Shown here: one piece after another, positions 1 to 64,000 of the stretch | How the letters are laid out: each line of letters opens with the position of its first letter | How positions within the stretch are numbered: position 1 is the stretch's first letter | UHGV virus genome: UHGV-1383976 | DNA length: 64,000 nt | Source of the DNA: a virus | Strand: one strand, 5' to 3' | Notes under the pieces: generated by a model | What the model saw: only the letters and a program-made list of their open reading frames with translations | Told to the model about the DNA's origin: nothing | The model's database searches: none | Position numbers and translations under genes: made by a program

Positions 1-523
1 TCAATACCTCTTTATTAGGAGTAAATCTAAAAGTAGAACCGGTAGTTAATATATCTCGAACTTTCTGGCTTTTAGGAGAAGCAGGAATACCATCATTAAA
101 TTTTAAATAATATTCTGCGCCTTCTCTTCGACTCCATACTTCAAATATACTTGAACAAACGCAAACCGCCGATGTCCCAATTCCATGACAACCGCGTACC
201 TTTTTGTAATTTATCGTATCAAATTTACCTGAGCTGTGCGCGGAACTGAAAAGTTCAATAAGAACTTCCTCACAGTCCTTATTTGGTCCCCTAGGGACTC
301 CCGCCCCACTATCTACACACATTAAAGTATTGCAATCATCAGAAAGAGTAATTTCAATTTTATTTCCTCGGCCCATCATTGCTTCATCACAAGCATTATT
401 CAAGACTTCAAGAAAACAATTGAACGCCGCATCTTGCGCGGTTGCACCTAAGTACATACCCGGAGTTGAGCGGCAGGCCGTTCTGAAGTCTCTTACTTGG
501 ATAGAATTAGCATCATAACTCAT
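1..523 (-). CDS. Type II topoisomerase ATPase subunit (GyrB/ParE/T4 gp39-like), N-terminal part. The gene runs out of the window at its 3' end.
   Basis: Minus-strand ORF from the ATG at 521-523 (complement). The translation MSYDANSIQVRDF...CFLEVLNNACDEAMMG...DSGAGVPRG...SSGKFD...GCHGIGTSAVCV carries GHKL ATPase motifs. SD gaggtaaaaaaa lies upstream. Confidence 0.65.
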   Translation of the reverse strand, partial: MSYDANSIQVRDFRTACRSTPGMYLGATAQDAAFNCFLEVLNNACDEAMMGRGNKIEITLSDDCNTLMCVDSGAGVPRGPNKDCEEVLIELFSSAHSSGKFDTINYKKVRGCHGIGTSAVCVCSSIFEVWSRREGAEYYLKFNDGIPASPKSQKVRDILTTGSTFRFTPNKEVL

Positions 524-535
524 TTTTTTACCTCA

Positions 536-1255
536 TCATTCTAACTCTAAATCTTCCCATATAACATCTCGTCCTCTTTGATAATAAACACATAAAAGCG
601 GAATATTATTTTTCTTACAATATTCTTCTTTCATTTTATCGTGTTTTATCAATTCATCACTAAAAAATCCATTAGAGGGCTGGGTATGTTGTTCCCCTTG
701 AAATTCAATTAATTTTATTAGTTCTCTATTGTTATTAAAAATGGCGAAATCAAAGCGAAGCGACAACTGATCTTTCAAATCATCAAAAATATATTCTTTC
801 TCATATAAAATTCCGTGTTTTTTCAAAAGCGTTTCTATTTGAAATTCTCCTTTTGATCGCATACAACCACAAGACGTAGTGTCTCCAATAGCAAGATAAG
901 TATGTTGAACACGGCAATAATTTCCACAATCGCACAGACACTTATATATCCGATTTCTTTTTCCATTTGGTTTTACAATAAATCCATCTTCAGACAGCAC
1001 TTGTAATTTTCCAATTTTTTGGCCAACTAAAGAACCGCCGCGTTTTAGATTCGACTCAACAGCTCTTTGCTTTTGATAACACCCGCAAGATTTTGTGTTG
1101 CCACTTCTAAGATGCTTCCCCAGAACGACAACCCCATTGCCACATCTACAACGGCATTTCCAACGTGCCCTTCTATCTTTAGAATTTTCGGCTCTTCCTA
1201 TTACTTCCAAATAGCCATATTGATTACCTATTTCATTTATTACGGTGCTTCCCAT
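536..1255 (-). CDS. Cys-rich protein with duplicated zinc-binding modules (YKCxCxCGN...SCGC repeated); function unknown, possibly homing-endonuclease-associated
   Basis: 239-aa ORF. Two repeats: KCRCRCGNGVVVLGKHLRSGNTKSCGC and KCLCDCGNYCRVQHTYLAIGDTTSCGC. Confidence 0.45.
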   Translation of the reverse strand: MGSTVINEIGNQYGYLEVIGRAENSKDRRARWKCRCRCGNGVVVLGKHLRSGNTKSCGCYQKQRAVESNLKRGGSLVGQKIGKLQVLSEDGFIVKPNGKRNRIYKCLCDCGNYCRVQHTYLAIGDTTSCGCMRSKGEFQIETLLKKHGILYEKEYIFDDLKDQLSLRFDFAIFNNNRELIKLIEFQGEQHTQPSNGFFSDELIKHDKMKEEYCKKNNIPLLCVYYQRGRDVIWEDLELE

Positions 1256-1319
1256 TTATAGCTATTTCATCTCCAATCTTATTTTTCTTTTTTAATTATA
1301 ACAAAAATTGAGGAAGAAA

Positions 1320-1547
1320 TCAAATTTCTTCCTCTAAATTCATTTTGTCGATTTGTCTTTTATCTCTTGGTGAATGGTCAACGGCTGCACCATAGGCCCC
1401 TTTATGTCGATATGATGCGTGACCATTTTTGGCTTTAGTTTTCTTTGATTTTCCTGCTGTTATGTATTTACTTATTTCACCGCTATTGGCAAAATAGCCG
1501 TCCTTTACATCGACAGCGCGCCCAGCATGATCAAGATGAGATAACAA
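1320..1547 (-). CDS. hypothetical small basic protein
   Basis: 75-aa ORF filling the gap between flanking minus-strand genes. Lys-rich. No strong RBS seen. Confidence 0.3.
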   Translation of the reverse strand: MLSHLDHAGRAVDVKDGYFANSGEISKYITAGKSKKTKAKNGHASYRHKGAYGAAVDHSPRDKRQIDKMNLEEEI

Positions 1548-1597
1548 ATGGCGGCGGCGTTCAATTTTTCTTTTTGCGAGCTTTGCGCATTTCTTCT

Positions 1598-2014
1598 TTA
1601 GTTCGACTCATTTCCTATTTCAACTCTCATTAGTTCATTATTCCCAAAAGGAATTCCACTAAAAGAAATATTTGTTGTCAATCCTTTTTCAAATGTCTCT
1701 CTTAGTATTGTCAAATTACCTCGTCCTCCAGTAATATCATTTGTCGAATAAGACTGTTCAATTGTTGTTAATTTTGGTTTTACAAATTGTGTAATATAGC
1801 AATTAAAACCTTTATATTTTGTCTTTATCTTTAAATAAAAAGGCTTTTCGTTTTCAAAATCAATACAGCTCATATCAAAATAAGTAGTTCCGCAATATGG
1901 GCATTTATTTAGTTCGGGTTCGATTGGAGCCGCGCAATTAGGACAGTTTATTTTCAAGGCTTTTCTTCCTCCCAATTTGGTGGAACAAAATTTGTTGCAA
2001 AATCCCAAACCCAC
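1598..2014 (-). CDS. zinc-ribbon protein (CPNC...CPYC)
   Basis: 138-aa ORF with a GTG start. A 46-aa ORF with ATG and a strong SD (aaaaggtggtggaatgaATG at 2121) overlaps upstream in the -1 frame, so the 5' part may be frameshifted. Confidence 0.45.
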   Translation of the reverse strand: MGLGFCNKFCSTKLGGRKALKINCPNCAAPIEPELNKCPYCGTTYFDMSCIDFENEKPFYLKIKTKYKGFNCYITQFVKPKLTTIEQSYSTNDITGGRGNLTILRETFEKGLTTNISFSGIPFGNNELMRVEIGNESN

Positions 2015-2233
2015 TTACCACGCCATACAAGAAAAAAGGTAGTGCCGCACGTATTATCAACATAAGTATCCAAAATGGGTTCAATTTTTTGTGTTTTTAT
2101 ATTCTTTGCTTTGAACATTCATTCCACCACCTTTTATTTTATTATATTATATCAAAATTTCTTTTCAAAATCAAATTTGTAGAGTTTCGGTTATATTAGC
2201 CTACTTATATAAGTCAAAGGAGGGATGATATCT

Positions 2234-2410
2234 ATGGCTGATACCAAAAAAGCCCATGAATGCCGTAATAGAATTATGGCATATGTTGCAAATAAACGCA
2301 TTAATTATCGTGTATTAGAAACTCTGTTGGACAATCTCGAAGCGGCTATTATTACTGATAATAAAACCGAAGAAACACCGATTCAACCGGAAGGCCCTTC
2401 AGAGGGATAA
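2234..2410 (+). CDS. small hypothetical protein (58 aa)
   Basis: SD aaggaggg lies 9 nt before the ATG at 2234. It is the only plus-strand gene in a minus-strand block and is followed by a bidirectional terminator. Confidence 0.45.
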   Translation: MADTKKAHECRNRIMAYVANKRINYRVLETLLDNLEAAIITDNKTEETPIQPEGPSEG

Positions 2411-2415
2411 ATTAT

Positions 2416-2448
2416 GCGCCAGTCTTTTAATAAGACTGGCGTTTTTTA
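2416..2448. terminator. bidirectional intrinsic terminator between convergent genes
   Basis: Hairpin gcgccagtctt-ttaataa-gactggcg followed by a T6 run. The complement has an A/T run too. Confidence 0.6.
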
Positions 2449-2685
2449 TTTATCTTCAGAACTCCATTTGTTAAGAGTTTTTTGATCAACTCGCAAAATG
2501 TATAAATCATCATCCTCTCCATTTTTCTGAATGAGAAGTGTATTGATGCCAAATCTATTTAAATGCGGCATAAACAAATATAGTCCTTCCAAAGTAGTGC
2601 CACAGAAGTTCATATTACGCAGATTATGATAAATAAACTGGCGTGTTGTTTCGTTTTCTCTTTCCCAATCTATTCTTTCTATCAT
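2446..2685 (-). CDS. hypothetical protein (79 aa)
   Basis: Internal ATG at 2685 with SD aggag. ATGA start/stop overlap with the upstream helicase gene suggests translational coupling. The ORF-track start at 2742 lies inside the helicase gene. Confidence 0.5.
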   Translation of the reverse strand: MIERIDWERENETTRQFIYHNLRNMNFCGTTLEGLYLFMPHLNRFGINTLLIQKNGEDDDLYILRVDQKTLNKWSSEDK

Positions 2686-3791
2686 TCCCAACTCCTGAAT
2701 TTTTGTTCTTGTTCTTTCTTGACGCGACGGCGTTTTACCCATAAAAGAAAGTCCTGAGCACGTGTAATAGCAACATAAGCAAGACGTCCTTCTTCGACCA
2801 TACCAAGCGGCGCTCTGTGAGTATAATAGTTCGGCTCAGGAATTGTTGCGCCTATTACAACGACTTTCTTTTGTTGAAGTCCTTTTGAAGAATGTATTGT
2901 GAGGACTTTAACGGTATTCTGTTTCATTTTTTCTTGGAGTTGCCCAAGATTTACTTCCTTTTGCTTGAAAGTATCGCAAAAAATGCCGCGGCTTTCAAGA
3001 TAAGATTTGACAGTTTCAAGCTGTGCATTAGTGCGAGTCAATACAAACCATTCACCAAATTTACCATCTTGAAGTATATAATTTGCAACCGTTTCCAAAT
3101 TGTAAAGAATTGTAATCTTTTTCCCCATTTCATCTCGCATTAGAGTAGAATTGTCATAATAGCCACAATTCATCCGCTCAATAGCCCATTTTCCAAATTC
3201 GTGAATAACGCGCGCATTGCGGAAATTTTCAGATAGCTTATAAGTTGCTACTCCATCAGTTTGGCTCAAATTTACAATAAGGTCAGGATTACTGCCTGCA
3301 AATGCATATATCGTTTGCTTCTCGTCCCCTAATATTGTAAATCGTTTTGGATTTACCATTTCCAGAATAAATTCAAACTGATGGTTATTACTATCCTGCG
3401 CCTCGTCAAGCAGCAAATGATCAACAGGAAAATTACTTACACAGCGCGGGTTTTGTTTTACTAAATTGAATAGTTCATCAAAATCCTCACTTTCAATCGT
3501 CTCTCTGGTTGCAATTTGTTCAGTATGAAGTAAAAAGTTTGCAAATGAATGAACAGTGCCGCAAAATCCAATTTGTAAAGGTTCAAGGCGATTTATAATT
3601 TCTTGCGCCGCATTATTTGTAAATGTAATAGCCACAATATGTGAGGGCAATGTTCCCTGAGATACAAGCCACTTTATGCGTTCAATAAGACAAAAAGTCT
3701 TTGAAGTACCCGCGCTAGACATTACGACAACCTTGTCTTCTGGTGCGGTTATTATTCTACGCTGTTGTTCTGTTATTTTTATTTCATTCAT
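2682..3791 (-). CDS. UvrD/PcrA-like superfamily 1 DNA helicase (short form)
   Basis: Walker A-like VMSSAGTSKT. Motif Ia AITFTNNAAQEIINRL. LLLDEAQD (motif II-like). 369 aa. Confidence 0.75.
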   Translation of the reverse strand: MNEIKITEQQRRIITAPEDKVVVMSSAGTSKTFCLIERIKWLVSQGTLPSHIVAITFTNNAAQEIINRLEPLQIGFCGTVHSFANFLLHTEQIATRETIESEDFDELFNLVKQNPRCVSNFPVDHLLLDEAQDSNNHQFEFILEMVNPKRFTILGDEKQTIYAFAGSNPDLIVNLSQTDGVATYKLSENFRNARVIHEFGKWAIERMNCGYYDNSTLMRDEMGKKITILYNLETVANYILQDGKFGEWFVLTRTNAQLETVKSYLESRGIFCDTFKQKEVNLGQLQEKMKQNTVKVLTIHSSKGLQQKKVVVIGATIPEPNYYTHRAPLGMVEEGRLAYVAITRAQDFLLWVKRRRVKKEQEQKFRSWE

Positions 3792-4603
3792 TATCCTACT
3801 CTCTCATTCAATCCAAATTTTTTTGTATCATAAAATTCAGTCCAATATTTTTCGCGTTCAGTTAGCTTATCTTTTGAAACTTTTTCCAGCAATTCAAAAG
3901 TAAAGTTTTCAATCCCATCTTCCTCCATTATGGTATGAAGGCGCGAATGACTGATGGTGCCACAATGATAGGCAGACTTAGCGTGTTGAACCCAACGGTC
4001 GCGCACATTTGTGGATTTGCCTATATAAATTTCGCCTGTTTTTTCACGTGTGATTTTATAGATGCCACTTGGTTGTTCTCCGTTTAAGACACGGCGTGTC
4101 ATTTCAAGGACAGGTTTAGCACAATAAGTATCATAAATCATCTTGTCAATATCAATTCGACGATTGAGCCGTGGAGCAATTTCTCGCAAAACTTGTATAT
4201 CACTTAACGCTTCAGGAGACAAATTGATTTTGAAGAAGGTTTGTTCTTCGATTTTCTTTTTTTCACGACGTATATCTTCATTTAGAACTTCGCGGCGTTC
4301 ACGCAAAGCGTCAAGAGTCTTTTGGACAATATCACATTGATATTGCGCGTCTTGCGTTTCTTGACTTATTTGTTCCATTCGAGCGTTATGTTGAAGTTCA
4401 ACCTCATCAAGCTCTTGTCGATATTTTTCTCTTACTTCTAAGACATTGCGCGCTGCTTCGTCTATAATTTCTTTTTCTTTTCGTAAAACTAAATTTCTTT
4501 TATAATAGTGAATGTATATAAAGTTAACAATTATCAGAGCAGCTATTATGAATATGGCCATCACAATTCCTCCTATATTTCTTACTATATATAAGTATAA
4601 CAT
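3791..4603 (-). CDS. GIY-YIG nuclease with N-terminal transmembrane helix and coiled-coil region
   Basis: C-terminal GIYKITREKTGEIYIGKSTNVRDRWVQH matches the GIY-YIG signature. The N-terminus IVMAIFIIAALIIVNFIYI is hydrophobic. The middle is rich in E/R/K heptads. Confidence 0.7.
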   Translation of the reverse strand: MLYLYIVRNIGGIVMAIFIIAALIIVNFIYIHYYKRNLVLRKEKEIIDEAARNVLEVREKYRQELDEVELQHNARMEQISQETQDAQYQCDIVQKTLDALRERREVLNEDIRREKKKIEEQTFFKINLSPEALSDIQVLREIAPRLNRRIDIDKMIYDTYCAKPVLEMTRRVLNGEQPSGIYKITREKTGEIYIGKSTNVRDRWVQHAKSAYHCGTISHSRLHTIMEEDGIENFTFELLEKVSKDKLTEREKYWTEFYDTKKFGLNERVG

Positions 4604-4622
4604 AAAAAAGGCTGGAAGTCAA
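4580..4622 (-). promoter_or_regulatory. class I sigma70-type promoter on the minus strand, overlapping an upstream terminator hairpin
   Basis: Read on the minus strand: TTGACT(in the terminator stem)-17-TATACT, then tATATATAGTAAGAAA and SD AGGAGG, then the ATG of 3791..4603. Confidence 0.5.
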
Positions 4623-4645
4623 ATTTTTGACTTCCAGCTTATATT

Positions 4646-5203
4646 TTATGGGTTGGGTTCATCCTCTAATACTTGCCAACACGACATTCGTGTATAATAT
4701 TTGTCTATATAACTATTACCTTTGAGCTTTTTATAGTCTTTATAAAGAGTATCCAATTGTTCTTTTACAGACATAGGAAAAATTCTTACATCTCGATAGG
4801 CATGATATATATCCATTATATTCGCGCGCAAGATATTCTTTTGGCTAATGGCTAGTAAATTTATTTGTTCGCTTTGTCGAGTATTGGTTTCTTCAATTCT
4901 ATCTAAGCGTTCATCAATCCCGTCAAGCCGAGTATCAATATTACCCAACTGTTTTTGTATAGGGGCGAGTTTCTTTTCAATTTCTTTTCCGACTTCTCCT
5001 GCTCGTCTCTGTTTTATTTTACTCCAAAGACCTTGAAAGAAGCCAAATTTTTTACAAATTTTTTCAAATCCATCGGCGACAAGGTAAATAGCTATAACTA
5101 CGCCACCGATAAGTTCTGGTGAAAGTTCCATTCGCTCACCTCCTCGTCTTATAGAAGTAGCAATTAGAGCATTTATTATACAGAATTTTGATGCTCTCTC
5201 CAA
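4646..5203 (-). CDS. hypothetical coiled-coil protein
   Basis: 185-aa ORF. N-terminal hydrophobic segment, then a region rich in E/K/R/L. Its stop is followed by the terminator hairpin gctggaagtcaaaaatttgacttccagcc plus a T-run. Confidence 0.5.
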   Translation of the reverse strand: MERASKFCIINALIATSIRRGGERMELSPELIGGVVIAIYLVADGFEKICKKFGFFQGLWSKIKQRRAGEVGKEIEKKLAPIQKQLGNIDTRLDGIDERLDRIEETNTRQSEQINLLAISQKNILRANIMDIYHAYRDVRIFPMSVKEQLDTLYKDYKKLKGNSYIDKYYTRMSCWQVLEDEPNP

Positions 5204-5553
5204 ACTTCATCATTATGCCAACGAGATTTCGCGCGATATTTATCCTGAAATAGTTCGTGCGCATTAGTAAGCGAATAAATATCCCAAAATGGGATGATAT
5301 ACAAGGGAATACAATTGGCTAGTGCATAACTGATTTTTCGGCGATCATGCTCTTGTTGTTTCAGTAAGCCACTACGACCGCCAAAGACTTCATAATAATG
5401 TTGTTGACCATTTACTTCGATAAGGCCGTGCGGCGTTGAAAAATCATAACGGAACCGACCGCCGCGCAAATCCGTGTAAGATACTTCTTTTTGATAATCA
5501 ATATGAGATTTTTGAAGTAAATCGCTTATAAAATTTTCATAATGGCTAGCCAT
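5176..5553 (-). CDS. Vsr/DUF559-like PD-(D/E)xK endonuclease (putative)
   Basis: RFRYDFSTPHGLIEVNGQQHY resembles the Vsr-family core. The start is taken as the ATG at 5553, overlapping the ligase stop as TAATG (coupled). Confidence 0.4.
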   Translation of the reverse strand: MASHYENFISDLLQKSHIDYQKEVSYTDLRGGRFRYDFSTPHGLIEVNGQQHYYEVFGGRSGLLKQQEHDRRKISYALANCIPLYIIPFWDIYSLTNAHELFQDKYRAKSRWHNDEVWREHQNSV

Positions 5554-6662
5554 TATATTTCCTCTATTTGACGCCACAAGCACTCAGATTTGTCTTTGTC
5601 ATCACGGAAGCGCACAAATTTAGGATGTCGCAACATTTTATCATCCGTTAGCTGCATTGCGCTTACTTCAATAACACGGCCAGCATAAGATTCGGGATGA
5701 GACTTTATTTCTTCAGTAAGGCCACTAAGAAAACCAATAGGATGAATCTTATCATTATTATACACCGCGATTTCAAGACTGCCGGCCATTCCATAAAAGA
5801 ATGATTTTGTGACAGGTTCATACTGCGCGCCTTTTGAAAATTCTTTATAAAAATTGCCTTTCTTGAACTCGTTAGTTTTAGTATCAAGCCAATACTCCCA
5901 CGTTTCAATCTCTTTGCCAATATAAGTGCGGGTTGGCTTTGTATAGCGTCCAGTAAAGAAACAATCAATTGTGTCTTCAAGTTCCTTCTTTATTTTGAGG
6001 GAAATCTTAGTTGAACGTTTGCCCGGCTGGTAGATACCATTCTCATTTAGAATAACACCACCCTCACCGCCAGCCGCAAGAGTGTCAGCTATCATATTCC
6101 ACAGTTCCTGTCCCCAATAAAACCTTGCGGCAGTTGCATAGAGATAATGATTATCTTTTACTATATCATCAATATGCGCTAAATAAGACATACGAACTTT
6201 TGCTGGTTGATTCATAAGAGATATGCCATCCCAAGCCAGTATATCAAAAGCATAAAAATGAAGCTTATCATTTTTCTGGCGTGCGATTGCCTTGTCGGTA
6301 AGAGCGCCCATTACTTTGGTGACTTCGCTAGATCCTTCGTGTGTTGGAAAATAAATTTCACCAAGAATACAGGTTCCAATCGGCAAGGCATCAAAAAATG
6401 ATTGAAGTTGTGGGACGTGGTCGAGTTTATCAGCAAAATCGCCACTTACACCACGAGAGCGACTAAGTAGCATCATATTGTTATCTTCATCTTTTACAAA
6501 TTTAGAGAAGTAGCCATCCATCTTACGAGCACCCATCCATTCACCAGAAAAGACGCGCTTACGTGCCTCTTCTTTTGGATCACCTTTATAGGACTTTGGA
6601 TGAGCGTAATAACGCATTGGTTCCATCTCTTTGAAATTAAATCCATCTATATAGCCAAGCAT
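5553..6662 (-). CDS. ATP-dependent DNA (or RNA) ligase
   Basis: Motif I KMDGY (KxDG). Motif IV-like GGEGGVIL. Motif V KISLKIKK. 369 aa. Confidence 0.65.
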   Translation of the reverse strand: MLGYIDGFNFKEMEPMRYYAHPKSYKGDPKEEARKRVFSGEWMGARKMDGYFSKFVKDEDNNMMLLSRSRGVSGDFADKLDHVPQLQSFFDALPIGTCILGEIYFPTHEGSSEVTKVMGALTDKAIARQKNDKLHFYAFDILAWDGISLMNQPAKVRMSYLAHIDDIVKDNHYLYATAARFYWGQELWNMIADTLAAGGEGGVILNENGIYQPGKRSTKISLKIKKELEDTIDCFFTGRYTKPTRTYIGKEIETWEYWLDTKTNEFKKGNFYKEFSKGAQYEPVTKSFFYGMAGSLEIAVYNNDKIHPIGFLSGLTEEIKSHPESYAGRVIEVSAMQLTDDKMLRHPKFVRFRDDKDKSECLWRQIEEI

Positions 6663-6734
6663 TTTGTGGCCTCCTATCTTTTCTTTTTTAGAAACATTCT
6701 TTTTGTTTATTTTTCTTGAAGTAATTTTTTCTTT

Positions 6735-6800
6735 TCTTAACTTATAAGTATTACTTATAAGTAAGACACATACATATCTTACTTATAAGTACAACTTACA
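6735..6800. repeat. mini-cluster of 3 ACTTATAAGT palindromic iterons in the leader and promoter region of the leftward ligase operon
   Basis: cttataagtattacttataagtaagacacatacatatcttacttataagtacaac. The same 10-bp palindrome forms the large array at 53.3-53.8 kb. Confidence 0.55.
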
Positions 6801-6832
6801 TTTTATATTATATATTTATAATACGCTTTGGC

Positions 6833-7402
6833 TTACGTGTTTACTATACCAGAATTTTGGAAAGAAGTCAAATTTTTGATAAATCGCTTTGCTTCAACTT
6901 CTAAGTCCTCAAAAGTTTGATTGTTGTCTATTATATAGTCATATTCATAGTTAAGGACATTTGCATCAGCATGATTTGATGCCTTTGAAGCCTCCGCTGA
7001 ATCGCGCCGTATAAGTAAGGTCGTACCATTTGTGGCCTTCTTGAGCTTGTCAATTTCGGCAGGTTCGCGCACATCTACAAAAATAAAACCTTTTCGCGGA
7101 TCGATTTGATAGGACAGCAATTCATCTTCAAACTCGCGCACGTATTTCATTATATCACGGAAAGGCGCATTGTTGTATGCACTCATTAGATCTTTTAAGT
7201 CTGACAGAAATTTACGATCACGTGGTTCTTTTACACCTTGCCAACCAACTTTCGCGGCAACCTCTTTTACCAGATCTACGCTACTACGCGCCCTATAATA
7301 TGGGCCGAGAATAAAGCTACACATTTGTTCAAACGTAGTTTTGCCACTACTGGGCGCACCATTTACTATAACCACATTTACGTGATTTTCAGCTATTTCC
7401 AT
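6833..7402 (-). CDS. P-loop kinase (dNMP kinase or polynucleotide kinase-like)
   Basis: Walker A VVIVNGAPSSGKTT. 189 aa. Confidence 0.5.
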   Translation of the reverse strand: MEIAENHVNVVIVNGAPSSGKTTFEQMCSFILGPYYRARSSVDLVKEVAAKVGWQGVKEPRDRKFLSDLKDLMSAYNNAPFRDIMKYVREFEDELLSYQIDPRKGFIFVDVREPAEIDKLKKATNGTTLLIRRDSAEASKASNHADANVLNYEYDYIIDNNQTFEDLEVEAKRFIKNLTSFQNSGIVNT

Positions 7403-7922
7403 TTACCATTTCTCCTTCAATTTTTTTTCGAGCCTTGACGGCAAGCTTATCAACTCGCTCATTATAATCTATTCCTATGTGCCCGCGCACTTTTTTCCAT
7501 TGAATGCGAGCGTTTTCAAAGTAAGGAATAAGTTCTAGCCAAAGGCCCTTATTTGCAACAGGCTTTTTTTGTGAGTTCAACCAATTGTATCTCTGCCACG
7601 ACTTGTACCATTTCTGTTCATAACAATTATGAATGTAGGCGCTGTCAGTAAATATCACACATTCATCGAAGCCAGTAAAAGGCGTTTGTTCTGTTAGATA
7701 TTTCAGCCCTTCAATAATGCCGCGCATCTCCATTTGGTTGTTGGTTGCGCCAACCTCACCGCCGCTTTGTTCAGCGATTATTCCTTTGCCTTTCTGAATC
7801 AATACAAAGCCCCAACCGCCAATAGCGCCATCCTTGCCATTTTTACTACAAGCGCCATCAGCCCAAAGCTCATACGTCATAAATCGTTGCCCCTTTCGCA
7901 AAATATGTATCATAAATGTCAC
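7389..7922 (-). CDS. ribonuclease H (RNase HI family)
   Basis: WADGAC...TNNQMEMRGIIEGLKYL...FTDSAYIHN...NKGLW match RNase H catalytic motifs. 177 aa. Confidence 0.85.
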   Translation of the reverse strand: MTFMIHILRKGQRFMTYELWADGACSKNGKDGAIGGWGFVLIQKGKGIIAEQSGGEVGATNNQMEMRGIIEGLKYLTEQTPFTGFDECVIFTDSAYIHNCYEQKWYKSWQRYNWLNSQKKPVANKGLWLELIPYFENARIQWKKVRGHIGIDYNERVDKLAVKARKKIEGEMVNGNS

Positions 7923-8337
7923 TAAAAATATTTACATTGCTTACTCGATTAGAGTGAAGTTCAAAAGCAATTAGATCAAGCGGGTCAATTTTGACATCAC
8001 CGCGTGGTTTAGCAAATGCACCAGCATAGCGGAAGTAATGGAATGACTTAGGCCCAAACTCCTTCCAAACAAATTTGACAAATGCAAACCAATTTTTTGC
8101 GGGCAAATAAATTTTGCTATCTTTTGAGAAGATTACAGTTTTAAGCGCAAGGTGTACTATAGCTTTGTAATTATTGTCAGCCGTGTCTACATTTACAGTG
8201 AACTGTATGTCACCACCCTGTATGTAATGCGAAAAATTTAGATAAGTAATCTGACAAAGGTAATCATAATAGTTATACTTATCATTTATGTCAGCAAATT
8301 CATCAGAGCGATCTTCTCCTGTTTTGAAATCATACAT
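7870..8337 (-). CDS. hypothetical protein (155 aa)
   Basis: SD ggaaaaggagg before the ATG at 8337. First gene of the leftward operon. Confidence 0.5.
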   Translation of the reverse strand: MYDFKTGEDRSDEFADINDKYNYYDYLCQITYLNFSHYIQGGDIQFTVNVDTADNNYKAIVHLALKTVIFSKDSKIYLPAKNWFAFVKFVWKEFGPKSFHYFRYAGAFAKPRGDVKIDPLDLIAFELHSNRVSNVNIFSDIYDTYFAKGATIYDV

Positions 8338-8354
8338 AATAGAAACCTCCTTTT

Positions 8355-8400
8355 CCTATTTTACTATATATAGTATAGCATAAAACTGCTAAAATTTCAA
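8355..8400 (-). promoter_or_regulatory. class I sigma70-type promoter on the minus strand, driving the leftward operon
   Basis: Read on the minus strand: TTGAAA-17-TATACT, then ATATATAGTAAAATAGGAAAAGGAGG. Confidence 0.5.
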
Positions 8401-8487
8401 GTTTCCCCTCTTTTTTGTAAAGTAAGTCTTATAAATTTACTTCTATATGAATAGAGATATTCAAATAATTTTGGGAGGTTTGACATA

Positions 8488-8772
8488 ATGGATATGTTAG
8501 CTCTTCTGCTTGCCGTTTCTATGATTGAGTGGTATATTATCGACAGAGCCAAGTCCGCAATTTGGGACCAGCTTTCTTTTGGTAAATACATCACTATGGC
8601 GGTCAGCCTGATTGCGTCCTTCTGCCTTGCCTTTGCTTTCAAGCTTGATGTGCTTGTTGCTGTTGGCCTTGTTGAGGAAGTTTCCAATGCGGGTATTATC
8701 CTGACTGGTTTTGCACTGTCTAGCGGTAGTTCTGCTATCGCTGAGATTGTTGGCGGAATTAGCGGTAAGTGA
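8488..8772 (+). CDS. small membrane protein, holin-like (94 aa, 2-3 transmembrane segments)
   Basis: SD gggagg lies 8 nt upstream. Hydrophobic segments LALLLAVSMIEWYII, ITMAVSLIASFCLAFAF and GIILTGFALSSGSSAIAEIVGGI. The overlapping minus-strand ORFs at 8397-8823 were judged spurious. Confidence 0.45.
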   Translation: MDMLALLLAVSMIEWYIIDRAKSAIWDQLSFGKYITMAVSLIASFCLAFAFKLDVLVAVGLVEEVSNAGIILTGFALSSGSSAIAEIVGGISGK

Positions 8773-8782
8773 TATAACAAGT

Positions 8783-8814
8783 GGGAGTAGAATTTTTCTA
8801 CTCCCAATTTTTTC
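8783..8814 (+). terminator. intrinsic terminator
   Basis: gggagtagaatttttctactccc followed by aatttttt. Confidence 0.6.
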
Positions 8815-8934
8815 TATCCACACCTTTTATTATAATTATATAAAATATTTTGGGTTACGCTTTTAGCATAATCCAATTTTTTTATTTTTTCAAGTTTTTG
8901 AAATTGCTTATCCATTGGATTTTATGAAAAAAAT

Positions 8935-8975
8935 TTGATTTTTCAAAAAAATGATGATATAATAAATATATAAAA
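8935..8975 (+). promoter_or_regulatory. class I promoter
   Basis: TTGATT-17-TATAAT, then aaatatataaaatgag, then SD aaaggag. Confidence 0.6.
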
Positions 8976-8988
8976 TGAGAAAGGAGAT

Positions 8989-10347
8989 ATGTCAATGGTC
9001 AAAGTAGGATTGCGTTTTCTTGATAAAAATAATGACATTGGTAATAAAACATATTGGTATATTGTAAAAGATAAAAAGGTTTGGGCAGACTTAAACAAAG
9101 CTGCAATGGTAAGCATTTCGACTCAAAATTCAACAGCATTTAAAATCACAAACGAGACTGGATATGGATATAGAGATGCTTGGGTTGTTTGGGTTGATAT
9201 TGATACAGTAAAAGAGGGTGATGATAAAGAACTTGTTGTCATAAGCGAAATTAGAGGATATGATGACACAAGACCCAGAAAGAAGGTTTCTTTTCCTGTT
9301 TGGGGGATTTGTGGAATAAATAGGCCTGAGTGTTATGATAGTTATTTTTCCGAGCCTATATCGTATAACTTTGATGCTGGTTTGGATCTCACTGTAAACA
9401 ATGGCGCATTTTATCTTAATACTTCTGACGGTTATAAGCCGCTCAAGGTTTCGTTTGATGGTTCAATGTCTAATATGACGAACACTTGTGAGTCAGAGAA
9501 TTCTAAACTTCAATCTCTTTTCGGTAGCTCTGAAAATATTACTCATACATTAACTGATACTCTCACTACGTCTAATTTTGAAGACTTGAAAAATTTGATT
9601 TATGAAAAAAATTCATCTATAATAAATACACAAAATAAAAAGGAGAAAAATGAAATGAATATGAAAATTTTTGACACTCAGTTCGGCAAAGTTGATGATG
9701 TAGCAATGTCTATCTATGGCGCGACTTTCAAGACCGTAGGTACTGATGGCCTTGCGCGCTCTATCGCATATGACCCTAATACTCAGGAGTATATCGACGT
9801 CCCCAATGAGATGATTATCGCAAAAGGCTCTTATTGTTATGCCATGCCTTGCACTGCCGATAATCTTCATATTGGTGAGTATATTCGTCATAATGGAGCA
9901 TGGGCACGTGTAATTGATGTTGATGATGCTGCGCGACTTGTAATTGAAAAGATATCGACTCGTGAGGTAGCGACTATTCTGCCTGTACGTTCTATGTTTG
10001 GCTATTCTTTCTATACTAAGCTCATTACTCCATTCCAGAGTGGCTTTACGACTGCTGATGCGGCTCATCCTTTTGGCGATATGCTTCCCTTCCTTATGAT
10101 GGACGATGAAAAGATGGATGATATGCTTCCTCTTATATTGATGATGGGTCAGAACGGTGCGGCGCAGTTTGATATGTCAAATCCTATGATGCTTATGATG
10201 CTTATGAATGAAAAAGATGGCAAGGATTCTGATGTATTCAAAATGATGGCAATGATGTCTATGTTCAATCAGGCAAAGCCTGTTGTTAAGACCGATGCCC
10301 GCCACTGTGAGTGTGATTGTTGCGACACTGAAAGGAAGTCTTACTAA
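8989..10347 (+). CDS. hypothetical protein with Met-rich and Cys-cluster C-terminus
   Basis: 452 aa. The C-terminal 100 aa read MLPFLMMDD...MLPLILMMGQ...MSNPMMLMMLMNE...FKMMAMMSMF...HCECDCCD. Confidence 0.6.
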   Translation: MSMVKVGLRFLDKNNDIGNKTYWYIVKDKKVWADLNKAAMVSISTQNSTAFKITNETGYGYRDAWVVWVDIDTVKEGDDKELVVISEIRGYDDTRPRKKVSFPVWGICGINRPECYDSYFSEPISYNFDAGLDLTVNNGAFYLNTSDGYKPLKVSFDGSMSNMTNTCESENSKLQSLFGSSENITHTLTDTLTTSNFEDLKNLIYEKNSSIINTQNKKEKNEMNMKIFDTQFGKVDDVAMSIYGATFKTVGTDGLARSIAYDPNTQEYIDVPNEMIIAKGSYCYAMPCTADNLHIGEYIRHNGAWARVIDVDDAARLVIEKISTREVATILPVRSMFGYSFYTKLITPFQSGFTTADAAHPFGDMLPFLMMDDEKMDDMLPLILMMGQNGAAQFDMSNPMMLMMLMNEKDGKDSDVFKMMAMMSMFNQAKPVVKTDARHCECDCCDTERKSY

Positions 10348-10802
10348 TGGATAGTCGTATTCAGTATTCGGTTGATTATGAAAATGGGGTTGTGCTGGCT
10401 TGGTTCAACCCCGACGAGATAATGAGCGACCTTATTGAGGAAACTATACATCTTGCTGATAAGATGCAGAATTCAACTTTGCGTTGGGGCGTTGTGTTTG
10501 AGCAGTTTGAAAAGTTTAGAAAGCAGAATAAGACTGCTCTTGGCAATCTGTGCGGTAAGGCAAAGTGTAATATGGATGCGGGAGACAAGTTCGACGTTAA
10601 GATAGGTGAAGAGCTTGCCAAACGCCGTTTGCTTATAAAGGTAGCAAGCCTTCGCTCTCGTTGGTTTTGGAAGCTTGAGTTTATGGTGATGGATGATATG
10701 TTTCGTTTTATCGATCGGCAGTGTCATCATCAGAAGATCGCTTGTGATTATGATGAAGAACTTATAAACTATGCCCCGTTTGGCAGTCAATCTTTACATT
10801 GA
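10347..10802 (+). CDS. hypothetical protein (151 aa)
   Basis: ATGA overlap with the upstream gene. Uninterrupted ORF. Confidence 0.5.
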   Translation: MDSRIQYSVDYENGVVLAWFNPDEIMSDLIEETIHLADKMQNSTLRWGVVFEQFEKFRKQNKTALGNLCGKAKCNMDAGDKFDVKIGEELAKRRLLIKVASLRSRWFWKLEFMVMDDMFRFIDRQCHHQKIACDYDEELINYAPFGSQSLH

Positions 10803-10811
10803 ATTGAAATT

Positions 10812-11369
10812 TTGAAAGGGGCGAGTGCTACGCGAATTGCAAAGAATTTAGATAACTATGACTATACAAATCGGCTCAAAACCCGCAATCTTGATAATAC
10901 TGATATGCTCGATTTCAACTGCGGTGGAGCCGCGCTAATGACGTTTGACGGATTTGTTCCTGACCATGAGCGTGATTCATATGAAGAAGGTATAGATGAA
11001 GATATCGAGGCCGGACTTGCGTCTTGGGAAATTATTGATAGGCTTCTTTGGCGTGATGTTGATGAGATGCTTCATCTATTTGCAGGACGTCTTCGATTGG
11101 CTGATGCGGGAGAACAACCACGAGAAAATGAACGTCTTATTGCGTATCGGGTAGCACTTTCTTATGAAAAAGATGGCGATACAGGCGCACCGTTTGATAC
11201 CGACTTTCATTTCAAATATATGGATAGTGATGGGCAGTGGTATGAGAAAAGAGGGTTTTTCAATCCTATTGAGAAGTGCGATCTTTCTGCCGATTCAATT
11301 TGGGAATGTGGGCCTTTTTGCCCGCCTTATACATCAGATATTGTGTTTATGATGCTTACGAAAATTTGA
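10812..11369 (+). CDS. hypothetical protein; start uncertain (TTG at 10812 or internal ATG)
   Basis: 185-aa ORF. Acidic. Confidence 0.4.
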   Translation: MKGASATRIAKNLDNYDYTNRLKTRNLDNTDMLDFNCGGAALMTFDGFVPDHERDSYEEGIDEDIEAGLASWEIIDRLLWRDVDEMLHLFAGRLRLADAGEQPRENERLIAYRVALSYEKDGDTGAPFDTDFHFKYMDSDGQWYEKRGFFNPIEKCDLSADSIWECGPFCPPYTSDIVFMMLTKI

Positions 11370-11410
11370 TTTTCTTTCAGATTTTTTATATAATATATAT
11401 AGAAAGTTGA
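11366..11410 (+). promoter_or_regulatory. class I promoter
   Basis: TTGATT-17-TATAAT, then ATATATAGAAAGTTGAGAGAGAGGAG. Confidence 0.6.
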
Positions 11411-11427
11411 GAGAGAGGAGCTTGAAA

Positions 11428-11721
11428 ATGGCTAATCGTATAACCCCCGAACAGATAAAACAAATCAATTTAGCTTATCTTTCGTGCCACACATATAGTG
11501 GTGCGGCAAAAGCAGCGGGTGTTAGCCCGTCAACAGCAAAGAAATATATCGATCCAAATTTTCAAGCTCCGGATGCGAATATTGTAGCTAAAGTAGTAGA
11601 GCCGCTACCTATGAATACAATCAATCCGTTTGTGTGCGCGAGTGAAATTTTTGAAGCAACTCAGTTATCTGACGCAGAAAAATCTGAAATGCCATTGTTT
11701 TGGAAGGAGATTTTGATATGA
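11428..11721 (+). CDS. hypothetical protein (97 aa)
   Basis: ATG at 11428 after SD gagagagg. The track start at 11407 includes the SD. Confidence 0.55.
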   Translation: MANRITPEQIKQINLAYLSCHTYSGAAKAAGVSPSTAKKYIDPNFQAPDANIVAKVVEPLPMNTINPFVCASEIFEATQLSDAEKSEMPLFWKEILI

Positions 11722-11999
11722 AAACTTGGTTTATGTATCGAGAGAATCCAGACGGGAAATTTACAATAGTTCCTATTTATAAAAACTTTGGTGAAGATTG
11801 GAAAATAATGGGATCTTGGGCGGTGCTTCCCGCACGGCTGTTTGGATTGAGTTGGGCCGACTATTTACGTTATTGTAGGCAGTGTGGCGCCGATGTGCGA
11901 GGTAAGACGCATCAGTATCCCATTATTGCGTGGAATGAAAAGAATAATGAATTTTTAAATGAATTGAATAAACGCGCGAATCAGTTAATTAAAATTTGA
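11718..11999 (+). CDS. hypothetical protein (93 aa)
   Basis: SD aaggag then the ATG at 11718, overlapping the upstream stop (ATGA). Confidence 0.55.
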   Translation: MKTWFMYRENPDGKFTIVPIYKNFGEDWKIMGSWAVLPARLFGLSWADYLRYCRQCGADVRGKTHQYPIIAWNEKNNEFLNELNKRANQLIKI

Positions 12000-12040
12000 T
12001 TTTTCTAAAAAATTTGTATATAATATATATACAAAATAAG
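11996..12040 (+). promoter_or_regulatory. class I promoter driving tRNA-Leu
   Basis: TTGATT-17-TATAAT, then atatatacaaaataag, then the tRNA at +20. Confidence 0.55.
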
Positions 12041-12044
12041 AAAT

Positions 12045-12130
12045 GCGGGTGTGTCGGAATGGGTAGACGATATGGACTTAAAATCCATTGGCGGGATGCT
12101 GTACGGGTTCGAGTCCCGTCACCCGTACCA
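12045..12130 (+). tRNA. tRNA-Leu(TAA), type II, CCA encoded
   Basis: Acceptor gcgggtg/cacccgt. Anticodon arm atgga-cttaaaa-tccat. Long variable arm. T-arm gggttcgagtccc. Confidence 0.8.
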
Positions 12131-12313
12131 AATGATAATAAGTAGTGCAGTGAATTCTTCCTAAGCCAATGTGTATGGTAGGCCAATCAAGATAATTAGG
12201 GTTAAGTATTCATGGGTCATGCACGGCTCTGCTTATTATCATTACCAACTGTCGTTCTCAATAGCGACTTAGAAGCAATTCTCAAAAAGTATCAAAAAGA
12301 AAGGAGAAAAGGG

Positions 12314-13216
12314 ATGTCATTTTTCGTAAGGACAGCAACTGATCGGTATGGGGATACAAATAGTTATCCTCGTTGGGGCAGAATAGTGGGATGCGCTATA
12401 GGAGCACTACTTGTTCTGATTATAATTCTCTCTTGTTTCACCAAAGTTCCTACTGGTAATACTGGTATCGTCACTACATTTGGTAAGGTTGAGAATTATA
12501 CGCTGGATTCAGGTTTTCATCTAAAGGCTCCATGGCAGAAGATAGTTAAGATGGATAATCGCGTTCAGAAGCAGAGTATTGATTTGATGTGTTTTTCTTC
12601 TGATATTCAGGAAGTATCTATGACTTATACAATTAACTTCCAGATTAGTAAGAGTGATGCAATGACGATTTATTCTACCATCGGAACTCATTATTATGAA
12701 ACCGTTATTATGCCTTGTATTACTGAGTCAGTTAAGACAGTTTGCGCACGATATACCGCTGAAGAGTTAGTGGGCATGAGAAGTGAACTTGCTTCAGCAA
12801 TAGAGGCAGATCTTTCTGAGAAGCTAATTAATTACAACATAGAGCTTGTTTCTACCTCTGTTGAGAACATGGATTTTACTGATGTCTTTACTGATGCTGT
12901 TGAAGCAAAGCAGGTTGCAGCACAGAATAAGCTCACTGCACAGACTCGTGCCGAGCAGGAAGTTATTGAAGCCGAAGCGGCGGCTAAGGTTCAGGTAATT
13001 CAGGCACAGGCTGATGCAGATGCCATGGTTGCTAAGGCCCAAGCCGAGGCAGAAGCAACTCGGATTCGTGCAGAAGCTGAAGCAGAAGCCAATGCAAAGG
13101 TCGCAGCGTCTCTAACAAATGCACTAATTGATTATACTTATGCGCAGCATTGGGATGGTAAGTATCCTACCTATTATGGTGGTAACGGTACAACTCCTGT
13201 TATCGATCTTAGATAA
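12314..13216 (+). CDS. SPFH/band-7 (prohibitin/HflK-like) membrane protein
   Basis: N-terminal transmembrane segment CAIGALLVLIIILSCF. SPFH core ...TGIVTTFGKVENYTLDSGFHLKAPWQKIV.... Ala/Glu-rich coiled-coil tail. Start taken at the ATG at 12314 with SD aaaggag. Confidence 0.7.
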   Translation: MSFFVRTATDRYGDTNSYPRWGRIVGCAIGALLVLIIILSCFTKVPTGNTGIVTTFGKVENYTLDSGFHLKAPWQKIVKMDNRVQKQSIDLMCFSSDIQEVSMTYTINFQISKSDAMTIYSTIGTHYYETVIMPCITESVKTVCARYTAEELVGMRSELASAIEADLSEKLINYNIELVSTSVENMDFTDVFTDAVEAKQVAAQNKLTAQTRAEQEVIEAEAAAKVQVIQAQADADAMVAKAQAEAEATRIRAEAEAEANAKVAASLTNALIDYTYAQHWDGKYPTYYGGNGTTPVIDLR

Positions 13217-13254
13217 ATAAATGAGCTGGCATCTCAATAAACTGCCATTAATAT

Positions 13255-13330
13255 GCCCAGATAGCTCAGCAGGTAGAGCAGAGGATTGAAGATCCCCGTG
13301 TCGCTAGTTCGATTCTGGCTCTGGGCACCA
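13255..13330 (+). tRNA. tRNA-Phe(GAA), CCA encoded
   Basis: Acceptor gcccaga/tctgggc. Anticodon loop ttGAAga. T-arm gctagttcgattctggc. One A-C mismatch in the anticodon stem. Confidence 0.7.
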
Positions 13331-13358
13331 TTTGGGATTGTTTACTGTTTCTTGTTCC

Positions 13359-13398
13359 CTTAATTGCAAAAGTGCATGAGTAGCAATTAAAAAACATC
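13359..13398 (+). terminator. intrinsic terminator after tRNA-Phe
   Basis: taattgcaaaagtgcatgagtagcaattaaaaaaca. Confidence 0.5.
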
Positions 13399-13501
13399 TA
13401 AGCGGCGTGTATCGTTGGTCATTCGAGGGCTATGTCAAGGCTTAAAAGACCACAGTCGATTGGGGTTGGTAAACCTCCTGCGGGGAAGCTTCCATTATTA
13501 T

Positions 13502-13584
13502 GGGCGAGTGGTGGAACTGGTAGACACAGTAGCCTTAGGAGCTACCACTTCAGTGTAGGGGTTCGAGTCCCCTCCCGCCCACCA
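13502..13584 (+). tRNA. tRNA-Leu(TAG), type II, CCA encoded
   Basis: Anticodon arm gtagc-cttagga-gctac. T-arm aggggttcgagtcccct. Acceptor has one A-C mismatch. Confidence 0.7.
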
Positions 13585-13704
13585 TAAGTCTCCAAGAGGA
13601 TGGATTCCGGCTAAACTACCACCGGCGCACAATGTGTGATATGTGGCTTTGTCATTTGTGGAGACTATAATAAATAAAAACGAAAGTAAGCCGTTTTGAA
13701 ATAT

Positions 13705-13789
13705 GGGGGATTGGTGAAATAGGTAGACACGTGGCACTCAAAATGCTATGGCGAGAGCCGTATCAGTTCAAATCTGATATCCCCTACCA
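13705..13789 (+). tRNA. tRNA-Leu(CAA), type II, CCA encoded
   Basis: Acceptor gggggat/atcccct. Anticodon arm tggca-ctcaaaa-tgcta. T-arm atcagttcaaatctgat. Confidence 0.7.
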
Positions 13790-13812
13790 TTTACACAATA
13801 AAAGGAGATAAA

Positions 13813-14397
13813 ATGTCAAAGAATTTTTACATTAGTGACACCCATTTTGGACACGCTAACATTCTGAGATTTGATAGACGCCCATTCAATTCTGTTGAAG
13901 AAATGAACGCCGCGCTCATCAAGAATTGGAATGACGCAGTTGACCCGAATGACAATATTTACATACTGGGCGATTTTTGCTGGGGCAAGTCTGATGAATG
14001 GATTGATATTTTGTCTCAGCTCCAAGGCAACAAATATCTTATTGCAGGCAACCATGACTTGCGTAATCCTCCTTCTACTGTGCGGCGGTTCTTTCAGGAT
14101 TGGCGCGACTACAAAGAAATTTCTAACAACGATCGTAAGGTTATAATGTGTCATTATCCGATTCCATTTTACAAGTCAGATTACAACTCAAACACTTATA
14201 TGTTATTTGGTCATTTGCATACAACATTTGAGAATGAATATCTGGAAAATTTGCGATATCAAATAGAAAATGATCCTTATGAGCGGCCAGCCAAAAATCT
14301 TTGTCAGTTTTATAACGTCGGCTGTATGATGCCGTGGATGGACTATACACCGCGCACATTGGATGAAATTGTAGATGGATTTGCTAAGTTCCATTGA
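13813..14397 (+). CDS. calcineurin-like metallophosphoesterase
   Basis: ISDTHFGH...YILGDF...GNHD motifs. 194 aa. Confidence 0.7.
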   Translation: MSKNFYISDTHFGHANILRFDRRPFNSVEEMNAALIKNWNDAVDPNDNIYILGDFCWGKSDEWIDILSQLQGNKYLIAGNHDLRNPPSTVRRFFQDWRDYKEISNNDRKVIMCHYPIPFYKSDYNSNTYMLFGHLHTTFENEYLENLRYQIENDPYERPAKNLCQFYNVGCMMPWMDYTPRTLDEIVDGFAKFH

Positions 14398-14409
14398 AGG
14401 GGAATAGGC

Positions 14410-14961
14410 ATGGCAGTAAATAAAGGATATTTAACAGCAAAAACAGATAAAGAGTCTGATGAAGTATATACACCAGCATATGCTGTTCGACCTTTGGTTA
14501 AGTATTTGCGATTTTTTGAAAAAATAAAGGGGCATCCAATAAAAATTTGGTGTCCTTTTGATACGCAAAGCTCGCAATATGTTCAAGTGTTTAGAGAAGC
14601 TGGTTTTGAGGTTATTCACTCTCATATTGAGGAAGGGAAAAATTTCTTTTTCTACGAACCCGATGAACGGTATGATATTATTATTTCGAATCCACCTTTT
14701 TCACAAAAGGACAATGTTTTGAAACGTTTGTTTGAGTTAAACAAGCCATATGCGATGTTATTGCCAATTCCAGCCTTGCAAGGGCAAAAGCGTTTCCCTT
14801 ATATAAAAGATGGACTACAATATCTTGGTTTTGATAAGAGAATTAATTATTATACTAATGCAGATTTTTCTCAAGTGCAAAAAGGGGTTTCTTTTGGTTC
14901 TTGTTATTTGTGTAAGCAATTTCTTCCAAGAGATTTAATTCTTGAAGAGTTGGAAGCGTAA
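14410..14961 (+). CDS. small NPPF-motif protein, phage Dam-like N6-adenine DNA methyltransferase candidate
   Basis: DIIISNPPFSQKDNVLKRL resembles MTase motif IV. Paralog of 16582..17358. Confidence 0.45.
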   Translation: MAVNKGYLTAKTDKESDEVYTPAYAVRPLVKYLRFFEKIKGHPIKIWCPFDTQSSQYVQVFREAGFEVIHSHIEEGKNFFFYEPDERYDIIISNPPFSQKDNVLKRLFELNKPYAMLLPIPALQGQKRFPYIKDGLQYLGFDKRINYYTNADFSQVQKGVSFGSCYLCKQFLPRDLILEELEA

Positions 14962-14966
14962 AAAAT

Positions 14967-15054
14967 GCGGGATGAACTCAGACGGCTCTGAAACCGGTCT
15001 TGAAAACCGTGGGCAGGCAAAACCTGTGGGGATCGACACCTCCGTCCCGCGCCA
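14967..15054 (+). tRNA. tRNA-Ser(TGA), type II, CCA encoded
   Basis: Acceptor gcgggat/gtcccgc. Anticodon arm ccggt-cttgaaa-accgt. Variable arm gggcaggcaaaacctgtgg. Atypical T-loop. Confidence 0.6.
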
Positions 15055-15058
15055 ATAT

Positions 15059-15144
15059 GCGGAGTAAATTTAGAAGGTCTAAAGCTCCCCTGCTAAGGGA
15101 TGCGTGGTGAAAACCATGGGGTTCGCGTCCTCTGCTCCGCGCCA
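15059..15144 (+). tRNA. tRNA-Ser(GCT), type II, CCA encoded
   Basis: Acceptor gcggagt/gctccgc. Anticodon loop ctGCTaa. Variable arm tgcgtggtgaaaaccatg. Confidence 0.6.
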
Positions 15145-15232
15145 GCCCCATCTTCAGTTCTATAGCTGGTGAAGATGGATAGGCGATGAAGTATAGCAAT
15201 AATATGGCATGAGAACTATGATAGTGTTTCAT

Positions 15233-15322
15233 GAGAGCGTAACTCAGTCGGTAGAGTTTTATAGCGTGAAGGGATATGCTATTGAATGCCCTTAGTCGCC
15301 AGTTCGAATCTGGCCGCTCTCA
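15233..15322 (+). tRNA. tRNA-like gene with oversized anticodon region (pseudo-tRNA or insert-containing tRNA); no encoded CCA
   Basis: Perfect acceptor gagagcg/cgctctc, D-arm and T-arm gccagttcgaatctggc. A 40-nt stretch between them contains the stem aaggg/ccctt around a 15-nt loop, atatgctattgaatg. Confidence 0.4.
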
Positions 15323-15350
15323 TTAAAAATATATATGAAGAGGAATAGTT

Positions 15351-15605
15351 ATGGCAATTAATATCATTAGTAAAGGAATAGATTTAAATAATCCTACCTA
15401 TGAAACACAGTGTCCTCATTGTAAATGTGTGTTTACCTATCAAGATTCTGATACTACTCAAAAACCTACTGGTAGATATTATAAAGATTTTGAGGAGTAT
15501 TTCATTAAGATGGATGATTGCAATAGGAAAGAAATTGCTGTGTATATTGATTGCCCTTGGTGCCATGAAAGAAACCATGTGAAAGATAAATATGTAAAAA
15601 TATAA
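15351..15605 (+). CDS. zinc-finger protein (84 aa)
   Basis: CPHCKC...CPWCHERNH. SD agaggaatagttATG. Confidence 0.55.
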   Translation: MAINIISKGIDLNNPTYETQCPHCKCVFTYQDSDTTQKPTGRYYKDFEEYFIKMDDCNRKEIAVYIDCPWCHERNHVKDKYVKI

Positions 15606-15610
15606 TAAAT

Positions 15611-15643
15611 GGCTCAGTAGCTCAGAGGCAGAGCGTGCGGCTG
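15611..15643 (+). other. truncated tRNA 5' fragment (acceptor 5' strand plus D-arm only)
   Basis: ggctcag-ta-gctcagaggcagagc is a canonical tRNA 5' third. No anticodon arm, T-arm or 3' acceptor follows. The PD-(D/E)xK-like gene at 15667 is inserted immediately downstream. Confidence 0.45.
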
Positions 15644-15666
15644 TTTACTTGACCTTATCATTCTTT

Positions 15667-16098
15667 ATGAAAAAGATAATGAATAGTAAGCAAAAAGGAA
15701 ACATTACAGAACTTGAAACAATGTTAGCATTTCTAAAACTTGGTTATAATGTTTTAACTCCATATGGAGATTGTGAGAGATATGACTTTGTTGTAGATGT
15801 TAATGGAAAATTTATTCGAGTTCAAGCTAAAACATCAAATACTGAAGATGATGGTGCATCATTTAAATTTTCTTGTAGAAGTTGCAATAGAAAAGATGGT
15901 AAAATTGTGCATCATATATATTTAAGCGAAGAAATTGATTACTTCGTAACTACTTTTAATGGAAAATGTTATTTAATTCCAGTTGAAGAGTGCGGAGCTG
16001 ATAAAAGACTTCGTATTCTTCCAACAAAAAATGGACAGGTAAGAGGTATTACTTGGGCAAAAGATTATGAATTGGAGGAAGTAGTAAAGAATTGGTAA
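15667..16098 (+). CDS. PD-(D/E)xK-like nuclease family protein (paralog of 17599..17958), possible homing-type endonuclease in the tRNA island
   Basis: GDCERYDFVVDVNGKFIRVQAKTSN is a D...(E/Q)xK-like core. Start at the ATG at 15667 (MKKIMN). Confidence 0.45.
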   Translation: MKKIMNSKQKGNITELETMLAFLKLGYNVLTPYGDCERYDFVVDVNGKFIRVQAKTSNTEDDGASFKFSCRSCNRKDGKIVHHIYLSEEIDYFVTTFNGKCYLIPVEECGADKRLRILPTKNGQVRGITWAKDYELEEVVKNW

Positions 16099-16158
16099 GC
16101 TGATGTGTAAGCAACCGCAAGGTCGAGATATCGTAATTCTCCTGAGCCTCCATATTAT

Positions 16159-16234
16159 GCGCCATTAGCTCAGTTGGTAGAGCATGGCACTTTTAATGCT
16201 GGGGTCTGCGGTTCAAGTCCGCAATGGCGCACCA
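16159..16234 (+). tRNA. tRNA-Lys(TTT), CCA encoded
   Basis: Acceptor gcgccat/atggcgc. Anticodon loop ctTTTaa. T-arm tgcggttcaagtccgca. Confidence 0.8.
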
Positions 16235-16254
16235 TAAATTTTGGAGGAAGTAAA

Positions 16255-16515
16255 ATGAAGCTGACAGAGAAAGGGACAATTGTATTTGCCGCTGCGTTAG
16301 AGCATTGTCCCAATGAACCTTTTACAGCGGCCAGTTTATCAACAAAGTGTGGCCTTCCTATTTCTGCAGCTACACTCAATGGTATCACCAATCAGGGACT
16401 TATGACTCGACTTGGCGGTTCGCCCGTTAAGTTTGAGTTAGTTTCTAACGCGAAAGACTTGTATAACAAGGCGCGCGAAGGCAAATCGGCGAATGAAAAT
16501 TTAAATAAAGCGTAG
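16255..16515 (+). CDS. hypothetical protein (86 aa)
   Basis: SD ggaggaagtaaaATG at 16255. The track ORF start at 16174 overlaps the tRNA. Confidence 0.5.
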   Translation: MKLTEKGTIVFAAALEHCPNEPFTAASLSTKCGLPISAATLNGITNQGLMTRLGGSPVKFELVSNAKDLYNKAREGKSANENLNKA

Positions 16516-16581
16516 GTTGCGAAAAATGATGAGTTTTATACTCAATATCAAGACATTGAAAAAGAGATTCTGCAGTATGAC

Positions 16582-17358
16582 TTGCGTGGTAAAAAGGTTT
16601 TATGTAATTGTAATGATGGTTTGACAAGTGAGTTCTTAAATTATTTTGTCAATAATTTTGATTGTCTTGAACTTGATGAACTTGTTTGTTTGACTTATAA
16701 TAAAGATGGAAAGGCATATAAGTATACCAAGCGTCCTAAAGTTGACCTTATGGTTGAACCACTCATCGGTTCTGGTGCATTTGATTCACAGGAAGGCCGA
16801 GATGCTCTTGCCGCTTGTGATATTGTTATAACAAATCCTCCCTTTAGTCAATTTCGAGATTTTGTCAATTTGATTTTGTCTTACAAAAAAGATTTTTTGA
16901 TAATTGGCAGTAAAAATGCTATTACCTACAAAGAATTTTTTCCACTTTTAATGAGTGGTAAAGTTCATATTGGCAATTTCAATGTTTCTACTTTTAAACA
17001 GCCAGATGGTACTGATAAAAAATTTGGTAATATCGGTTGGTTTACGACTCTTTCTGTTGTAAAAGCGGCACAACCAATTCCTTTAACAGCAACCTATGAT
17101 CCGCAAAATTATCCTACTTATGATAACTTCCGTGCAATTGAAGTAAGTCGCACAGCTAATATTCCTAAGGACTATGATGGCGTAATGGGGGTTCCTATTT
17201 CATTTCTGGACAAATTTTGTCCTACTCAATTTAAAATTGTTGGATGGAGTCGTCATAATGACGAAGGAATGGATGGCGGATACTGGACGGGTGGTTGTGC
17301 TGATGCTACTATAAATGGTAAGCAAGTTTATCGCAGAATTTTGATTCAGAAAATTTGA
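16582..17358 (+). CDS. NPPF-motif protein, Dam-like DNA methyltransferase candidate (paralog of 14410..14961)
   Basis: DIVITNPPFSQFRDFVNLI. 258 aa. Confidence 0.45.
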   Translation: MRGKKVLCNCNDGLTSEFLNYFVNNFDCLELDELVCLTYNKDGKAYKYTKRPKVDLMVEPLIGSGAFDSQEGRDALAACDIVITNPPFSQFRDFVNLILSYKKDFLIIGSKNAITYKEFFPLLMSGKVHIGNFNVSTFKQPDGTDKKFGNIGWFTTLSVVKAAQPIPLTATYDPQNYPTYDNFRAIEVSRTANIPKDYDGVMGVPISFLDKFCPTQFKIVGWSRHNDEGMDGGYWTGGCADATINGKQVYRRILIQKI

Positions 17359-17400
17359 TTTTTATTAAAATTTTCGATATAATATATATAGAAAGTTGAG
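17355..17400 (+). promoter_or_regulatory. class I promoter
   Basis: TTGATT-17-TATAAT, then ATATATAGAAAGTTGAGAGAGAAAC. Confidence 0.6.
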
Positions 17401-17598
17401 AGAGAAACTTCCAGAGGTTGCGAATTAGCTATTCAATACAAAATCTCTCAAAATGATAAGGTTTTCGGTGTTTTACTTATCGGTTTTCTATGCAAAATGG
17501 TTCTAACAAGCCAGCGTGCGCGCGAGTAAAAGTTGTTAATAAGCGGTTGGCATACGTGATAAGCCGTTGCCCCAGCGAGAAGATTTAATAAATCTTCT

Positions 17599-17958
17599 TT
17601 GTTGGTGGTGTTTAATAAAAATGCGTCAGTAGCAACCCAGTGGTATGATTTGATTATAGAAAAAGATGATAAATTTGAAACAGTACAATGTAAGTGTACT
17701 GGTTCTCAGAACAACGTCATTAGTCTAAAGTCTTGTGGCGGTACAAAAGGTGAAGCTTATGACAATGTTCTTAATCATTCTGGGCTTGATAAATTATTTT
17801 GCGTGGATATAAATGGTAATATGTACGTGATCCCGATGTCAGAGGTTGTGGCATCTGGAAATACTAAGCAAATTACTTTACGTACTGAACCCACAGCAAA
17901 TAATCAAGGTTTTCAAACTCATAAATTTCGAGTTCAATTCTCGTTTCAAGCGTCGTAA
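17599..17958 (+). CDS. PD-(D/E)xK-like nuclease paralog, N-terminally shortened; GTG or TTG start, possible pseudogene
   Basis: WYDLIIEKDDKFETVQCKCTG aligns with YDFVVDVNGKFIRVQAKTS of 15667..16098. No in-frame ATG near the 5' end. Confidence 0.4.
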   Translation: MLVVFNKNASVATQWYDLIIEKDDKFETVQCKCTGSQNNVISLKSCGGTKGEAYDNVLNHSGLDKLFCVDINGNMYVIPMSEVVASGNTKQITLRTEPTANNQGFQTHKFRVQFSFQAS

Positions 17959-18008
17959 ACCCGTTTCCTTCGAGAGTAACTGGATCGACACCAGTCTGAC
18001 GCACCATT

Positions 18009-18082
18009 TCGGGAATGTGGTGTAATGGTAGCACACTTGATTTGGGGTCAAGGAGAGTGGTTCGAATCCAACATTTCCGACC
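18009..18082 (+). tRNA. tRNA-Pro(TGG), CCA encoded
   Basis: Acceptor cgggaat/atttccg. Anticodon arm cttga-tttgggg-tcaag. Weak T-stem (3 bp). Confidence 0.55.
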
Positions 18083-18086
18083 AAGA

Positions 18087-18174
18087 TGCTGAGTTCCCAT
18101 AGTGGTCGATTGGAGCGGTCTTGTAAGCCGCAGACTTCGTGTCCGCATCAGTTCGAATCTGATACTCAGCTCCA
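18087..18174 (+). tRNA. type II tRNA, Tyr-like (GTA), with an apparent 8-nt anticodon loop CTTTGTAA
   Basis: Acceptor gctgagt/actcagc. Anticodon stem gcggt/gccgc flanking an 8-nt loop. Variable arm agacttcgtgtccgc. T-arm atcagttcgaatctgat. Confidence 0.55.
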
Positions 18175-18178
18175 CTAT

Positions 18179-18254
18179 AAGGGAGTAGCCCAATAGGTAA
18201 GGCAGCAGTCTCCAAAACTGAAGATTAAAGGTTCGAGTCCTTTCTCTCTTGCCA
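18179..18254 (+). tRNA. tRNA-Trp(CCA), CCA encoded
   Basis: Anticodon loop ctCCAaa. T-arm aaaggttcgagtccttt. Acceptor aagggag/ctctctt with G-U pairs. Confidence 0.65.
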
Positions 18255-18288
18255 ATAATTTCATTTTTCAAATTTCCTTTCTTAAAAT

Positions 18289-18335
18289 TTGACTTTTTCA
18301 AAAAATCTTGATATAATATATACATAAGATAAAGA
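18289..18335 (+). promoter_or_regulatory. class I promoter (variant) driving a 13-codon leader ORF and a structured RNA region
   Basis: TTGACT-17-TATAAT, then atatacataagataaagaaaagaaaaag, then SD aaaggagg, then ATGctagtgccacctacacgtggtgtcctctgttttcgcTAA. Confidence 0.55.
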
Positions 18336-18359
18336 AAAGAAAAAGTCAAAAGGAGGACA

Positions 18360-19060
18360 ATGCTAGTGCCACCTACACGTGGTGTCCTCTGTTTTCGCTA
18401 AGAGCGCTGGCATATATCCAATTAAATAATACTAACTCAGTGAAGACGGAATTCGATGTTCCGGCTGAGAAATTCCAGCTAGCACAGCAGAAACGAAACA
18501 AGGATACTTGTGGATACTGGACTGAGAGGCCATCGAGAGATGAGCCGAAGTAGAGCGGTCGCTCAAGTGGGAAGAAGAGCAGGAATTGTGCTGAGTGAAT
18601 CGCAAGCAAACGCAGCCGTGGAGTGGCGAGCGCAATAGACAGCTTGGTGAATAGCCAAGCCGAACCCAAGTTAGGTCTTAGTTGGTGCCTGTGGCAATCC
18701 TTGGGAAAACCAATAAGCTCGTTCCGTTGAGACGACAGGGAATGTGAAATCTGTCTTTGACACTCTACAGCATCCGAGTAGCGGAACACAACGGGGACTT
18801 ATAGAAAAGATGGTCAGTAATAATAGAAATTGCTATTTTATCTTTCTGAACATCCCGTGAAAGGTAGAGGTAATCAACCCTCTGGCGGATTAGGCGACAT
18901 TAGACACTTGGGCTATCCAAGAGTAACAAGTCAATGTTGTTGCTGGGGTAAGAAGTGTATGGGCGACGGCCTGTATGCTCAGACTTATCTCCCGCGTGGC
19001 AGAATATGCTTGAAGGTTTATCGAGGTAGGGCGAAGGCCCAGTAATATTTAGTTGGATTT
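18360..19060 (+). ncRNA. GC-rich ORF-free structured region (candidate large ncRNA) downstream of a strong promoter
   Basis: About 700 nt with stops in all frames of all three codon types and visibly higher GC than its surroundings. Only spurious minus-strand ORFs in the track. Confidence 0.35.
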
Positions 19061-19064
19061 ATAT

Positions 19065-19137
19065 GGCAGGACGAGAAGGTTCTCCATTTGGCCTCATAAG
19101 CCAGATTTCGTGGGTTCGATTCCCACTCCTGCATCCA
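19065..19137 (+). tRNA. tRNA-Met(CAT), CCA encoded
   Basis: Anticodon arm ttggc-ctCATaa-gccag. T-arm gtgggttcgattcccac. G-A mismatch at acceptor position 1-72. Confidence 0.6.
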
Positions 19138-19140
19138 TAT

Positions 19141-19215
19141 GTCGTATTGGTGTTAGTGGCAGCACGATAGCCTTCCAAGCTATATGGAGGAGTTCGAGTC
19201 TCCTATACGACTCCA
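19141..19215 (+). tRNA. tRNA-Gly(TCC), CCA encoded
   Basis: Acceptor gtcgtat/atacgac. Anticodon arm atagc-cttccaa-gctat. T-arm ggagttcgagtctcc. Confidence 0.8.
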
Positions 19216-19361
19216 TTTTAGAAATGTCTTGAACGACAGGAGGTTTTGCTTATGGATATAACAAAATCTAATGAGGACTGCGGTCCAACGAACAGGACAA
19301 AGAGTTGGGCCTCTCTATAAAAAGGCCCTCGTAAGAAAATTTGGAAAGGAAGTAAAGTAAA

Positions 19362-19775
19362 ATGAAGTATTATAGTGATGTTCTTCATACGCTGTTTGAT
19401 ACTCAGGATGCGCTTGAGGAAGCCGAAGCGAAGAAAACCGCGGCAGATGCTGAGAAAGTACATGCAAAAGAAACGGCTAGAAAACGTAGAGAAGAAGATA
19501 AAGAACGTTTCCTTGAGTTGAGAAAGAAGTTCAATAAGATCAGCACTGAGTATGACAAGACATCTAAAGAGTATATGGACTATGCTGATAAGATGATGCA
19601 GGAGTATTCATTAGATGCTGTGCTGGATTGGCTTTCTGATGCTTTTCTTTATGATTGTGCCACAGCTAAGACGAAAGCAGATGCATCATCTACCACAACT
19701 GCTACCACGAAAACTGCGCGGGAGCCTGAAAACTTGGGAGAAATTCTTGCCCGTATTTTTGAGGATATGCGCTGA
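19362..19775 (+). CDS. hypothetical acidic coiled-coil protein (scaffold-like?)
   Basis: 137 aa, rich in E/K/A. SD gaaaggaagtaaagtaaaATG. Confidence 0.55.
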   Translation: MKYYSDVLHTLFDTQDALEEAEAKKTAADAEKVHAKETARKRREEDKERFLELRKKFNKISTEYDKTSKEYMDYADKMMQEYSLDAVLDWLSDAFLYDCATAKTKADASSTTTATTKTAREPENLGEILARIFEDMR

Positions 19776-19789
19776 GAATTTTGAATAAA

Positions 19790-20330
19790 TTGGCGCGATT
19801 GATTATCAAATCGTCCCACGGAGTTGAAGCTAAAACGTTAGCGGTGAATATGGCCATTCCCGCAAGCTCGGCGGTTTGTTAGGCAACCGCGCGGATGTAA
19901 ATTATTGATAGGAAACTTTGGTTTAATTTACTCACTGAAGTTCTCCAAAAGTCGAACTAGAGCCTAAACTGAGTTCGCAGTGCTGAGGCCGGCATACGCT
20001 CGGAGAGGATGCGTTATTGAGCTAATTGGATTAGTGTCAATGTGAGGCAACGGTGGCCAACTCTTAGAGAGCCACGCGACAGAGTTATGCTAAAAGGCAA
20101 TGCCCAGTATCGGTGCCACTAGGGTTGATAGACAAGTAGTAAAAGTCAGGTGAAGACAATACCGGCTGACATAATTGGGACGTAGTCATAGGCGTAGGCC
20201 GTGCCAAAACTAAAAATCAAAGTGTGCGGCACACGAAACCCAAGTCAGATGCGGGCGATTGAAACGGCGCCCTCAACCCATATAAGGTTTTACAAGAGAT
20301 TTTCCTTGTGTTAGACTAAAAAATCTCTTT
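19790..20330. ncRNA. second GC-rich ORF-free structured region (candidate ncRNA or degenerate tRNA-like array)
   Basis: About 540 nt with no ORF. Contains an anticodon-arm-like hairpin gcggtt-tgttaggc-aaccgc. Confidence 0.3.
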
Positions 20331-20343
20331 TTTGTATAAATTT

Positions 20344-20418
20344 AGAGGTATAGTGTAATTGGCAACACATCGGCCTTTGACGCCGTATTTATAGGTTCGA
20401 GTCCTGTTACCTCTGCCA
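20344..20418 (+). tRNA. tRNA-Gln(TTG), CCA encoded
   Basis: Acceptor agaggta/tacctct. D-arm gtgtaattggcaacac. Anticodon loop ctTTGac. T-arm ataggttcgagtcctgt. Confidence 0.65.
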
Positions 20419-20525
20419 ACAGTTCCACATTAGAAAAACCTAATGTGGACTTTTTTATATATATCAGCTACAAAAAATCTACTTAGAAATGCGGGCAACC
20501 GCAAAACACATCAAAGGAGGAGCCT

Positions 20526-21149
20526 ATGGAAGAATTAGGTCTGTTTTTGGGTTTGGGAGATGATGCTAACTATCAGCTTGCTAATCCAAGCCTGTTAGCG
20601 TATTACAAAGAACTCAATGAGCGTCGTCTCTGGCTCGATTGCGAGGTAGATGATGAAGCGATAGGTGATATGTGCCGCCAGATTATTCGCTGGAATAAGG
20701 AGGATGACGCAATAGAACCTTCGAAGAGGAAAAAGATTATTATCTATTTTGTCAGCCCCGGTGGCAGTTTAGACAGCTATCTATGGCTCAAAGACGTAAT
20801 AAATCTGAGTATTACTCCGATAGTTGGTATTATGATGAGCCGCACAGCTAGCGCGGCTGCTCTGATATATCTTCATTGCCACGAACGCTATGCTCTTGAG
20901 AGTTCAAAAATCTTGTTCCATTATGGTTCGATTTCTCTCGCACAAGACGCCGCAAATGCGATTGAGGCGGTAAAAAATTATGAGCAGGAAATCAAAAAGT
21001 TTGTTGACGTAATTCGTGAGCACTCTGACTTTTCAGATGATTATATTCGTGATAAGTTGGTCAAGGATTGGGAACTTACGGCTGACGAAGCTCTCGAACA
21101 TGGCATTGTTCAAAAAATAATAAGCGATATCAGCGAACTCTGGAACTAA
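20526..21149 (+). CDS. ClpP-like serine protease (prohead protease candidate)
   Basis: IIYFVSPGGSLDSYLWL and MSRTASAAALIY resemble ClpP/S14 motifs. SD aaaggagg. Confidence 0.6.
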   Translation: MEELGLFLGLGDDANYQLANPSLLAYYKELNERRLWLDCEVDDEAIGDMCRQIIRWNKEDDAIEPSKRKKIIIYFVSPGGSLDSYLWLKDVINLSITPIVGIMMSRTASAAALIYLHCHERYALESSKILFHYGSISLAQDAANAIEAVKNYEQEIKKFVDVIREHSDFSDDYIRDKLVKDWELTADEALEHGIVQKIISDISELWN

Positions 21150-21160
21150 GGAGGTTTGTT

Positions 21161-21481
21161 ATGGATAAATATACTGGCTATTATGAGTGGCATCCATCAG
21201 AACAAGGACTTGAGGATTTTTATTCTGGCCTTTTTACACCTGCAGGGATGGGCTTGGTTGAAAACCAGTATTTGATTATCTATGACTCCGAAGATAAGGT
21301 TATAGATAAATATTTTTGTAAGAACAATGAATTTGAAAAGGTTCATTATATGGCGCTTCAAAGCGATTACTGTGGGGTTATCAAACCACGCAATGTATAT
21401 CAGGAATTGGCTATTCATTCCCTTATGGATAGACGTGTTCCCGTAAAAGTTTTGGGTGGCGTCTTTGGCTCGGGTAAATAA
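21161..21481 (+). CDS. phoH: phoH-like ATPase, exon 1 (N-terminal part, ending inside the Walker A motif)
   Basis: ORF ends ...VKVLGGVFGSGK then a stop, so the P-loop is cut after GK. The C-terminal PhoH homology resumes at 22412-22942. Confidence 0.55.
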   Translation: MDKYTGYYEWHPSEQGLEDFYSGLFTPAGMGLVENQYLIIYDSEDKVIDKYFCKNNEFEKVHYMALQSDYCGVIKPRNVYQELAIHSLMDRRVPVKVLGGVFGSGK

Positions 21482-22426
21482 CTTGCCCCTTCTTAGGGCG
21501 ACCTAAGAATGAAAATCGCGTGAATTGCTGGAAGCCTAAGCCGCAAGGTATGGTAATCAGCAGCCAAGCCGTTTTAGCAACGGAAGGTTCAACGACTATC
21601 CCGGCAGGGAGTAGGGAGCAATCCCGAAGCGCGCGACAACTTTTGTTTTGTTTTTATTTTAATAAAGGAGGTGAGGTTATAAATAAGTGGACAGATGAAC
21701 AAAAAGCAGAAATTATTGATGATTATACCAAAAAAGGTATGACTTTGGCAGAGATTGGAAAAAAATTTCATTCTAAAGGAGATACAATTAGTAAATATCT
21801 AAAGTCTTGGGATATTCCCATCAATCGTAGAAAGAAAAATCGGCTTATGAATGAAAAGTTTTTTTCTATAATTGACTCAGCTGAAAAGAGTTATTTTCTG
21901 GGCTTGTTATTCGCTGATGGTTCAGTTGTTTTAAATAGCGAGCGGGCGCCATATGTTTCTTTAGAATTAGTAGAAAAGGACAAAGAAATATTAGAAATTT
22001 TCCGTTCATTATTAAATTGTCAAAATGACTTATACTACAATAAGCGAGATAATCGGAAGAATGGAACATATACTTTTGGAGTAAGAAGTCAATTACTAGC
22101 TGATGATTTAGCTAAATTTAATATCATTCCAAATAAAACTTATGAAACAACCCAAGTAATTTTCCCAGAAAATTTTCTTATTGATTTTCTAAGAGGGTAT
22201 ATTGATGGCGATGGCTCTATTTATCAAAATGTTTATAAGGCCGTTTGGAATGGACAAGATGCTAAACGAATTATAAACATTCTCTATTTAAAGAACGATG
22301 GCATTGCGCTCTCTCGAAAACGAGAACGAGCTAAGTTAGCTCAACAAAACAAAAGTTGATGATATAGTCTAATCCCTTTTTAAAAATATCGGGAAACCGA
22401 GGGTATAAATGAAGGATCTTCTAATG
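21476..22426 (+). mobile_element. group I intron (boundaries approximate) carrying a LAGLIDADG homing endonuclease gene and splitting the phoH-like gene
   Basis: GC-rich structured 5' part: ggaagcctaagccgcaaggtatggtaatcagcagccaagcc...gttcaacgacta...atcccgaagcg. It is homologous to the 5' part of the second intron at 34.4 kb. Candidate 5' splice sites fall after U21475 or A21478. Candidate 3' ends fall at G22411 or G22426. Confidence 0.5.
21680..22359 (+). CDS. LAGLIDADG homing endonuclease (two-motif) with N-terminal HTH; start uncertain
   Basis: LGLLFADGSV and LRGYIDGDGSI motifs. The ORF is open from 21520, but no canonical start follows the SD aaaggaggtgagg at about 21662. The first ATG is at 21742. 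Confidence 0.7.
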
Positions 22427-22942
22427 AGCGGGGCTTGTTTTAGCTTTATCGAAAAAGGTATTTTTGAAAAACTTGTTTATATACGCCCCAATATCACGCT
22501 TGAAGGAGTGCCTGATATTGGCTACCTCAAAGGCGGAATGGACGAAAAGCTTGAATGGACTTTAGCTCCATTATGGGATAAGTTCGGTGGCCGCGAAGCT
22601 ACTCAAAATCTTGTTGCTTCTGGCAAGATTGAGCTTGTAGCCTTACCTTTTATCAAAGGTCGCAGTTTTGAAAACAGCATTATTTATGTCAGTGAAGGCC
22701 AGAACATTACTCGTAAAGTCGCTGGCAATATTATTAGTCGCGCTGGTGAGGGCACTGAAATTTGGATAAATGGCGACTATCACAGTCAGACCGATCGCAG
22801 AATGTTTGAGGTTGATAATGGTATGCGTGCGATGGAGGAAACCCTGAAAGGCAATGCGCTCTATGAAACTATTTATCTTCCTATTACAGAGCGTTCTGCT
22901 GTAGCTCAACTTGCTGGAATTGTTTGTAACACTGAAAATTGA
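22412..22942 (+). CDS. phoH: phoH-like ATPase, exon 2
   Basis: IRP...LGYL...VALPFIKGRSFENSIIYVSEGQN...IWINGDYHSQTD parallels E. coli PhoH TRP...[24 protein letters not shown]...VITGDVTQIDL. Confidence 0.6.
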   Translation, partial: KDLLMSGACFSFIEKGIFEKLVYIRPNITLEGVPDIGYLKGGMDEKLEWTLAPLWDKFGGREATQNLVASGKIELVALPFIKGRSFENSIIYVSEGQNITRKVAGNIISRAGEGTEIWINGDYHSQTDRRMFEVDNGMRAMEETLKGNALYETIYLPITERSAVAQLAGIVCNTEN

Positions 22943-23097
22943 GCAACTCTTTTTTAGAATGAAGTTTCACTAAATCTACTTACTATTGCCACAGGTCAGT
23001 TAGTTCCGTAGTGGCAGCGGCATTGAAAGACTAACTGTTTATATATCGTGAGGGGCAATCGCCCCTCTTTTTTTATATCTAAAAGGAGGGCTTGTAG

Positions 23098-24789
23098 ATG
23101 GGAACGGTTTATAATGATGTATTACATACTTATTCGCCTTACGGCCCGAATAATTATATGCCGCGCACAGGTCGCTACAAATTTAACCAGCGGCACAATT
23201 ATGAGAACAATATAAAAGCTTTGCGAGAAAAAGAGAATACTTTTTATAGCGCCATACTAGGGACAACGGTTTCTTCTTTTGGAGAATTTGTGCGGCAAGT
23301 CAAAGAAAAACTGTCAAAATTTCAGCAAGATACAAATGCTTTGCGGCAATTAGATAACGATAGGCTTACTCAAGCGCTTTACCGTAAATATGGTTTTTCT
23401 ACAAAAGGGCAATGGGATCAAGACGCTACTTTTTCTCGTCTTGTCGTTAAATTGGACGCTTCTGTTGCTGAGAACACCTTGAATACTTATATTAAAGAGA
23501 TAGAAAAAACTGTTATTGCTGAACTCCAAAAGATAGGCCAAGTTGGGAAGGCTGATTTAAAGCTATCAGTTAGTGGCAATTTGAAGGCTGGCACACTTAC
23601 TATAGATTTTGGTCTTGACAAGGGCGCAATTGAGAAAAAACTAGACGAAACTGGCTTGCTAAAAGGTGTTGTCAATGCCGCAATGGGTCGTAAGTTGAAA
23701 GTCGAAGCACAAAGTCTTGAATGGTTTAAAAACCAAATTTTGAATGATCCAAATTTGATAAGCTTGACAACTAATAAAAAAGAATTTGTTTGGGAAGCTA
23801 ATTCAAAACTTAGGACAAAAGATAGAGAAGGCAATGCGAATCCTTTTGCGATAAGTAAAAAAGGCTTAGCAAAAAAGAATATTAGTCAACAGCAACAAAT
23901 TGAGGAAGAAATCAAATCTTTTATAATGGCTACAATTGGCTATGGTCAGACATCGCAAGATTTTCAAAATGTTTTTCAAGAAGCTTGGCGCACACAAATC
24001 TCTAGCCGGAAATTAGGTATTGCAGGATATACTTGGAATGGTGCAATAGCTAATATAGTTGGCGCTTTTGGTGAGTTTCAAACTTATGTTTTATTCCAAT
24101 ACATCTCACATTTGTTTGGGGGAAAAGCGCAAGGTAAAATAGCTGACGCTTTTGCTAGTGGCGAACAAATGAAAGCCGATATCCAGTTTTTCCAAGGGTT
24201 TGGCATCCAAGTAAAAAATTATTCTGGCTATGGTTCTGAACTAAAGGAACTTAAATTTAATATTCATCCAAATAAACTTATTCAATATCCGCAAATCAGC
24301 GAATGGATTGGTTCAAGTTTTTCAGAATATATTGCAAATTACTACTTCAATAAAGATATCAATCGCACGCCATTTGCGAGCATTATTGATGGACTAAAGC
24401 GAGCTTTTGCTGAAATAGCTTCAATGGGAACAACAGATGATGTGCCTGACACCGTTTGTCTTTATAATTTAGGTGGTGGTTATCTAATTCCAGCGTCAGA
24501 TTTACTTGAGCAAGTTTATTTACGGTCTTATCGCTTAGACGATACTCAAGTTGCGATTACATCCGCTTTTGAAGGCTCTACAAATAAAGAGTTTCATAAA
24601 AAGAAAAAAGGAAAGGATGGAAAACAACAAGAGCCAACTTTTTTGAAATACTGGGAAAGAGATGGAGAAAGCTGGAAGCCAAAAGATGAAAACAGAAACC
24701 TCTACGCACAAATGCTCAATTCAAAAATTTCAATCCGCGCGGTAGTTCCTTATGAACAATTTCTCCGTGAGGGTTATAAATTATGGTGA
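23098..24789 (+). CDS. large virion structural protein candidate (portal or major capsid?), function unknown
   Basis: 563 aa. SD aaaggagg. Sits within the structural block after the protease gene. Confidence 0.5.
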   Translation: MGTVYNDVLHTYSPYGPNNYMPRTGRYKFNQRHNYENNIKALREKENTFYSAILGTTVSSFGEFVRQVKEKLSKFQQDTNALRQLDNDRLTQALYRKYGFSTKGQWDQDATFSRLVVKLDASVAENTLNTYIKEIEKTVIAELQKIGQVGKADLKLSVSGNLKAGTLTIDFGLDKGAIEKKLDETGLLKGVVNAAMGRKLKVEAQSLEWFKNQILNDPNLISLTTNKKEFVWEANSKLRTKDREGNANPFAISKKGLAKKNISQQQQIEEEIKSFIMATIGYGQTSQDFQNVFQEAWRTQISSRKLGIAGYTWNGAIANIVGAFGEFQTYVLFQYISHLFGGKAQGKIADAFASGEQMKADIQFFQGFGIQVKNYSGYGSELKELKFNIHPNKLIQYPQISEWIGSSFSEYIANYYFNKDINRTPFASIIDGLKRAFAEIASMGTTDDVPDTVCLYNLGGGYLIPASDLLEQVYLRSYRLDDTQVAITSAFEGSTNKEFHKKKKGKDGKQQEPTFLKYWERDGESWKPKDENRNLYAQMLNSKISIRAVVPYEQFLREGYKLW

Positions 24790-24795
24790 TTCAAA

Positions 24796-25050
24796 ATGCT
24801 CTATTTTGCGCAATGCGGCGACCCTATCAATTATGAATCCTTTATTGTCGATGCCGAAAGTCTTTCGGATGTTGTAGAATGGATAAAGGACTTTTCTTCA
24901 ATTGATGAGGAGCCGCAAGACGAAGACCAAACATATGCTTCTGCTATATCTGGACATTTGTGGTATAACATTGAACAGTTTGACTCTCGTAATGAGGAAC
25001 ATTCTGATGTCTTATCACAAATGAATGGAATCCCACTCTGTATAGAGTAA
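24796..25050 (+). CDS. hypothetical protein (84 aa)
   Basis: ORF immediately after the preceding stop. Confidence 0.45.
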   Translation: MLYFAQCGDPINYESFIVDAESLSDVVEWIKDFSSIDEEPQDEDQTYASAISGHLWYNIEQFDSRNEEHSDVLSQMNGIPLCIE

Positions 25051-25054
25051 AAAC

Positions 25055-25095
25055 TTGATTTTCGACGAAATTTTCGTTATAATAAATTGTAAAAA
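25055..25095 (+). promoter_or_regulatory. class I-like promoter (degenerate downstream motif)
   Basis: TTGATT-17-TATAAT, then aaattgtaaaaag. Confidence 0.45.
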
Positions 25096-25116
25096 GTTTT
25101 ACTGGGAGAGATACAT

Positions 25117-25443
25117 ATGGAAGCTAAAAAAGACATAAACGTTTCAATATCCAAAGAAGACTTTATCGGCTTATTGATTTCAGCCGTTGAATATGACGAT
25201 TGGATAGATATGTTGGATAAAAATGGAATTTCTTTCAACGCTCCTGCGCTCGATGGCGTAACTCGTAAGATAATAGACTTCTTCGAGAGAGTGCTGGATG
25301 ACGATGAGGGGGTAATAAAATACTACCTTTGGGGTATTGCTGGTGGGCATTATAAATCTGAAAAGAGAATGATAACTCGCACAGGCAAACCCATACTTAT
25401 TGAAAGTGCGGAAGATGTTTGGGACTATCTTACAAATAAATAA
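25117..25443 (+). CDS. hypothetical protein (108 aa)
   Basis: SD gggagag 7 nt before the ATG. Confidence 0.5.
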   Translation: MEAKKDINVSISKEDFIGLLISAVEYDDWIDMLDKNGISFNAPALDGVTRKIIDFFERVLDDDEGVIKYYLWGIAGGHYKSEKRMITRTGKPILIESAEDVWDYLTNK

Positions 25444-25540
25444 GACATTTACAGTCGTGAGAAATCACGGCCTGTTTTTATTGGACTAAAGAACGGTTTT
25501 AGCTACTTTACAGAAGAGAAAATCTGTGAGGTGAGAAACA

Positions 25541-25870
25541 ATGGTTCGTGGTGGCACACACCGTCATAATTTCTATATTCCATTCGACGCGGCGCAAATT
25601 GAAAAAGTATTTGTGTCTTATTCTCAGAATGGAGAAGTAGTTTTAGAAAAATCAACAGATGATTGCGTATTCAACTCTACCAAAAATTGCCTTCAAGTTG
25701 ATTTATCTCAAGAGGATACTTTGTCTTTTGCCGCGCCCGGAATTATTACGACACCAGAACGGAGCCTCGTGATTATTCAACTCAGAGTCTTATTGGCAAA
25801 TGGACACAGTTATGTATCCGCACCAATCAAAGAGAGATTGTTTGATGTTCTGAAAGGAGGACAAATCTAA
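25541..25870 (+). CDS. hypothetical protein (109 aa)
   Basis: SD gaggtgag. Confidence 0.5.
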   Translation: MVRGGTHRHNFYIPFDAAQIEKVFVSYSQNGEVVLEKSTDDCVFNSTKNCLQVDLSQEDTLSFAAPGIITTPERSLVIIQLRVLLANGHSYVSAPIKERLFDVLKGGQI

Positions 25871-26037
25871 TGCTTAGAACTATTGATGAAATAGAGCACA
25901 TTAGTGAGGACTATCAAGTCAAGTTCTATGATTATGAGAAGACTTTCTATGGTTCAACCTCCAATCCTGATGAATCCGATGATAACGTCATTATATATGA
26001 TGGCGGCGGCGTCTCTGGCTGGACGAAGGAGAAATGA
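25870..26037 (+). CDS. small hypothetical protein (55 aa), not in the ORF track
   Basis: Strong SD gaaaggagg then ATG overlapping the previous stop (TAATG). Ends in ATGA overlap with the next gene. The track ORF 25904..26089 in another frame was judged spurious. Confidence 0.5.
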   Translation: MLRTIDEIEHISEDYQVKFYDYEKTFYGSTSNPDESDDNVIIYDGGGVSGWTKEK

Positions 26038-26417
26038 TGGCAAGAGTAATAAAAATCACATTTCAACTGCGCCGCGGCCTGCACGATAAATGGATTGAAG
26101 AGAATCCAATACTCAGTGAAGGAGAGCCGGCCTTTGAGACAGATACCTTCCGTCTGAAAATTGGCGATGGCAAAACCGCGTATCAGGCTTTACCTTATAT
26201 TGGTGGAGATGGGAGTGAGGATGACGCCCGCGTGGTAAATGCGGATACTCACTATGATTTTCCATCTATAGGCAAAGCCAATACGATATATAAGGCGGAC
26301 AAAGAAAGAACTCTCTATCAATGGGACGAAGAAACATTGACTTATGTTTCACTAAATTCTTTTGAAAATGTAAAAATTATCCACGGAGGGAACGCTGATG
26401 GCTACGACTACATTTAA
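26034..26417 (+). CDS. tail-fibre N-terminal-module protein (127 aa)
   Basis: RRGLHDKWIEENPILSEGEPAFETDTFRLKIGDGKTAYQALPY is the same module that opens the next four fibre genes. Confidence 0.55.
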   Translation: MMARVIKITFQLRRGLHDKWIEENPILSEGEPAFETDTFRLKIGDGKTAYQALPYIGGDGSEDDARVVNADTHYDFPSIGKANTIYKADKERTLYQWDEETLTYVSLNSFENVKIIHGGNADGYDYI

Positions 26418-27651
26418 CACTCGCATAGTCCTGCGCAATGATAGCACAGCAAAATGGCTTGAGAACAAAGATCAAGTTTTACTCAAGGGCGAACTTGGTG
26501 TCGAATTCGAAGCTGATGGCGGTGTCAAGATAAAAATTGGCGACGGTGCAAAAACTTGGGAACAGCTCGAATATTTTGGTGGGGCAAGCGCCGCGCAAGT
26601 ATTTCAGGCCGAGTCTGCAAACGCTGCAGGCGACCTTGCTGCTATTACTACCGCAGTAGGCAGTGCAAAACTTCAATCTGGCGATTTCGCTATTGTGAGC
26701 CATGATATTGATGGCACGCATAAATCTTATACAGCCTATGTTTATGATGGTGAAAGCTGGAAAGCAATGGACGGCAACTATGATGCGTCCAATGTTTATT
26801 TCGGCGATAACATTACAATGGCTGGTTCTTACAGCCAAATCGGTAATTTGACCAAAACTCAAAATGGTACAGCAACTTTTGCTGTCAAAGGTAAGTCTGT
26901 TGCTGAAGCTTTTACTCAAATCTTCTCTAAGAGACTTCAGCCCGGTGCTCCTACTCAGCCGTCTGTTAGCTTGACCTTTAGCCAAGCAAAAGCTTATGAA
27001 GTCGGTACTACTGTCACTCCGACTTGGAGCGCGACTTTGAGCACTGGTTCTTATACTTACGGCCCTGCTACTGGTATTACTGCTATGGCTTGGGAAATTA
27101 GTGATACGGCTGGCAACACCGCTACCACAGCAAGCGGCTCTTTTGATGCTATTACTGTTGCTGATGGTACCAACTACAAGATAACTGCTAAAGCAACTCA
27201 TGGAGCCGGCGCGGTTGCAAATGATAACCTTGGTAGCCCGTCTAGTCCAGAAGTCAAAATTGCGGCTGGTTCTAAGAGTAAAACTTCTGATGCAATCACT
27301 GGCTACCGCAATACTTTCTATGGTACTAAAACTACAAAGGATGCACTTGATAGTGCGGCGATTCGTAGCTTGTCTAACAAATCCAATACTGCTTGGGCCA
27401 ATGGCAAGTCTTTTACCGTGCAAATTCCTGTTGGTGCAGTTCGTGTTGTTTTTGCTTATCCTGCGACGCTGCGTGATGTCAACTCCGTAAAGGATGTTAA
27501 CGGTTTGAACGCGGAGATCAAGAGCGCATTTGCTAAATCCACTATTGCTGTTGAAGGTGCAAATGGTGCAACTGCAATTGACTATAAGGTTTATACGACT
27601 GATTTCGCTGAGCCTGTCGCAAAGGCAAACAGCTACACTATCACAATTTGA
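26398..27651 (+). CDS. tail fibre protein paralog 1
   Basis: N-terminal TRIVLRNDSTAKWLENKDQVLLKGELGVEFE...KIGDGAKTWEQLEY module. Confidence 0.6.
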   Translation: MATTTFNTRIVLRNDSTAKWLENKDQVLLKGELGVEFEADGGVKIKIGDGAKTWEQLEYFGGASAAQVFQAESANAAGDLAAITTAVGSAKLQSGDFAIVSHDIDGTHKSYTAYVYDGESWKAMDGNYDASNVYFGDNITMAGSYSQIGNLTKTQNGTATFAVKGKSVAEAFTQIFSKRLQPGAPTQPSVSLTFSQAKAYEVGTTVTPTWSATLSTGSYTYGPATGITAMAWEISDTAGNTATTASGSFDAITVADGTNYKITAKATHGAGAVANDNLGSPSSPEVKIAAGSKSKTSDAITGYRNTFYGTKTTKDALDSAAIRSLSNKSNTAWANGKSFTVQIPVGAVRVVFAYPATLRDVNSVKDVNGLNAEIKSAFAKSTIAVEGANGATAIDYKVYTTDFAEPVAKANSYTITI

Positions 27652-27669
27652 TAAAGGAGGGAAAATATA

Positions 27670-28965
27670 ATGGCACTGACATTTGGTACTCTTGATTTTG
27701 CTGTTGCTTTTAGCCGTCAGACGGCATTCCCTCTGGACGCTAAAAGTTATTTTGAAAGTTTAGAACTTGCTCAAGCAGCCGCGGCAACTGCGCAAGAAGC
27801 GGGCAGTTCTGAAACCGTTTATTATTTCGGTCAAACTATCGCTGTTGTTGAGAACAGTGTTGCGACTCTTTATGTAATACAACCAGACAAAACCTTGAAA
27901 GAGGTTGGCGGTAATATTGCCATCAATGAGAATGTATTTGTCAAGAGCGACGACAAGCTCGATCTCGTTGGTTTTTCGAGTGCTGTCGCTGGCGCACAAC
28001 TTGTCAAAGGTGCCGATGGTAGACTTAGTTGGGTAAAGCCTGATACTACTACTGTTGAAGGCCTTTCAACAAGCGTAACGGCCCTTGAACATACTGTCAA
28101 TGGTTATACTGATGATGGTGGCGTTGTTCACGAGGGGCTTGGCTCTAAGGTTTCTACTTTGGAAACCAAGGTGGGCAATATCTATACAAAAGCCGAAGTC
28201 GATGCAAAAGTTTCCAGCGTTATGCGCTATAAGGGTAGTAAAGACACTTATGCAGAGCTGCCTTCTGAAGGAAATGAAATCGGCGATGTTTGGAACGTTG
28301 TAGGCGCTGATGCTGCAAATGGCGTGCGCGCCGGTGATAATTTTGCTTGGAATGGTACTGGCTGGGATAATCTTGGTGGCGCGGTTGTTCTTGATGGCTA
28401 TGCAACCAAAGATGACCTCAATGGGAAAGTTGACAAGGTTGAAGGCTCTCGTTTGATGACTTCAGCTGAGGGCGAAAAACTTGCTGGTATAGCGACCGGC
28501 GCGGAAGTCAATGTTGTAAAGTCTGTTGATGATGTAGAATTTACACTTGATGAGAACGGTAAGCTCAACATCAAGGCTCTTGGTCAAGACAAAATAACAG
28601 GTCTGGCTGATGCGCTCGCTGGTAAGGTTTCTACCGAAACTGGCAAAGGGTTGTCCTCTAATGACTATACCGATGCTGAAAAGGAAAAATTAGGGGCAAT
28701 TGAGGCTGGCTCTCAAGCAAACATCCTTGAGGCTATTTCCATTGGCGGCACTGATGCTCCGATTAGCGAAAAGAAAGTCGATATTCCTGTTGCTACTGCT
28801 GAGAAACTTGGCGTTGTCAAGAGTTCTTCCGCGAAAGACCAAATTGCGGTTGGTGCAGACGGCATTATGTCTATCAATACGGTAAGTCTTTCTAAGATAG
28901 TTCAAGCAGCTGATGAAACTCTCATCATAAATGGCGGTAATAGTGGCCTTACTATAGGGGAGTGA
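27670..28965 (+). CDS. tail fibre protein paralog 2
   Basis: GKGLSSNDYTDAEKEKLGAIEAG repeat (phage tail-fibre repeat). Gly/Ala/Val-rich beta-type sequence. Confidence 0.6.
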   Translation: MALTFGTLDFAVAFSRQTAFPLDAKSYFESLELAQAAAATAQEAGSSETVYYFGQTIAVVENSVATLYVIQPDKTLKEVGGNIAINENVFVKSDDKLDLVGFSSAVAGAQLVKGADGRLSWVKPDTTTVEGLSTSVTALEHTVNGYTDDGGVVHEGLGSKVSTLETKVGNIYTKAEVDAKVSSVMRYKGSKDTYAELPSEGNEIGDVWNVVGADAANGVRAGDNFAWNGTGWDNLGGAVVLDGYATKDDLNGKVDKVEGSRLMTSAEGEKLAGIATGAEVNVVKSVDDVEFTLDENGKLNIKALGQDKITGLADALAGKVSTETGKGLSSNDYTDAEKEKLGAIEAGSQANILEAISIGGTDAPISEKKVDIPVATAEKLGVVKSSSAKDQIAVGADGIMSINTVSLSKIVQAADETLIINGGNSGLTIGE

Positions 28966-28970
28966 TATAA

Positions 28971-30446
28971 ATGGCAAACACTACATTCAATACAAGAATA
29001 CAGAATAAAATAGACACTTTTGCAAATTGGCAAACCAACAACCCTAAGTTGTTGAATGGCGAAATTGCAATTGTTGTCGTCCCAGCAAAAGCTGGTGCCG
29101 TTGCCCAAGAGCCGGCCATTTTGTTCAAGGTTGGCGATGGCGTAAAGTTATTCAAAGAATTGGGCTGGGCAAGCGGTATTGCGGCTGATGTTTATGATTG
29201 GGCGAAAGCCGCCAGTAAGCCATCCTATAGTGCGGACGAAATTGACGGTTTGGAAGGTTATATTGCTGGCCAGATTCAGGACACTGACACTCAATATAAG
29301 ATTGAGGTTGATGCGGATGATCCTCATAAGTATTACCTATACTCTAAGAGCAAAGGTGGTGCTTGGGGGACTACTCCTATAAGCACCATTACCATTCCTG
29401 CCGATAAGGTTTATACCCTTGTTGAAGGTACGGCTAACGGTACGGTAAAGTTCGATGGAACCGATGTAAAAGTTCATGGCCTTGGCTCTGCAGCTTATAC
29501 TGATTCTACAGCATATGACGCGAAAGGCGCGGCAGATACGGCATTAGAAGCTGCGAAAGAGTATGCTAATGGCAAAGACGTATCTATTGCTGAAGCTAAA
29601 GCGGCTGGTGATAATGCAAAAGCAGCTGTCGATGCTCTGAGCGAAAAAGTTGGTACTGTTCCTAGTGATAAGACTGTCGTTCAAATGATTGCAGATGCGA
29701 AAACTGCTGCAACTTATGATGACACTGCAATCAAAGCATCAATCAAGACAAATACTGACGCCATTACTAAGTTAAATGGTGCGGATACTGTTGAAGGTTC
29801 TGTTGATAAGAAGATAAAAGATGCAATCAATAAGTTTGCAACTGATGTTAGCGATAATAGTACAATCGACACATTCAAAGAGCTGATTGATTATGCGGCT
29901 AGCCATCAAGGTGAGTATTCTACCCTGTCTGCTGAAGTTCAAAAGAACACGACCGCAATAGCAACTTTGAATGGTGATGGCGCGGGTTCTGTCACTAAGG
30001 CCATCAGCGATGCAGTTGATGCTGCGAAAACTGAACTGCAGACCAGCATTGGCGGTAAGGTCGATAAGGAAGAAGGCAAAGGGCTTTCTACTAATGACTA
30101 TACGACAACTGAGAAGACTAAGCTTTCTAAAATCGCTGAAGGCGCACAAGTCAATGTCATTGAAGAAATTCAAGTCAATGGAACAAAAGTCGCTCCTTCT
30201 GGTAAGAAAGTCAATATTTCTGTCCCGACTGGCGCGCTGGCAAGTAAGAGTGAAGTGGCTAAAACGGACTTGGCCGCGGCTCTTAAAACTGAAATTGAAG
30301 GGAAGGTCAATTCAGCCGATTGTGGCGATATTATTTCTCATAACGCAAGTGAGTTTGCTGTCGCTAATCACAATCACAAAATTGAAGACTTAACTCAAAC
30401 AGATTATATAATTTTTAACTGCGGTTCTTCTTCTACGGTAATATAA
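28971..30446 (+). CDS. tail fibre protein paralog 3
   Basis: N-terminal module TRIQNKIDTFANWQTNNPKLLNGEIAIV. Repeat GKGLSTNDYTTTEKTKLSKIAEG. Confidence 0.6.
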   Translation: MANTTFNTRIQNKIDTFANWQTNNPKLLNGEIAIVVVPAKAGAVAQEPAILFKVGDGVKLFKELGWASGIAADVYDWAKAASKPSYSADEIDGLEGYIAGQIQDTDTQYKIEVDADDPHKYYLYSKSKGGAWGTTPISTITIPADKVYTLVEGTANGTVKFDGTDVKVHGLGSAAYTDSTAYDAKGAADTALEAAKEYANGKDVSIAEAKAAGDNAKAAVDALSEKVGTVPSDKTVVQMIADAKTAATYDDTAIKASIKTNTDAITKLNGADTVEGSVDKKIKDAINKFATDVSDNSTIDTFKELIDYAASHQGEYSTLSAEVQKNTTAIATLNGDGAGSVTKAISDAVDAAKTELQTSIGGKVDKEEGKGLSTNDYTTTEKTKLSKIAEGAQVNVIEEIQVNGTKVAPSGKKVNISVPTGALASKSEVAKTDLAAALKTEIEGKVNSADCGDIISHNASEFAVANHNHKIEDLTQTDYIIFNCGSSSTVI

Positions 30447-30454
30447 ATCTATGA

Positions 30455-30500
30455 AAACCCGCCTCGTTTTTAAAACGAACGGGGCGGGTGTTTCTATTTT
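30455..30500 (+). terminator. intrinsic terminator between tail-fibre genes
   Basis: aaaacccgcctcgtttttaaaacgaacggggcgggtgttt followed by ctatttt. Confidence 0.55.
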
Positions 30501-30513
30501 AGGAGGTTTTTCA

Positions 30514-31398
30514 ATGGCTCGTGAATTTCTTTCAAGAATACAAAATAAACGAGACACTAGTGCAAACTGGACAAAAAATAATCCTGTAATTCTCAATGGC
30601 GAAATTATTCTGGTTGATACAGCGGAAGGCGAACTTCGCGCGAAAATTGGTGATGGGACTAAAACTTATACACAGTTGCCGTTTTCTGACGAGGCATTGA
30701 AAAGCCTCATAAATACGGTAGCGCAAAATGTAGCGGATAATACAACGGCGAGGCATAGTCATAGTAATAAAGATGTGTTGGATAAAATTACAGGAATTGT
30801 TACGAAAGATAATGTTAACAAGCCCGCGCATACTAGTGATCTTGTTGACTATTCAGGGTTTCAAGCTGGAAGCCAGCAAATTATAAATCAGATTCCTACT
30901 AAAACAAGTGATATTACTAATGATAGTGGGTTTACAACTGAAACTTATGTAAACACCAAAGTAGCTGGTATTGTAAATTCCGCACCTGAAACTCTCGACA
31001 CTCTAAACGAACTTGCGGAAGCCCTTGGTAATGACCCAAATTTTGCAACTACGATGGCAACTGAGCTGGGCAAAAAGGTTAATGCTGAAACAGGCAAGGG
31101 CTTATCTACAAATGACCTAACTACGACCCTCAAATCACATTATGATACAGCTTACACGCATAGCCAAACCGCGCACGCGCCTTCAAATGCGGAGCGTAAC
31201 GTAATTGTCGGTATTCAGAAGAATGGAACAGATATTAGTGTAAATGCCTCTACTCGTAAGGTAAATATCACCGTTCCAACAAAGACATCTGAGCTAACTA
31301 ATGACAGCAGTTTTATCAAAGGCCCTTTTCTAACAGAGGGTGAGATCGATACGATTTGCGGAACGGCTGTGGCAAATGCATCTAATTTGACTTACTAA
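30514..31398 (+). CDS. tail fibre protein paralog 4
   Basis: N-terminal module SRIQNKRDTSANWTKNNPVILNGEIILVDTAEGELRAKIGDGTKTYTQLPF. Repeat GKGLSTNDLTTT. ATG at 30514 after SD aggagg. Confidence 0.6.
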   Translation: MAREFLSRIQNKRDTSANWTKNNPVILNGEIILVDTAEGELRAKIGDGTKTYTQLPFSDEALKSLINTVAQNVADNTTARHSHSNKDVLDKITGIVTKDNVNKPAHTSDLVDYSGFQAGSQQIINQIPTKTSDITNDSGFTTETYVNTKVAGIVNSAPETLDTLNELAEALGNDPNFATTMATELGKKVNAETGKGLSTNDLTTTLKSHYDTAYTHSQTAHAPSNAERNVIVGIQKNGTDISVNASTRKVNITVPTKTSELTNDSSFIKGPFLTEGEIDTICGTAVANASNLTY

Positions 31399-31420
31399 TT
31401 GGAGTAAAGGAGGAATATAA

Positions 31421-32284
31421 ATGGCACAAACTGAGAAACCTTTAGGCACGACAGGCGCAGCACGCCTATGGCATAATTTTATACAAAAATTAAATACTGT
31501 AAAAACTGAGCTTCAGGCAGATATTGACAATAAGGTTGATAAAGAAACTGGCAAAGGATTGTCTTCTAATGATTATACGTCTGGAGAGAAATCCAAACTT
31601 GCTGGTATTGCCGCGAATGCAAACAATTATAGTCTGCCCAAAGCAGGGAGCTCTCTTGGTGGTGTTCAAAGTGGTGGTGACGTGTCTATTGCAAATGGCT
31701 TAATTTCTTATGAGTCTACAATGCCTATAGCAAAAGGCGGTACTGGAGCGACAAACGCTGCGCAAGCCTGTACGAATTTGGGGGCTTTACCTACGGCTGG
31801 TGGTACAATGACTGGCCCACTCAAGTTGACCAAAGATGTTCACTATGGTGCGACTGAACCTTCTCATCCAACCACTGGTCAAATGTTCTTGAAAGAAGTC
31901 AATGTTGCACAGCTTGTCTATCCGGTTGGTGCGATTTATATGTCAACTGTTGCAACTAATCCAAGTACGCTGTTTGGATTCGGCACGTGGGAGCAAATCA
32001 AGGACACATTTCTACTTGCGGCTGGTAACACCTATACAGGCGGTTCAACAGGCGGTGAAGCGGCGGTAACACTAACAACAAAGCAAATACCTTCACACAA
32101 CCACGCAATCTTTTATCCTAATGCAGGCGCTGGAAATAATTATGCCCCGATTGGATACCCGAACGTAGGTAGTAAAAGTACCTTTTGGGCAGTCGGTTCC
32201 TATACAGGAGATGTTGGCGGTGGAGAAGCCCATAACAATATGCCTCCTTATTTGGCAGTTTATGTTTGGAAGAGAACGGCATAA
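31421..32284 (+). CDS. tail fibre protein paralog 5 (Gly-rich C-terminus)
   Basis: GKGLSSNDYTSGEKSKLAGIAANANNYSLP repeat. Confidence 0.6.
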   Translation: MAQTEKPLGTTGAARLWHNFIQKLNTVKTELQADIDNKVDKETGKGLSSNDYTSGEKSKLAGIAANANNYSLPKAGSSLGGVQSGGDVSIANGLISYESTMPIAKGGTGATNAAQACTNLGALPTAGGTMTGPLKLTKDVHYGATEPSHPTTGQMFLKEVNVAQLVYPVGAIYMSTVATNPSTLFGFGTWEQIKDTFLLAAGNTYTGGSTGGEAAVTLTTKQIPSHNHAIFYPNAGAGNNYAPIGYPNVGSKSTFWAVGSYTGDVGGGEAHNNMPPYLAVYVWKRTA

Positions 32285-32298
32285 GGTAGGTGTTCTAA

Positions 32299-33354
32299 AT
32301 GGCACAGATATCTTACCGTGTTGAAAATACGATTTATAGTTGGAGCACAACATCATATCTAAACTATACAACATCATATAATTCATTAACAAATCAAACT
32401 ACAGTTACTTTTGAAAGTTGCGATCAGTCCTATTGGGGCACAGCGAACTATGGTACAAGTGTCACGACAAATATTACAGTCACAGCGGTTGATAATGCTT
32501 CTAGTGTGGAGACTTCTTATCTTAAAATTGATGGATATACAAACGGCGGTACGAAACAATTTATTGGAACCCCATCTCCTGCTTCTGTCGTGGTGACGCA
32601 CTCATCAGCAAGTGGTGCGAAACGGGTCAAGATTGATGTTTCTACAGCAATTTTCGTAGCAATGAGCGGCCGTATCCAGAAAACGGCAAATGGTTCTGGC
32701 ACAGCAACCGTCACTTCTGGCACTCACTATCCTGAGCGAATTTTATCAATTAGTGCTGAAAATGCAACTGTAACTTGTCAACGTACAAGTTCGCCTGCCG
32801 GCGCAGGAACTGGCATATTAACAAATGGCGCAACGATTTATGACAGCGATGTTTTGAAATTTACCTTTACGCCAGCAGCTAATTATACAATTAAGACACA
32901 CACTGTAAATGGAGCTATATTTACATCTGGCCATTCGCATACTGTTAATGGCAATGTCACTGTTGTAGTAGTTGCTGAACCGTCAATTTTTACATTATCT
33001 CTCAACCATGATAACGGTGTAAATTTAACGGTCAAACGAAATGGCACAGTCTTAGCAAATGGAGCGGTATTGAATAAAGGAGAGGTTTTGACTGTTACTT
33101 ATAGTTTAAAAGATGGTAACACGACCTCTATTCAAGAAGCGACCTTAAACGGTTCCCCAATTTCGTCTGGTGCAACTCATACTGTCAATGGCAGTGTTGT
33201 TATTCGAGTTTATTCCCAAATGAAACAAACTCAATGTATGGTTTATCAGGCTGAAGTGTATAATGGCTCAAACTGGGCAAATGTGGGTTTAGTTGAATTC
33301 TATGACTCGAAGTGGAAATATTATGGATACTTGGGTGCCGGGTCCGGTGTGTGA
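32299..33354 (+). CDS. tail fibre or receptor-binding protein with repeated beta/Ig-like segments
   Basis: 351 aa, rich in T/V/N/G, with repeated HTVNG motifs. Confidence 0.5.
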   Translation: MAQISYRVENTIYSWSTTSYLNYTTSYNSLTNQTTVTFESCDQSYWGTANYGTSVTTNITVTAVDNASSVETSYLKIDGYTNGGTKQFIGTPSPASVVVTHSSASGAKRVKIDVSTAIFVAMSGRIQKTANGSGTATVTSGTHYPERILSISAENATVTCQRTSSPAGAGTGILTNGATIYDSDVLKFTFTPAANYTIKTHTVNGAIFTSGHSHTVNGNVTVVVVAEPSIFTLSLNHDNGVNLTVKRNGTVLANGAVLNKGEVLTVTYSLKDGNTTSIQEATLNGSPISSGATHTVNGSVVIRVYSQMKQTQCMVYQAEVYNGSNWANVGLVEFYDSKWKYYGYLGAGSGV

Positions 33355-33401
33355 ATAAAAATATAAGATAATTGAGATTTTACAAAAGGAGATCAATTCA
33401 A

Positions 33402-34389
33402 ATGATAGGCGTAGACCTAAATCAATATCGTAATCTACCTGATTACGCACAACTTAAAAAGGATGGTTATGAGTTCGCCATTATAAAACTGGCAACTGGT
33501 GTAACCTTTACTAACCCGCTTTTTCAAACCCAGTTTAGTGGTTGTAAGTCAGCCGGCCTAAACATCGGCGTTTATACTCGTGCCGACAAGCAACCTACAA
33601 GCGGCGCACAGGAAGCTGCCTATGCACTCAACATACTAGGTAATCGTCATGTAGATTTCCCCATCTACTATGACGTAGAGGGAGAAACACTAAATCTTTC
33701 AAAAGACAAGCTGACTCAGCTGGCTCTTGATTTTGGTAAAGCAATAAAACGCGCAGGATATCGCTGGGGTATTTATACATCCCGCGCACATTTCAAATGC
33801 TTTGACCTTGACAGGCTGAAAGAAGCTGGCGCATCTATATGGTGCGCCGCCTATGATAATCAAGCTGGTATGGAGTGCGACATTTGGCAAAAGTCAGATA
33901 AAGGCTCTATTACAGGATATTCTGGACCAGTTGATGTAGATGTTTTATATAATGAAAGCATAATACAGAAGGAGGAAAATAAAATGAGTTTGAATTTGAT
34001 AAAATGTTTTCAAACACAAGGCGCGTGGTATAATCAAACCACAAATGGAACTCCTGTTGGGGTATGTTGGCACGATACCGGCGCTGGTAACCCAACATTG
34101 AAGCGCTATGTCCAGCCATCTACTAATGACCCCGATTATAATTATTTTATAAACCTTATCGGCAAGAACAATAATGGCAATCACTGGAATCGTATGGCCG
34201 CAAATCAGGCAGGATTGAACGCTTGGATTGGTCAACTCGCGGATGGCAGTGTTGCTACTGTTCAGGCTGGCCCTTGGGAAAAGCGTCCTTGGGGTGTTGG
34301 CTCTGGCAGATACGGTTCACTTAATGGTGATAAGAATGTGCCTAATGATAAGTTTTGGATCCAGTTTGAGATTACATCGTTGCTAGTCT
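33402..34389 (+). CDS. endolysin exon 1: GH25 muramidase domain plus N-terminal half of an amidase_2 (PGRP-type) domain
   Basis: GH25 motifs MIGVDLNQY...FAIIKLATG...GVYTRA.... Then VCWHDTGAGN...AWIGQLADGSVATVQAGPWEKRPWGVGSG...IQFEI matches the first half of amidase_2. Unspliced, the ORF runs to the stop at 34397. Confidence 0.6.
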
Positions 34390-35469
34390 CCGCGTAAAGC
34401 GATTTGCGTGTAAAAATACATATCGAATTGCTGGAAAACCGTAAAGCTATTCTTGCTACAACGTAAGGATGAAACAAGCCTAAGCGTGAAAGCCGCGAAA
34501 GCAGAAAGAAAAGAATAGATGGCGTATGGTTAAATCCTAAGCGCTATATAATTGGCAATCAGCAGCTAAGCCTTGAATAAAGGAAAGTTCAACGACTAAG
34601 TGCCTTGCAAGCGATTGGCAAGGACAGTGGTATGCGGCTCATTGAGCCGAAGATATAGTCTGTGCTTCGAGAGAAATCCGAAGGAGCGAAAGCTCAGTGC
34701 GGGGTAGCGCCCAAAAAGTTTATTTTGAATGGAGAAAGAAATGACTTATAAAGAATTTATTGACAATATTTTAGAAGAACGAGGACGTTTTTCGTGTGGA
34801 GAGGAATATCACGAGAGGCATCACATTCTTCCTAAGTGCAAAGGCGGCACAGATGATAAAGAAAATTTGATTGACTTATTTGCTAAAGAGCATTTTATTG
34901 CGCATAAATTGTTAGCTGAAGAAAATCCTGAAGATATAAGTTTGGTTAGGGCTTATCAATGCATGACAATAGCTAGAAATCCAAAAACTGCACGATATAT
35001 TGCTTCTTCTGAAGAGTATGAGGAAGCAAGAAAAATGTTTTCAGAAGCTCTCAAAGAATTATATAAAGACAAAACAAAGCATCCAAGCTATGGCAAACAT
35101 ATTAGTGAAGAAAGAAAACAACGAATTAGTGAAGCCAATAAAGGAAATAAGTATTGCGTTGGCCGGAAAGTTTCAGAAGAAACACGCAAGAAAATAAGTG
35201 AAGCCAATTCGAACCCTTCCGCCGAAACGCGTGAAAAAATGAGTCAATCTCAAAAGAAGCTCGCACGGTGGGATGGAGCAAAGAATCCTAAAGCTCGAAA
35301 AGTTGTTCGTCTTTCTGATGGGAAAGTTTATGATTGTATTAAATATGCCGCCGAAGAAAATAATATTCCTCTCTCCACTTTCAAAAGTAGATTACACAAA
35401 GGCAAAGGCGATTTTGTGTATTTCGAAGACTATCAAAATAAACAGCACTAAACACAAACAGATGTGACG
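34390..35469 (+). mobile_element. group I intron (boundaries approximate) carrying an HNH homing endonuclease gene and splitting the endolysin within its amidase_2 domain
   Basis: The 5' portion ggcaatcagcagctaagcc...gttcaacgacta...atccgaaggagcgaaagctcag is homologous to the phoH intron core. The amidase_2 reading frame reopens at 35442 and continues in frame into the PG-binding and SH3b domains. Confidence 0.5.
34729..35451 (+). CDS. HNH homing endonuclease with NUMOD3-like C-terminal repeats
   Basis: HHILPKCKGGTDDKENLIDLFAKEHFIAH is an HNH core. Repeats SEERKQRISEANKGN, SEETRKKISEANS and SAETREKMSQSQK. Confidence 0.75.
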   Translation: MEKEMTYKEFIDNILEERGRFSCGEEYHERHHILPKCKGGTDDKENLIDLFAKEHFIAHKLLAEENPEDISLVRAYQCMTIARNPKTARYIASSEEYEEARKMFSEALKELYKDKTKHPSYGKHISEERKQRISEANKGNKYCVGRKVSEETRKKISEANSNPSAETREKMSQSQKKLARWDGAKNPKARKVVRLSDGKVYDCIKYAAEENNIPLSTFKSRLHKGKGDFVYFEDYQNKQH

Positions 35470-36524
35470 ATTACGCACACAACCAACCTTGTCGCAGATC
35501 TTATTTTGAACAAGCCTATCAGCAAGCTGTCGAATTTACTGCCTACATTTGCCAACTCTATAACATAGACCCGTTTGGCACCGCCAATTACCGTGGCCAC
35601 GATATTCCGACAATTTGTTGCCACTATGATAGCTATAAGTTTGGTTTTGGTTCCAATCACAATGATGTCTATCAATGGTTCAATCGTTTTGGTAAAACTA
35701 TGGATGATGTCAGACGCGATGTTGGCGCACTAATGGGTAAGGTTGTCGTTCCTGATACTCCCGACCCTGTCATTCCTTCTCAGCCATCTCGGCCTTCTAA
35801 CCCTTATCCGACACTTAGGGTTAGCGCACATGGCGTTGCCGTCAAAACTGCGCAACAACGTCTTATCGCACACGGTTATGATGTTGGTTCCGCTGGTGCT
35901 GATGGCTGGTTTGGTGAAGGTACTCTCAAGGCCGTCAAGAGGTTTCAGTCTGATAAGGGTCTTACTGTTGATGGCATAATTGGCTCTGCTACTTGGACAG
36001 CGCTAAACAAAGAGCCAGAGAAGAAAGAAGAACCAGTGCAGCCTGTGCAACCAAGTGAGCCAGCTAAGCCTATCCAACCATCCACTAATCGTCCGACAAT
36101 CGGCGTTGGTGATAGTGGAGCTTACGTAAAAGAAGCCCAAACAATGCTGAAAAAGCTGGGCTATAACATTGGCTCCTATGGTGCGGATGGTGTGTTCGGC
36201 AACTCTACCAAAGGTGCAGTTCTCAATTTCCAAAAGAAGAGCAACCTCGATGCTGATGGCATTGTTGGCCCGAACACTTGGGCCAAACTCGATAAACAAA
36301 TTGCCGCGCTATCTGATAATTCGACTAGCTCTAGTGGAGTTCCATTCCTTGTTCGAGTCAATTCAAATGCCCTTAACATTCGTAAAGGCCCCGGTACTAA
36401 TTATGCTATTGCTCGTACTATAACCGACCGTGGCACCTACACAATAGTTGAAGTATCTGGTGATTGGGGCAAACTCAAGAGCGGCGCAGGCTGGATAAAT
36501 CTGAATTATACTACCAGAGTTTGA
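35470..36524 (+). CDS. endolysin exon 2: C-terminal half of amidase_2, two PG_binding_1 repeats and an SH3b domain
   Basis: YFEQAYQQAVEFTAYICQLY...YRGHDIPTICCH is the amidase_2 C-half with zinc ligands. GVAVKTAQQRLIAHGY...DGWFGEGTLKAVKRFQ occurs twice. The C-terminus ALNIRKGPGTNYAIARTITDRGTYTIVEVSGDWGKLKSGAGWINLNYT is SH3b-like. Confidence 0.6.
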
Positions 36525-36527
36525 TAC

Positions 36528-36562
36528 ACGACACTCCTGTTTATCAGGAGTGTCTTTTTTTG
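36528..36562 (+). terminator. intrinsic terminator after the endolysin
   Basis: acgacactcctgtttatcaggagtgtc followed by ttttttt. Confidence 0.6.
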
Positions 36563-36570
36563 AATGAAAT

Positions 36571-36615
36571 TTGATTTTTTTAAAATAGTATGCTATAATA
36601 TATATAGAAAATGAG
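36571..36615 (+). promoter_or_regulatory. class I promoter
   Basis: TTGATT-17-TATAAT, then ATATATAGAAAATGAGAAAAGGAG. Confidence 0.6.
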
Positions 36616-36631
36616 AAAAGGAGCTAATGAA

Positions 36632-36883
36632 ATGACTTCAAAAGAATTGGTAATAAAGGTGCTTGATAATCATGGCTGTCAGGATGTATATGCTATTGCG
36701 CGCGATGCCAAAAGATTATTCAAGGAAGACATAACTCCTTCTTCCGCTGGCGCGGCCCTCCGTTCGTTGGCAAAAGAAGGTGAGGTTGGCTCCTCACGAG
36801 ATGGCAATGGCCGCACAATTTATTGGCTGGCCCGCACAAATAAGTACCATTGGGATGGGTATCTAAAGGGGGAGAATGAGTAA
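36632..36883 (+). CDS. winged-helix DNA-binding protein (83 aa)
   Basis: SAGAALRSLAKEGEVGSSRDGNGRTIYWLA shows a helix-turn-helix plus wing pattern. Confidence 0.5.
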   Translation: MTSKELVIKVLDNHGCQDVYAIARDAKRLFKEDITPSSAGAALRSLAKEGEVGSSRDGNGRTIYWLARTNKYHWDGYLKGENE

Positions 36884-37255
36884 GTGAATTACAAGAATCG
36901 CGGTTATGATGTTTGGGAAAATGGCAAGATAATTTATAATGATGTTCAGATGGATTTTGTTGTTAAACTGATGCAGGAAAATGGTGCACCACTGGTAGTA
37001 ACGCCGCACAGTGAACTGGTTGATCTTGGGACTGGACGATGGCCGCACAACCTATCGAATGAAGAGCTGATTCAGGAAAATTCTTCTCTCCTTGATGATC
37101 TAATGAAGGCTCAAGACGATCTGGCTGATACTAACGCACAGTTAAGCGAAGCACAGGCCGCTCTTCATTATATGAGACACCTTTATGAGCAGCTAGAAAG
37201 TAAGTATGCGGAAGTCAAGCGTGTATATAAACAAATGGAGGAGGCACTAAAATGA
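36884..37255 (+). CDS. hypothetical coiled-coil protein (123 aa)
   Basis: GTG start as listed in the track. C-terminal heptad-rich region. Confidence 0.45.
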   Translation: MNYKNRGYDVWENGKIIYNDVQMDFVVKLMQENGAPLVVTPHSELVDLGTGRWPHNLSNEELIQENSSLLDDLMKAQDDLADTNAQLSEAQAALHYMRHLYEQLESKYAEVKRVYKQMEEALK

Positions 37256-37608
37256 GAACGTTGAATCGCAAGAAGGCATTACGAAAAGTAAATAAAGTTG
37301 TGCGTGAACTCAATGAAGGAATGAGACGAGATAATCTGTGGCGTGGCCGCTTTTGGATTAGACAAAAAGAATTTTATGCTAAGCCTTATCCTGATAATTC
37401 TGGGCTTCAAGGCGTTGTTGTTCTTGAATTCCACGACCTCAAGACAGGATACGTTAGTGATAAGATTTTTGACTTGATAAATTTTGAAGCCCCTTTTACG
37501 TGGCATATATGGCGCGATCTCAATACATTTATAACAGAAGAATGTGATGTATGGCGAAAGGAAGGTCGTGAAGCACTTTACTCTGATACGACTATATATA
37601 GAAAGTGA
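37252..37608 (+). CDS. hypothetical protein (118 aa)
   Basis: ATGA overlap with the upstream gene. Confidence 0.5.
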   Translation: MRTLNRKKALRKVNKVVRELNEGMRRDNLWRGRFWIRQKEFYAKPYPDNSGLQGVVVLEFHDLKTGYVSDKIFDLINFEAPFTWHIWRDLNTFITEECDVWRKEGREALYSDTTIYRK

Positions 37609-37617
37609 GAAGATGAA

Positions 37618-38823
37618 ATGCTTGATGTAAAAATTTTTGCACGTTGTATTGAACAGACCGCTGAAGAGCAAATATACGATTTAGCCGCCTCGTCGATAGG
37701 AGAAAACGCGCACATACGAATAATGCCGGATGCGCACGCTGGTAAGGGATGCGTAATTGGAACTACTATGTTAGTAAAAGATAAGATTTGCCCTAATATT
37801 GTTGGCGTTGACATTGGATGCGGAGTTACTGCTGCAAAAATTAACTGTCCTTTGATCATGGATGAGTTAATGTTTTTGCGCGAACGCCTTGTAGATGGCG
37901 CAATACCATCAGGAAGCACTATATACAACGAATTTAGAGATTGGGATCCTTTTTTTGAACTTGGCGCAACTATCCTTCGTAAGTTGAGATGTAAGGAAAT
38001 TTACAATAAGTGTGAAATTGATTATTTTGCTAAGTCTATGGGAACACTCGGAGGCGGAAATCATTTCATTGAAATAGACGAAGACTCCGATGGCAATCAT
38101 TGGATTGTTGTACATACTGGCTCGCGCAATTTGGGCCTTCAGGTAGCAAAGTATTATCAAAACAGAGCAGAAATGCGAATTCTTGAAGAATATACTCACA
38201 AGCGTAATGCAGCTATCACTACGCTGAAAGAGGAAGGCCGCCAGCGTGAAATTTCAGAGGTATTAGCCTCTATCAAAAAAGATGCGCCATCTAAGTTTGA
38301 TTATTTAGTAGATAATGACTATAATAACTATCTTCGCGATATGGCACTTTGTCAGAAGTGGGCAAAATATAACCGAGCAAATATTATTTATAACATTGCT
38401 GCAATTTTAAATCGCAAAGTTACAATGACAGTTGAGTCAGTTCATAACTATATAGATTTTTCAACTCAAACACCTATCCTCCGCAAGGGCGCAATTTCGG
38501 CTAAGTATGACGAGATTTGTCTTATTCCACTCAATATGCGGGATGGTACGCTACTGTGCCGTGGAAAAGGTAACTCTGATTGGAACTTATCAGCTCCACA
38601 TGGAGCCGGACGACTTATGTCTCGCGCTCAGGCAAGAAAAGAATTATCTTTAGACGAGTTTGAAAAATCAATGGACGGCATTGTGTCAAACGTTTGTGCA
38701 GAAACCATTGATGAAGCACCTTTCGCTTACAAGAATTGGGAAGAGATTGAAGAAGCTGTGCGGCCTACCGTTGAAATTATTGACCACTGGAAGCCAATTT
38801 TCAATTTTAAGGCGATGTCTTAA
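37618..38823 (+). CDS. rtcB: RtcB-family RNA ligase (3'-phosphate/5'-hydroxyl)
   Basis: MPDAHAGKG, GVDIGCGV, GGGNHFIEID and HTGSRNLG are RtcB signature motifs. 401 aa. Confidence 0.85.
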   Translation: MLDVKIFARCIEQTAEEQIYDLAASSIGENAHIRIMPDAHAGKGCVIGTTMLVKDKICPNIVGVDIGCGVTAAKINCPLIMDELMFLRERLVDGAIPSGSTIYNEFRDWDPFFELGATILRKLRCKEIYNKCEIDYFAKSMGTLGGGNHFIEIDEDSDGNHWIVVHTGSRNLGLQVAKYYQNRAEMRILEEYTHKRNAAITTLKEEGRQREISEVLASIKKDAPSKFDYLVDNDYNNYLRDMALCQKWAKYNRANIIYNIAAILNRKVTMTVESVHNYIDFSTQTPILRKGAISAKYDEICLIPLNMRDGTLLCRGKGNSDWNLSAPHGAGRLMSRAQARKELSLDEFEKSMDGIVSNVCAETIDEAPFAYKNWEEIEEAVRPTVEIIDHWKPIFNFKAMS

Positions 38824-38828
38824 AAAAT

Positions 38829-38880
38829 TTGATTTTTTATAAAAATTAAGCTATAATATATATAGAAAATGAAAGTGAGG
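38829..38880 (+). promoter_or_regulatory. class I promoter
   Basis: TTGATT-18-TATAAT, then ATATATAGAAAATGAAAGTGAGGG. Confidence 0.6.
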
Positions 38881-38888
38881 GAAAGAAA

Positions 38889-39233
38889 ATGAAAAAAATT
38901 CTGATACTTACAGCCGAAGGCGCAACTCAGTATTTTATTCGTCAGAGTGCGACTGTGCGGCGGTGTGATAAAAGTGAGGTTCTTTCTCTTATGCTCAAGC
39001 CGCACTTGTTTAAAGTTGAAAGACGCCGCGTCAATGGAGGAGACTTGTGTGCGAATGTCTCACGTGATGTAGATAAATCATCTAAAAGACATTTCGATAA
39101 GACGTGGTATGCGGCATATGTATTGACTTGTTTCAATTGTTTGTTCCTTGGTTTCAACAATTCGCTTCCCGACGAAGATTGTGAGCATTTTGATACGTTA
39201 TGGGAGTATGCTAAAACAGGTAAAGTGTCATAA
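38889..39233 (+). CDS. hypothetical protein (114 aa)
   Basis: ORF after the promoter. Cys-containing. Confidence 0.5.
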   Translation: MKKILILTAEGATQYFIRQSATVRRCDKSEVLSLMLKPHLFKVERRRVNGGDLCANVSRDVDKSSKRHFDKTWYAAYVLTCFNCLFLGFNNSLPDEDCEHFDTLWEYAKTGKVS

Positions 39234-39247
39234 AGGAGGTATATCTA

Positions 39248-39490
39248 ATGAGTAAAAGTCCAGCACTTGTGCATCAAATATTACGCGACTGGCGCGAGGA
39301 AAGTAAAAGTCCTCCTTTTTCATATAGTTTTAATTGGGCAAAAGGTCAGATCGATATTTACACAGCGCGGCCCGGCCTTTTGATTGGCAAGGGTGGTTCA
39401 TTGGCTGAGAAGTATATTGGAAAAATGAAAGCCGCATACCCTTCTTTTAATATTCGACTTCATGAACTTGAATTGCATTATGTTAAATAA
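39248..39490 (+). CDS. hypothetical protein (80 aa)
   Basis: SD aaaggagg. Confidence 0.5.
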   Translation: MSKSPALVHQILRDWREESKSPPFSYSFNWAKGQIDIYTARPGLLIGKGGSLAEKYIGKMKAAYPSFNIRLHELELHYVK

Positions 39491-39505
39491 GAAAGGAGTA
39501 TATCA

Positions 39506-40342
39506 ATGATAAATCCGCAGGAATATGTAAATAAGGCATATCAGCTTGGCGAAAAGGTTTATGGTAATCGTCTTATATTCGCCGCACATTACGGCTCTTT
39601 CAATTATGGCCTTGCCGATGAGGAAAGCGATTGTGATGTCGCTCTTATTGTAATGCCATCAATGGAGGAAATTGTAAGGTGTGAAAGCTCCAACACTCCA
39701 TTGAAGCACGTTCCTGAAGGCGACATTGATGTAATTGATGTTCGCACTTTTGTTAGACGATTGGCTAACGCTGAGCTTAATTCTCTTCAGTATCTTTATG
39801 CGCCTTATCACAAGTGGAATGAATATTGGAATGATACTTTCGCGTCTCTTCACGGCAAGTTTCTTTGGGATATTGCTATGATAAATCCGTATGAACTTTT
39901 CTATAATATGCGGGGTGTAATAGCCCGCGCAAGTAAGCGAATGGATAATGTTAGTGAGAAAAATCCCTTTAGTCCATCTTGCTCTAAAGCTATTTATAAT
40001 GCAATGCGAATGATCGACCTTGCGAACGCATTCGCTGATGATATTGAGGAAAATGGTCTTGGCACTTATAACGACATCAATATATTTTCTTGGGAGTATG
40101 GTGTTCATAGTAGGAAGGACTTGATGGCAATGAAACGCGGTTTATATTCATACACAACCGCCCGCGATTGTATTGATTCGTGTATGAAAGAAATTGATAA
40201 GTTCCATGATATATTTATCAATGAGGACAATGAAACCATAGCTTTGGATAATCGTGCGGTACAGCGTCTTGAGCGAATGATTGAAGGCGCTCTCATTAAA
40301 CTTTACTTCAATGAAGCGGCTACACCAAAATTTTGGTCATAA
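39506..40342 (+). CDS. nucleotidyltransferase-fold protein (Pol-beta superfamily); possible tRNA or RNA end-modifying enzyme
   Basis: YGSFNYGLADEESDCDVALIV matches the hG[GS]x9-13Dh[DE]h NTase signature. SD aaaggag. Confidence 0.55.
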   Translation: MINPQEYVNKAYQLGEKVYGNRLIFAAHYGSFNYGLADEESDCDVALIVMPSMEEIVRCESSNTPLKHVPEGDIDVIDVRTFVRRLANAELNSLQYLYAPYHKWNEYWNDTFASLHGKFLWDIAMINPYELFYNMRGVIARASKRMDNVSEKNPFSPSCSKAIYNAMRMIDLANAFADDIEENGLGTYNDINIFSWEYGVHSRKDLMAMKRGLYSYTTARDCIDSCMKEIDKFHDIFINEDNETIALDNRAVQRLERMIEGALIKLYFNEAATPKFWS

Positions 40343-40346
40343 AAAT

Positions 40347-40395
40347 TTGATTTTTTCTCGAATTTTCGATATAATATATATAGAAAGTGAGAGAG
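40347..40395 (+). promoter_or_regulatory. class I promoter driving the tRNA-like element
   Basis: TTGATT-17-TATAAT, then ATATATAGAAAGTGAGAGAG. Confidence 0.6.
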
Positions 40396-40401
40396 AAATA
40401 T

Positions 40402-40480
40402 GGGCCGGATAACTCAGATGGTAGAGAACCAGTGCGGTTAGGCGCTGGAGGAGGCGGTGGTTCGAATCCACCTCGGCCCA
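40402..40480 (+). tRNA. atypical tRNA-like gene (79 nt, no encoded CCA) with a 6-bp anticodon stem and an 8-nt loop cgGTTAgg
   Basis: Acceptor gggccgg/tcggccc. Perfect T-arm ggtggttcgaatccacc. Anticodon region ccagtg-cggttagg-cgctgg. Confidence 0.4.
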
Positions 40481-41330
40481 ATTAGATATGAAGGCGACAT
40501 ACAGTTATTATAGTCGCCGGACGTACTGCTCCGTCCATTACGAACAGAGCAGCCCCGCAAAACGAGGGTGAGAGTTGAGTTTGTTGGTTTTACTTGAAAC
40601 CGCCGTCGGGGTAAGTGGCGTTACATCTTACCAAAAAAATCCGTCTGACTGCAGTAAGGGCGGTTGGTTTGTAGGTTTGCCAATAGGTATAAGTCTAGAT
40701 ACCAATAAAATACTTACCAAAGAGGAGTAATATGGCTGAAGTCCTCCAGCGTGGTTGATATGTTGAAATGCCTAGGCCACGCACATATGTCAGTTTAGTT
40801 TAACGAGGGAAAACAACGCCCGTCAAGGCGTAATTTCGGGTTCGAGTCCCGAAACTGTCCTTGGTTTGACAGGCCAAGAAATTTGTCAGGTGCGGCCCTT
40901 TGTCGCCGGTCGAGACTCCGTCCGGAAATGAGCTACGTCTAAGTAAGAAGCGTGAACTTAGCGCTGATGTGCGTGATGCATCGGTTGCGTGTCCAAAACA
41001 CGACAGGTTTGGTTGAGTTTTCTACACAAAATTCAATTGGGTCAGGCCGCCCACAGGATGGCCGCGGGTTCCACTCCCCGAACGAAAAACAATCGGGAAA
41101 TCTCTTGTTTTTCTCAATTTTGTTAGTAGTTAGTCGCATTGATGAAATTGCTTTTTGGAGTAAAGTTGTGAGTAGCTAAAGAAATGACAATTCTTTTTCT
41201 ACTCAAAAAGCCAAGTATCCGCCTCTGCTTGGACATCCGCGCGAGGTTGCGTGTTGATGAAAAGCGTGGAAGGCAGTTATATAATGGGGACTGCCGCATA
41301 GTTGGTTTAGGAGAGTTGCCAGCTACGGAA
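40481..41330. ncRNA. third GC-rich ORF-free region with embedded tRNA-like fragments
   Basis: About 850 nt with no ORF. Contains tRNA-like gtcagtt...acgcc-cgtcaa-ggcgt...tcgggttcgagtcccga-aactgtc (6-nt anticodon loop, no CCA). Confidence 0.3.
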
Positions 41331-41332
41331 AT

Positions 41333-41409
41333 GGCGCATTGGACGAACTGGTAGAGTCACCACCCTTTCAAGGTGGAACTTAGGGGTTCAAGCCCCCTAT
41401 GCGTCACCA
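41333..41409 (+). tRNA. tRNA-Glu(TTC), CCA encoded
   Basis: Acceptor ggcgcat/atgcgtc. Anticodon arm ccacc-ctttcaa-ggtgg. T-arm aggggttcaagccccct. Confidence 0.65.
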
Positions 41410-41469
41410 ATAATTTTCATTTTTATATTCCCTTTTCTTAGAGTCCCGCGTAGATTAGCTACGCGGGAT

Positions 41470-41520
41470 TTGATTTTTTAAGAATTTTTATTATAATATA
41501 TATAGAAAGTGAAAAGAAAG
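41470..41520 (+). promoter_or_regulatory. class I promoter overlapping a terminator hairpin
   Basis: cccgcgtagattagctacgcggg hairpin, then aTTTGATT-16-TATAAT, then ATATATAGAAAGTGAAAAG. Confidence 0.55.
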
Positions 41521-41531
41521 GAATTTTAAAA

Positions 41532-41828
41532 ATGATAAAAGCAATTATTCTTGATGATGGTTATCATTCCAACGATGTGGTAATAAAGTTTGGGGAAAAT
41601 TATAAGAGTGTTTCTCTTGTATATTTTTTGAATCTGCTCTGTAAGCGTCATGACTCTGATTATGAAGTAAAAACCATTCATTTTGAGGATATTGGGGATG
41701 ATGCCGTGGCGGAATGGTTTGAAATTCTAAATAATATGAGCTATTGTTCGTCTACTGTTCAGTCTTGCGAGGAGTTTGAGAAGCTTTGGGAGTCTGACGA
41801 GGTTGTAGATGGAATAGATGTGTATTGA
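41532..41828 (+). CDS. hypothetical protein (98 aa)
   Basis: SD aaaggaattttaaaaATG. Confidence 0.5.
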   Translation: MIKAIILDDGYHSNDVVIKFGENYKSVSLVYFLNLLCKRHDSDYEVKTIHFEDIGDDAVAEWFEILNNMSYCSSTVQSCEEFEKLWESDEVVDGIDVY

Positions 41829-41843
41829 GAAAGGAGAACTCCA

Positions 41844-42161
41844 ATGAATCTTTGGGTTGATGATATTAGAACTCCGCCCTTTGATAGCTATGTGTGGGCA
41901 CGTTCTGTAAATGAAGCCATTACCGCTATCAAATCCTATGAGAGAAATTTCACTGGCGGCGACACTATTTTTATTAGTCTCGATCATGATGCTGGCGATT
42001 TTGCGAAAGATGGCGGAGATTATATTCATATTTTAAACTGGCTTGAGCGAGAAAAAATCGTAGACACTGGATATTTTTTTCATCTTCATACTATGAATCC
42101 TGTGGGAAGAGAAAATATGGAGAGAATTATTAGAAAAAATGGATGGAGGTTAGTGAAGTAA
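41844..42161 (+). CDS. hypothetical protein (105 aa)
   Basis: SD aaaggag. Confidence 0.5.
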   Translation: MNLWVDDIRTPPFDSYVWARSVNEAITAIKSYERNFTGGDTIFISLDHDAGDFAKDGGDYIHILNWLEREKIVDTGYFFHLHTMNPVGRENMERIIRKNGWRLVK

Positions 42162-42508
42162 TGGATGCTTTGGAATTTTTTCGTGAGAGAAGACGTATGT
42201 GTGTGTCTTTTGGCAACGTTTGCTCTAGTTGTCCTGCTAATGCAGAGGGTTATTGTATAGCCTTTGATGAGGATGAGGAAGCTGTCCCTATTGTTGAAAA
42301 GTGGTCTGCTGAACACCCACGCAAAACAAGACAAAGTGAGTTTTTAAAAATATATCCTCACGTTTTGATAAATAAAATTGATGGATTTATAGAAATATGC
42401 CCAGCAGATTTGATACCTGATTATAGGGATGATACCGGACATTGCAATAGACGTAATATTTATTGTATAGATTGTCGCCGCGAGTTTTGGCTACAGGAGA
42501 TAGAGTGA
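42143..42508 (+). CDS. hypothetical Cys-rich protein (121 aa)
   Basis: Overlaps the upstream gene end. CxxC pairs present. Confidence 0.45.
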   Translation: MEVSEVMDALEFFRERRRMCVSFGNVCSSCPANAEGYCIAFDEDEEAVPIVEKWSAEHPRKTRQSEFLKIYPHVLINKIDGFIEICPADLIPDYRDDTGHCNRRNIYCIDCRREFWLQEIE

Positions 42509-42509
42509 T

Positions 42510-43034
42510 ATGGAAACAGTAAATTGTCTTCGCTGTGATTTTCGTCATAAGGATAATGGAAACTGTACTGCTGTCTGGGGATTTTGTACCGCGGTAGCGG
42601 CTGCACACTGCCCGATGTTGCGGAAATATTTAGATACGGGATTGACCCCAGAGCAGTGTGAAAGCGCAAAGGCTATCATTAAATCTGCCTTTAGCGATGA
42701 TTCATCAAAGGAAGAGCGAATTCGTGAGCTACTAAAGGCCGACAAGGACGGGCGCATAGAGGTGCTGCCGTGCAAGGATTGGCTCAACATTGTTTTTGGG
42801 GATCAAGTTTTGTTTTGGGGAATTGATAAGGACTACATGAAGAACCCAATTCGTGAGATTTCCGTATATGGCGCTGAACGCATCGGGTGGTATGACGGCT
42901 ATGAAACCGTATATTTGAAAGGAACGGACGAAAACGGAGAAGCATGGGAGTTTTATCCAGAAGACATTGGAAAGACCGTATTCCTGACCTACAAGGACGC
43001 GAAGAAAGCATTGGAGGAGATGAAGGATGATTGA
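42510..43034 (+). CDS. hypothetical protein (174 aa)
   Basis: Uninterrupted ORF. N-terminal Cys-rich segment. Confidence 0.5.
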   Translation: METVNCLRCDFRHKDNGNCTAVWGFCTAVAAAHCPMLRKYLDTGLTPEQCESAKAIIKSAFSDDSSKEERIRELLKADKDGRIEVLPCKDWLNIVFGDQVLFWGIDKDYMKNPIREISVYGAERIGWYDGYETVYLKGTDENGEAWEFYPEDIGKTVFLTYKDAKKALEEMKDD

Positions 43035-43218
43035 ATTAATACCTTGCCCGTTCTGCGGCGGTAAGGCAGAATGGGATAAGGGCAAAGCGCCTCAGTGTTC
43101 ACAGTGTAAAGCGACAATACCATCTGCTGGGGGTGTATTTCGAAAATATTTTGATAAGAATTATAGATACCGCCAATATATGGCTGGGCTTTGGAACAGG
43201 AGGGTTGACAATGGCTGA
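43027..43218 (+). CDS. zinc-ribbon protein (63 aa)
   Basis: CPFCGG...CSQCK. Confidence 0.45.
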   Translation: MIELIPCPFCGGKAEWDKGKAPQCSQCKATIPSAGGVFRKYFDKNYRYRQYMAGLWNRRVDNG

Positions 43219-43420
43219 CTATATTGAACGTGAAGTTGTTAAGGGGCTACTCAATATTAACTATGGTGGCTATCTTGATGCCGTAGATCGTATCCCTGCT
43301 GCAGACGTTGCCCGGTGGTGCATGGGCGGTGGATTACGTGGGAGGCGGCAGGTAACGACATACCTTCGCCACACAGACATGAATGCTCGGTCTGCCACGA
43401 CGCTGCGCAGGTGCTTATAA
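43211..43420 (+). CDS. hypothetical protein (69 aa)
   Basis: SD aggaggg before the ATG at 43211. Confidence 0.45.
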   Translation: MADYIEREVVKGLLNINYGGYLDAVDRIPAADVARWCMGGGLRGRRQVTTYLRHTDMNARSATTLRRCL

Positions 43421-43677
43421 ACGGTATTGAACTGCTCTCTGATTACTGCCCTAACTGCGGTGCGAAGATGGATGGTGACGCGAAATGATATGCCTTATAG
43501 TTTTTGCCGCACTTGCTTGTGCAGTAGGGGCGACACCACCAGCAACGGCCGCTGACATGATGGCGATAGGCGTGTAGGTGCTGTGCGACATTGAATTGCT
43601 CAAGCTGATTTTTGGGAGAAGTTAATGGTGAGAGCCTAGTATGAATTCCCGGACATTATGAAAGAAAGGATTAAAAT

Positions 43678-43947
43678 ATGATTATTTGTGCAGCGATTAA
43701 AGATACACGAACTGGTGCGATCTTTGGAGGAATTCGTCGTGGCAGCATTTATTCTGCGATGCATGATGCAGGCATAATCCCTCCTCATGCAGCCGCAATT
43801 GAGGGATTCCTTGATGAGAGGGGAACTTTTTATGATAGATATGAAGCATATATTGTAGCTATGAATAATGGTCAAATGAGTGCTACGACTCGTCAGCACA
43901 AATGTGATAAAGGTGAGAAAGAATTATATTCGGAGGACTTATATTGA
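43678..43947 (+). CDS. hypothetical protein (89 aa)
   Basis: SD aaaggattaaaatATG. Confidence 0.5.
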   Translation: MIICAAIKDTRTGAIFGGIRRGSIYSAMHDAGIIPPHAAAIEGFLDERGTFYDRYEAYIVAMNNGQMSATTRQHKCDKGEKELYSEDLY

Positions 43948-43983
43948 TGGCAAGGATAGATTTATGGGACTAAAGGGGACAAA

Positions 43984-44289
43984 ATGAGTAAATGTAATTG
44001 TTATCACGAAAGATCAGAGCGTAGATATATTTTTAATACTTTTACTGGGATGCCAGAAACCTCATATCTTAGCACATATGGAGTCTGCTATGGCACAAAA
44101 GAATGTGATGTATGTGGTTGTGAGGGTGATGAAACTAGATGCAGTTTCTATCCCGAAAAGCGCGAAAAAGCCATTCAAGCCAATATTATGGCTTTTGAGA
44201 AACCAGCTTGTATTGACTGCCCATCTAATCCTAAGAATGGTGGAAATGGAATTTGCGCCTGCATCTTAGGGCAGGATGTAATTTATTGA
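43984..44289 (+). CDS. hypothetical Cys-rich protein (101 aa)
   Basis: Several CxC and CxxC motifs. Confidence 0.5.
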   Translation: MSKCNCYHERSERRYIFNTFTGMPETSYLSTYGVCYGTKECDVCGCEGDETRCSFYPEKREKAIQANIMAFEKPACIDCPSNPKNGGNGICACILGQDVIY

Positions 44290-44298
44290 GGTAAGAAT

Positions 44299-44499
44299 AT
44301 GAAACAAACAATTGAGTTAAATGCAAAAGATATCGAGCGGCTAATTGCAAAAGAGTTTGACGTTAAAGAAGAACAAGTAATTGTCTCGCTCAGCAAAGTA
44401 TATAGTGGATATGGAATTGGCGAGAATAAGGATTATGAGATCTGTGCTCTGATAAATATGGGTGAAAATTATGACAGGAACAATAAATTGTATATATGA
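44299..44499 (+). CDS. hypothetical protein (66 aa)
   Basis: SD gaggtaagaatATG. Confidence 0.45.
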   Translation: MKQTIELNAKDIERLIAKEFDVKEEQVIVSLSKVYSGYGIGENKDYEICALINMGENYDRNNKLYI

Positions 44500-44781
44500 A
44501 ACCCCATGTGATGGTGTTCAAAGTGGGATAAGAAGTGTGATAAAAAGACGCCAGAGCGGGGACAAAGAGTTAAGTGCCATCCTATTGATGATGCGTTTAC
44601 TAATAAAATGTGTCAATCAGAATCCGACCATGAGTGGGAATGTATTGGAATATCTACAATAGGGACGGATTATATATGTAGAAAATGTTTTGCTCGAAAA
44701 AATGTCCCATATGAATCAATATAAAACTAAGGTTCCACGCATAATAAGTTGAATTTATCAATTGACTTAGAAGCGTGGAAC

Positions 44782-44830
44782 TTGTTTTTTTATAAAAATT
44801 GAGTTATAATATATATAGAAAATGAGAAAA
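44782..44830 (+). promoter_or_regulatory. class I promoter overlapping a terminator hairpin
   Basis: ggttccacgc...gcgtggaac hairpin, then TTGTTT-17-TATAAT, then ATATATAGAAAATGAGAAAAGGAG. Confidence 0.55.
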
Positions 44831-44842
44831 GGAGAATATAAA

Positions 44843-45199
44843 ATGAGAGAAAATTTGGAATATATGATAAGTGCAATCAATGCAGCCACGATAAGTGCGG
44901 TTGCACATAGGTCCAATGGACTGATAGATAACAATTATGACCGTGCGCAAGAAATTAAGTTTCATCTTTGGTCTGTATGCGATCGTATAAATAGAGATGA
45001 GGGTGAAATAGTAGCTTGGGTTGGATTTGTTCCTGTTTATGAGATAACCTTTTTTTCTATGCGGGATAGTTCTTTTGGTAATACATTAATACATAATCGT
45101 TCTAAGATTTATCTTGGAGAAGTTCCTCTTATCAGATTTGATAATGACGGTATCGAGAAACCGACGACTATTTTTAGATATAAGGGAGAACTTATGTGA
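44843..45199 (+). CDS. hypothetical protein, paralog of 46192..46527
   Basis: MRENLEYMISAINAATISAVAHRSNG...FGNT...PLIRFDNDGI aligns with MNEHLENIIYSINHAVAKAAIHRSNG...FGNT...PLIRYENDGI. Confidence 0.55.
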   Translation: MRENLEYMISAINAATISAVAHRSNGLIDNNYDRAQEIKFHLWSVCDRINRDEGEIVAWVGFVPVYEITFFSMRDSSFGNTLIHNRSKIYLGEVPLIRFDNDGIEKPTTIFRYKGELM

Positions 45200-45229
45200 A
45201 TTTTAAAGCGGAGAATGGAGGAACAATAG

Positions 45230-45754
45230 ATGGCGGCTATAAAATTTGAGATTGATGGAAAGACTTATGATTTTACTTCGGAGAATTTTTGGGAGAAGTT
45301 TGTAATTGATAGCAATGGTAATATTATTCTGAAGCCAAAGGCGGAGATAAGAAATCCTTTTGAAAGAGTCGGAGAAGATAATAAAAAAGTCTTCTATGCT
45401 ATGGATTGCTATGGTGGAGTTGCAAAACTTCGAGAGGGTGTTGCATGTATCGCGCCAGCCCTTTATGAAGTAGCTAATTATTGTACTGATGATAAACTTC
45501 TTCGACGGCGCGCTCTCTACGAAAAGCTTGAACGGTGTTTGTGGCGTTTTTCTATGGAGAATGGTGGAAGCGGAGATTATTATCCTGTTTTGAATAGAGA
45601 AACTCGTGAATGGTCTATTACTTATACGGAAATTCAAAGATTTGGGCCTTCTTTTAAGACTTATGAGGTTTGTGGGCGTGCAATAGATGAAGTAATAAAA
45701 CCGACATTAGATGGAATTGCCGAAGAGGAAATCTTTTCTTGGAAAGGGATATAA
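45230..45754 (+). CDS. hypothetical protein (174 aa)
   Basis: SD ggagg before the ATG. Confidence 0.5.
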   Translation: MAAIKFEIDGKTYDFTSENFWEKFVIDSNGNIILKPKAEIRNPFERVGEDNKKVFYAMDCYGGVAKLREGVACIAPALYEVANYCTDDKLLRRRALYEKLERCLWRFSMENGGSGDYYPVLNRETREWSITYTEIQRFGPSFKTYEVCGRAIDEVIKPTLDGIAEEEIFSWKGI

Positions 45755-45759
45755 TCTAT

Positions 45760-46026
45760 ATGTATCATTGTGAAGTATGTAGACATCATATCAACTTAGA
45801 TTTAGATGCAGTGCCTACAAGGTGTGTTGACCCTGTAGCAAAATATTGTCAGGGTTGCAAATATGGCTGGATAAAATATCCAGATTGGGTTGAAACAAGA
45901 GAAGATCTCGATGGATGTTATTTCGATTCTAGCTGTATCTATGGGTTAGAAGGCACTCAGCCTACAGAAGAAGAGCTGGAAGAGTTCTATAGATGGTGGG
46001 ATGAATGGAATGAGGCACAGCTATGA
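45760..46026 (+). CDS. hypothetical Cys-rich protein
   Basis: ATG at 45760 (MYHCEVCRHH...). Confidence 0.45.
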   Translation: MYHCEVCRHHINLDLDAVPTRCVDPVAKYCQGCKYGWIKYPDWVETREDLDGCYFDSSCIYGLEGTQPTEEELEEFYRWWDEWNEAQL

Positions 46027-46191
46027 AAGTTAGAGAGCTAATTGAAAAATTAGAATCGTATGCTAATAAATATGGAGATGATATTCCTGTTCGTACATTT
46101 GATTTAAATAGAGATATGTGCGATATAGATGAGGTTGAATTTAATCAGGGTTATGACTTAGAATATTATATTTATTTAGGAGCTTAAAATT

Positions 46192-46527
46192 ATGAACGAA
46201 CATTTGGAAAACATTATATATTCAATTAATCACGCAGTGGCTAAAGCGGCGATTCATCGGTCGAATGGAATATGGGATATAGAAAAAACTTACCATCGTG
46301 GGATAGATATCGCATTTGACCTTCGTTCAATATGCGAAATTATCAATAAAGATGTTGGCGAAGAACTTGTGGGAATAGAGACAACAAAGGTTTATGAGGT
46401 AGAATTTTTCGATATGCACGACGATTCTTTCGGTAATACAATTCAAGGCAATAAATCTACTATTTGTATTGGAATGCTGCCACTTATTAGATATGAGAAT
46501 GATGGAATACGTGGCGCGTGGGCATAA
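46192..46527 (+). CDS. hypothetical protein, paralog of 44843..45199
   Basis: See the alignment above. SD ggagcttaaaattATG. Confidence 0.55.
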   Translation: MNEHLENIIYSINHAVAKAAIHRSNGIWDIEKTYHRGIDIAFDLRSICEIINKDVGEELVGIETTKVYEVEFFDMHDDSFGNTIQGNKSTICIGMLPLIRYENDGIRGAWA

Positions 46528-47182
46528 GCACGGGTATAAGTTTGATGACCTTTATAATACTGATGAACAGCGTTATTTTTCGAAGCTCCGCAATTTTTTG
46601 ACAAATTATAATCTCAAAACTGGCACGTATCCAACTGTCATAATTACAGGAGAGTGCGATCCATCTCAGAATATGAGATGGGCAACTAAAGTAGCCAATG
46701 AGTGTAGTAATTTAGGTTGTAAAGTTGAGTTCCAGACGCACAATCTCTCCCTGAAAGAATGCGATATACCGCGCGCGATTGATGTTTTGTCTTACTCCAT
46801 AACGGATGCCCGTGAATATCTGTCGGCTTGGCGTTATGCAAAGCCCGGCTGGTGTCTCAACCGTATGGTAATGATTCTGCGTGATGGCTTTGAATTTTTG
46901 AATAAGGATAACTTTTCTCCGATGGGCTTTGACCAGATTACGTTCAAAGCACTGAATTACGGTGAGAGCGATGCTATCAATAAGTGGATTGATGAACACA
47001 CCCCAGCATCTATTGATAATTTTTATGAGATAATGGAAAGCCGCAATGGTTCTACTCTTTCTGTGCGAGTTGATACTACCTGCCAGAAGGCTGAGGGGCG
47101 CTATTATGTCTTCCGTAGCGATGGCTATGTCTATGACAGTTGGGAAGCGACGATTCCTCTTGCGGATTGTAATATCCATTAA
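46493..47182 (+). CDS. hypothetical protein; start uncertain, overlaps the 3' end of the previous gene
   Basis: 237-aa ORF from a TTG at 46469. Candidate ATGs at 46493, 46499 and 46502. Confidence 0.4.
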   Translation: MRMMEYVARGHKHGYKFDDLYNTDEQRYFSKLRNFLTNYNLKTGTYPTVIITGECDPSQNMRWATKVANECSNLGCKVEFQTHNLSLKECDIPRAIDVLSYSITDAREYLSAWRYAKPGWCLNRMVMILRDGFEFLNKDNFSPMGFDQITFKALNYGESDAINKWIDEHTPASIDNFYEIMESRNGSTLSVRVDTTCQKAEGRYYVFRSDGYVYDSWEATIPLADCNIH

Positions 47183-47203
47183 AAGCAATAAGAACATTTA
47201 AAT

Positions 47204-47250
47204 TTGAAAATCCTCAAAATTTTTGCTATAATTATTATAGAAAATAAGGA
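47204..47250 (+). promoter_or_regulatory. class I promoter (variant)
   Basis: TTGAAA-17-TATAAT, then tattatagaaaataaggaaaggaaatataaaATG. Confidence 0.5.
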
Positions 47251-47263
47251 AAGGAAATATAAA

Positions 47264-47503
47264 ATGGACAAGAATGATTGGATTCGATATCAAAAGGCGC
47301 AGCCGCTAAATGGAGAAAGAGTTTGGGTTTTACCTTATAGCCCCTATGTTCCGTGGCCATATCTTGATCTGGTAGAGCTGTGTGAATATCAGTGGAACCA
47401 GTTGGTATGTGATTTTGAGTGGGTAGTTCTCCGTACTGGAGAGAGGTTGAAAACAAGTGAAATGGATTATTGGTGCACGGTTAGTGTGCCAGAAAGGTGG
47501 TAA
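47264..47503 (+). CDS. hypothetical protein (79 aa)
   Basis: ATG at 47264 after SD aaggaaagg. Confidence 0.5.
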   Translation: MDKNDWIRYQKAQPLNGERVWVLPYSPYVPWPYLDLVELCEYQWNQLVCDFEWVVLRTGERLKTSEMDYWCTVSVPERW

Positions 47504-47507
47504 AATA

Positions 47508-47756
47508 ATGCTGAGATTCAAGGCAACTTATTGGGATGAATTTATGGGTGAGAGTGGCGATGAGCATACTGTCTGGGGCGTTTGCGAGGGGCCGTCTTTC
47601 TTTGAAGCAACAAAGCGCATTGAGGACGCGTTTGGCAAGGATCTCCTGAGTGTTGAGGTTATGGCTGGGGACGATTATGAAGATGAGATTTTTCTGATTG
47701 ATTCTGACAATGAAGGCTGGCTCAGGGCGGCGCTTTCAAACATCCAAGAGAGATAA
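47508..47756 (+). CDS. hypothetical acidic protein (82 aa)
   Basis: SD ggtggtaaaataATG. Confidence 0.5.
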   Translation: MLRFKATYWDEFMGESGDEHTVWGVCEGPSFFEATKRIEDAFGKDLLSVEVMAGDDYEDEIFLIDSDNEGWLRAALSNIQER

Positions 47757-47796
47757 GTAAAACGAATACAAAACAAAATTGAAAGGAATTTGTAAG

Positions 47797-48249
47797 ATGA
47801 AGAAGATTATATCCACAATTTGTCTAATTCTTTTGTGTGCAGTTATGCTTGCACTGATGACTGGTTGCGGTGCGACCGCCGCACAGACTATTGAAACGGA
47901 AAGCGCGGCAACGCCCGTTCCTATGACTCCAGAGCCGACGCCTTCTACCACGCTTAAATCCATCAATGATCCTATTGCTGGCGATTGGATTATGTATCAG
48001 GCTGAGGTAAATGGTGTCGCTGTTGGCCCTGAAATAATTGTTGATTGGGGCTATACTTTGACAATTGATTCTGATGGTTATGCGGTTCTTATAACAAGTG
48101 ATGATACCATTTATAGTGTTGCTGAATATACAAAGAGTGATGGCCAGTTTGATTGGTATGATATTGGCGCGATGGCTATTATTTATGATACTAAGAATGA
48201 TGTGCTTGCACTAACTAACTACTCTGATATATTTTATTACGCTAGATAA
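47797..48249 (+). CDS. lipoprotein (signal peptide with lipobox LMTGC)
   Basis: MKKIISTICLILLCAVMLALMTGCGA. Confidence 0.55.
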   Translation: MKKIISTICLILLCAVMLALMTGCGATAAQTIETESAATPVPMTPEPTPSTTLKSINDPIAGDWIMYQAEVNGVAVGPEIIVDWGYTLTIDSDGYAVLITSDDTIYSVAEYTKSDGQFDWYDIGAMAIIYDTKNDVLALTNYSDIFYYAR

Positions 48250-48307
48250 TTTCTTCATATGGTTCCCGCACAAGTAAGTCTTTTCGTAAGACAGAAAGTG
48301 CGGGAAC

Positions 48308-48355
48308 TTGTTTTTTTATAAAAATTGAGTTATAATATATATAGAAAATGAGGAG
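48308..48355 (+). promoter_or_regulatory. class I promoter overlapping a terminator hairpin
   Basis: ttcccgcac...gtgcgggaac hairpin, then TTGTTT-17-TATAAT, then ATATATAGAAAATGAGGAGGG. Confidence 0.55.
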
Positions 48356-48365
48356 GGAAAATAAA

Positions 48366-48593
48366 ATGAAATATAGAATGACAGTGTATGATAGGGAAGG
48401 CAAGTTCTATACATCTACTATCTTGCACCCTAATATTGGAACGCTTGGTCAGTATTATACATTTAGAGAGCTGGTTGAGAACGAAACGATACGCACTATT
48501 TGCCCTAAGATGATGCGTGTTTTTACACCGATTAGTGATGAGGGATATGATAAGATTGAAGAATCGTTCGTGCTGATGCCAAAGGAGGATTGA
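48366..48593 (+). CDS. hypothetical protein (75 aa)
   Basis: ATG at 48366 after SD gaggaggg. Confidence 0.5.
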   Translation: MKYRMTVYDREGKFYTSTILHPNIGTLGQYYTFRELVENETIRTICPKMMRVFTPISDEGYDKIEESFVLMPKED

Positions 48594-48594
48594 A

Positions 48595-48834
48595 ATGAAA
48601 GAAGGATGGATTTGCCCTAAGTGTGGGCACGTTTGGAGTCCTGATATATGGGGCTGTCAGGATTGTAATAAGGCGTCTGTTGGGCGGGTAAAAATATCGG
48701 CCTCGTGCAAACATCACTTTATATGGGATGGTCCGGATGGCGATGGTTGGACGTGTTCAATATGTGGGGCGCATACAACTTATATACCTCTTACTTGTGA
48801 AGGGTGGGATGAACTTGAAAGAGAACTCTCCTAA
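48595..48834 (+). CDS. zinc-finger protein (79 aa)
   Basis: CPKCGH...CQDCN...CSICGAH. Confidence 0.5.
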   Translation: MKEGWICPKCGHVWSPDIWGCQDCNKASVGRVKISASCKHHFIWDGPDGDGWTCSICGAHTTYIPLTCEGWDELERELS

Positions 48835-48966
48835 GTCTGAAACAGCAATGCTGCACGACCAGTTAGCTCAGTGGTGCGCGCTCCGTAAGAAATGCCAGAA
48901 ATTCACAAACAAGAAAACTTACACGCGGAAAGAGAAACATCGTAAGCGAATTGAAGATAGCGAAGC

Positions 48967-49015
48967 TTGAAAAAATAAAAAAATCTTGATATAATATATA
49001 TAGAAAGTGAGGGAA
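48967..49015 (+). promoter_or_regulatory. class I promoter
   Basis: TTGAAA-17-TATAAT, then ATATATAGAAAGTGAGGGAAG. Confidence 0.55.
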
Positions 49016-49019
49016 GAGA

Positions 49020-49574
49020 ATGAAACATTACAAGATTTACGGCGCGACTTGCTACAGCTTTGAAGCTCCAGTAGGCAAAGACCAGATTGTCAGAATTGAG
49101 TTTATGCCGGAGGAGGACGATACGGAGGACGTTTCGACTTTCTATATTGGACTGCTTGTTTATGATAAGCGTAAACGTAATCATGCTCTCAATCGCTGGA
49201 TTGGCCTTGTCAATTTGGATGAGGATGGGTATGTGCGTGGTGATGAGTATCCAATAACTGGTAAGCATCAGCTTGAAACCTTTGCTATCGCGCGCAAGTT
49301 ATTTCTTGAAGGGATTGAAGCCGTGCGGAGTGTGTATTGTTCTTCTTCTCTTACCTTTATTGTTGAAGCAAGCGAGGAAAAGCGCGCACGAGTATATGAT
49401 AGATTTTTGAGCCGTTATGGGTGGCGGGCGCATGGCGCCAATGATTACGCCGCTCAGATTGGATGTAGTTTGAAATGGAGTAAGTATTATCTCCCCAAAG
49501 ACTGGGACGAGCTTTTGGAACGTGAAAGCAGTTTTGCTAAAAAGGAGAATGAGTATGTCGAACTCGAATATTGA
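49020..49574 (+). CDS. hypothetical protein (184 aa)
   Basis: ATG 9 nt after gagggaag. Confidence 0.55.
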   Translation: MKHYKIYGATCYSFEAPVGKDQIVRIEFMPEEDDTEDVSTFYIGLLVYDKRKRNHALNRWIGLVNLDEDGYVRGDEYPITGKHQLETFAIARKLFLEGIEAVRSVYCSSSLTFIVEASEEKRARVYDRFLSRYGWRAHGANDYAAQIGCSLKWSKYYLPKDWDELLERESSFAKKENEYVELEY

Positions 49575-49701
49575 TTGGTACATTAGTGTTAGTTCGCTCA
49601 AGGATGTATTGGATGAACTAGCCATTGATTACGCTATGTATGATGACGCTTTACAGGCAATATGCGATCTTTCTGACCGGATAGACGCCATGCTTGAGTG
49701 A
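49555..49701 (+). CDS. small hypothetical protein (48 aa), not in the ORF track
   Basis: SD aaaaggagaatgagtATG. Acidic. Confidence 0.35.
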   Translation: MSNSNIDWYISVSSLKDVLDELAIDYAMYDDALQAICDLSDRIDAMLE

Positions 49702-49721
49702 GATAAGATTGGAGTGGTAAG

Positions 49722-50042
49722 ATGATAAATGAGTCTGAAAGATGTTATACAGCGGCTGAAGTTGGTAATATGATTTCTACCGTTGAATATCATTATGGTG
49801 ATGAGTGGGGACCGAATGGAATTACGGCACTGGAGGATATGCTAGGTATTGATCATTTTGGTGATGAAGTAGCCGAATGGGCACACACTGACCACTTGCC
49901 GCAAGGTTATATTAGTATCAGTGAATTGCTCAAAAAGATGATAGAAATTAAACAGCAAGATTTGAATGTAAAAAACTTTGTAAAAATATTGACGACTTGG
50001 GTTCTAACAAACCAAAATAATACGGTGGTGATAATGAAATGA
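49722..50042 (+). CDS. hypothetical protein (106 aa)
   Basis: SD ggagtggtaagATG. Confidence 0.5.
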   Translation: MINESERCYTAAEVGNMISTVEYHYGDEWGPNGITALEDMLGIDHFGDEVAEWAHTDHLPQGYISISELLKKMIEIKQQDLNVKNFVKILTTWVLTNQNNTVVIMK

Positions 50043-50497
50043 CAAAGGAAGTCCGGGAAGTCCTCGCGGAAGTCTTCGCAATCGCATCTGCATTATTGCT
50101 ATTTTCTGCCCTTGCAGCTTGTCTAATACTGACAAGTTGCGGCGGGCAGCCTGAAGAAAAGAATTGGCTTGTTCAGTCGTGGGCGCAGATTCAGGGCGTT
50201 TGGGAAAGTGAATCTTACACTGACCAGAATGGTGAGATACATTCATTGGTTTATAGTGAAATGCATGAACTAATGATAAGCGGGGATTCAATTGTTTCAA
50301 CTTATTGTGGCAGCTCAAACACTGGCCGCATTTGGCTATGGGCGATTGACGATGAAACATATATTTATCACACGACTATTGGTTTGACGATTGGATTTAC
50401 GGAAGACACTTTCGGCGCGACGCCTGATGGTAGGAATGTTGTATGGTATTGCCGCGCAAGTGAGTCAGAAACTGGATTCGAAATGTTTAATAAGTAA
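50039..50497 (+). CDS. lipoprotein (lipobox LTSC)
   Basis: AIASALLLFSALAACLILTSCGG. ATGA overlap with the upstream gene. Confidence 0.5.
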   Translation: MTKEVREVLAEVFAIASALLLFSALAACLILTSCGGQPEEKNWLVQSWAQIQGVWESESYTDQNGEIHSLVYSEMHELMISGDSIVSTYCGSSNTGRIWLWAIDDETYIYHTTIGLTIGFTEDTFGATPDGRNVVWYCRASESETGFEMFNK

Positions 50498-50538
50498 AGC
50501 GGGCCATGAATTCCAAGTAAAAATTATAAGTTGAAAAT

Positions 50539-50590
50539 TTGATTTTTCCTCAAATTTTCGCTATAATATATATGTAAGATAAAGAAAGAA
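50539..50590 (+). promoter_or_regulatory. class I promoter (variant with taagataaagaaag downstream)
   Basis: TTGATT-18-TATAAT, then atatatgtaagataaagaaagaaac. Confidence 0.55.
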
Positions 50591-50644
50591 ACAAAACAAA
50601 ATTAAATGGCGCGTGCGGCCATACCGACGAGAAGGAGAAAGAAA

Positions 50645-51019
50645 ATGACTACTAGAGAGCTTTATGTTGCAGTTATCAATGGTGAGATGAATGACGAGAT
50701 GGTTGAGAAGGCTACCGCTCTTCTGGCTACTATGGACAAGGCAAAGGAAACCGCGAAGAATAAGCCCAGCAAGGCCGCTCTTGCCAATGAGAAGTATCTG
50801 ACCTATCTCAAGGCAAATGTGCTGACCAATGAGGGCAAGATTGGTTCCGAGCTGGCCGATGCGCTTACCGCGGCTTTTGCAGAGGACTTCAGCGAGAAGC
50901 CCTGCTCCGCTACTAAGGTTGCGAGCATCCTCAAGGCCAGTGTCGCTGACGGCACTGTCGTCAAGGAGAAGACCAAGATCGACAAGAGCGAGCGCACCAC
51001 TTACGCGCTGGCTGAGTAA
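50645..51019 (+). CDS. GC-rich gene for a small protein, paralog of 60654..61025 (putative winged-helix or DNA-binding)
   Basis: MTTRELYVAVINGEMNDEMVEKATALLATMDKAKE...VADGTVVKEKTKIDKSERTTYAL aligns with MTAREFYTTMMEKYDLTDELNAYCVEALASLDRRND...VKDGLISVEERKFPKVGKRKVYF. Local GC is clearly above its neighbours. Confidence 0.55.
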   Translation: MTTRELYVAVINGEMNDEMVEKATALLATMDKAKETAKNKPSKAALANEKYLTYLKANVLTNEGKIGSELADALTAAFAEDFSEKPCSATKVASILKASVADGTVVKEKTKIDKSERTTYALAE

Positions 51020-51229
51020 GACCAGTAGCACCTATAAGTGCAATTGCCTTAGAAAGTAAATAGAATACGCGCTCTGTCAATTTGACAGGGCGCTTTTCTT
51101 ATAGGGGAAGGCAAGGCCGCACAAACTAGTGGACGCACGTATAGGTTCGAGAGGAGTCGTCGCTAGGAGCCACGAAAAATTTGAGAAAAACGTATGTGTG
51201 AAGAACTATATTCTAGGAGGGATTTTGAA

Positions 51230-51580
51230 ATGAATTTGATTACAATTAGTAAAGCTGGAGACAATGAAGAACTTTGGACAGATAACTTAGATACATTTGA
51301 AATGTTTTATGGATTGCATATTCCAAAAAATACAAATTGGATTGAAGCTGCAAATGAACTGACTTATGATGCTTTCAAAGTCTGGATGTATTGCGCGGCT
51401 TATCCTTTTGATAAAGAATTGGATGAAGGAATTACAAAATGGTTGTTCAATATGGATAGAGAAGATTTTTGTGCGGCAATCAATGAGTTATCTTATAAAG
51501 GTTATTTGAGAATGGATATTGGTGGTTTTCAATTTAGCCGTGATGGAAGTTGGAAATTTGCTCAGGATTCTGAACATTGA
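51230..51580 (+). CDS. hypothetical protein (116 aa)
   Basis: SD taggaggg before the ATG at 51230. Confidence 0.5.
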   Translation: MNLITISKAGDNEELWTDNLDTFEMFYGLHIPKNTNWIEAANELTYDAFKVWMYCAAYPFDKELDEGITKWLFNMDREDFCAAINELSYKGYLRMDIGGFQFSRDGSWKFAQDSEH

Positions 51581-51678
51581 TATTTGTGTTCGGAAATCCG
51601 CACATGAAAGAAGGTGAAGCTTAGGGAACGTGTTTGTGCCAAGTGTAAAGTTTATAGTTTATAGTTTATGAGGTGTCT

Positions 51679-51888
51679 ATGAAAATGGATGATATAAAAG
51701 ATAAGGTGAGGAGTAAGACTAAGTTATTCAAATGTTATAGTTCAGATTTAGCGGGGTATTTATGTCTAAAAGGGTTCAAAATAATATCTACATCACCAAA
51801 TAAAACAAAACCACAATATAATACTTTTTCTTTTTTTGATACACCTGAACTGCACTCAACAATAGATGATTATATGAATAACAGATAA
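51679..51888 (+). CDS. hypothetical protein (69 aa)
   Basis: SD gaggtg then an ATG. Confidence 0.45.
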   Translation: MKMDDIKDKVRSKTKLFKCYSSDLAGYLCLKGFKIISTSPNKTKPQYNTFSFFDTPELHSTIDDYMNNR

Positions 51889-51938
51889 ATGTTTTACTTT
51901 GTGCCAAGTACCAAGTACCAAGTGCAGGAGGTTTACCC

Positions 51939-52700
51939 TTGGAATATGATTTTGAAAGCCGCAAGAAAGATACGGCTATTGTGAATTTGACAGATGCTTT
52001 GAATGTAATAGATCTTTATGAGGATGGAGATTTAGAAAAAGCTCTTGAATTAGCTATTGGTTTATTAGCCCTAGGATTTGGGGCGTCATTTGAAACAGAT
52101 GACAGAGAAATACAAAGGTTATTACGTAGTCGAGAATATACATCTGCGCGGGATAACCAAAAATATTTGAATGTAAAGAATACCAACGCCGCGCGTCAAA
52201 GAAATAAGCTTCAGGTTGATGAAATTCTTGATATGCTTAGTAATGGTGCGAAGCAATCAGTTATGGCTGATTCATTAGCTATACCTTTGGCTACTTTGAA
52301 GTATCGAATAAGAGTGATAAAGGAAAAATATCCCGAAGAATATAATGAAGCAATAGAAAAGTGTAAAAAGTATAAAAAGTATAATGAAGTATCAAAAGGT
52401 TGGCGGAATGATAAGGTAAATGATAATGATAAGGATAATGATAAGGTAAATGATAAAGATAATGAAAAAGAAGAAGTAGTTGATTCTGGTTATTTTATCA
52501 ATGGCGATGGTTATATAGAAAGTTTAGGTTTTTATCTTGGAGAAAAGTATAATAAACTTTGGACTGATTCAGAAAAAATTCGTACAGCTTATTTGAAAAG
52601 TCATTTTGATTTTACCGATGAGCAAATTGCTGACATAAATGAGATGGTTGAAGAAGAGAATGAATATCAACGCAATGGGGCTGTTGATTTAGGATTGTAA
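51939..52700 (+). CDS. HTH-containing protein (sigma-70 region 4 or LuxR-like helix) with Asn/Asp/Lys repeat linker; possible transcription regulator
   Basis: TTG start after SD gcaggagg. VDEILDMLSNGAKQSVMADSLAIPLATLKYRIRV resembles a DNA-binding HTH. The NDKVNDNDKDNDKVNDKDNEK segment is encoded by a tandem DNA repeat. Confidence 0.45.
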   Translation: MEYDFESRKKDTAIVNLTDALNVIDLYEDGDLEKALELAIGLLALGFGASFETDDREIQRLLRSREYTSARDNQKYLNVKNTNAARQRNKLQVDEILDMLSNGAKQSVMADSLAIPLATLKYRIRVIKEKYPEEYNEAIEKCKKYKKYNEVSKGWRNDKVNDNDKDNDKVNDKDNEKEEVVDSGYFINGDGYIESLGFYLGEKYNKLWTDSEKIRTAYLKSHFDFTDEQIADINEMVEEENEYQRNGAVDLGL

Positions 52701-52879
52701 AAAAAGTATAAAAAGTATAAAAAAGATAGCTTTGTGATTTTTTAGTTTTTTTATATGCTTACTCAAAGGTGCGGCCGCTGTGTAAGTTGAATTTTCCAAA
52801 AATTTGGAATGGGTATAAGTCTAACTTACCGTGATGACCTTGCGCGATGGCAACGCTGCACCTGTAAATAAGGCAATTG

Positions 52880-52962
52880 TGCAAGTCAAGTCAAATGTCA
52901 AGTCGCTTGTTTCATTTGACATTTGACTTGACACATTTGACATTTGACTTGACAGTGTTGTT
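52880..52962. repeat. inverted plus direct repeat of TTGACATTTGACTTGAC
   Basis: gtcaagtcaaatgtcaagtc-gcttgtttcat-ttgacatttgacttgac-acatttgacatttgacttgac gives a stem of about 17 bp plus a third direct copy, each holding TTGACA boxes. Confidence 0.6.
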
Positions 52963-53269
52963 TGGTTTTGATATTTACCTTACTTACAATCTTACCTACA
53001 CGTGTGTCTTCACCAATTTTGGTAGGAACGCCGCCCTGTAAGTAAGGTAGGAATTTTGGGATGTTAGAATTTTCCAGAAATTCGGTAAGTGCGGCGTGTT
53101 AGAAAAATTCTAGAAATTTTGGGACGTTGAAATTTTCCAAAAATTTCACCGTTGATGGAGTAAGAAAAATTGTGAAAAATTTGTGAATTTTTCAATTGGA
53201 CGAAATTTTTAGGACTGCGAATTTTAGGAGAGTAAGTAAGTCTCCTACACTTTATATTGTAAGTAAGGC

Positions 53270-53830
53270 AGATAAGTTAACTTATAAGTAAAATATATAA
53301 GTAAGACTTATAAGTAAGACTTATAAGTTAACTGTGTGTTCTACTTATAAGTTAATTGTATGTCCTACTTATAAGTTAACTGACAGCCCAACCTATAAGT
53401 TAACCTAGCGACAAACGGACCCAAGTCCGCCTCGCGGGAGGGAGTACAAGCTCCACCTATAAGTCAACTGAATTCCAAACCGCGCGCCCTACTTATAAGT
53501 TAACGGGAGGGCATTGTGTGCGGGAAAGCAACTGAGCCAGCGTGTGTGTGTTGTTGTACTGTAGCTCTCAACTGCGTAGCCAACCTATAAGTTAGCGAAC
53601 ACGTAAGCGAACGCCCACTCCACAACGCTTGGAAACCTAATGGTCGAGGCCTTGTGCGGGGTATGGGGAGGCGTTTTTATGACAAAAAAGGGATGGTAGT
53701 GCAAACTTTTATACAAAATCAAGTTTTTGATTTCACTATCCCAACACAATATCTTGTGGTCGACGGTTAGACGGTCGAACAGTTAGCTAACCTATAAGTA
53801 ATACTTATAAGTAGGGCCTACTTAACCTTT
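53270..53830. repeat. iteron array: at least 12 copies of the palindrome (C)CTTATAAGT(T/A)AAC, a candidate replication origin or protein-binding array
   Basis: cttataagtaaaatatataagtaagacttataagtaagacttataagttaactg...ctacttataagttaattg...ctacttataagttaactg...cctataagttaacc...cctataagtcaactg...ctacttataagttaacgg...cctataagttagcg...cctataagtaatacttataagtaggg. Confidence 0.6.
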
Positions 53831-54329
53831 TCTCCAATTTTTGGGGAAATTTTTTTATGTCAAATTTTGGAAACAAAATGGCGCGGCACGATTGGTTCAT
53901 CAAAAATATTCTTGCCAGAAATTACCCGTAATTCCACAATTCAACTTATTAATAGTCTTGTTCGCGCACGTGTTGCCAAAACTTTTCTAGAGTCCAATCC
54001 TTCTCTCAAAAAATTTTTCGTGGCTCAGAACGAATAAAATCAGTCGTGATGGTGCGGCAACGTTCCAGATGGGGCTTACAGGCGCGCCTTGGAAAATTTT
54101 ACCAGCCGTGGTAAATTTTGGGAAATTTGTAAAATTTTGGGAACAGCTGCTAGACTGGCCGGTCGCCGCGATTCGTATCTCGCGTCATCTTTGTGCGGCC
54201 AACTCAATGGTCAGAAAAGTTGCTTTTTTTTACAATGTAGCGTTTTGTGATTTGTCATACAATAAAAACAGAAATCGCGTATGGAAAATTTTGGAAGCAC
54301 CGCACAATTATTTCCAGCTTTTCGTTTTA

Positions 54330-54480
54330 GCTGTTGGGTATATGAAAAATTTGGCGGCCTCGGTTTTAGGCGGTCTGGCTTTTCCAGCTTTCTCCAGCTT
54401 CTTCCAAATTTCCAAAATTTTCCAGCTTATGGTTCAGCTTTTCCAGCCGCTACAGCTGCAGCTTTTTCAGCTTTTTGACG
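54330..54480. repeat. TTCCAGC(T) microsatellite-like repeat tract
   Basis: ttttccagctttctccagcttcttccaaatttccaaaattttccagcttatggttcagcttttccagccgctacagctgcagctttttcagc. Confidence 0.5.
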
Positions 54481-54589
54481 TCGGCCCTTACGTATCGCCA
54501 CAGGTGCGGCCACACAAGTAGGTATGGCCTCGCCACGGGATTACGCGCGATTGGTAAATTCTGTAAGAAATGGTAAAATTTGGAAGCCG

Positions 54590-54700
54590 TGGTACTTATT
54601 GGATGAATTGTCAAATTCTGGACGAATTGTCAAATTCTGGTAAAAGAATTACCAAATTTTGGTAAAAAGAATTGTCAAATTCTGGTAAAACTTGAAAATA
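54590..54700. repeat. three direct copies of GAATTGTCAAATTCTGG(T/A) with GGTAAAA spacers
   Basis: gaattgtcaaattctggacgaattgtcaaattctggtaaaagaattaccaaattttggtaaaaagaattgtcaaattctggtaaaa. Confidence 0.55.
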
Positions 54701-54761
54701 AAAATTTAGACTACGTTAGTCTAAAACAAAAAAACAAAAGGAAGATTTTTCAATCTCCCTT

Positions 54762-54953
54762 TCATTTCTCATATCTTTCATAACCTATAACTTGAATTTC
54801 TTCATCTTCACCATTCACGCGTTTTATATAATAAATATTATTTTCATATTTTACAAGCATAATTCTTACATAATCAGCATCTTCGGCGCAAGTTGAAAAA
54901 AGTCTTTCATCTTTTATAATTTCACCGTATCTAATAATTTCGTGTGAATCCAT
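54762..54953 (-). CDS. early small protein E1 (63 aa)
   Basis: Leader aaaaggagaatttaaaaATG. Promoter TTGACA-16-TATAAT with the palindrome 6 nt upstream of the -35. The track ORF start at 55016 lies inside the promoter. Confidence 0.55.
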   Translation of the reverse strand: MDSHEIIRYGEIIKDERLFSTCAEDADYVRIMLVKYENNIYYIKRVNGEDEEIQVIGYERYEK

Positions 54954-55060
54954 TTTTAAATTCTCCTTTTCATTTAGTAATTGTATTATACACCAAAATT
55001 CTAAAATGTCAAGCATTATTTTAGACTAACATAGTCTAAAAACAAAAAAAGGAAGATTTT

Positions 55061-55426
55061 TCAATCTTCCTCGCTCTCGTCTTTCTTCTTTGCTTCACGC
55101 TCGGCGGCTTTCGCTTCACGGCGTGCCTTATCGCGTGCTATCTTCTTCTCTTTCTCCGCGGCTTTCGCGGCGGCCTTCTCCGTCTTTTCAGCAAGTTTGA
55201 GCGCGTAGCCCTCGCGCCGTGCGTAGCAGTCGTCTCCATCCTCATCCTTCGGAATTTTTATGACTACCTGCACACAACCTTCTTCCCCATCATCGGCAAC
55301 GACAGGGAAACTAAATACACTTGCCCCTTCAAGTCCTACATCTTCGCCCATTTTCTGCGCATAGCTCATAAAAAATTCTACAAACTTCGCACGAAGAACA
55401 TTAGCATTTTTAACAGTCATTTTCAA
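55061..55426 (-). CDS. early protein with folded N-domain and histone-H1-like Lys/Ala-rich tail (copy A)
   Basis: MKMTVKNANVLRAKFVEFFMSYAQ...FSFPVVADDGEEG...IKIPKDEDGDDCY, then KAAAKAAEKEKKIARDKARREAKAAEREAKKK. Promoter TTGACT-17-TATACT. Terminator ggaagattgaaaaatcttcc plus T7. Confidence 0.6.
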   Translation of the reverse strand: MKMTVKNANVLRAKFVEFFMSYAQKMGEDVGLEGASVFSFPVVADDGEEGCVQVVIKIPKDEDGDDCYARREGYALKLAEKTEKAAAKAAEKEKKIARDKARREAKAAEREAKKKDESEED

Positions 55427-55546
55427 ATTCTCCTTTTCTTATTTTGTGAGTAAAGTATATCACCATTTTCTATAAAAGTCAATAGTTATTTTTTCAATAA
55501 TGCCGCGCGATTAGACTACCGTAGTCTAACTTTTATAAAGCAGGAA

Positions 55547-55792
55547 TTACTCCTGCTCAGTCATTTCATCCTCGGCAGTATCTTCTCTCCAATAAGAGCA
55601 TTCCCCATCGAATTCGGCTTCTTCAAGGATATAAACCAAACCATCTCTTGCTTCTCGAAAATCCTTTTCCCATTTGCCATCTTCCTGACTGTATGCATAC
55701 AGATTATCAAGAATCTTTGCGGCGTGCTTCAAGGCTTCTTCTTCTTCCGAACTAAGAACATACTTCTTTGAAATGCAAGTGCGAACTATCAT
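55547..55792 (-). CDS. early small acidic protein (copy A), 81 aa
   Basis: MIVRTCISKKYVLSSEEEEALKHAAKILDNLYAYSQEDGKWEKDFREA...EDEMTEQE. Leader aaaaggagattttaaaaATG. Promoter TTGACT-17-TATAAT. Confidence 0.55.
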   Translation of the reverse strand: MIVRTCISKKYVLSSEEEEALKHAAKILDNLYAYSQEDGKWEKDFREARDGLVYILEEAEFDGECSYWREDTAEDEMTEQE

Positions 55793-55942
55793 TTTTAAAA
55801 TCTCCTTTTCATAATTTCTGAATAAATTATAACACAAATTTTTTGAAAAGTCAAGTTTTATTTCTTTTGATTTTAGACTAAGTTAGTCTAATTATGGGAT
55901 TTTGTGAAAAATTTCACAAGTTGAGTCAAAAAAGGAAACGTT

Positions 55943-56815
55943 TTACAACGTTTCCATTTTATTCAAGAAGGCTTCAACTGTTCCAAGTTCGCGGAAGGGA
56001 AAATATATAATTCCTATTTCATATTTGCCTTTTGTCCGTTTGTGAATTTCCGCGAAAATTTTGCTTTCAATTTCTGCGTCAGAAAGTGCGGTATGCTCTT
56101 CATCAAAATCAAAATTATTTTCCAAAAAGCGAAAAGATGTTTCTGCACTTGTCTTGAAATATTTCCCGCTTGCCGTTATCCAATCATTATTGACACAAGC
56201 CTGCTTGTATTCATCATTATTGAGTAAGTGCCGCGCCGACAAGCCCCACAAATCAAACAAAGGATAGGCAACGCCATGAAAACGGAAAACTTCGCTTTCA
56301 AATTCTTTGCGGCTTTCGTATCTTCTGCCATTTGCGATATACTCACAAGTGCGCTCTTGCAGGGCAAGCCAAGAATGAAACTGCGCGGAATAAAGATTAT
56401 TTATGTAAAGCTCTGTAAATGGAATTGCTTTCTTGAAGTCAAACATTGAATTATACGCGCCTACGGCGGAAACTTCGGACAAATCGCGCTCAAGAACTGA
56501 TACCGCGCGCTTCCAGTCGGTTAGCTCAATTTCGTCGCGCTCCAGCCGTTCAAGATAAATCGGGCGTTTGCTTGCATAGTATGCGGTATCAAAAACGGCA
56601 GGAACGCTGAAAATCTCACTTATCAGAAAACTGCGGCGGCGATATACATTTCCTTTTGCGTCAATTATCTGCCATCCTAAATCATAAATAAGCGGCTTCG
56701 CAATAGCAACTTTCTGCTTCGCGTCGGCGGGCAGGTCTGCGGCGCATGGTAGTGTAGCAGTTTCACAGTCAAGAATCATGTAGTATTTGCGGCGGCGGTC
56801 GAGTCTCTTTTCCAT
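55943..56815 (-). CDS. DEDD-family 3'-5' exonuclease (DnaQ-like)
   Basis: Exo I YYMILDCETATL. Exo II YNSMFDFKKA. Exo III HTALSDAEIESKIF. Start taken at the ATG at 56815 (MEKRLD) with a leader like the other units. The track start at 56869 is a TTG inside the promoter TTGACT-17-TATAAT. Confidence 0.7.
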   Translation of the reverse strand: MEKRLDRRRKYYMILDCETATLPCAADLPADAKQKVAIAKPLIYDLGWQIIDAKGNVYRRRSFLISEIFSVPAVFDTAYYASKRPIYLERLERDEIELTDWKRAVSVLERDLSEVSAVGAYNSMFDFKKAIPFTELYINNLYSAQFHSWLALQERTCEYIANGRRYESRKEFESEVFRFHGVAYPLFDLWGLSARHLLNNDEYKQACVNNDWITASGKYFKTSAETSFRFLENNFDFDEEHTALSDAEIESKIFAEIHKRTKGKYEIGIIYFPFRELGTVEAFLNKMETL

Positions 56816-56975
56816 TTTTTTCAATTCCTTTTCATATGTTGTCAAGGGTTCGTCTTCGCTCCCTTGCAAGTATTATTATAGCACCACCGCGCAAGAAAGT
56901 CAATCGTTAGTTTTTTCACAAGCCCCAATTTTTAGACTAACTTAGTCTAAAAAATCCATAAAAAAGGGAACTTTT

Positions 56976-57317
56976 TCAAGTCCCCTTTTCGGCCTTTTCG
57001 GCCTTCTTCGCTTCGCGGCGCGCTTCATCCTTGGCAATTTTCTTCGCCTTTTCGGCGGCCTTCTCTTTGGCCTTCTGTGCTTTCTTCTCCTGATTCATGG
57101 CGTACTCTTTACGGCGGCTGTAGCAGTCGTCTCCATCCTCATCCTTCGGAATTTTTATGACTACCTGCACGCTTCCTTCCTCTCCGTCATCAGCGACAAC
57201 GGGGAAGCTGAAAATATTTGTGGCTTCAAGGCCAACATCTTCACCGCTTTCCTGTGCATACTCCATAAAAAACTTTATAAACTTTGCCCGCATTGCATTA
57301 GCATTTTTTACAGTCAT
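56976..57317 (-). CDS. early protein with histone-H1-like Lys/Ala-rich tail (copy B)
   Basis: MTVKNANAMRAKFIKFFMEYAQ...FSFPVVADDGEEG...IKIPKDEDGDDCY, then KKAQKAKEKAAEKAKKIAKDEARREAKKAEKAEK. Paralog of 55061..55426. Confidence 0.6.
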   Translation of the reverse strand: MTVKNANAMRAKFIKFFMEYAQESGEDVGLEATNIFSFPVVADDGEEGSVQVVIKIPKDEDGDDCYSRRKEYAMNQEKKAQKAKEKAAEKAKKIAKDEARREAKKAEKAEKGT

Positions 57318-57448
57318 TTTTCAAGTCTCCTTTTCATTTAGTAATTGTATTATATCAAAAGCCGCGCTAATTGTCAATAGTTTTTTTCTGTAAATTTAGA
57401 CTAAGTTAGTCTAAAAAATATAAAAGCGGGATTCTCCCGCACTTAGGG

Positions 57449-57685
57449 CTAGTTAATTGAAGTATAATTTTCTTCCCAGAAAGTTCCCATATCATTCTGC
57501 TTTAACTCGTTTATAAGATAGTGGATACTATCGTTCGCTTCCTGAAAGTCGCCTTCATACTCTCCATGTTCTTCACTCTTATTATAAAGATTGTCAAGAA
57601 GCTCTGCGGCCTTGTGGAGTGTGTTTATATCTTCATCTGAAAGAAAATAGCGTTTAGTAGAGTAAGTCTTGATAATCATTTTCAA
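57449..57685 (-). CDS. early small acidic protein (copy B), 78 aa
   Basis: MKMIIKTYSTKRYFLSDEDINTLHKAAELLDNLYNKSEEHGEYEGDFQEA. Paralog of 55547..55792. Promoter TTGACT-18-TATACT. Confidence 0.55.
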   Translation of the reverse strand: MKMIIKTYSTKRYFLSDEDINTLHKAAELLDNLYNKSEEHGEYEGDFQEANDSIHYLINELKQNDMGTFWEENYTSIN

Positions 57686-57807
57686 AATCCTCTTTTCTTA
57701 TTTTGTAAGTAAAGTATAGCACAATTTTTTTAAAAAGTCAAGTTTCTTTTGCTTGTGGATTTAGACTAACTTAGTCTAAACGCATATAAAAAGACTGACG
57801 TTTTCTG

Positions 57808-58035
57808 TCAGTCAATTTCAAATACTCCGTCAATGGGAATTACTTCATGAAGTTCATTGAATGTTGTAATATCTCCATCACAAAGGCGAACTGCGTTCCA
57901 TTCATTATAGTCGCTATCTTCAATAGAACTTATTTTCATATAGATACTATCTATTTCATCAGAAAGAGCGAAGCAATCTCCGCGATTAATCATTCTATAT
58001 TCTACGGACTTATTGAACTTTCTACGAATTTCCAT
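57808..58035 (-). CDS. early small protein (75 aa)
   Basis: ATG at 58035 (MEIRRKF) after aaaggggaaataaaaATG. Promoter TTGACA-17-TATTAT. Terminator gactgacagaaaacgtcagtc plus T5. Confidence 0.5.
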   Translation of the reverse strand: MEIRRKFNKSVEYRMINRGDCFALSDEIDSIYMKISSIEDSDYNEWNAVRLCDGDITTFNELHEVIPIDGVFEID

Positions 58036-58153
58036 TTTTATTTCCCCTTTCGTTTTGTAAATATATAATACCATATGCCGCACGATTTGTCAACAAGTAA
58101 TTCAATCTGTTTTAGACTACAGTAGTCTAACATTAAAAAGACGCCTTATGGCG

Positions 58154-58468
58154 TCATCGCATTATTTGTTCAAAAGATTCAGTATGCCCACATTCATTAC
58201 AAGTGTAATAATATGTTGTACTCATTGCTGACTTTGCCGCGGCTGTAAATTCATAAGTGCCGCCACATTCACAAATCCCTTCGTTCCATCGTTCTGCTTG
58301 TCCCTCGTTTTGATGACAAAGTGCAAGAGAGATTCCAAGAGCAAGCGCAAGAGCAAGAATTATACTAAGAATTTTCCCTATAATAGTATTACAATTTAAA
58401 ACCATAATTGGGGCAATACAAATAAAGAGAAGCCCCCAAAGAATATAAAAGTAGATACTTTGAAACAT
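58154..58468 (-). CDS. early membrane protein with two transmembrane helices and a C-terminal zinc ribbon
   Basis: FYILWGLLFICIAPIMVL and ILSIILALALALGISLAL. CECGG...CNECGH. Promoter TTGACA-17-TATAAT. Confidence 0.55.
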   Translation of the reverse strand: MFQSIYFYILWGLLFICIAPIMVLNCNTIIGKILSIILALALALGISLALCHQNEGQAERWNEGICECGGTYEFTAAAKSAMSTTYYYTCNECGHTESFEQIMR

Positions 58469-58575
58469 TGAATCAATTCCTTTCTTAATTTTGTAATTGG
58501 ATTATAACATAAAATTGCGCGCTTGTCAATCCCCCCCTTTAGACTACATTAGTCTAAAAAGAAAAAGAGGAAGTT

Positions 58576-58779
58576 TTATTCTTCCTCGTCAAAAATACAT
58601 TCAGCAATAATTTGATGGTAATACCTCATTTTGGATTGCCAAGTGAAATATAAATCACTAATGCGTTGAAGCTCTTTACTATCTTCTTCATCTAAAATAT
58701 TTTTTCGTGCGCGGTGTAAATCAGCCGAAAGAGAAAGCAAATCATCTGCAATTTTTTCTATGCGTTCAGAATATTTCAT
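58576..58779 (-). CDS. early small protein (67 aa)
   Basis: Leader aagaaaaggaagtattaaaataATG. Promoter -10 TATACT. Terminator gaggaagaataaaacttcctc plus a T-run. Confidence 0.5.
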   Translation of the reverse strand: MKYSERIEKIADDLLSLSADLHRARKNILDEEDSKELQRISDLYFTWQSKMRYYHQIIAECIFDEEE

Positions 58780-58885
58780 TATTTTAATACTTCCTTTTCT
58801 TATTGTGCCTAAAGTATATCATAAATCAAAAAAAATGTCAAGTCTTATTTTAGACTAACTTAGTCTAAAACCCGAAACGGAAAAG

Positions 58886-59353
58886 TCAATTTGACTTTCC
58901 CAAAATTTTCAGAATTTCTAACATTTCCTTTTCACTGAATGAATTTTCTCCCCATTCTTCACGATTGCGCGCTTCATCATCGAAAAGAATTGCATTTTCG
59001 TCATAGAATGAACATACAGTTGACTTCGGTGTTCCATAAGGAACAACACAAATTTCATCAAAGTGAACACTTTTCAAATGGACAGAAAGCCATTTCTTTT
59101 TTGCCGTCTCAATTTCTGCAAGGTATGCCGCGCTTGCTGTCTTGCTTCCCCAAGAAACAATACAAAGTTTATATCCCATCTTCTTCAATTTGTTCAACTG
59201 TCGCGCGAGTATGCGCATATTGCCGAGTGGGTCTGCGTGCAGATAAGGGCCGACTAATTTCATTTGCAAATTGTCAAGCCAATTAGGGAACGAATAAAAA
59301 TCAACTATTGTACCATCCATATCGAAATAAAGTGCAGGCTTGCGATTATACAT
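58886..59353 (-). CDS. HAD-superfamily phosphatase (5'-nucleotidase-like)
   Basis: LYFDMDGTIVDF is HAD motif I (DxDGT). 155 aa. Promoter TTGACA-17-TATACT. Confidence 0.6.
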   Translation of the reverse strand: MYNRKPALYFDMDGTIVDFYSFPNWLDNLQMKLVGPYLHADPLGNMRILARQLNKLKKMGYKLCIVSWGSKTASAAYLAEIETAKKKWLSVHLKSVHFDEICVVPYGTPKSTVCSFYDENAILFDDEARNREEWGENSFSEKEMLEILKILGKSN

Positions 59354-59512
59354 AAAACATAATTTCCTTTCTTATTTTGTAAAATAAGTATAACATAATT
59401 ATGCGGTTTTGTCAAGTTGCTTTTGCTTGTGATTTTAGACTATCTTAGTCTAAATTTATTCAAAAAAAATGGGCGGATTCCCCGCCCGATTTTCATTTTT
59501 ATTTTTCCTTTC

Positions 59513-59785
59513 TTAAATTTCTACAGAAACTTTTTCATATCCATCGGCGTCGAAATCATCCCATGCGACGTCTTCCATTTCTTTCATAAAGTCAGCGCGA
59601 ACGCCTTTCTTTTCGTCTTCACTCATGTAAAACAAGCAAAGATGAGAATAATTTTCAAAAAGCCAATCGCTAAAATTATCGTCGCTTACCGTGTTAGGGT
59701 AGTATTCATTTTCTATGGTTTCTTGCGCTTGCTTTTCATTGAGAATTATACCTTTCTCCCAATTCACATAAAGATTAGCTAACAT
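59513..59785 (-). CDS. early small acidic protein (90 aa)
   Basis: Uninterrupted ORF with the usual promoter and leader arrangement. Confidence 0.5.
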   Translation of the reverse strand: MLANLYVNWEKGIILNEKQAQETIENEYYPNTVSDDNFSDWLFENYSHLCLFYMSEDEKKGVRADFMKEMEDVAWDDFDADGYEKVSVEI

Positions 59786-59984
59786 TTTATCAATTCCTTT
59801 CTTGTTTTCTGTGTCTATTATACTATATGATTTTTAGTTTGTCAATAAGTTTTTCTTTCTGTTTTAGACTAAAGTAGTCTAATTTTATAAAAAATCTAAA
59901 AGGCGGGAGTCCGTCCTTTAGTTTTAAGTTTATTAAAATTTCTTAAATTCTTTTTAGCAAATGCCAAGAACCAATACGGAAAAC

Positions 59985-60089
59985 TACGCGATAAATGCGG
60001 CGTCCAATGCGAACCCATTCGTTTCTTCGGAATTTATTGTTTAATGCTCCACCGAAATCCCAACCGCAGTAACCGAAAATTTCATTCAT
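59985..60089 (-). CDS. tiny basic ORF (34 aa) in its own promoter, palindrome and terminator unit; could instead be a small RNA unit
   Basis: Promoter TTGACA-17-TATAAT, then gtaatcaagaaaaggaagtgaacgcaATG. MNEIFGYCGWDFGGALNNKFRRNEWVRIGRAFIA. Confidence 0.3.
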
Positions 60090-60203
60090 TGCGTTCACTT
60101 CCTTTTCTTGATTACATTATATCACATTTTTAGAGAATGTCAATAATTATTTTTTGATATATTAGACTAACTTAGTCTAAATTTTTAAAAAAGGGAAGAT
60201 TTT

Positions 60204-60509
60204 TTAATCTCCCCTTTTATCATAACGGAGCACAAGTTCAAAATCATCATAACTGTCTATATAGTGTGCAGTTTGTGGTTCAATTCCAAAGTCCTCGCAT
60301 ACATCCACGGCGGGGGTATCTTCAAAATAATAACAGGTGTCGTGGAAGCTGCTAGTTATATCAATAACAGGAAGTTTATTATTCTCGCCAACTTGACTAC
60401 CAACAATAAGAAATTTCGGCTCACCTGTTTCATTGCTTCCATGAATTGCATAAAGATTTTTTATTCCAGTCCGTCCATTTATTACTTTATTAACTTCAAA
60501 TCTAACCAT
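60204..60509 (-). CDS. early small protein (101 aa)
   Basis: ATG at 60509 (MVRFEV) after aaaaggagatttgaaaATG. Promoter TTGACA-17-TATTAT. Confidence 0.5.
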   Translation of the reverse strand: MVRFEVNKVINGRTGIKNLYAIHGSNETGEPKFLIVGSQVGENNKLPVIDITSSFHDTCYYFEDTPAVDVCEDFGIEPQTAHYIDSYDDFELVLRYDKRGD

Positions 60510-60653
60510 TTTCAAATCTCCTTTTCGTTTTGTGAGTATATAATATCATATATTGTATAGTTTGTCAATAGAATTTTCAGAAATTTTTAGACTAACTTAG
60601 TCTAACTTTCCCCCTAAAAAAAGAAATGGGATTATCTCCCATTTCTCTTCGGT

Positions 60654-61025
60654 TTACTTCTCAACGAAATAAACCTTGCGCTTGCCCACCTTCGGGAACT
60701 TGCGCTCTTCCACGCTGATAAGGCCGTCCTTCACAAGTCCACGCGCAATCGCGCCCGCCTTGTTGTGCGTGACTTCAAGAGCTTCGCCGAGTTCGGTTTC
60801 CGTCAGACCGTCACAGCCATCAGCCGACAGTGCTTCGATAATGCCCGCGCGGATAGGCGCGTTCTCAGTTGCGGACTTCTCGGCGGCCTTGCTCTTGCGC
60901 GTATCGTTCCGGCGGTCGAGACTTGCGAGAGCTTCCACGCAATATGCGTTCAGCTCGTCAGTCAGGTCGTACTTCTCCATCATGGTGGTGTAGAATTCGC
61001 GTGCAGTCATCTTCTTGTCGTTCAT
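60654..61025 (-). CDS. GC-rich gene for a winged-helix-like protein (paralog of 50645..51019) with a long structured GC-rich leader
   Basis: LTETELGEALEVTHNKAGAIARGLVKDGLISVEERKFPKVGKRKVYF shows an HTH plus wing pattern. Promoter TTGACT-17-TATAAT, then a leader of about 95 nt with hairpins gtgaaggggag...gtccctcac and ggcggcgacc...gcgcc. Confidence 0.55.
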   Translation of the reverse strand: MNDKKMTAREFYTTMMEKYDLTDELNAYCVEALASLDRRNDTRKSKAAEKSATENAPIRAGIIEALSADGCDGLTETELGEALEVTHNKAGAIARGLVKDGLISVEERKFPKVGKRKVYFVEK

Positions 61026-61195
61026 GGTATTTCCTTTCTTAATGGCGCTAAGGTCGCCGCCCTTATTAGTGAGGGACTTTATCTCCCCTTCACGATTATT
61101 ATTATATCACAATATCGCGGAAAGTCAACAATTATTTTTCTGGGATTTAGACTAACTTAGTCTAAATTTTATACAAAAAAGAGCGGGTTCCCCGC

Positions 61196-61417
61196 TCATT
61201 CTTCGATTATAAGTTTATGTTTTACTTCGCAACATATTTCATTGTTATCGACAAAAAACAGTTCTCCATTGTCAAGATACATAGCATTGCCTTCATCTGT
61301 TGTATCAGTTTTTATGAAAAATTCATTAGGATCGATTTTCTTTACAAGAACAGTCCCGCGCGGAAAGTAGTCAAATGTTTTATTCTTCTTTTCATTGCGC
61401 AAATCTTCAATTATCAT
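61196..61417 (-). CDS. early small protein (73 aa)
   Basis: ATG at 61417 (MIIEDL) after gaaggagaataaaaaaATG. Promoter TTGACA-17-TATTAT. Confidence 0.5.
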   Translation of the reverse strand: MIIEDLRNEKKNKTFDYFPRGTVLVKKIDPNEFFIKTDTTDEGNAMYLDNGELFFVDNNEICCEVKHKLIIEE

Positions 61418-61556
61418 TTTTTTATTCTCCTTCAAAAATTTATTTATTTTTTACTGTGCTTATATAATATCATATATAATGTAATTTGTCAATAAAATTT
61501 TCAGAAATTTTTAGACTAACTTAGTCTAAAATTCCAGAAAAACCAAAAGGTGGAAA

Positions 61557-61946
61557 TTACTTTCCACCAATTGGGCACACGGTTAAGCCGTGTTCTTTAA
61601 GGTATTGAATTGCTTTTTCTCCGTCATGGTATTCAAGAATTTGTTGAATTGATGGATGTGCTTCATCATATTCATTAACTACTACAATATCAATTTCGGG
61701 ATTTTTCTTTTCTGTTGCAATAGGAAGAAGGCTATCATAATAGCCAAAACGTCGAAGACCTTTTCTATTAGTTTCTACCGCAACATCGTTTGTCAAACAG
61801 TTATGATGTGCCCATTCGAGCAAATCCCAACTACCGTATTTTATAGATTCTTCTGGAATTTCATCGGCAAGTTGGAAATTCGTGCGGCGATTGCACAAAA
61901 TTTCTTTATTGTAAAAGATAGTTATAAACCGGTAGAACGCTTTCAT
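61557..61946 (-). CDS. early protein (129 aa), translationally coupled to the upstream membrane peptide
   Basis: ATGA overlap at 61943-61946. Begins MKAFYRFITIFYNKEILCNRR. Confidence 0.5.
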   Translation of the reverse strand: MKAFYRFITIFYNKEILCNRRTNFQLADEIPEESIKYGSWDLLEWAHHNCLTNDVAVETNRKGLRRFGYYDSLLPIATEKKNPEIDIVVVNEYDEAHPSIQQILEYHDGEKAIQYLKEHGLTVCPIGGK

Positions 61947-62164
61947 TTCGTTGCTTCCTTTCCAATGCCAAATATAAGCTTTACAAGCCACAAAACAAGC
62001 CACATCAAAAATGCGGTTTTGGCGCTGAAGGCGAACGCGATAACGCCCAGCTTAGTGAGCGCCCACCACAGCACCCAAATAAGCCCCAAGGTGATACCTG
62101 CGCTAATTGCAGACAAAAGCGTAACAATGAGAATTCCAAGAATTACAGCAATCGTTTTATTCAT
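61943..62164 (-). CDS. early small membrane protein (73 aa, 2 transmembrane segments)
   Basis: MNKTIAVILGILIVTLLSAISAGITLGLIWVLWWALTKLGVIAFAFSAKTAFLMWLVLWLVKLIFGIG. Promoter TTGACA-17-TATACT. Confidence 0.55.
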   Translation of the reverse strand: MNKTIAVILGILIVTLLSAISAGITLGLIWVLWWALTKLGVIAFAFSAKTAFLMWLVLWLVKLIFGIGKEATK

Positions 62165-62279
62165 TTTATTAATTCCTTTCCGGTTTTGTGAGTCAAGTAT
62201 AACACATAAATTTTGGTTTGTCAATAGATTTTGGAAGAAAGGTTAGACTAAGGTAGTCTAAATTTTGAGCGGGAACTTT

Positions 62280-62591
62280 TCAGTTCCCTTTGTTCCAATC
62301 TTCAGAAATGCGATCAAAGACTTCTTCAGACGTAAGCCAACCCTCAACAGAATCGCCATTGCGAGTCAGGCCCATTATTTCGAGAAGCCCTTCTTCATGC
62401 CCATAACTGCCGCTATGGCAAACTGCGTCACAAATCAATTCATCTCCGTGGCCGTAATACCGCACAGAGGGCATCCCCCAAATATATTCTATTCGATAGG
62501 GAATTTTTGCCTCTTGCAGAAACCACTCAAGCTTGCCCATTTCAATATATTCTATTTCAATTCCATACGAGTCCTTCTTTATTAATTCCAT
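62280..62591 (-). CDS. early small protein (103 aa)
   Basis: ATG at 62591 (MELIKK) after aagaaaaggagattttcaaaaATG. Promoter TTGATT-17-TATTAT. Confidence 0.5.
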   Translation of the reverse strand: MELIKKDSYGIEIEYIEMGKLEWFLQEAKIPYRIEYIWGMPSVRYYGHGDELICDAVCHSGSYGHEEGLLEIMGLTRNGDSVEGWLTSEEVFDRISEDWNKGN

Positions 62592-62719
62592 TTTTGAAAA
62601 TCTCCTTTTCTTATTGTATTTATATAATATCACAAAATTTTTCGTAAATCAACCCACAAAAATTTCCAATTTAGACTAAGATAGTCTAAAAACTCTGAAA
62701 AAGTTTGAGCTTCATCGGC

Positions 62720-62899
62720 TCAAACAAATTCTGCAAAAGAGCGTTCCACAGCTCCTGCATCTTCACGGCAGCACTCAATCCTTATCAGGTTATCGCCTAG
62801 GTGCTCTACAAAGCAGGGGATGTTAGCTTCCAGCAGATTCATTGCTCGAATAAATTCGGGCGCGTTCGCATCTTCAACATAAATTTCCTTTATATACAT
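62720..62899 (-). CDS. early small protein (59 aa), not in the ORF track
   Basis: Promoter TTGACA-17-TATAAT. Leader gagagaaaggaattgattaccaaATG. MYIKEIYVEDANAPEFIRAMNLLEANIPCFVEHLGDNLIRIECCREDAGAVERSFAEFV. Terminator tttgagccgatgaagctcaaa plus T5. Confidence 0.45.
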   Translation of the reverse strand: MYIKEIYVEDANAPEFIRAMNLLEANIPCFVEHLGDNLIRIECCREDAGAVERSFAEFV

Positions 62900-63042
62900 T
62901 TGGTAATCAATTCCTTTCTCTCAATTTCTGTATTCATTATATCACAAATTTTCTATAATGTCAAATCCATTTTCTTTCCAATTTAGACTATGATAGTCTA
63001 AAACAAAATTTTTGTAAAAAAATGAGCGGGAGTCAATCCCGC

Positions 63043-63324
63043 TCAATTCCAGCCGCGCATTTTCCAGCACAGAGCATTGCCCGGCTGCCCGTAGCAGATG
63101 TTCGGATGCAGGATAACCTCGCCTTCGAGGATTCCGAGCTTTTCGTAGAATTCCTCAATCAGCACATCGGTAGCCTCAATGCGCGCCTGCTCCAGCGTGT
63201 CGGCTGATGGAGCTTCCAGCTCTCCCCAGCTAATAAGGATACTATTCACAATCGGCGGCAGGCGGTGAGCGTTCGCGGCAACGTAGGCGCAGAGTTCGTT
63301 GTAGTTTATGGCGGTAGTAGTCAT
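63043..63324 (-). CDS. early small protein (93 aa), relatively GC-rich
   Basis: Promoter TTGACC-17-TAGAAT. Leader gaaaaggggattttccaATG. Terminator gagcgggattgactcccgctc plus T7. Confidence 0.5.
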   Translation of the reverse strand: MTTTAINYNELCAYVAANAHRLPPIVNSILISWGELEAPSADTLEQARIEATDVLIEEFYEKLGILEGEVILHPNICYGQPGNALCWKMRGWN

Positions 63325-63468
63325 TGGAAAATCCCCTTTTCAAGTATGCCTAATTCTACCACACATTTGCGGAAAGGTCAATGGCAGAAAATTTCCAATT
63401 TAGACTATCATAGTCTAAATCGCTAGTTTGTGAAATAACTAACGAACTTTTCCAAGAAAAAGGAACGG

Positions 63469-63801
63469 TCAAATGACCGCTCCGATTTTCCCCATTTTCT
63501 GCCATTTTGTAATTGTTTTCCAGTTTTCTGACGCTTGCCGCACAAGCGATAAAGGCGCGTTTTTGTCGTGCGCGCTGTATATGTCATTGATTTGTTTGAC
63601 TGTCGCAGGATAGAACGTTATCAAAATACCGCGTTTCCCGCGCACAAACACTATTGCGCGGTCGGTAATGTCAACAGTTGCGCGGCGTTCGCTGTCATAG
63701 AATGATTCATACGTCTGCCCGATACCAAGTTCAGATATGAGAAGCGCGCGGTCGGCACGCTCTGAACTAACGTGCCGACTTGCGCGCCGTGCTTTATACA
63801 T
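63469..63801 (-). CDS. early protein (110 aa), GC-rich, coupled to the upstream membrane peptide
   Basis: Its ATG overlaps the TAA of the upstream 31-aa ORF. Terminator ggagcggtcatttgaccgttcc plus T5. Confidence 0.5.
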   Translation of the reverse strand: MYKARRASRHVSSERADRALLISELGIGQTYESFYDSERRATVDITDRAIVFVRGKRGILITFYPATVKQINDIYSAHDKNAPLSLVRQASENWKTITKWQKMGKIGAVI

Positions 63802-63889
63802 TGTGCGTTTGGTCGTAGAGCATACCGCCTATTAAGCCGACAGCTCCAAGGAAGGCAAGGATAGCGAAACCAAGTGTAAAGTACATCAT
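63794..63889 (-). CDS. 31-aa single-transmembrane peptide, not in the ORF track
   Basis: Strong SD gaaggaggg then ATGATG. MMYFTLGFAILAFLGAVGLIGGMLYDQTHNV. ATGA overlap with the stop of the upstream partial gene. Confidence 0.4.
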   Translation of the reverse strand: MMYFTLGFAILAFLGAVGLIGGMLYDQTHNV

Positions 63890-64000
63890 TCGCCCTCCTT
63901 CAGCATTTGGAACTTGTCATACAAGTCCCAGCTTACATACACGACCAGTTCAGGCCAACGGGGGCTATCATAGCTCAAGCGGGCGCTCAAGCTTGCGACT
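63886..64000 (-). CDS. 3' end of a minus-strand gene that enters from beyond the window
   Basis: Open frame ...WDLYDKFQMLKEGE and a TGA overlapping the next start codon. Confidence 0.35.
   Translation of the reverse strand, partial: VASLSARLSYDSPRWPELVVYVSWDLYDKFQMLKEGE

Follow-up and report, generated by a model that had tools for sequence, protein, structure and literature searches.

Organization of the endolysin locus

The segment 33402–36524 of the window, the whole 64,000-nucleotide stretch of viral DNA analysed here (UHGV-1383976), holds two endolysin exons flanking an insert that comprises a group I ribozyme core and an HNH/NUMOD3 reading frame (Table 1). The carrier of the gene is an uncultivated large phage. 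Homologous loci match the endolysin from residue 1 of the ATG 33402 start. Exon 1 ends in CAG UUU GAG AU, inside the Ile codon of FWIQFEI; if the message is left unspliced, its frame runs for eight more codons (TSLLVSA) into the intron and terminates at a TAA (34395–34397). The intron opens with UACAUCG, closes with AAACAG, of which G35461 is the final base, and splits codon Ile324 in the invariant amidase motif WIQFE/IC. Exon 2 begins 10 nt 3′ of the HNH stop codon (35449–35451). The first-pass annotation had correctly recognized both halves of the gene but drew their limits loosely, letting exon 1 run to the end of the Ile codon that the intron divides and exon 2 start right after the HNH stop.

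The two exons are in the same frame, as the intron length of 1089 nt equals 3 × 363, and the predicted ligated junction reads CAGUUUGAGAU-AUGUGACGAU. The spliced product is 677 residues long and consists of a GH25 muramidase domain, Amidase_2 (of the PGRP/T7-lysozyme type of N-acetylmuramoyl-L-alanine amidase), two PG_binding_1 repeats and SH3b: five Pfam modules and not the four counted initially. The SH3_3 match is below threshold and the assignment is supported by homologues that are annotated as SH3_3 and can be aligned at their C-termini. A segment of the insert had been described as GC-rich, a feature that does not hold: GC content is 0.40–0.44 in the intron core, 0.38–0.50 in the exons and 0.34–0.38 in the more AT-rich HNH reading frame.

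When the whole locus was compared by blastn with 50,697 phage genomes, no relative of the lysin gene was retrieved and only the intron core gave matches. The lysin modules, together with other homologues of the related contig L169, point towards Gram-positive hosts of the Clostridia type. L169 is labelled 'uncultured Prevotella sp.', which was rejected as host evidence: the contig is phage-like, 147 kb long and part of a metagenome bin.

Table 1. Features of the interrupted endolysin locus (window coordinates; protein domains in residues of the spliced product)
Feature	Position	Strand	Description and basis
Shine–Dalgarno sequence GGAG	33388–33391	+	10 nt 5′ of ATG 33402; sequence read
Endolysin exon 1	33402–34372	+	971 nt; GH25 and N-terminal two thirds of Amidase_2; ORF/translation, Pfam, alignment, blastn break
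Glyco_hydro_25 (PF01183)	residues 4–172		78.8 bits, cut-off 27; profile positions 1–179 of 180; Pfam
Amidase_2 (PF01510)	residues 218–372		31.2 bits, cut-off 26; match on spliced sequence only; Pfam
PG_binding_1, two stretches	residues 448–505 (best)		exceeds Pfam cut-off
SH3_3	residues 627–670		23.3 bits, under Pfam cut-off 27
P1	34368–34390	+	exon GAGAU (34368–34372) with internal guide GUCUC (34386–34390); loop 13 nt; direct complementarity
Group I intron	34373–35461	+	1089 nt; Rfam RF00028; absence from L043, L044, L045 and L169; frame kept
Ribozyme core P2–P9.1	34391–34695	+	cmscan alignment, covariation
P3	34419–34425 with 34628–34634	+	cmscan alignment
P4	34429–34434 with 34559–34564	+	cmscan alignment
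P5 and extension of ~100 nt	within 34391–34695	+	cmscan alignment
P6	34565–34588	+	cmscan alignment
P7	34594–34598 with 34656–34660	+	GACUA with UAGUC; cmscan alignment
Extra hairpin, P7 to P3′	34600–34625	+	cmscan alignment
P8	34635–34649	+	cmscan alignment
P9; P9.1	34665–34683; 34684–34695	+	cmscan alignment
ORF-closing helix, 5′ arm GUUUAUUUUGA	34718–34728	+	AGUGC (34696–34700) extends outer side; inverted repeat
HNH homing endonuclease (putative)	34741–35451	+	236 aa; HNH motif and three NUMOD3 repeats; Pfam, PHROG
ORF-closing helix, 3′ arm UCAAAAUAAAC	35433–35443	+	inside last HNH codons; GCACU (35445–35449) extends arm
Endolysin exon 2	35462–36524	+	1063 nt; C-terminal third of Amidase_2, two PG_binding_1 repeats, SH3b; stop 36522–36524
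Intrinsic-terminator-like hairpin and T-run	36530–36554	+	10 bp, 6 G-C; directly 3′ of endolysin stop

The ribozyme core

A covariance search matched the Rfam group I model (RF00028, Intron_gpI) to positions 34334–34683 over its full length (model positions 1–253 of 253), with a score of 71.2 bits, above the gathering score of 50, and an E value of 4e-16. In P1 a U.G wobble (U34372.G34386) is located at the 5′ splice site, and relatives display the same layout, a conserved UAG with a variable guide 3′ of it, for example UGGAU/GUCCA in an Enterocloster phage. Alignment with 32 diverse phage contigs (50–65% identity) disclosed compensatory changes in 48 of the 66 consensus pairs, located in P2, P3, P5, the P5 extension, P6, P8 and P9; P4 and P7 are uninformative in this respect because they are invariant. 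J8/7 is present in the core as AAGAUAUAGUC. A canonical P10 complement adjoining the guide was looked for and none was found, the sole candidate being a non-adjacent 5-bp pairing of AUGUG (35462–35466) with UACAU (34373–34377). The overall fold appears subgroup-IA-like, and the endolysin intron is probably self-splicing, as selection on the start-less head of exon 2 indirectly suggests. Two other types of insert were considered and rejected: an intein, as the insert comprises a ribozyme besides its own reading frame and does not continue the protein in frame, and a group II intron, as Rfam matches group I only.

More than 119 large viral contigs carry the sub-family of ribozymes with an extended P5 and the extra P7–P3′ hairpin, and the endonucleases of these relatives are of at least three types, namely HNH, GIY-YIG and an 'intron encoded nuclease' that is unclassified. 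The window harbours another intron, in phoH, whose reading frame is of the LAGLIDADG_3 type and lies inside the core, the 3′ part of which is at 22178–22391. The first-pass annotation regarded the two introns as homologous and the lysin insertion as one more homing event of that intron family. The resemblance amounts to 39 of 48 nt in the universal P4/P6/P7 part of the core, and the proposed common origin was not borne out: the endonucleases are LAGLIDADG and HNH, respectively, they are placed at different points of the ribozyme, and the shared motifs are generic to group I cores.

The putative intron-encoded endonuclease and the proposed ORF-closing helix

The gap had been said to hold a complete HNH endonuclease gene, and an intact reading frame is indeed located 3′ of P9.1. 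Its likely start is ATG 34741, preceded by GGAG at 34731–34734; the longest frame, of 240 residues, begins at ATG 34729. Pfam identifies HNH barely above the cut-off (22.3 versus 21.4 bits) and NUMOD3 more clearly (40.8 versus 20.4 bits) in three stretches, and the protein falls in PHROG 655, 'homing endonuclease' (E 2e-38). An exact-protein look-up returned no record, and among PDB sequences the HNH protein matched nothing but a generic HNH motif belonging to a group II maturase. The gene is characterized by a dN/dS of about 0.05 (0.05–0.06) against the copies in the related contigs L001 and L002. By its domain content the protein is a putative homing endonuclease, with a candidate target, TGGATCCAGTTTGAGAT/ATGYGATGATTATGC, that can be read from the intron-less contigs L043 and L044.

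Two arms flanking the reading frame are complementary at 11 of 11 positions, a helix of at least 11 bp being obtained in 1 of 20000 shuffles, and the 3′ splice site lies only 12 nt beyond the extended 3′ arm. The helix also appears in the minimum free energy structure of the ORF-deleted intron. As it is identical in all intron-bearing copies, its support is statistical, from shuffling, and not covariational. An equally clean helix flanking the reading frame was not found in the Enterocloster intron.

Intron-plus and intron-less relatives

As the first-pass annotation envisaged, intron-less alleles exist among relatives: L043, L044 and L169 (82% amino acid identity) and L045 (71%). In blastn alignments with the first three, the match breaks exactly at 34372/35462 and resumes on adjacent subject bases, so that the ribozyme and the reading frame are missing as one unit with U/G boundaries. 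Introns at the same site are carried by L001, L002 and L168, the last possibly the same genome as L002; the HNH gene is present in these three and absent from the four intron-less contigs. The carrier arrangement is shared at 93–95% identity by at least two, possibly three, contigs of 126–132 kb.

Divergence is lower in the intron than around it: against L001 the core differs by 1.1%, the HNH reading frame by 2.9% and the exons by 7–8%. Synonymous divergence (dS) between the window and L001 is 0.46 in exon 1, 0.135 in the HNH gene and 0.29 in exon 2; the corresponding values for L002 are 0.19, 0.15 and 0.93. HNH dS is therefore below that of at least one flanking exon in either comparison. More distant HNH homologues show no same-site lysin introns. 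Rfam detects no intron in L003, L006 and L007, even at a relaxed threshold, and L004 has a sub-threshold group I match (46.5 bits) in a non-lysin gene.

The amidase domain across the junction

Across the junction FWIQFEI/CDDYAHNQPCR, uninterrupted homologues of up to 73% identity can be aligned with the spliced amidase domain without a gap. As a PDB sequence search with this domain yielded chance hits only, structure prediction and Foldseek were used instead. The AlphaFold model (pLDDT 84, pTM 0.87) retrieved 4knk AmiA, 3lat AmiE, 1yb0 PlyL and 4ivv LytA, with probability 1.0 and E values of 2e-8 to 6e-6. Five residues are invariant in 13 homologues: domain H30, E129, H184, H196 and D198, which correspond to protein positions 224, 323, 378, 390 and 392. 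The spacing of 14 between domain H184 and D198 equals that of H165 and D179 in AmiE. Invariance and the spacings in AmiE and PlyL suggest that these residues include the putative zinc ligands and the catalytic Glu. Exon 1 encodes the invariant His224 and Glu323, and exon 2 the invariant His378, His390 and Asp392. In the amidase motif the insertion site lies one codon away from the invariant Glu, a position that fits the rule by which homing elements are directed to sequences that the host cannot change.

Splicing and alternative readings

Taken together, the locus is very probably a single endolysin gene interrupted within Amidase_2 by a mobile group I intron that encodes an HNH/NUMOD3 protein, an intron whose splicing would be needed to make the full enzyme. 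This was the central proposal of the first-pass annotation, and it is upheld by the Rfam match, the gap-free homologues, the breaks in intron-less alleles and selection on the beginning of exon 2. According to the mechanism that we favour, one pre-mRNA would be transcribed across the whole gene and the intron RNA would fold into a subgroup-IA-like ribozyme, from P1 to P9.1, with the extended P5 and the extra P7–P3′ hairpin. The guide GUCUC would pair with the exon-1 end GAGAU, so that the U.G wobble falls on the cleavage position, and exogenous guanosine would attack 3′ of U34372. The 11-bp helix (34718–34728 with 35433–35443) would loop out the 0.7-kb reading frame and bring G35461 near the core; exon ligation would then generate GAG AU/A UGU GAC and the 677-residue enzyme. 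As His224 and Glu323 reside in exon 1 and His378 and Asp392 in exon 2, the spliced mRNA alone would yield a complete amidase, and no other message would connect the wall-binding modules with either of the two catalytic domains. The HNH/NUMOD3 protein would cut or nick intron-less alleles near TGGATCCAGTTTGAGAT/ATGYGATGATTATGC, and repair would copy the intron in.

Both messages might be put to use, the unspliced one giving a GH25-only enzyme without wall binding and the spliced one the five-module lysin, with splicing efficiency tuning the kind or timing of lytic activity. The GH25 domain is complete within the exon-1 reading frame according to Pfam, this frame stops cleanly in the P1/P2 region, and no terminator-like site was found inside the intron (34373–35461), the strongest lying just 3′ of the endolysin gene. 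However, an early in-frame stop within an intron is expected by chance, the truncated product bears no sign of stability or use, and no requirement for dual products is apparent because the intron-less relatives make the full-length enzyme only. This reading is improbable. Slightly less probable still is its extension, in which lysin splicing would not be just a neutral effect of a selfish insert and the phage would exploit it to choose between a diffusible GH25-only and a wall-anchored bifunctional lysin, ribozyme folding or late guanosine availability setting the balance; if true, this balance would set the timing or mode of lysis.

An intron that is dead or unspliced would leave two proteins, GH25 with an amidase stub (33402–34397) and a wall-binding protein translated from ATG 35700, the alternative that the first-pass annotation had itself named. 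Both reading frames do exist as such, and GH25 is intact in the first. Against this stand the complete and, among carriers, nearly invariant core (4–5 changes in 356 nt), the frame kept exactly over 1089 nt and the first 79 codons of exon 2 (35463–35699). These contain no in-frame ATG, GTG or TTG, yet differ from L001 by 15 synonymous and 0 non-synonymous changes and from L002 and L168 by 26.5 synonymous and 7.5 non-synonymous changes, a pattern which indicates that this start-less head is under purifying selection. Independent translation from ATG 35700, which also lacks an upstream Shine–Dalgarno sequence, is disfavoured because these conserved, selected codons would stay untranslated. A non-spliced locus of this sort is accordingly very unlikely.

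Cases are known in which a free-standing endonuclease gene has split a phage gene, and the HNH gene, which has its own ribosome-binding site, might be of this kind, the lysin halves being translated separately and associating in the absence of a working ribozyme. Such an arrangement is hardly credible given the full-length group I core directly upstream of the reading frame, the loss of ribozyme and reading frame as one unit from intron-less alleles and an exon-2 head devoid of a start codon. The window and its relatives are metagenome assemblies, and a chimera of unrelated pieces could be suspected, but its probability is negligible, as the arrangement recurs on separate contigs at less than 100% identity, its boundaries follow group I rules and the frame is kept.

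Relationship to known phage introns

The phage T4 nrdD (sunY) intron and the SPO1/SP82 introns, taken as a group, resemble the lysin intron in architecture: a subgroup IA ribozyme with an endonuclease reading frame looped out of a peripheral 3′ element. Further points in common are an intron endonuclease of the HNH family that bears NUMOD-type repeats for DNA binding, and an insertion in highly conserved sequence coding for an active site. The host genes are different, and no sequence relationship is detectable past family level. The SPO1/SP82 DNA-polymerase introns encode HNH nickases of the I-HmuI type (Landthaler 2004 as cited in PMC7685451).

Lysin introns are established in phages of Firmicutes, as had been anticipated. 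Those of Streptococcus thermophilus phages, including TP-EW (PMC3952083), are likewise group I introns of ~1 kb with an endonuclease reading frame interrupting a lysin gene; intron-plus and intron-minus phages coexist, and exon sequence near the insertion is mosaic there as here. Neither the phage lineage nor the lysin is the same, the target here being the Amidase_2 active-site motif of a GH25 and Amidase_2 enzyme, and no DNA similarity to the S. thermophilus introns appeared among the phage-search matches listed. In the Staphylococcus Kayvirus phages K, G1, ISP and A5W a group I intron resides in the lysK-type endolysin gene (PMC5526547): again a large phage of a Gram-positive host, an endolysin with two catalytic domains (CHAP, Amidase_2 and SH3b in that case) and related phages without the intron. 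In contrast, the Kayvirus intron that resembles the one described here in its DNA sequence (72% over ~200 nt) is in a virion structural/tail-tube gene and not in the lysin; each Kayvirus record listed gave only one match.

Among the matches listed, the closest core in an isolated phage is that of Enterocloster phage CB457P2 and relatives (OP172754; 72% over 238 nt). This intron, which is unannotated in the record, scores 95.9 bits in Rfam and displays the P5 extension, the extra P7–P3′ hairpins and an endonuclease reading frame 3′ of P9. It differs in that the reading frame is GIY-YIG, I-TevI-like, and the host gene encodes a hypothetical protein.

Implications

Introns in lysin genes are a type already known from Streptococcus thermophilus and Staphylococcus phages and the current understanding of group I introns is unchanged; the insertion site is new. 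Gene callers would miss the 677-residue bifunctional endolysin at this locus and list in its place a truncated 'GH25 hydrolase', an orphan 'peptidoglycan-binding protein' and an HNH gene; lysin mining in this phage group requires the spliced sequence. A natural intron-plus/minus series is formed by at least three carriers together with four empty alleles, several of these contigs belonging to one dataset, and this series fixes to the nucleotide the candidate homing site of an uncharacterized HNH/NUMOD3 endonuclease.

The endolysin gene and its splice boundaries

The endolysin gene lies in two pieces on the plus strand, the second of which continues the reading frame of the first approximately 1.1 kb further 3'. 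Group I introns obey boundary rules: the 5' splice site is preceded by a U that pairs with a G in the internal guide, and the intron closes with a G. These rules, combined with the reading frame, place the end of exon 1 at U34372 and that of the intron at G35461. A P1 helix can be read accordingly from the sequence, GAGAU (34368–34372) pairing with the guide GUCUC (34386–34390) and yielding the U34372·G34386 wobble. The intron is 1089 nt long, a multiple of three. Splicing would rebuild codon Ile324 (AU/A) and generate a protein of 677 amino acids, the predicted ligated junction being CAGUUUGAGAU followed by AUGUGACGAU. The 30-mer across this junction is TGGATCCAGTTTGAGATATGTGACGATTAC, from which intron-less relatives deviate in the exon-2 part (ATGYGATGATTATGC).

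Features of the endolysin and phoH-like genes in window coordinates, with domains in residues of the predicted spliced endolysin
Feature	Position	Strand	Details
Shine-Dalgarno GGAG, endolysin	33388–33391	+	sequence reading
Endolysin exon-1 ORF	ATG 33402 to TAA 34395–34397	+	reads ...KFWIQFEI, then TSLLVSA before stop
ORF-closing helix	34718–34728 with 35433–35443	+	GUUUAUUUUGA with UCAAAAUAAAC; perfect 11 bp, lengthened by AGUGC/GCACU
HNH ORF	34729–35451	+	longest ORF, 240 aa
Likely HNH start ATG	34741	+	GGAG 34731–34734 upstream
Endolysin exon-2 frame	from just past HNH stop codon (35449–35451) to stop 36522–36524	+	encodes CDDYAHNQPCRRSYFEQAYQQAVEF...
Terminator-like hairpin, strong	36530–36554	+	directly 3' of endolysin gene
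phoH-like gene with second group I intron	21161–22942	+	exon 1 21161 to ~21480; exon 2 22409–22942 (start near 22409)
Glyco_hydro_25	residues 4–172		Pfam, 78.8 bits
Amidase_2	residues 218–372		Pfam, 31.2 bits
PG_binding_1, two stretches	best stretch residues 448–505		Pfam, 130.6 bits
SH3_3	residues 627–670		Pfam, 23.3 bits, under cut-off of 27

A search of 5.8 billion proteins returned 1435 matches to the spliced amidase domain, among them uninterrupted homologues with up to 73% identity that cover 98–100% of the query. In the alignment of these homologues the junction FWIQFEI/CDDYAHNQPCR is bridged without a gap and falls within an invariant block. The first-pass annotation had proposed one endolysin split inside its amidase domain by a group I intron with an HNH/NUMOD3 gene, and had named a covariance search and a survey of relatives for intron-less alleles as checks. 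The Rfam core, the gap-free junction and the empty alleles bear this reading out: a single endolysin gene is very probably interrupted by such an intron and spliced to give the full enzyme.

The exon-2 codons between 35463 and 35699 contain no in-frame ATG, GTG or TTG, and are thus translatable solely as a continuation of exon 1. Over this stretch the window differs from L001, a related contig with the intron at the same site, by 15 synonymous and no non-synonymous changes, and from two further intron-bearing contigs, L002 and L168, by 26.5 synonymous and 7.5 non-synonymous changes. The intron (34373–35461) showed no terminator-like site. That unspliced and spliced messages are both functionally used is highly improbable, and nothing specific favours it.

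The predicted spliced enzyme

AlphaFold predicts one compact fold for the spliced amidase domain (mean pLDDT 84, pTM 0.87). The top-scoring PDB structures for this model are AmiA, AmiE, PlyL, PlyP100, LytA, PlyG and LysGH15, all of them Amidase_2 enzymes. The SH3 assignment is backed by the aligning C-termini of SH3_3-annotated homologues. The intron sits one codon past the invariant Glu (E323) and, in the homologue alignment, separates H224 and E323 in exon 1 from H378, H390 and D392 in exon 2, all invariant. AmiE and PlyL possess a His/His/Asp(Cys) zinc site and a catalytic Glu. As the putative zinc and Glu residues are spread over both exons, an active amidase would, by analogy with these enzymes, probably not be obtained from either exon alone.

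The ribozyme core

The Rfam group I intron model is matched over its full length at 34334–34683 (71.2 bits against a gathering score of 50, E 4e-16). The positions of P2, P3, P4, P5 with an extension of ~100 nt, P6, P7 (GACUA/UAGUC), P8, P9 and P9.1 follow from the cmscan alignment and from string coordinates, as does that of an additional hairpin between P7 and P3', a trait of subgroup IA. A canonical P10 was looked for in the lysin intron and not found. Covariation was assessed in 32 diverse cores with 50–65% identity to the window, that of Enterocloster phage CB457P2 included: compensatory double changes occur in 48 of the 66 pairs predicted by RNAalifold, spanning P2, P3, P5 and its extension, P6, P8 and P9, and the window sequence fits throughout.

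The P4–P5 signature of this sub-family, GAATTGCTGGAAANCCNNAAAGC, was used to fetch viral contigs for this independent covariation test and recovered at least 119 (loci L051–L167 in the scan); many of those listed are 100–270 kb long and many derive from IMG dataset 3300045988. A 9-nt perfect complement (AAUCUCAAA, 35246–35254) of the 5' splice-site region 34365–34373 (UUUGAGAUU) lies within the HNH ORF and could be a competitor of P1 or due to chance.

Empty and occupied alleles

Uninterrupted alleles are carried by four related contigs: L043 and L044 (IMG/VR, 147 and 155 kb; 82% amino acid identity), L169 (147 kb, from a gut metagenome bin) and L045 (71% amino acid identity). On L043, L044 and L169, blastn alignments of the window stop exactly at 34372 and restart at 35462 on neighbouring subject bases, the empty site reading TGGATCCAGTTTGAGAT followed by ATGYGATGATTATGC. 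L169 (USJD01000001.1, 147,435 bp) is deposited under an 'uncultured Prevotella sp.' metagenome bin; it is probably a mis-binned phage contig, since the architecture of the lysin points to a host that is Gram-positive.

The intron occupies the same position in L001, L002 and L168 (126–132 kb, 93–95% DNA identity). Nucleotide differences between the window and L001 amount to 7.8% in exon 1, 1.1% in the ribozyme core, 2.9% in the HNH ORF and 7.0% in exon 2. The corresponding dS values are 0.46, 0.135 and 0.29 for exon 1, HNH ORF and exon 2, and 0.19, 0.15 and 0.93 in the comparison with L002. Across both contigs the intron is markedly less diverged than the surrounding exons (1–3% versus 4–15% of nucleotides), a pattern that homing would produce, and the more diverged exon is not the same one in each. 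This points to mosaic recombination in the DNA on either side of the insertion. The comparisons, two or three in number, are suggestive of an exchange of the element, or of the DNA around it, more recent than the divergence of the flanking exons.

The endonuclease gene

Located 3' of P9.1, the HNH ORF encodes a product with Pfam matches to HNH (22.3 bits, cut-off 21.4) and to three stretches of NUMOD3 (40.8 bits, cut-off 20.4), and with a match to PHROG 655, 'homing endonuclease'. Its dN/dS among intron-bearing relatives is ~0.05. The 11 bp of the P9.2-like helix that closes the ORF were reached in only one of 20000 shuffles of both flanks. From this helix 12 nt remain to the 3' splice site, which explains how a terminal G ~780 nt from P9 can be brought to the core.

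A related HNH protein is encoded on L004 (IMGVR_UViG_3300032167_000680, 3573–4801), with 64% identity in the N-terminal 106 amino acids and a different C-terminal half; its gene lies 3' of a group I core that scores below threshold (46.5 bits), within a different, non-lysin phage gene. This arrangement suggests that the nuclease module moves between introns or targets.

The phoH intron

Rfam scores the phoH intron at 66.7 bits (21466–21741) and finds the 3' part of its core weakly at 22178–22391; the intron ORF (~21661–22359) is of the LAGLIDADG_3 type. The Walker-A motif (...GVFGSGK) stands at the end of exon 1, and exon 2 has a Pfam match to PhoH. The lysin intron had been taken for a second homing event by the same intron family, a view that does not hold: a universal-core stretch with 39 of 48 nt shared is the sole alignable part, and the ORFs belong to different families. 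The two introns are of the same element class and not copies of one intron.

Other RNA features

At 18412–19059 (+), inside the phage tRNA cluster, lies a ROOL RNA of full length (Rfam RF03087, 271.8 bits, E 4e-61), with tRNA-Met and tRNA-Gly immediately 3' of it. Approximately 15–17 tRNA genes form two clusters (12045–20418 and 40401–41409, +). ARAGORN reports abnormal anticodon loops in two tRNAs (40401–40481 and 40789–40860) and a 92-nt 'tRNA-Phe' at 15232–15323, where Rfam makes no call; a tRNA-Sec-like Rfam match at 14966–15051 is sub-threshold (41.2 bits against a gathering score of 47). A gene for an RNA ligase of the RtcB type (37618–38823, +; E 7e-122 to PHROG 1075, 'tRNA splicing ligase') is located 1.1 kb 3' of the lysin, in a genome with many tRNAs and introns. 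A permuted tmRNA (Rfam RF04321, 63.4 bits) is found at 8139–8307 of L034 (IMGVR_UViG_3300037067_008064), a 316-kb viral contig that also harbours two distant HNH homologues.

Relation to known lysin introns

Lysin introns had been noted as known in some Firmicutes phages, and the literature agrees. PMC3952083 and PMC11878797 credit Foley et al. 2000 with lysin-gene group I introns containing endonuclease ORFs in Streptococcus thermophilus phages, and Staphylococcus phages K, G1, ISP and A5W carry endolysin-gene group I introns (PMC5526547). Among isolate phages, the closest ribozyme cores are those of Enterocloster phage CB457P2 and its relatives, where the core precedes a GIY-YIG ORF and the host gene is hypothetical; next comes a Kayvirus intron that resides in a virion-structural gene, not in the Kayvirus lysin. 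In the light of these cases the element's kind and architecture are already known, as is the type of host gene. New are the particular Amidase_2 insertion site, the host enzyme with its five modules and the phage lineage, for which no close relatives were found among 50,697 deposited phage genomes. The finding is of value for annotating the lysin correctly and for delimiting a site of presumed homing cleanly.

Follow-up and report, generated by a model that had tools for sequence, protein, structure and literature searches.

Few parts of large virulent phage genomes are as poorly understood as their long, conserved, repeat-dense non-coding regions, and the locus described here poses the question of what such a region does between two converging sets of genes. 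The window is the whole 64,000-nucleotide stretch of the virus genome UHGV-1383976 that was analysed; within it lies an ORF-free gap of about 2 kb, dense in repeats, whose limits and transcription signals are as follows.

51939–52700, plus strand: ORF forming the left border (ORF list); it encodes a DUF6291 plus HTH protein and abuts the region.
52701–54761: the ORF-free gap between convergent transcription units.
53829–53859, plus strand: conserved terminator-like hairpin followed by a T-run (terminator scan, alignment).
54729–54770, minus strand: intrinsic terminator of the last early gene (terminator scan).
54762–55016, minus strand: ORF forming the right border (ORF list).

The initial annotation called this a convergent 2-kb region free of ORFs, a description that our analysis upholds. 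Stop codons of all three kinds fill all six frames (30–41 per frame), which excludes a recoded gene, and the single 150-aa ORF in the gap (54069–54521, plus strand) is broken by indels of 23 and 14 nt in two relatives (L001 and L006). A hidden gene was rejected on these grounds, and gene callers placed zero genes in the homologous 2.0-kb gaps of four further relatives (L086, L087, L088, and L089). No strong promoters were found within the gap, and terminators stand at both edges. That the region encodes structured non-coding RNA genes is scarcely credible: although it contains conserved GC-rich blocks within an AT-rich genome and two plus-strand terminator-like hairpins, Rfam searches gave no match even at E ≤ 5 save spurious miRNA hits, the RNA fold z-scores (−0.13 and −1.46) were not significant, conservation is lowest in the GC-rich spacers, and a convincing promoter was not found. 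We, therefore, rejected both a known RNA family and a structured RNA.

The center of the region is built from a directional iteron, yACyTATAAGTTAAC, whose inner 10-bp palindrome is ACTTATAAGT.

52972–53274, plus strand: half-site zone of GTAAGTAAG and CTTACTTAC interleaved with A(n)T(n) motifs (conservation 0.88–0.96); it includes a 63-bp-spaced direct repeat and is the most conserved block of the region.
53275–53600, plus strand: core iteron array (repeat finding, site counts, alignment), with sites at 53280, 53296 (degenerate), 53306, 53319, 53343, 53367, 53391, 53455, 53491, and 53583.
53597–53680, unstranded: conserved GC-rich block with a T-run at its end and no significant RNA fold.
53681–53789, unstranded: AT-rich stretch with iterons on either side; candidate unwinding element.
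53790–53813, unstranded: iteron pair CCTATAAGTAATACTTATAAGT at 13-bp spacing, invariant in the A1 alignment.

At up to one mismatch, ACTTATAAGT occurs at 19 sites in the window versus 2.7 expected, a count reached by none of 100 shuffles; 11 of the 19 fall at 53280–53812 and three at 6740–6790. With the degenerate copy at 53296, the array thus holds 12 copies over ~540 bp, in line with the earlier count of at least 12 over 560 bp. Copies of the TATAAGTTAAC type are direct in seven cases and inverted in one, and the half-site RTAAGT is present 31 times in the region versus about four times per 2 kb elsewhere. The tandem part of the array has a 24-bp period and 3.6 copies (four direct copies), matching the regularly spaced direct repeats (at least three to four, of 17–24 bp) by which iteron origins are recognized. 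Sites in the core array are spaced at 13 and 24 bp, and the GC-rich spacers between them vary and are less conserved than the iteron cores (0.765 versus 0.875).

The remaining families flank this array on both sides, and every family listed in the initial annotation is present, far above chance.

52768–52862, unstranded: GC-rich imperfect dyad, GGTGCGGC...GCTGCACC, enclosing AATTTTCCAAAAATT (52790–52804); conservation 0.77–0.90.
52885–52953, unstranded: three copies of TTGACATTTGACTTGAC, composed of overlapping −35-like hexamers (single-strand DNA fold z = −5.1).
53856–54300, unstranded: AAATTTTGG / GGAAAATTTT motif family, with a highly conserved block at 54201–54290.
54312–54476, plus strand: imperfect TTCCAGC(TT) repeat of period 9–10 (repeat finding).
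54552–54690, minus strand: GGTAAAATTTGGAAG units, and GAATTGTCAAATTCTGG(TAAAA) in four copies (repeat finding, direct reading).
54707–54723, unstranded: leftmost of 20 perfect TAGACTAnnnTAGTCTA palindromes, the early-promoter operator.

The inverted repeat with a third direct copy noted earlier corresponds to TTGACATTTGACTTGAC, with one inverted (52885, minus strand) and two direct copies (52916 and 52937, plus strand), the only ones in the 64 kb. Motifs of the AAATTTTGG/TTTTCCA type are enriched 20–50 fold. The proposed TTCCAGC microsatellite does exist as a repeat, but an imperfect one, and the three reported copies of GAATTGTCAAATTCTGG are exact (54605, 54624, and 54669) and accompanied by a degenerate fourth at 54646. 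On the minus strand, the units at 54552–54690 resemble the ligase-operon promoter (TTGACA, A/T spacer, TGGTA) without a good −10, and their copy number ranges from one to four among relatives. A further motif, TTGACATTTGAC, was grouped with ACTTATAAGT, TAGACTAnnnTAGTCTA, TTCCAGC, and A(n)T(n) as candidate protein-binding sequences. CodY-like boxes (AATTTTCWGAAAATT) were discarded, being weakly enriched (5 of 23 matches at up to three mismatches fall in the region), and A/T tracts in the region did not display a helical phasing of 10–11 bp.

The region lies at the 3' boundary of an early module of ~9 kb with host-takeover-like genes, comprising 20 cassettes of a near-consensus sigma-70 promoter plus a terminator and encoding, among others, an exonuclease and a HAD hydrolase; the TAGACTAnnnTAGTCTA palindrome occurs at all 20 early promoters. 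Since the right edge combines this early-type palindrome with promoter-like 22-bp units in one to four copies, and the A(n)T(n) motifs are like early-promoter spacers, the region could be read as functionless, decayed remnants of duplicated early cassettes. Conservation makes this very improbable. The whole region can be aligned at full length in seven close relatives with 70–84% identity and contains blocks conserved above 0.9; its iterons are more conserved than its spacers; and the architecture is retained at the corresponding position, with a dominant repeat particular to each clade, across a family of at least 44 contigs and in clades whose marker protein is only 46–55% identical. In one such clade (L038/L039), the dominant repeat is the TTCCAGC motif in the form AAGCTGGAA, in 9–10 copies. 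The iteron array itself recurs in a clade with a marker protein only 55% identical, as well as in the seven close relatives, so that the absence from relatives that would have spoken against a functional iteron was not observed. Small genes beside the region are replaced or lost among relatives while the region persists.

The phage family is represented by no fewer than 44 contigs in IMG/VR, in addition to ENA and Logan contigs, and consists of phages of roughly 100–145 kb from gut and rumen, with Firmicutes-type hosts; the GC content of the present genome is 36–40%. No nucleotide similarity to catalogued phages was found, among cultured relatives the nearest are unclassified Enterococcus phages, with 28% identity in amino acids, and the phAss-1 paper is silent on repeats or ends. 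Our data suggest that the region is probably a conserved cis-acting platform for several DNA-binding proteins.

Where else the iteron palindrome occurs bears on what this platform might do. Beyond the array, the palindrome family is essentially confined to two control regions of a leftward cluster of replication and nucleotide-metabolism genes near 6.7–8.4 kb.

6740–6790, minus strand: leader of the ligase operon, with three ACTTATAAGT palindromes between about +46 and +96; kept in three relatives (L059, L065, and L071).
6871–6843, minus strand: ligase-operon promoter, TTGACT (6871–6866), a spacer of 17 nt, and TATAGT (6848–6843) (direct reading).
8420–8442, unstranded: variant site AAGTAAGTCTTATAAATTTACTT, at the start of the leftward replication-gene cluster and inside a divergent promoter region; identical in two relatives (L059 and L071).

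The three leader palindromes had been noted earlier and were recovered here together with their conservation. Given this recurrence and the variant at 8420–8442, a shared protein acting on the array and on replication-gene control is plausible, which lends support to the earlier suggestion that an iteron-binding protein autoregulates replication genes as far as the shared binder is concerned.

The same sites raise the possibility of a purely regulatory hub, in which the palindromes are operators of a regulator of replication (middle) genes and the 12-site array, lying between the convergent early and late or other units, is a titration sink, timer, or insulator with no replication or packaging role. 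Paired 10-bp palindromes at 13-bp spacing are typical of dimeric-regulator operators, and palindromes at or near promoters are what is seen at both 6740–6790, downstream of a sigma-70-type promoter, and 8420–8442. The phage already uses palindromic operators at its early promoters, a MarR-like winged-helix paralog family is present, and several repeats of the region resemble promoter pieces lacking a −10. We nevertheless regard the hub as rather doubtful: there is no promoter for the array to regulate, tandem directional iterons of 24 bp and many half-sites exceed the needs of an operator, and conserving a silent 2 kb across clades would be costly for a sink.

We instead tentatively favor an iteron-type origin or replication-control platform whose binder also regulates the replication genes, a reading that we consider possible though short of probable. 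It is favored by the iteron geometry (four direct 24-bp copies, dispersed and inverted copies, internal dyads, and 31 half-sites), by the conservation of iteron cores beyond that of their spacers, which indicates selection, by the retention of the whole region in seven relatives while neighboring genes turn over, and by the conserved palindromes at replication-cluster control regions. The AT-rich stretches (53100–53260, at 28% GC, and 53681–53789) that flank or interrupt the array, the transcriptional quiet of the region, the DNA-binding genes nearby, and the clade-specific repeats at a constant position point the same way. Iteron-type origins and control loci such as lambda ori, P1 oriR/incA, and those of RepA_N plasmids and PLE likewise have ~24-bp tandem directional repeats with internal dyads and dispersed copies, and additional copies lie in the promoters or leaders of genes related to replication. 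In the PLE satellite, a non-coding region of 2.7 kb contains four families of repeats, among them the origin bound by RepA (PMC7145576); it resembles our region in combining several repeat families in one long non-coding stretch.

In such a platform, a phage-encoded, sequence-specific, and probably dimeric protein would bind the central 0.55-kb iteron array; by oligomerizing on the 24-bp-period iterons it could melt the adjacent AT-rich stretch, or it could itself be titrated. The same binder would occupy the palindromes at 6740–6790 and 8420–8442 and could thereby link replication-gene expression to array occupancy. The TTGACA-like arrays, A(n)T(n) motifs, and TTCCAGC repeats may be accessory sites for small DNA-binding proteins, host RNA polymerase, or nucleoid proteins. 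At least five repeat families besides the iteron lack an explanation under the origin reading.

Several observations argue against an origin. The initial annotation regarded iteron arrays in a convergent zone as classic origin architecture, but origins typically lie at divergent junctions and skew minima, while cumulative GC skew in the window is highest near 54 kb and lowest near 8 kb; skew is confounded by transcription. The AT-rich stretches are unremarkable at a genomic GC content of 36–40%, and flanking coding DNA is equally AT-rich. At up to one mismatch, DnaA boxes were not found in 52700–54760 and their window-wide count equals chance, and unlike in known iteron origins, host DnaA or IHF sites were not positive in the region; any origin activity is putative. 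It is common for large virulent phages to initiate replication without any iteron-binding initiator.

Nor is there a recognizable initiator gene, as known iteron origins would have: searches of Pfam, PHROGs, and NCBIfam gave no Rep, O, RepA_N, DnaA, or DnaD-like initiator or helicase loader nearby, where generic HTH and winged-helix proteins alone were identified. At least four genes for small DNA-binding proteins lie within 2 kb of the region, and genes of a multi-paralog MarR-like winged-helix family lie within the early module and next to it. Small DNA-binding proteins are encoded at 51194–51580 and 51673–51888, among other places. Two members of the winged-helix family are as follows.

50606–51019, plus strand: 137-aa winged-helix paralog, with a conserved AATTATAAGTT half-site adjoining its promoter.
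60654–61025, minus strand: 123-aa protein with a long helix and a winged helix, a member of the multi-paralog family and a candidate repeat binder.

Fold searches with two small DNA-binding proteins gave generic MarR-type winged-helix matches (the second model has a pLDDT of 64, i.e., low confidence). The 123-aa protein was dropped as palindrome binder after its co-occurrence in tblastn was lost in a profile search, which placed its winged-helix family in most clades, with differing recognition helices. The DUF6291 plus HTH protein was likewise rejected (we found no literature on DUF6291) because its recognition helix differs among relatives with identical iterons.

The region might also mark a boundary for DNA entry or packaging. 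The ~9-kb early module may be, or lie within, a long terminal repeat with the 2-kb region as its inner boundary, acting in cis during DNA entry (pausing or stopping injection once the early genes are in), in terminase recognition, or in terminal-repeat duplication. We consider this somewhat unlikely, although T5 iss is the closest architectural match: like our region, it is a non-coding gap of ~1.7–2 kb between convergent genes, it adjoins an early block of ~9–10 kb with strong host-type promoters (the pre-early genes), and it is better conserved than the neighboring small ORFs, which turn over. The 20 promoter–terminator cassettes fit this comparison, and the exonuclease and HAD hydrolase parallel T5 A1/Dmp in logic, not sequence; kinship of the hydrolase to T5 Dmp was rejected, the DxDGT motif alone being shared. 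The host-takeover modules of T5, SPO1, and phage K sit in long terminal repeats, and those of SPO1 and Kayvirus (phage K) are similar to the flanking module in having many small genes, each with a near-consensus promoter and terminator, a likeness that concerns the neighboring module, itself of hypothetical terminal-repeat status, and not the repeat region. In relatives, the other side of the early module is bracketed by a 24-bp tandem array. Unlike T5 iss, in which paired DnaA boxes lie in large inverted repeats with a second copy in the early block, our region has no DnaA-box pairs and lacks a 131-bp inverted repeat matched by a second copy within the early block or at the other end of the module, and no long repeat common to both early-module boundaries was found. 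The phage has no detectable kinship to T5 and is not homologous to Demerecviridae. A terminal repeat and two-step injection are hypothetical here; a T5-like boundary also leaves the replication-leader palindromes, which lack a T5 counterpart, unexplained. To our knowledge, two-step injection occurs only in T5-like phages, and we know of no mechanism for the T5 iss region after 50 years.

Another parallel comes from T7, whose concatemer junction is flanked by the short-repeat arrays SRL/SRR. T7-like pelagiphage contigs carry arrays of the identical 10-mer ACTTATAAGT at 13-bp spacing, as here, at the concatemer-junction position just downstream of terL, a match that may be coincidence because the 10-mer was the search pattern. 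Both resemble our region in placing short repeats or palindromes in a non-coding junction, but differ in that our region has no terminase gene near it (none was identified within the window) and no known ends nearby.

The initial annotation had also proposed that the region may hold genome termini or packaging signals, for which we obtained no positive evidence; assemblies run through it. Termini were sought in contig ends and rejected: the ends of 13 related contigs lie within a few kb, scattered over different positions in repeats, with no shared nucleotide. Three independent contigs start within the 24-bp tandem array that bounds the far side of the early module, a Logan contig stops in the iteron array, and one contig has a 98-bp overlap with itself across the region. 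These ends are assembly breaks in tandem repeats, not evidence of genome ends; as assemblies collapse terminal repeats, which may have happened here, contig ends are uninformative on terminal-repeat status.

Architecturally, then, the region appears to be a new example of a long, conserved, repeat-dense non-coding phage region akin to T5 iss. Its repeats are swapped in sequence clade by clade while the architecture is kept, making it a tractable comparative system; clade-specific repeats at one position are what co-evolution with cognate binding proteins would predict, and the winged-helix paralog set could be matched to the clade repeats. The tandem repeats of the region also account for the breaks of family assemblies at this place. 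It is quite improbable, though conceivable, that the phage evolved a T5-like first-step transfer independently, with the early module as terminal repeat and the region as an injection-stop or pausing and boundary signal; if true, such transfer would have arisen separately in phages of Firmicutes-type hosts, with palindromes and iterons in place of DnaA boxes. The family is uncultivated and widespread, and establishing whether the region functions as an origin, an entry boundary, or a sink would aid its annotation and engineering.

The window belongs to the genome of a large virulent phage without a close catalogued relative; a megablast search of positions 52000-55500 against 50,697 phage records returned no match. 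Among cultured phages, the nearest relatives are unclassified Enterococcus phages of 134-142 kb, whose exonuclease shares 28% amino acid identity with that of the window and which have the same gene order (HAD hydrolase, one gene, exonuclease). This order of exonuclease and HAD hydrolase also occurs in Enterococcus phage H1. The main coding features are as follows.

1-8337, leftward: replication and nucleotide-metabolism cluster (helicase, ATP-dependent ligase, RNase H, dNMP kinase)
8989-52700, rightward: long block with tail fibres, endolysin, RtcB and many small genes
54762 onwards, leftward: small early-type genes (the early module)
55943-56869, minus strand: DEDDh-like exonuclease, early module
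58886-59353, minus strand: HAD-type hydrolase, early module

The window also carries 15 tRNA genes, one ROOL RNA and two group I introns. The ROOL RNA (18412-19059, full-length, 272 bits) lies inside a tRNA cluster, with Pro, Thr and Trp upstream and Met and Gly downstream. The introns (21466-21741 and 34334-34683, the second interrupting the endolysin region) are each followed by a homing-endonuclease-like ORF (21520-22359 and 34729-35451). ARAGORN called two tRNA-like genes with abnormal anticodon loops (40401-40481, 4-base 'gtta'; 40789-40860, 2-base 'tc'), for which Rfam scores were weak (32.5 and 42.9 bits).

Between the two convergent blocks lies a real, conserved, non-coding repeat module. 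This gap (52701-54761) runs from the stop of a plus-strand ORF (51939-52700) to the end of a minus-strand ORF (54762-55016), and its description as ORF-free in the initial annotation was borne out. Each reading frame holds 30-41 stop codons of all three kinds, which therefore excludes a gene hidden by stop-codon reassignment. The sole 150-aa ORF (54069-54521) is disrupted in two relatives by 23- and 14-nt indels, and independent gene calls placed nothing in the homologous 2.0 kb of four additional relatives. That the region consists of decayed cassettes is improbable. Non-coding RNA genes are a more improbable reading still: the region matched no RNA family, and its conserved GC-rich block folded no better than shuffled sequences. 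A scan found no strong promoter inside the region and placed terminators at its edges. Neither DnaA boxes nor helically phased A-tracts were seen there, and CodY-like boxes were only weakly enriched.

All of the repeat families first reported for the region were recovered, each far above chance. Allowing at most one mismatch, ACTTATAAGT occurs at 19 sites in 64 kb (2.7 expected), of which 11 fall within 53280-53812 and another three within 6740-6790. Copies of the TATAAGTTAAC type, seven direct against a single inverted one, show that the iteron is directional. Four copies make up a tandem array of 24-bp period, and pairs also occur at 13-bp spacing. The half-site RTAAGT is present 31 times in the region versus about 4 per 2 kb elsewhere, and plus-oriented GTAAGTAAG half-sites form a run left of the palindromes.

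Using the 308-aa exonuclease-like gene (55943-56869) as a marker, we recovered 44 related IMG/VR loci; ENA and Logan contigs came from a second look-up. The non-coding region aligned over its full length in seven close relatives at 70-84% identity, compared with 78-94% for conserved flanking genes, and some relatives lack the small genes directly adjoining it or have others in their place. Within the array, iteron cores were better conserved than GC-rich spacers (0.875 vs 0.765), and several blocks of the region exceeded 0.9. The layout recurs at the same place in a clade whose marker shares only 55% identity: ACTTATAAGT palindromes at 13-bp spacing with TGTAAGTA/TACTTACA half-sites on their flanks, together with GC-rich spacers and GAAAATTTTCCAAAAAA arrays. 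The original proposal named absence of the iteron from related genomes as grounds for refutation, and on that count it is not refuted. Further clades retain a repeat-dense zone there with different dominant repeats (TGCTTGTAAAA, 14 copies; AACAAATTGTTCCTAA; AAGCTGGAAA, 10 copies; CTTATATATAAG-like palindromes), a pattern that would be expected of cis sites co-evolving with their cognate binding proteins.

The palindrome had also been noted in the leader of the leftward ligase operon, where we confirmed three copies (6740-6790), kept in three relatives and positioned downstream of a sigma-70-type promoter (TTGACT, 17 nt, TATAGT), at roughly +46 to +96. A variant site, AAGTAAGTCTTATAAATTTACTT (8420-8442), identical in two relatives, lies where the same replication-gene cluster begins, in its divergent promoter region. 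The palindrome family, a few singletons aside, therefore ties the array to replication-gene control regions. Although the region is convergently located, sits at the cumulative GC-skew maximum and yielded no recognisable initiator, we tentatively rank an iteron-type origin or replication-control locus first among its readings, given the iteron geometry, this tie, the transcriptional silence of the region and precedents such as the non-coding region of the satellite PLE (PMC7145576).

Separately, six unrelated marine contigs (L051, L056, L060, L063, L075 and L080) have ACTTATAAGT palindromes (3+2, at 13-bp spacing) some 50 bp downstream of terL (e.g. L063:3224-3316). These are T7-like pelagiphages with a terL resembling that of HTVC019P and related phages, and the palindromes occupy the position of a concatemer junction or terminal repeat.

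The 2 kb to the left of the region hold genes for at least four small DNA-binding proteins. The recognition helix of the abutting DUF6291+HTH protein differs among relatives with identical iterons, which rules this protein out as the palindrome binder. For a 123-aa early protein (60654-61025, minus strand), the structural model (pLDDT 85.6) shows a long helix and a winged helix, and its fold matches are of MarR/TFE type. This protein apparently co-occurred with the palindrome by tblastn, but a profile search overturned this, placing it in a multi-paralog family with 2-4 copies per locus in most clades and differing recognition helices; it therefore remains only a candidate binder. Family members (60654-61025, minus; 50606-51019, plus; related loci L001-L046) are ~120-140 aa, with an MT.REF.. 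N-terminal helix, an LD..N..R..KPSK linker and a C-terminal winged helix (weak phrog_19455). One adjoins the exonuclease gene in Enterococcus phage VRE9_4, and in the 55%-identity clade one lies at the repeat region's edge and is transcribed outward. A strong terminator (51069-51093) lies 3' of the 137-aa winged-helix gene, and an unusually GC-rich, conserved ~100-nt leader (51100-51193), with no recognisable promoter, precedes a three-gene DNA-binding cluster.

The neighbouring early module (~8-9.4 kb in relatives) looks like 20 cassettes with a common operator. The 17-bp palindrome TAGACTAnnnTAGTCTA has 20 perfect copies at 54707-63417 (0.2 expected). All of them precede a minus-strand sigma-70 promoter that is near consensus and often of the extended -10 type, the palindrome lying ~10 bp upstream of the -35; an intrinsic terminator follows most genes. 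Related clades have TACGTCTAAA- or TACATCTAA-type elements instead. Paralogous gene pairs (55061-55426 and 56976-57317; 55547-55837 and 57449-57685) indicate cassette duplication within the module, and cassette content varies among close relatives (L001, for example, lacks 54.8-55.9 kb). The leftmost TAGACTAnnnTAGTCTA (54707-54723) lies at the right edge of the region. As a reading of the region itself, a purely regulatory operator array, sink or insulator ranks third and is unlikely.

Comparable host-takeover or pre-early modules occur in T5, SPO1 and phage K, in each case within long terminal repeats. The HAD hydrolase and exonuclease of the present module functionally parallel T5 pre-early host-DNA degradation and Dmp, though Dmp and the hydrolase lack sequence homology and have only DxDGT in common. 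The closest architectural analogue of the region is the T5 injection-stop-signal (iss) region, which spans 1.7 kb between convergent genes, has no ORF, is rich in repeats and palindromes and is better conserved than its neighbours. However, the iss DnaA-box pairs and its long inverted repeat with a partner in the early block are missing here, and we found no homology between the two phages. An iss-like terminal-repeat, entry or packaging boundary ranks second among the readings, as possible but rather doubtful.

Among related contigs, many stop in or close to the region, at differing positions within repeats; one overlaps itself by 98 bp across it, and one Logan contig ends within the 24-bp iteron array. 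At the far, upstream (divergent) end of the early module, close relatives carry a variable 24-bp tandem array of CAAATTTGAATTTTGAAATTTTTG (L086:5700-6000, L087:2440-2530, starts of L089/L090/L091). Assemblies break here too, leaving three contigs that begin within the array and one scaffold interrupted by an N gap. The site of this array in the window would fall just past position 64000. In the 101-kb contig L072 (IMGVR_UViG_3300045988_166459), the first 237 nt match nothing in relatives and the last 98 nt equal its own positions 238-335; both oddities probably stem from an assembly artefact at the repeat region. These contig ends are assembly breaks at tandem repeats. Since assembly collapses terminal repeats, the breaks are evidence neither for nor against physical ends.

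The sequence family of the region is new, while its type of module is already known. We predict with good confidence that several sequence-specific DNA-binding proteins use it as a conserved cis-acting platform.

Follow-up and report, generated by a model that had tools for sequence, protein, structure and literature searches.

Several phages carry one short element at many places. In SPbeta, an operator named SPBRE is repeated at about ten promoters and is bound by the repressor MrpR, a precedent for one operator serving many phage promoters. Short repeats have also been linked to gene exchange: PeSL elements mediate cassette shuffling in T4-type phages, and a 17-bp repeat of Cluster O mycobacteriophages behaves comparably. 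Here we analyzed a 64,000-nucleotide stretch of DNA (the window) from a large, uncultivated phage, UHGV-1383976, whose putative hosts are Gram-positive gut or rumen bacteria. It contains a module of small genes separated by copies of a palindrome that resembles both kinds of element, and we lean towards reading this palindrome as the operator of a putative dimeric regulator, which would hold one helical position relative to putatively early promoters and switch them, and at the same time as a crossover point for gene cassettes.

A search allowing up to three mismatches located the palindrome, TTAGACTA-N3-TAGTCTAA, 20 times in the window, always within 54705..63419 (0.05 copies expected by chance), so the recurrence noticed in an earlier, sequence-only reading of this DNA is real. 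That reading described 20 strictly perfect 9+3+9 palindromes; the number stands and the 19-bp core, TTAGACTA-N3-TAGTCTAA, is intact in 20/20 copies, but only 13 of the 20 are perfect 21-mers. An exact search of the window for TTTAGACTANNNTAGTCTAAA returned these 13 copies, all inside 54705..63419 (no match in any of 100 shuffles), and the mismatches of the seven imperfect copies are confined to the outermost base or bases. Lone 8-bp half-sites beyond the module, at 17721, 20311, and 22365, are at chance level. The predicted restriction of the motif to the module holds for the window and likewise for five contigs of relatives, 75-132 kb in length.

The module genes lie on the minus strand, as indicated by ORFs and GC skew, the sign of which flips at ~54 kb. 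Read along this strand, each unit consists of a terminator hairpin with its T-run, the palindrome, a spacer, a promoter, a ribosome-binding site (AAAGGAG), and the gene (Table 1). An intrinsic terminator precedes each copy, and 19 of the 20 are followed by a near-consensus promoter of sigma-A type, TTGAC(A/T)-16/17-TATAAT, with a TG extension in most cases. Consensus scans gave 29 terminator-like sites (7.6 expected) and 45 promoter-like sites (25.7 expected), and promoter matches of 12/12 or 11/12 fall, with few exceptions, on the minus strand and adjoin a palindrome. Every strong TTGAC(A/T)-type promoter of the module has a palindrome upstream, in contrast to a second promoter class, AAATTTGATT-N17-TATAAT, with 11 exact copies in the window (0 expected), all outside the module and none preceded by a palindrome. 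The units number 19 with a promoter and hold 20 genes, rather than the 22 small genes counted previously. No palindrome separates the two overlapping genes of unit 4, the operon at the upstream end is free of palindromes, and the final copy has no convincing promoter. The rest of that first operon is visible in a relative (L009, 8543..9935).

Table 1. Features of the palindrome-bearing module, listed in the direction of transcription. Spacing is the distance in bp from the palindrome to the -35 element.
Feature	Palindrome	Promoter	Spacing	Gene	Remarks
Cassette module (54705..63419, minus strand)				20 small genes	20 palindromes, 19 promoter-bearing units; leftward transcription
Last gene of the palindrome-free first operon (minus strand)				63469..63801, 110 aa	Remainder past window end
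1	63399..63419	63353..63381, TTGACC-17-TAGAAT	17	63043..63324, 93 aa	Perfect
2	62982..63002	62936..62964, TTGACA-17-TATAAT	17	62720..62899, 59 aa	Perfect
3	62670..62690	62624..62652, TTGATT-17-TATTAT	17	62280..62591, 103 aa	Perfect
4	62242..62262	62196..62224	17		1 outer-base mismatch; crossover point vs contigs 158127, 159271
Unit 4 gene pair (minus strand)				61943..62164, 73 aa; 61557..61946, 129 aa	Overlapping; no palindrome between
5	61510..61530	61464..61492	17	61196..61417, 73 aa	Perfect
6	61146..61166	61101..61128	17	60654..61025, 123 aa	Perfect; F1, winged-helix; leader ~75 nt
7	60586..60606	60540..60568	17	60204..60515, 103 aa	1 mismatch; crossover point
8	60161..60181	60116..60143	17	59943..60089, 48 aa	1 mismatch
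9	59863..59883	59817..59845	17	59513..59785, 90 aa	1 mismatch; crossover point
10	59434..59454	59387..59415	18	58886..59353, 155 aa	Perfect; weakly HAD-like
11	58849..58869	58813..58841	7	58576..58779, 67 aa	Perfect; crossover point
12	58538..58558	58501..58529	8	58154..58468, 104 aa	Perfect; crossover point
13	58111..58131	58065..58093	17	57808..58035, 75 aa	1 mismatch
14	57760..57780	57713..57741	18	57449..57685, 78 aa	Perfect; crossover point
15	57395..57415	57349..57377	17	56976..57317, 113 aa	Perfect; Lys/Ala/Glu-rich tail; crossover point
16	56931..56951	56875..56903	27	55943..56815/56842, 290-300 aa	Perfect; family F4
17	55872..55892	55826..55854	17	55547..55792, 81 aa	1 mismatch
18	55510..55530	55454..55482	27	55061..55426, 121 aa	2 mismatches (outer bases)
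19	55020..55040	54985..55012	7	54762..54953, 63 aa	Perfect
20	54705..54725			 	Perfect; terminal copy after last terminator; no convincing promoter downstream

The gap between palindrome and -35 element falls into three classes, 7/8 bp (3 copies), 17/18 bp (14 copies), and 27 bp (2 copies), which correspond to whole helical turns in 10-bp steps, and the spacers have kept their length while diverging in sequence. By comparison, the preceding terminator lies at no regular distance (3-41 nt), which indicates that the palindrome is positioned relative to the promoter and not to the terminator.

To find relatives, we used the family F4 protein as a query. The search for the motif in related phages recovered the same architecture with at least eight lineage-specific palindromes (e.g., TTAGACGT-N3-ACGTCTAA and TTGGGACGT-N3-ACGTCCCAA). 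Across 23 loci, 351 of 366 palindrome-promoter pairs (96%) fall in a two-residue window modulo 10, covering up to five successive turn classes, a figure that overstates independence since copies of the same genome share ancestry and recombine. One clade (contigs 169513 and 167376; loci L022 and L024) has nearly always a single spacing class, 10-11, too uniform to bear on phasing. Exact 10-bp steps, in the window and in every related lineage examined, are the classic mark of a protein held on one helix face relative to RNA polymerase. The sequence-only reading had taken the distance as merely variable (8-28 bp) and had argued from this against a phased site; the distances are in fact quantised, also in relatives with other palindromes, and that argument fails. 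Its first option, one operator shared by the module's promoters and bound by a dimeric regulator, is nevertheless the best-supported one on account of the same 10-bp register, and its second, cassette shuffling, is supported as well (see below), so that its interpretation survives in part.

The arms are invariant over 10-33 copies per genome, and an identical core persists even where the proteins that two phages share show only ~30% identity, which favors sequence-specific recognition over a mere ability to form hairpins. Where lineages differ, both arms are altered symmetrically in all copies (e.g., TA/TA to GT/AC), as would be expected for a homodimer site and equally for a hairpin or cruciform. 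This covariation of the arms, the location directly after each terminator, and the predicted fold (8-bp stem, 3-nt loop) could also suggest a second hairpin on read-through transcripts, acting in termination, processing, or stability. We regard such an RNA role as very improbable. The A+T-rich hairpin is weak (-6.9 kcal/mol as RNA), an Rfam search of the module found no family match, and in variants of the 169513 clade the innermost pair is lost through sense-strand changes that are not wobble-compatible (A·C, A·A, and T·T). In addition, the palindrome comes after the terminator T-run and has an A-run rather than a U-run behind it, as previously stated, and its irregular distance to the terminator contrasts with the phased distance to the next promoter. 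Its place behind one unit's terminator and ahead of the following transcription start should leave it largely untranscribed.

For the operator that we favor, we propose that a sequence-specific dimeric protein, most likely phage-encoded, binds the palindrome as DNA. Centred near -53, -63, or -73 on a fixed helix face, this putative protein would contact RNA polymerase at the adjoining sigma-A-type promoter, probably through the polymerase's flexible alpha C-terminal domain, and would thereby switch ~19 single-gene transcription units together. As the promoters are already near consensus, repression is the likelier direction, and the outcome would be a coordinate shut-off of what we infer to be early genes; activation is possible. 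The phi29 protein p4, which represses the strong A2c promoter by over-stabilising the polymerase, offers a model for such repression. It should be noted that the promoterless terminal copy, unneeded by a pure operator, counts against this reading.

Comparison of the window with two close relatives revealed cassette insertions or deletions in which homology switches inside the 21-bp palindrome in 4/4 cases. Alignment ends cluster at -9 to -15 and +9 to +13 from palindrome centres, and in a more distant relative (contig 181059) the order of genes and cassettes is reshuffled, as anticipated by the cassette-shuffling option. The invariant 21 bp, together with the adjacent conserved promoter, thus probably serve as the preferred crossover for the gain, loss, and reordering of promoter-gene-terminator cassettes between related phages, much like the PeSL elements. 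The pattern fits short-repeat recombination, with no sign of a dedicated site-specific recombinase.

These data raise the possibility that the palindrome is a recombination linker and nothing else, a hairpin or cruciform with 21 bp of identity used in short-homology recombination or template switching, whose copies would stay identical through frequent exchange, both with each other and with those of co-infecting phages. No regulator would bind it. The four switches would be accounted for, the terminal copy would bound the last cassette, and lineage-specific palindromes with both arms changed together would be expected of concerted evolution; the PeSL elements and the Cluster O mycobacteriophage repeat behave comparably, and no covarying binding protein was found among the relatives examined. 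We consider this unlikely, though it is the most serious of the alternatives, as it leaves unexplained the distance to the -35 element that steps so strictly by 10 bp (23 loci, eight motif types), the spacer length kept despite sequence drift, and the identical core in phages with ~30% protein identity, and the hairpin itself is weak.

A more elaborate version, in which a dedicated site-specific recombination or nuclease system acts on the palindrome and the module is an integron-like cassette platform, would explain why crossovers fall exactly in the palindrome and why cassettes are bounded at both sides. Integron core sites follow the degenerate consensus GTTRRRY / RYYYAAC, to which GTTAGAC and GTCTAAC conform, and the product of the module's first gene in relatives has invariant E...D...E-x-K residues that recall PD-(D/E)xK nucleases. 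However, neither Pfam nor the solved structures yielded a match to this first-gene family, Pfam annotation detected no integrase or recombinase domain in the module and its flanks, and the promoter phasing would be unexplained. The site also differs from integron attC, which is 57-141 bp long and imperfect, in being a short perfect palindrome, and here every cassette has its own promoter. We therefore judge a dedicated system to be quite improbable.

The regulator could also be a host transcription factor tying the early promoters to a host signal, with changes of palindrome tracking changes of host. When infection has just begun, the only proteins available are the host's own and any that were injected, and the motif is constant across deeply diverged phages with no covarying phage protein. 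One report (PMC2731898) describes host Spo0A sites at phi29 early promoters, a possible parallel. Moreover, 11 of 68 bacterial matches place the exact 19-bp palindrome 25-125 bp upstream of a gene for a repressor of the BlaI/Penicillinase_R family, in taxa including Lacrimispora, Hungatella, and Eubacterium, suggesting that a bacterial winged-helix repressor very probably recognises the sequence. These BlaI matches, however, represent one orthologous locus, and with only 65,536 possible 8-bp half-sites in 596 Gb of sequence a chance coincidence is plausible. The sole hint of a host, a contig of 3 kb assigned to an Acutalibacteraceae genome bin, points to a taxon that is not among the carriers of the BlaI site, and the occurrence of at least eight palindrome types even among closely related phages of the same metagenomes looks more like rapid co-evolution of operator and regulator. 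On balance, a host factor seems improbable, if less so than a dedicated recombination system.

Three helix-turn-helix proteins had been named as candidate binders. The product of 60654..61025 (F1) is a genuine winged-helix protein, and all genomes examined encode it. Phages with three different palindromes share nearly the same F1 recognition helix and wing, which counts against F1 as the binder. Each phage carries 2-4 paralogues of the F1 family that do not clearly correspond to palindrome type, and F1 failed a test for covariation with the palindrome. The other two candidates (36632..36883 and 51939..52700) had no match in Pfam.

Among the functional labels given to the module genes, that of DEDD exonuclease found no support in database searches; the gene belongs only to a PHROG family of unknown function, with invariant acidic and histidine residues. 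The HAD phosphatase label retains a sub-threshold Pfam match (E = 4.8e-4) and weak matches to solved structures, and nothing stronger. Finally, two neighbouring genes occur as a duplicated block (78 aa + 113 aa; 81 aa + 121 aa), described earlier as tandem, but the 290-300 aa gene separates the two copies.

Exact matches to TTTAGACTANNNTAGTCTAAA were found at 13 places in the window, all of them within the cassette module of small genes at 54705..63419, and none of the 100 dinucleotide-preserving shuffles used as background gave any match. When up to three mismatches were allowed, the window was found to hold 20 copies of the palindrome, an inverted repeat with perfect 8-9 bp arms and a 3-bp centre, against 0.05 expected. 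The seven imperfect copies deviate at the outermost base or bases only, so that the 19-bp core TTAGACTA-N3-TAGTCTAA is perfect in all 20 copies (numbered here from palindrome 1, at 63399..63419, down to palindrome 20, at 54705..54725). Single half-sites outside the module (17721, 20311, and 22365) occur at the frequency expected by chance for an 8-mer, and the motif is confined to the module, as the sequence-only reading of this DNA had expected.

The ORFs of the module region lie on the minus strand, with a change in the sign of the GC skew at ~54 kb, and terminator-like and promoter-like sites flank every module gene. On this strand, each unit consists of a G+C-rich hairpin followed by a T-run, then the palindrome, an A-rich spacer and a promoter (TTGAC(A/T), 16-17 bp, TATAAT; a TG extension is usual), and after these a strong ribosome-binding site, AAAGGAG, and one small gene; the window contains 19 such units and 20 genes. 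The palindrome occupies the mostly untranscribed gap from the terminator to the next start site, and the terminal copy, palindrome 20, sits after the last terminator without a convincing promoter. A palindrome-free operon, of which the last gene is listed in the table, encodes proteins of 213, 91, and 110 amino acids in the close relative L009. In L020 and L022, two loci of relatives, half-sites of the lineage's own palindrome lie within the spacer of the first promoter, which hints that the first operon is under the same control. Among ten module proteins searched against Pfam, one gave a match, a weak one, and searching the sequences of the module's "exonuclease" and "HAD" proteins against solved structures returned no match, or weak ones only.

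Analysis of the position of the palindrome showed that the distance from the 21-mer to the -35 hexamer is 17/18 bp in 14 units of the window, 7/8 bp in three and 27 bp in two, with the palindrome centre near -53, -63 or -73 in the usual numbering. The spacers between palindrome and -35 keep their length and differ in sequence, and the gap between terminator stem and palindrome is irregular (3-41 nt). Phased spacing to the -35 together with an irregular terminator gap indicates that it is the promoter that sets the position of the palindrome, which shifts by whole helical turns. A variable distance had earlier been taken as an argument against a phased site; distances quantised at these values say the opposite. 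Across 23 loci, 351 of 366 palindrome-promoter pairs (96%), in up to five successive turn classes, fall within a two-residue window modulo 10, the window being chosen per locus and the copies sharing descent, so that a nominal binomial probability would be meaningless as an exact figure; the effect itself is overwhelming and recurs with unrelated motifs. As a separate observation, the spacers at 60569..60585 and 61493..61509 (minus strand), two of the 19, read AAATTTCTGAAAATT, one mismatch from the CodY box, AATTTTCWGAAAATT.

At the nucleotide level the module matches none of 50,697 deposited phage genomes, and literature searches returned no description of the motif or of the phage group. The search for the motif in related phages that the sequence-only reading had proposed identified, with the core as query, five related contigs in IMG/VR (75-132 kb), every one of which has all its copies in a single module of 6-10 kb. 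Identity to the window is 80-93% for two of these contigs (158127 and 159271), three (181059, 169513, and 167376) are distant from it, and the orientation of the palindrome and its placement relative to sigma-A-type promoters are the same in all five. Further relatives were traced through homologues of two module proteins, F1 (a winged-helix protein of 123 amino acids, 60654..61025) and F4 (a protein of 290-300 amino acids, 55943..56842). Through F1, we identified TTAGACGT-N3-ACGTCTAA at the equivalent place in L020 (18 copies, spacing of 9, 19 or 27-29) and CACTTTA-N4-6-TTAAAGT in L026 and L028 (spacing of 22 or 31-32). Homologues of F4 were found in 79 loci from many metagenomes, on contigs of ~10-180 kb (mostly 50-180 kb), and de novo counting of perfect inverted repeats yielded the types listed in the table; by this strict count, about half of the 79 loci have no repeated palindrome. 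In locus L026 we also observed, between 3000 and 10200, GCCCGGGC in nearly every intergenic gap, just upstream of the A+T-rich palindrome, and promoter-less clusters of three to four palindromes at 4395..4510 and 10094..10190.

Features and loci identified in the window and in related or matching sequences (window coordinates unless a locus is named)
Feature	Position or locus	Strand	Details
Indel junction	window palindrome 4		
Indel junction	window palindromes 7 and 9		versus 158127 number 9
Indel junction	window palindromes 11 and 12		versus 159271 number 14
Indel junction	window palindromes 14 and 15		versus 158127 number 14
Last gene of palindrome-free operon	63469..63801	-	operon start beyond the upstream end of the window
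First module gene, beyond window end	L009 8543..9184; L022 2923..3678; L020 5821..6360		family with invariant E...D...E-x-K and KT.GG
Second F1-family paralogue, 124 aa	50645..51019	+	outside the module
Full-length ROOL RNA	18412..19059	+	Rfam RF03087, 272 bits versus gathering score of 99; inside tRNA cluster
Group I intron, first	21466..21741	+	Rfam RF00028, 67 bits
Group I intron, second	34334..34683	+	Rfam RF00028, 71 bits
BlaI-class loci	L036, L038, L040, L041, L048, L052, L057, L063, L080, L082, L094		exact TTAGACTA-N3-TAGTCTAA
Palindrome type	F4 loci		TTAGACTT-N3-AAGTCTAA
Palindrome type	F4 loci		TCTAACCTA-N3-TAGGTTAGA
Palindrome type	F4 loci		TTGGGACGT-N3-ACGTCCCAA
Palindrome type	F4 loci		TTGGATGTA-N-TACATCCAA, 33 copies in one locus
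Palindrome type	F4 loci		TTAGATGTT-N-AACATCTAA, 25 copies
Palindrome type	F4 loci		ATACGTT-N-AACGTAT

The arms are invariant among the 10-33 copies of a genome, and a TTAGACT core is common to phages whose shared proteins are only ~30% identical, which argues that the sequence itself is selected and not pairing ability alone. From lineage to lineage, a change of motif affects every copy and alters the two arms symmetrically. Taken with the mostly untranscribed position and the register to the -35 over several turns, the invariant arms and their symmetric changes argue for a DNA-level site, which would be read by a sequence-specific dimer obliged to face RNA polymerase. An inverted repeat could instead act as a stem in RNA, a role that we consider unlikely: the stem is weak (two G-C pairs per arm, -6.9 kcal/mol) and is followed by an A-run, so that it does not have the form of an intrinsic terminator; its distance to the terminator is irregular; the innermost pair is disrupted in variant copies of the 169513 clade, by A·C, A·A or T·T and not by wobble; and no Rfam family matched within the module.

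In class I sites of the p4 or CRP type, a dimer sits on one face of the DNA, upstream of the -35, and contacts the alpha C-terminal domain of RNA polymerase; the allowed positions of class I activators are one helical turn apart, and at a strong promoter contact with the alpha C-terminal domain represses. In phage phi29, repression of the strong A2c promoter by the p4 protein reportedly works through the alpha subunit, from positions one turn apart. The palindromes of the window and of the 23 loci resemble these sites in that their centres lie on one helical face in whole-turn steps; they differ in number, since the known systems have one or a few sites per genome, and no homology to phi29 p4 was detected here. 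Judged from this geometry, the phased dimer of the operator reading would contact RNA polymerase, and coordinate shut-off of the module could be brought about by repression of its promoters. Since these promoters are near consensus, we lean modestly toward repression over activation, the direction and timing being inferred.

A second promoter class, AAATTTGATT-N17-TATAAT, is present in 11 exact copies against none expected, between 1295 and 50567 and on both strands. All 11 are outside the module and none has a palindrome (e.g., 8931, 11992, 36567, 38825, 40343, and 50535), so that the palindrome marks one transcriptional class; the second class may be a middle class, or it may be factor-dependent.

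To compare cassette content, the modules were split at the palindromes and their proteins were clustered. Close relatives differ by entire cassettes, and the distant contig 181059 shares cassettes in altered order. When contigs 158127 and 159271 were aligned to the window, the aligned segments began 9 to 15 bp before palindrome centres and ended 9 to 13 bp after them, or just past the promoter. In anchored alignments of the four indel junctions, the left flank matches one unit and the right flank another, and in every case the changeover lies within the 21 bp. The proposal that cassettes are shuffled at the palindrome, put forward in the sequence-only reading as its second option, is supported by this comparison of cassette gain and loss among relatives, and the promoter-less terminal copy fits a role in crossover. 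Because Pfam recorded no recombinase domain in the module or flanks of the relatives, exchange through short homology is the economical reading.

A more elaborate alternative is that the system is a phage counterpart of the integron, in which the palindrome would be both a cassette-timing operator and the site of a phage nuclease or recombinase, with takeover and anti-defence genes moving between co-infecting phages; we regard this as improbable. One candidate for the enzyme that would cut or exchange DNA at the palindrome is the unannotated first gene of the module, whose family carries the E...D...E-x-K residues. This family, which has no match in Pfam or among solved structures, may be a nuclease from its sequence, and within the stretches of relatives' DNA compared its presence does not appear to track the palindrome type cleanly. 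Integron arrays have an adjacent tyrosine recombinase of the intI type and promoterless cassettes read from a common promoter. In contrast, each cassette here has its own promoter, the flanks of the relatives show no recombinase domain, and the palindrome is not a 57-141 bp imperfect palindrome with R''/L''/L'/R' boxes and extrahelical bases, as in attC. Were the integron-like reading true, the palindrome types, at least eight, would be separate exchange groups, and the cassettes would travel as ready-to-express units.

Exchange through short homology has a parallel in the promoter-early stem-loop (PeSL) cassettes of T4-type phages (Arbiol et al., 2010, PMC2839356; Comeau et al., 2014, PMC4122927). 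In both systems, close relatives gain, lose or exchange cassettes by crossover at a repeated composite of stem-loop terminator and strong sigma-70-type early promoter, small orphan genes make up a variable region whose content differs among relatives, and breakpoints fall in or adjoin the element, as at the four junctions of the window. However, the PeSL stem-loop is the G+C-rich terminator itself and is loosely conserved, whereas here a separate, invariant A+T-rich palindrome lies in the gap between terminator and promoter, in fixed register to the -35. The context also differs from that of a T4-type myovirus, the host here being Gram-positive, and Pfam and PHROG scans of the window proteins revealed no T4-like hallmark.

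Other repeated phage elements were compared in the same way. The stoperators of Cluster A mycobacteriophages (L5 gp71) are two to three dozen copies of a repressor site in short intergenic gaps and mediate coordinate silencing; they are asymmetric 13-bp sites, orientation-dependent, that lie within transcribed DNA and block elongation. As a many-copy intergenic site, the palindrome recalls the roadblock earlier suggested for this module, but it is symmetric, lies in the gap between terminator and promoter and is phased to the promoter. REP/RAYT-type elements were set aside, as neither the G+C-rich REP form nor a transposase was seen.

SPBRE, a 15-bp repeat at ~10 promoters of phage SPbeta, is bound by the master repressor MrpR, a protein with a tyrosine-recombinase fold, and keeps this temperate phage lysogenic; it was predicted to be an operator from sequence long before MrpR was found (Kohm et al., 2023, PMC10516654). 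The likeness to our case is that one short motif occupies many promoter regions of a large (~130 kb) Firmicute phage, and genes neighbouring the module in relatives carry the SPbeta-derived Pfam family YonG_N; unlike SPBRE, the palindrome is confined to one module, where each gene has a copy (20 in total), in helical phase with the -35. Cluster O mycobacteriophages carry a 17-bp palindrome, TGTTCGG-NNN-CCGAACA, also with invariant arms and a variable 3-bp centre, in more than 30 mostly intergenic copies per genome; its binding protein and function are likewise unexplained, and in one of these phages the repeat flanks a gene that the others lack (Cresawn et al., 2015, PMC4351075). Its copies, however, are genome-wide and untied to the few predicted SigA promoters, with no phasing reported. 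The palindrome element shares traits with SPBRE, stoperators, PeSL and the Cluster O repeat, and by sequence or context it belongs to none of them. What is new is that the element keeps a strict helical phase to every promoter, that one architecture accommodates a series of lineage-specific motifs, and that crossovers are located precisely in the operator. The pattern and its comparative support are strong, with the binder, direction and timing putative.

Among the putative binders, F1 was the sole DNA-binding-type family in all the genomes first compared. Its AlphaFold model (pLDDT 86.6) has three helices and a beta-hairpin wing at residues 55-121 and matches the winged helices of MarR, PadR, and TFE, so that F1 is, as modelled, a genuine winged-helix protein. 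The window protein has only matches below the Pfam gathering score, and 15 of 28 relatives match MarR_2 weakly (best E-value of 1.9e-5). The family has two to four paralogues per phage, with a conserved N-terminus (MT.REFY.AI). F1 was rejected as the determinant of specificity, as the F1 proteins of phages with TTAGACTA, TTAGACGT, and CACTTTA types hardly differ in the recognition helix (THNKAGA(I/L)AR) or the wing (PKVGKRKVY). The second paralogue, including its L020 and L026 copies, does not covary with the palindrome either, and among 85 members of the family the helix sequences do not sort by palindrome type and show no simple correspondence to it. The leader of F1 (61026..61100, minus strand), which has no Rfam match, is unusually long, has two hairpins and is apparently conserved in L020 and L026, loci in which a second promoter precedes the F1 gene. 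Pfam gave no match for 36632..36883 or 51939..52700, two further candidates of the sequence-only reading. The winged-helix-like gene at 36632..36883 and the gene of the second F1 paralogue each lie directly behind a second-class promoter, and both remain candidate binders.

A motif scan of 185,579 bacterial and archaeal genomes (596 Gb) gave 68 matches, about the chance level for 16 specified bases. The sole match with several copies is on a 3-kb contig from the bin of an Acutalibacteraceae genome; integrated prophages are thus not indicated, and the hint as to the host is weak. With no prophage match in these genomes and no integrase in the scanned window proteins or the flanks of relatives, the features of a temperate phage that maintains lysogeny were not found. 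Eleven single matches, from Lacrimispora, Hungatella, Eubacterium, and other Firmicutes, form one class, in which the palindrome lies 25-125 bp upstream of a repressor gene of the BlaI/Penicillinase_R family, often with additional half-sites beside it. In one of these loci (L057), the translation reads as a BlaI-family gene followed by a BlaR1-like peptidase. In this setting the palindrome is presumably the operator of the repressor, and very probably a bacterial winged-helix dimer reads this exact sequence; the space of 8-bp half-sites is small, so the identity with the phage palindrome may be coincidence. A phage homologue of the BlaI-type repressor was looked for as binder and was found neither in the window nor in the related loci.

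If the operator reading is true, a terminator, a lineage-specific palindrome, a distance of whole helical turns and a sigma-A promoter would together mark coordinately controlled units. These sequence rules apply to a large, uncultivated phage group (50-180 kb) found in many metagenomes, and since such units usually hold host-takeover and anti-defence genes, they would allow such genes to be harvested without culture. At least eight operator variants of the same geometry would form an unusually clean system for the evolution of regulator specificity, a test of the effects of distance and helical face on Gram-positive RNA polymerase, and possibly a source of orthogonal parts for Firmicutes. A crossover point that is also the operator would carry the PeSL linker idea beyond T4-type phages, whose hosts are Gram-negative, into a phage group unrelated to them.

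Finally, other features of the window were recorded. The ROOL RNA points to a phage of rumen or gut Firmicutes. The second group I intron follows a GH25 lysin ORF (33372..34397) and precedes a gene similar to HNH/NUMOD3 homing endonucleases (34741..35451). The two transcription directions converge in a non-coding, repeat-rich region of 1.7 kb (53000..54700), with seven copies of CTTATAAGTTAA, mostly 24 bp apart, at 53306..53600 and four to five copies of GAATTGTCAAATTCTGGTAAAA at 54605..54690; L020 and L026 have TACGTATACGT repeats at the equivalent position, and this stretch may serve as a replication origin or in packaging. ARAGORN predicted 15 tRNA genes in 12045..20418 and 40401..41409, two of which (40401..40481 and 40789..40860) have abnormal anticodon loops. 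Beside the second tRNA group lie genes for an RtcB RNA ligase (37618..38823) and an RlaP-like nucleotidyltransferase (39506..40342), an arrangement that suggests a tRNA-repair set.
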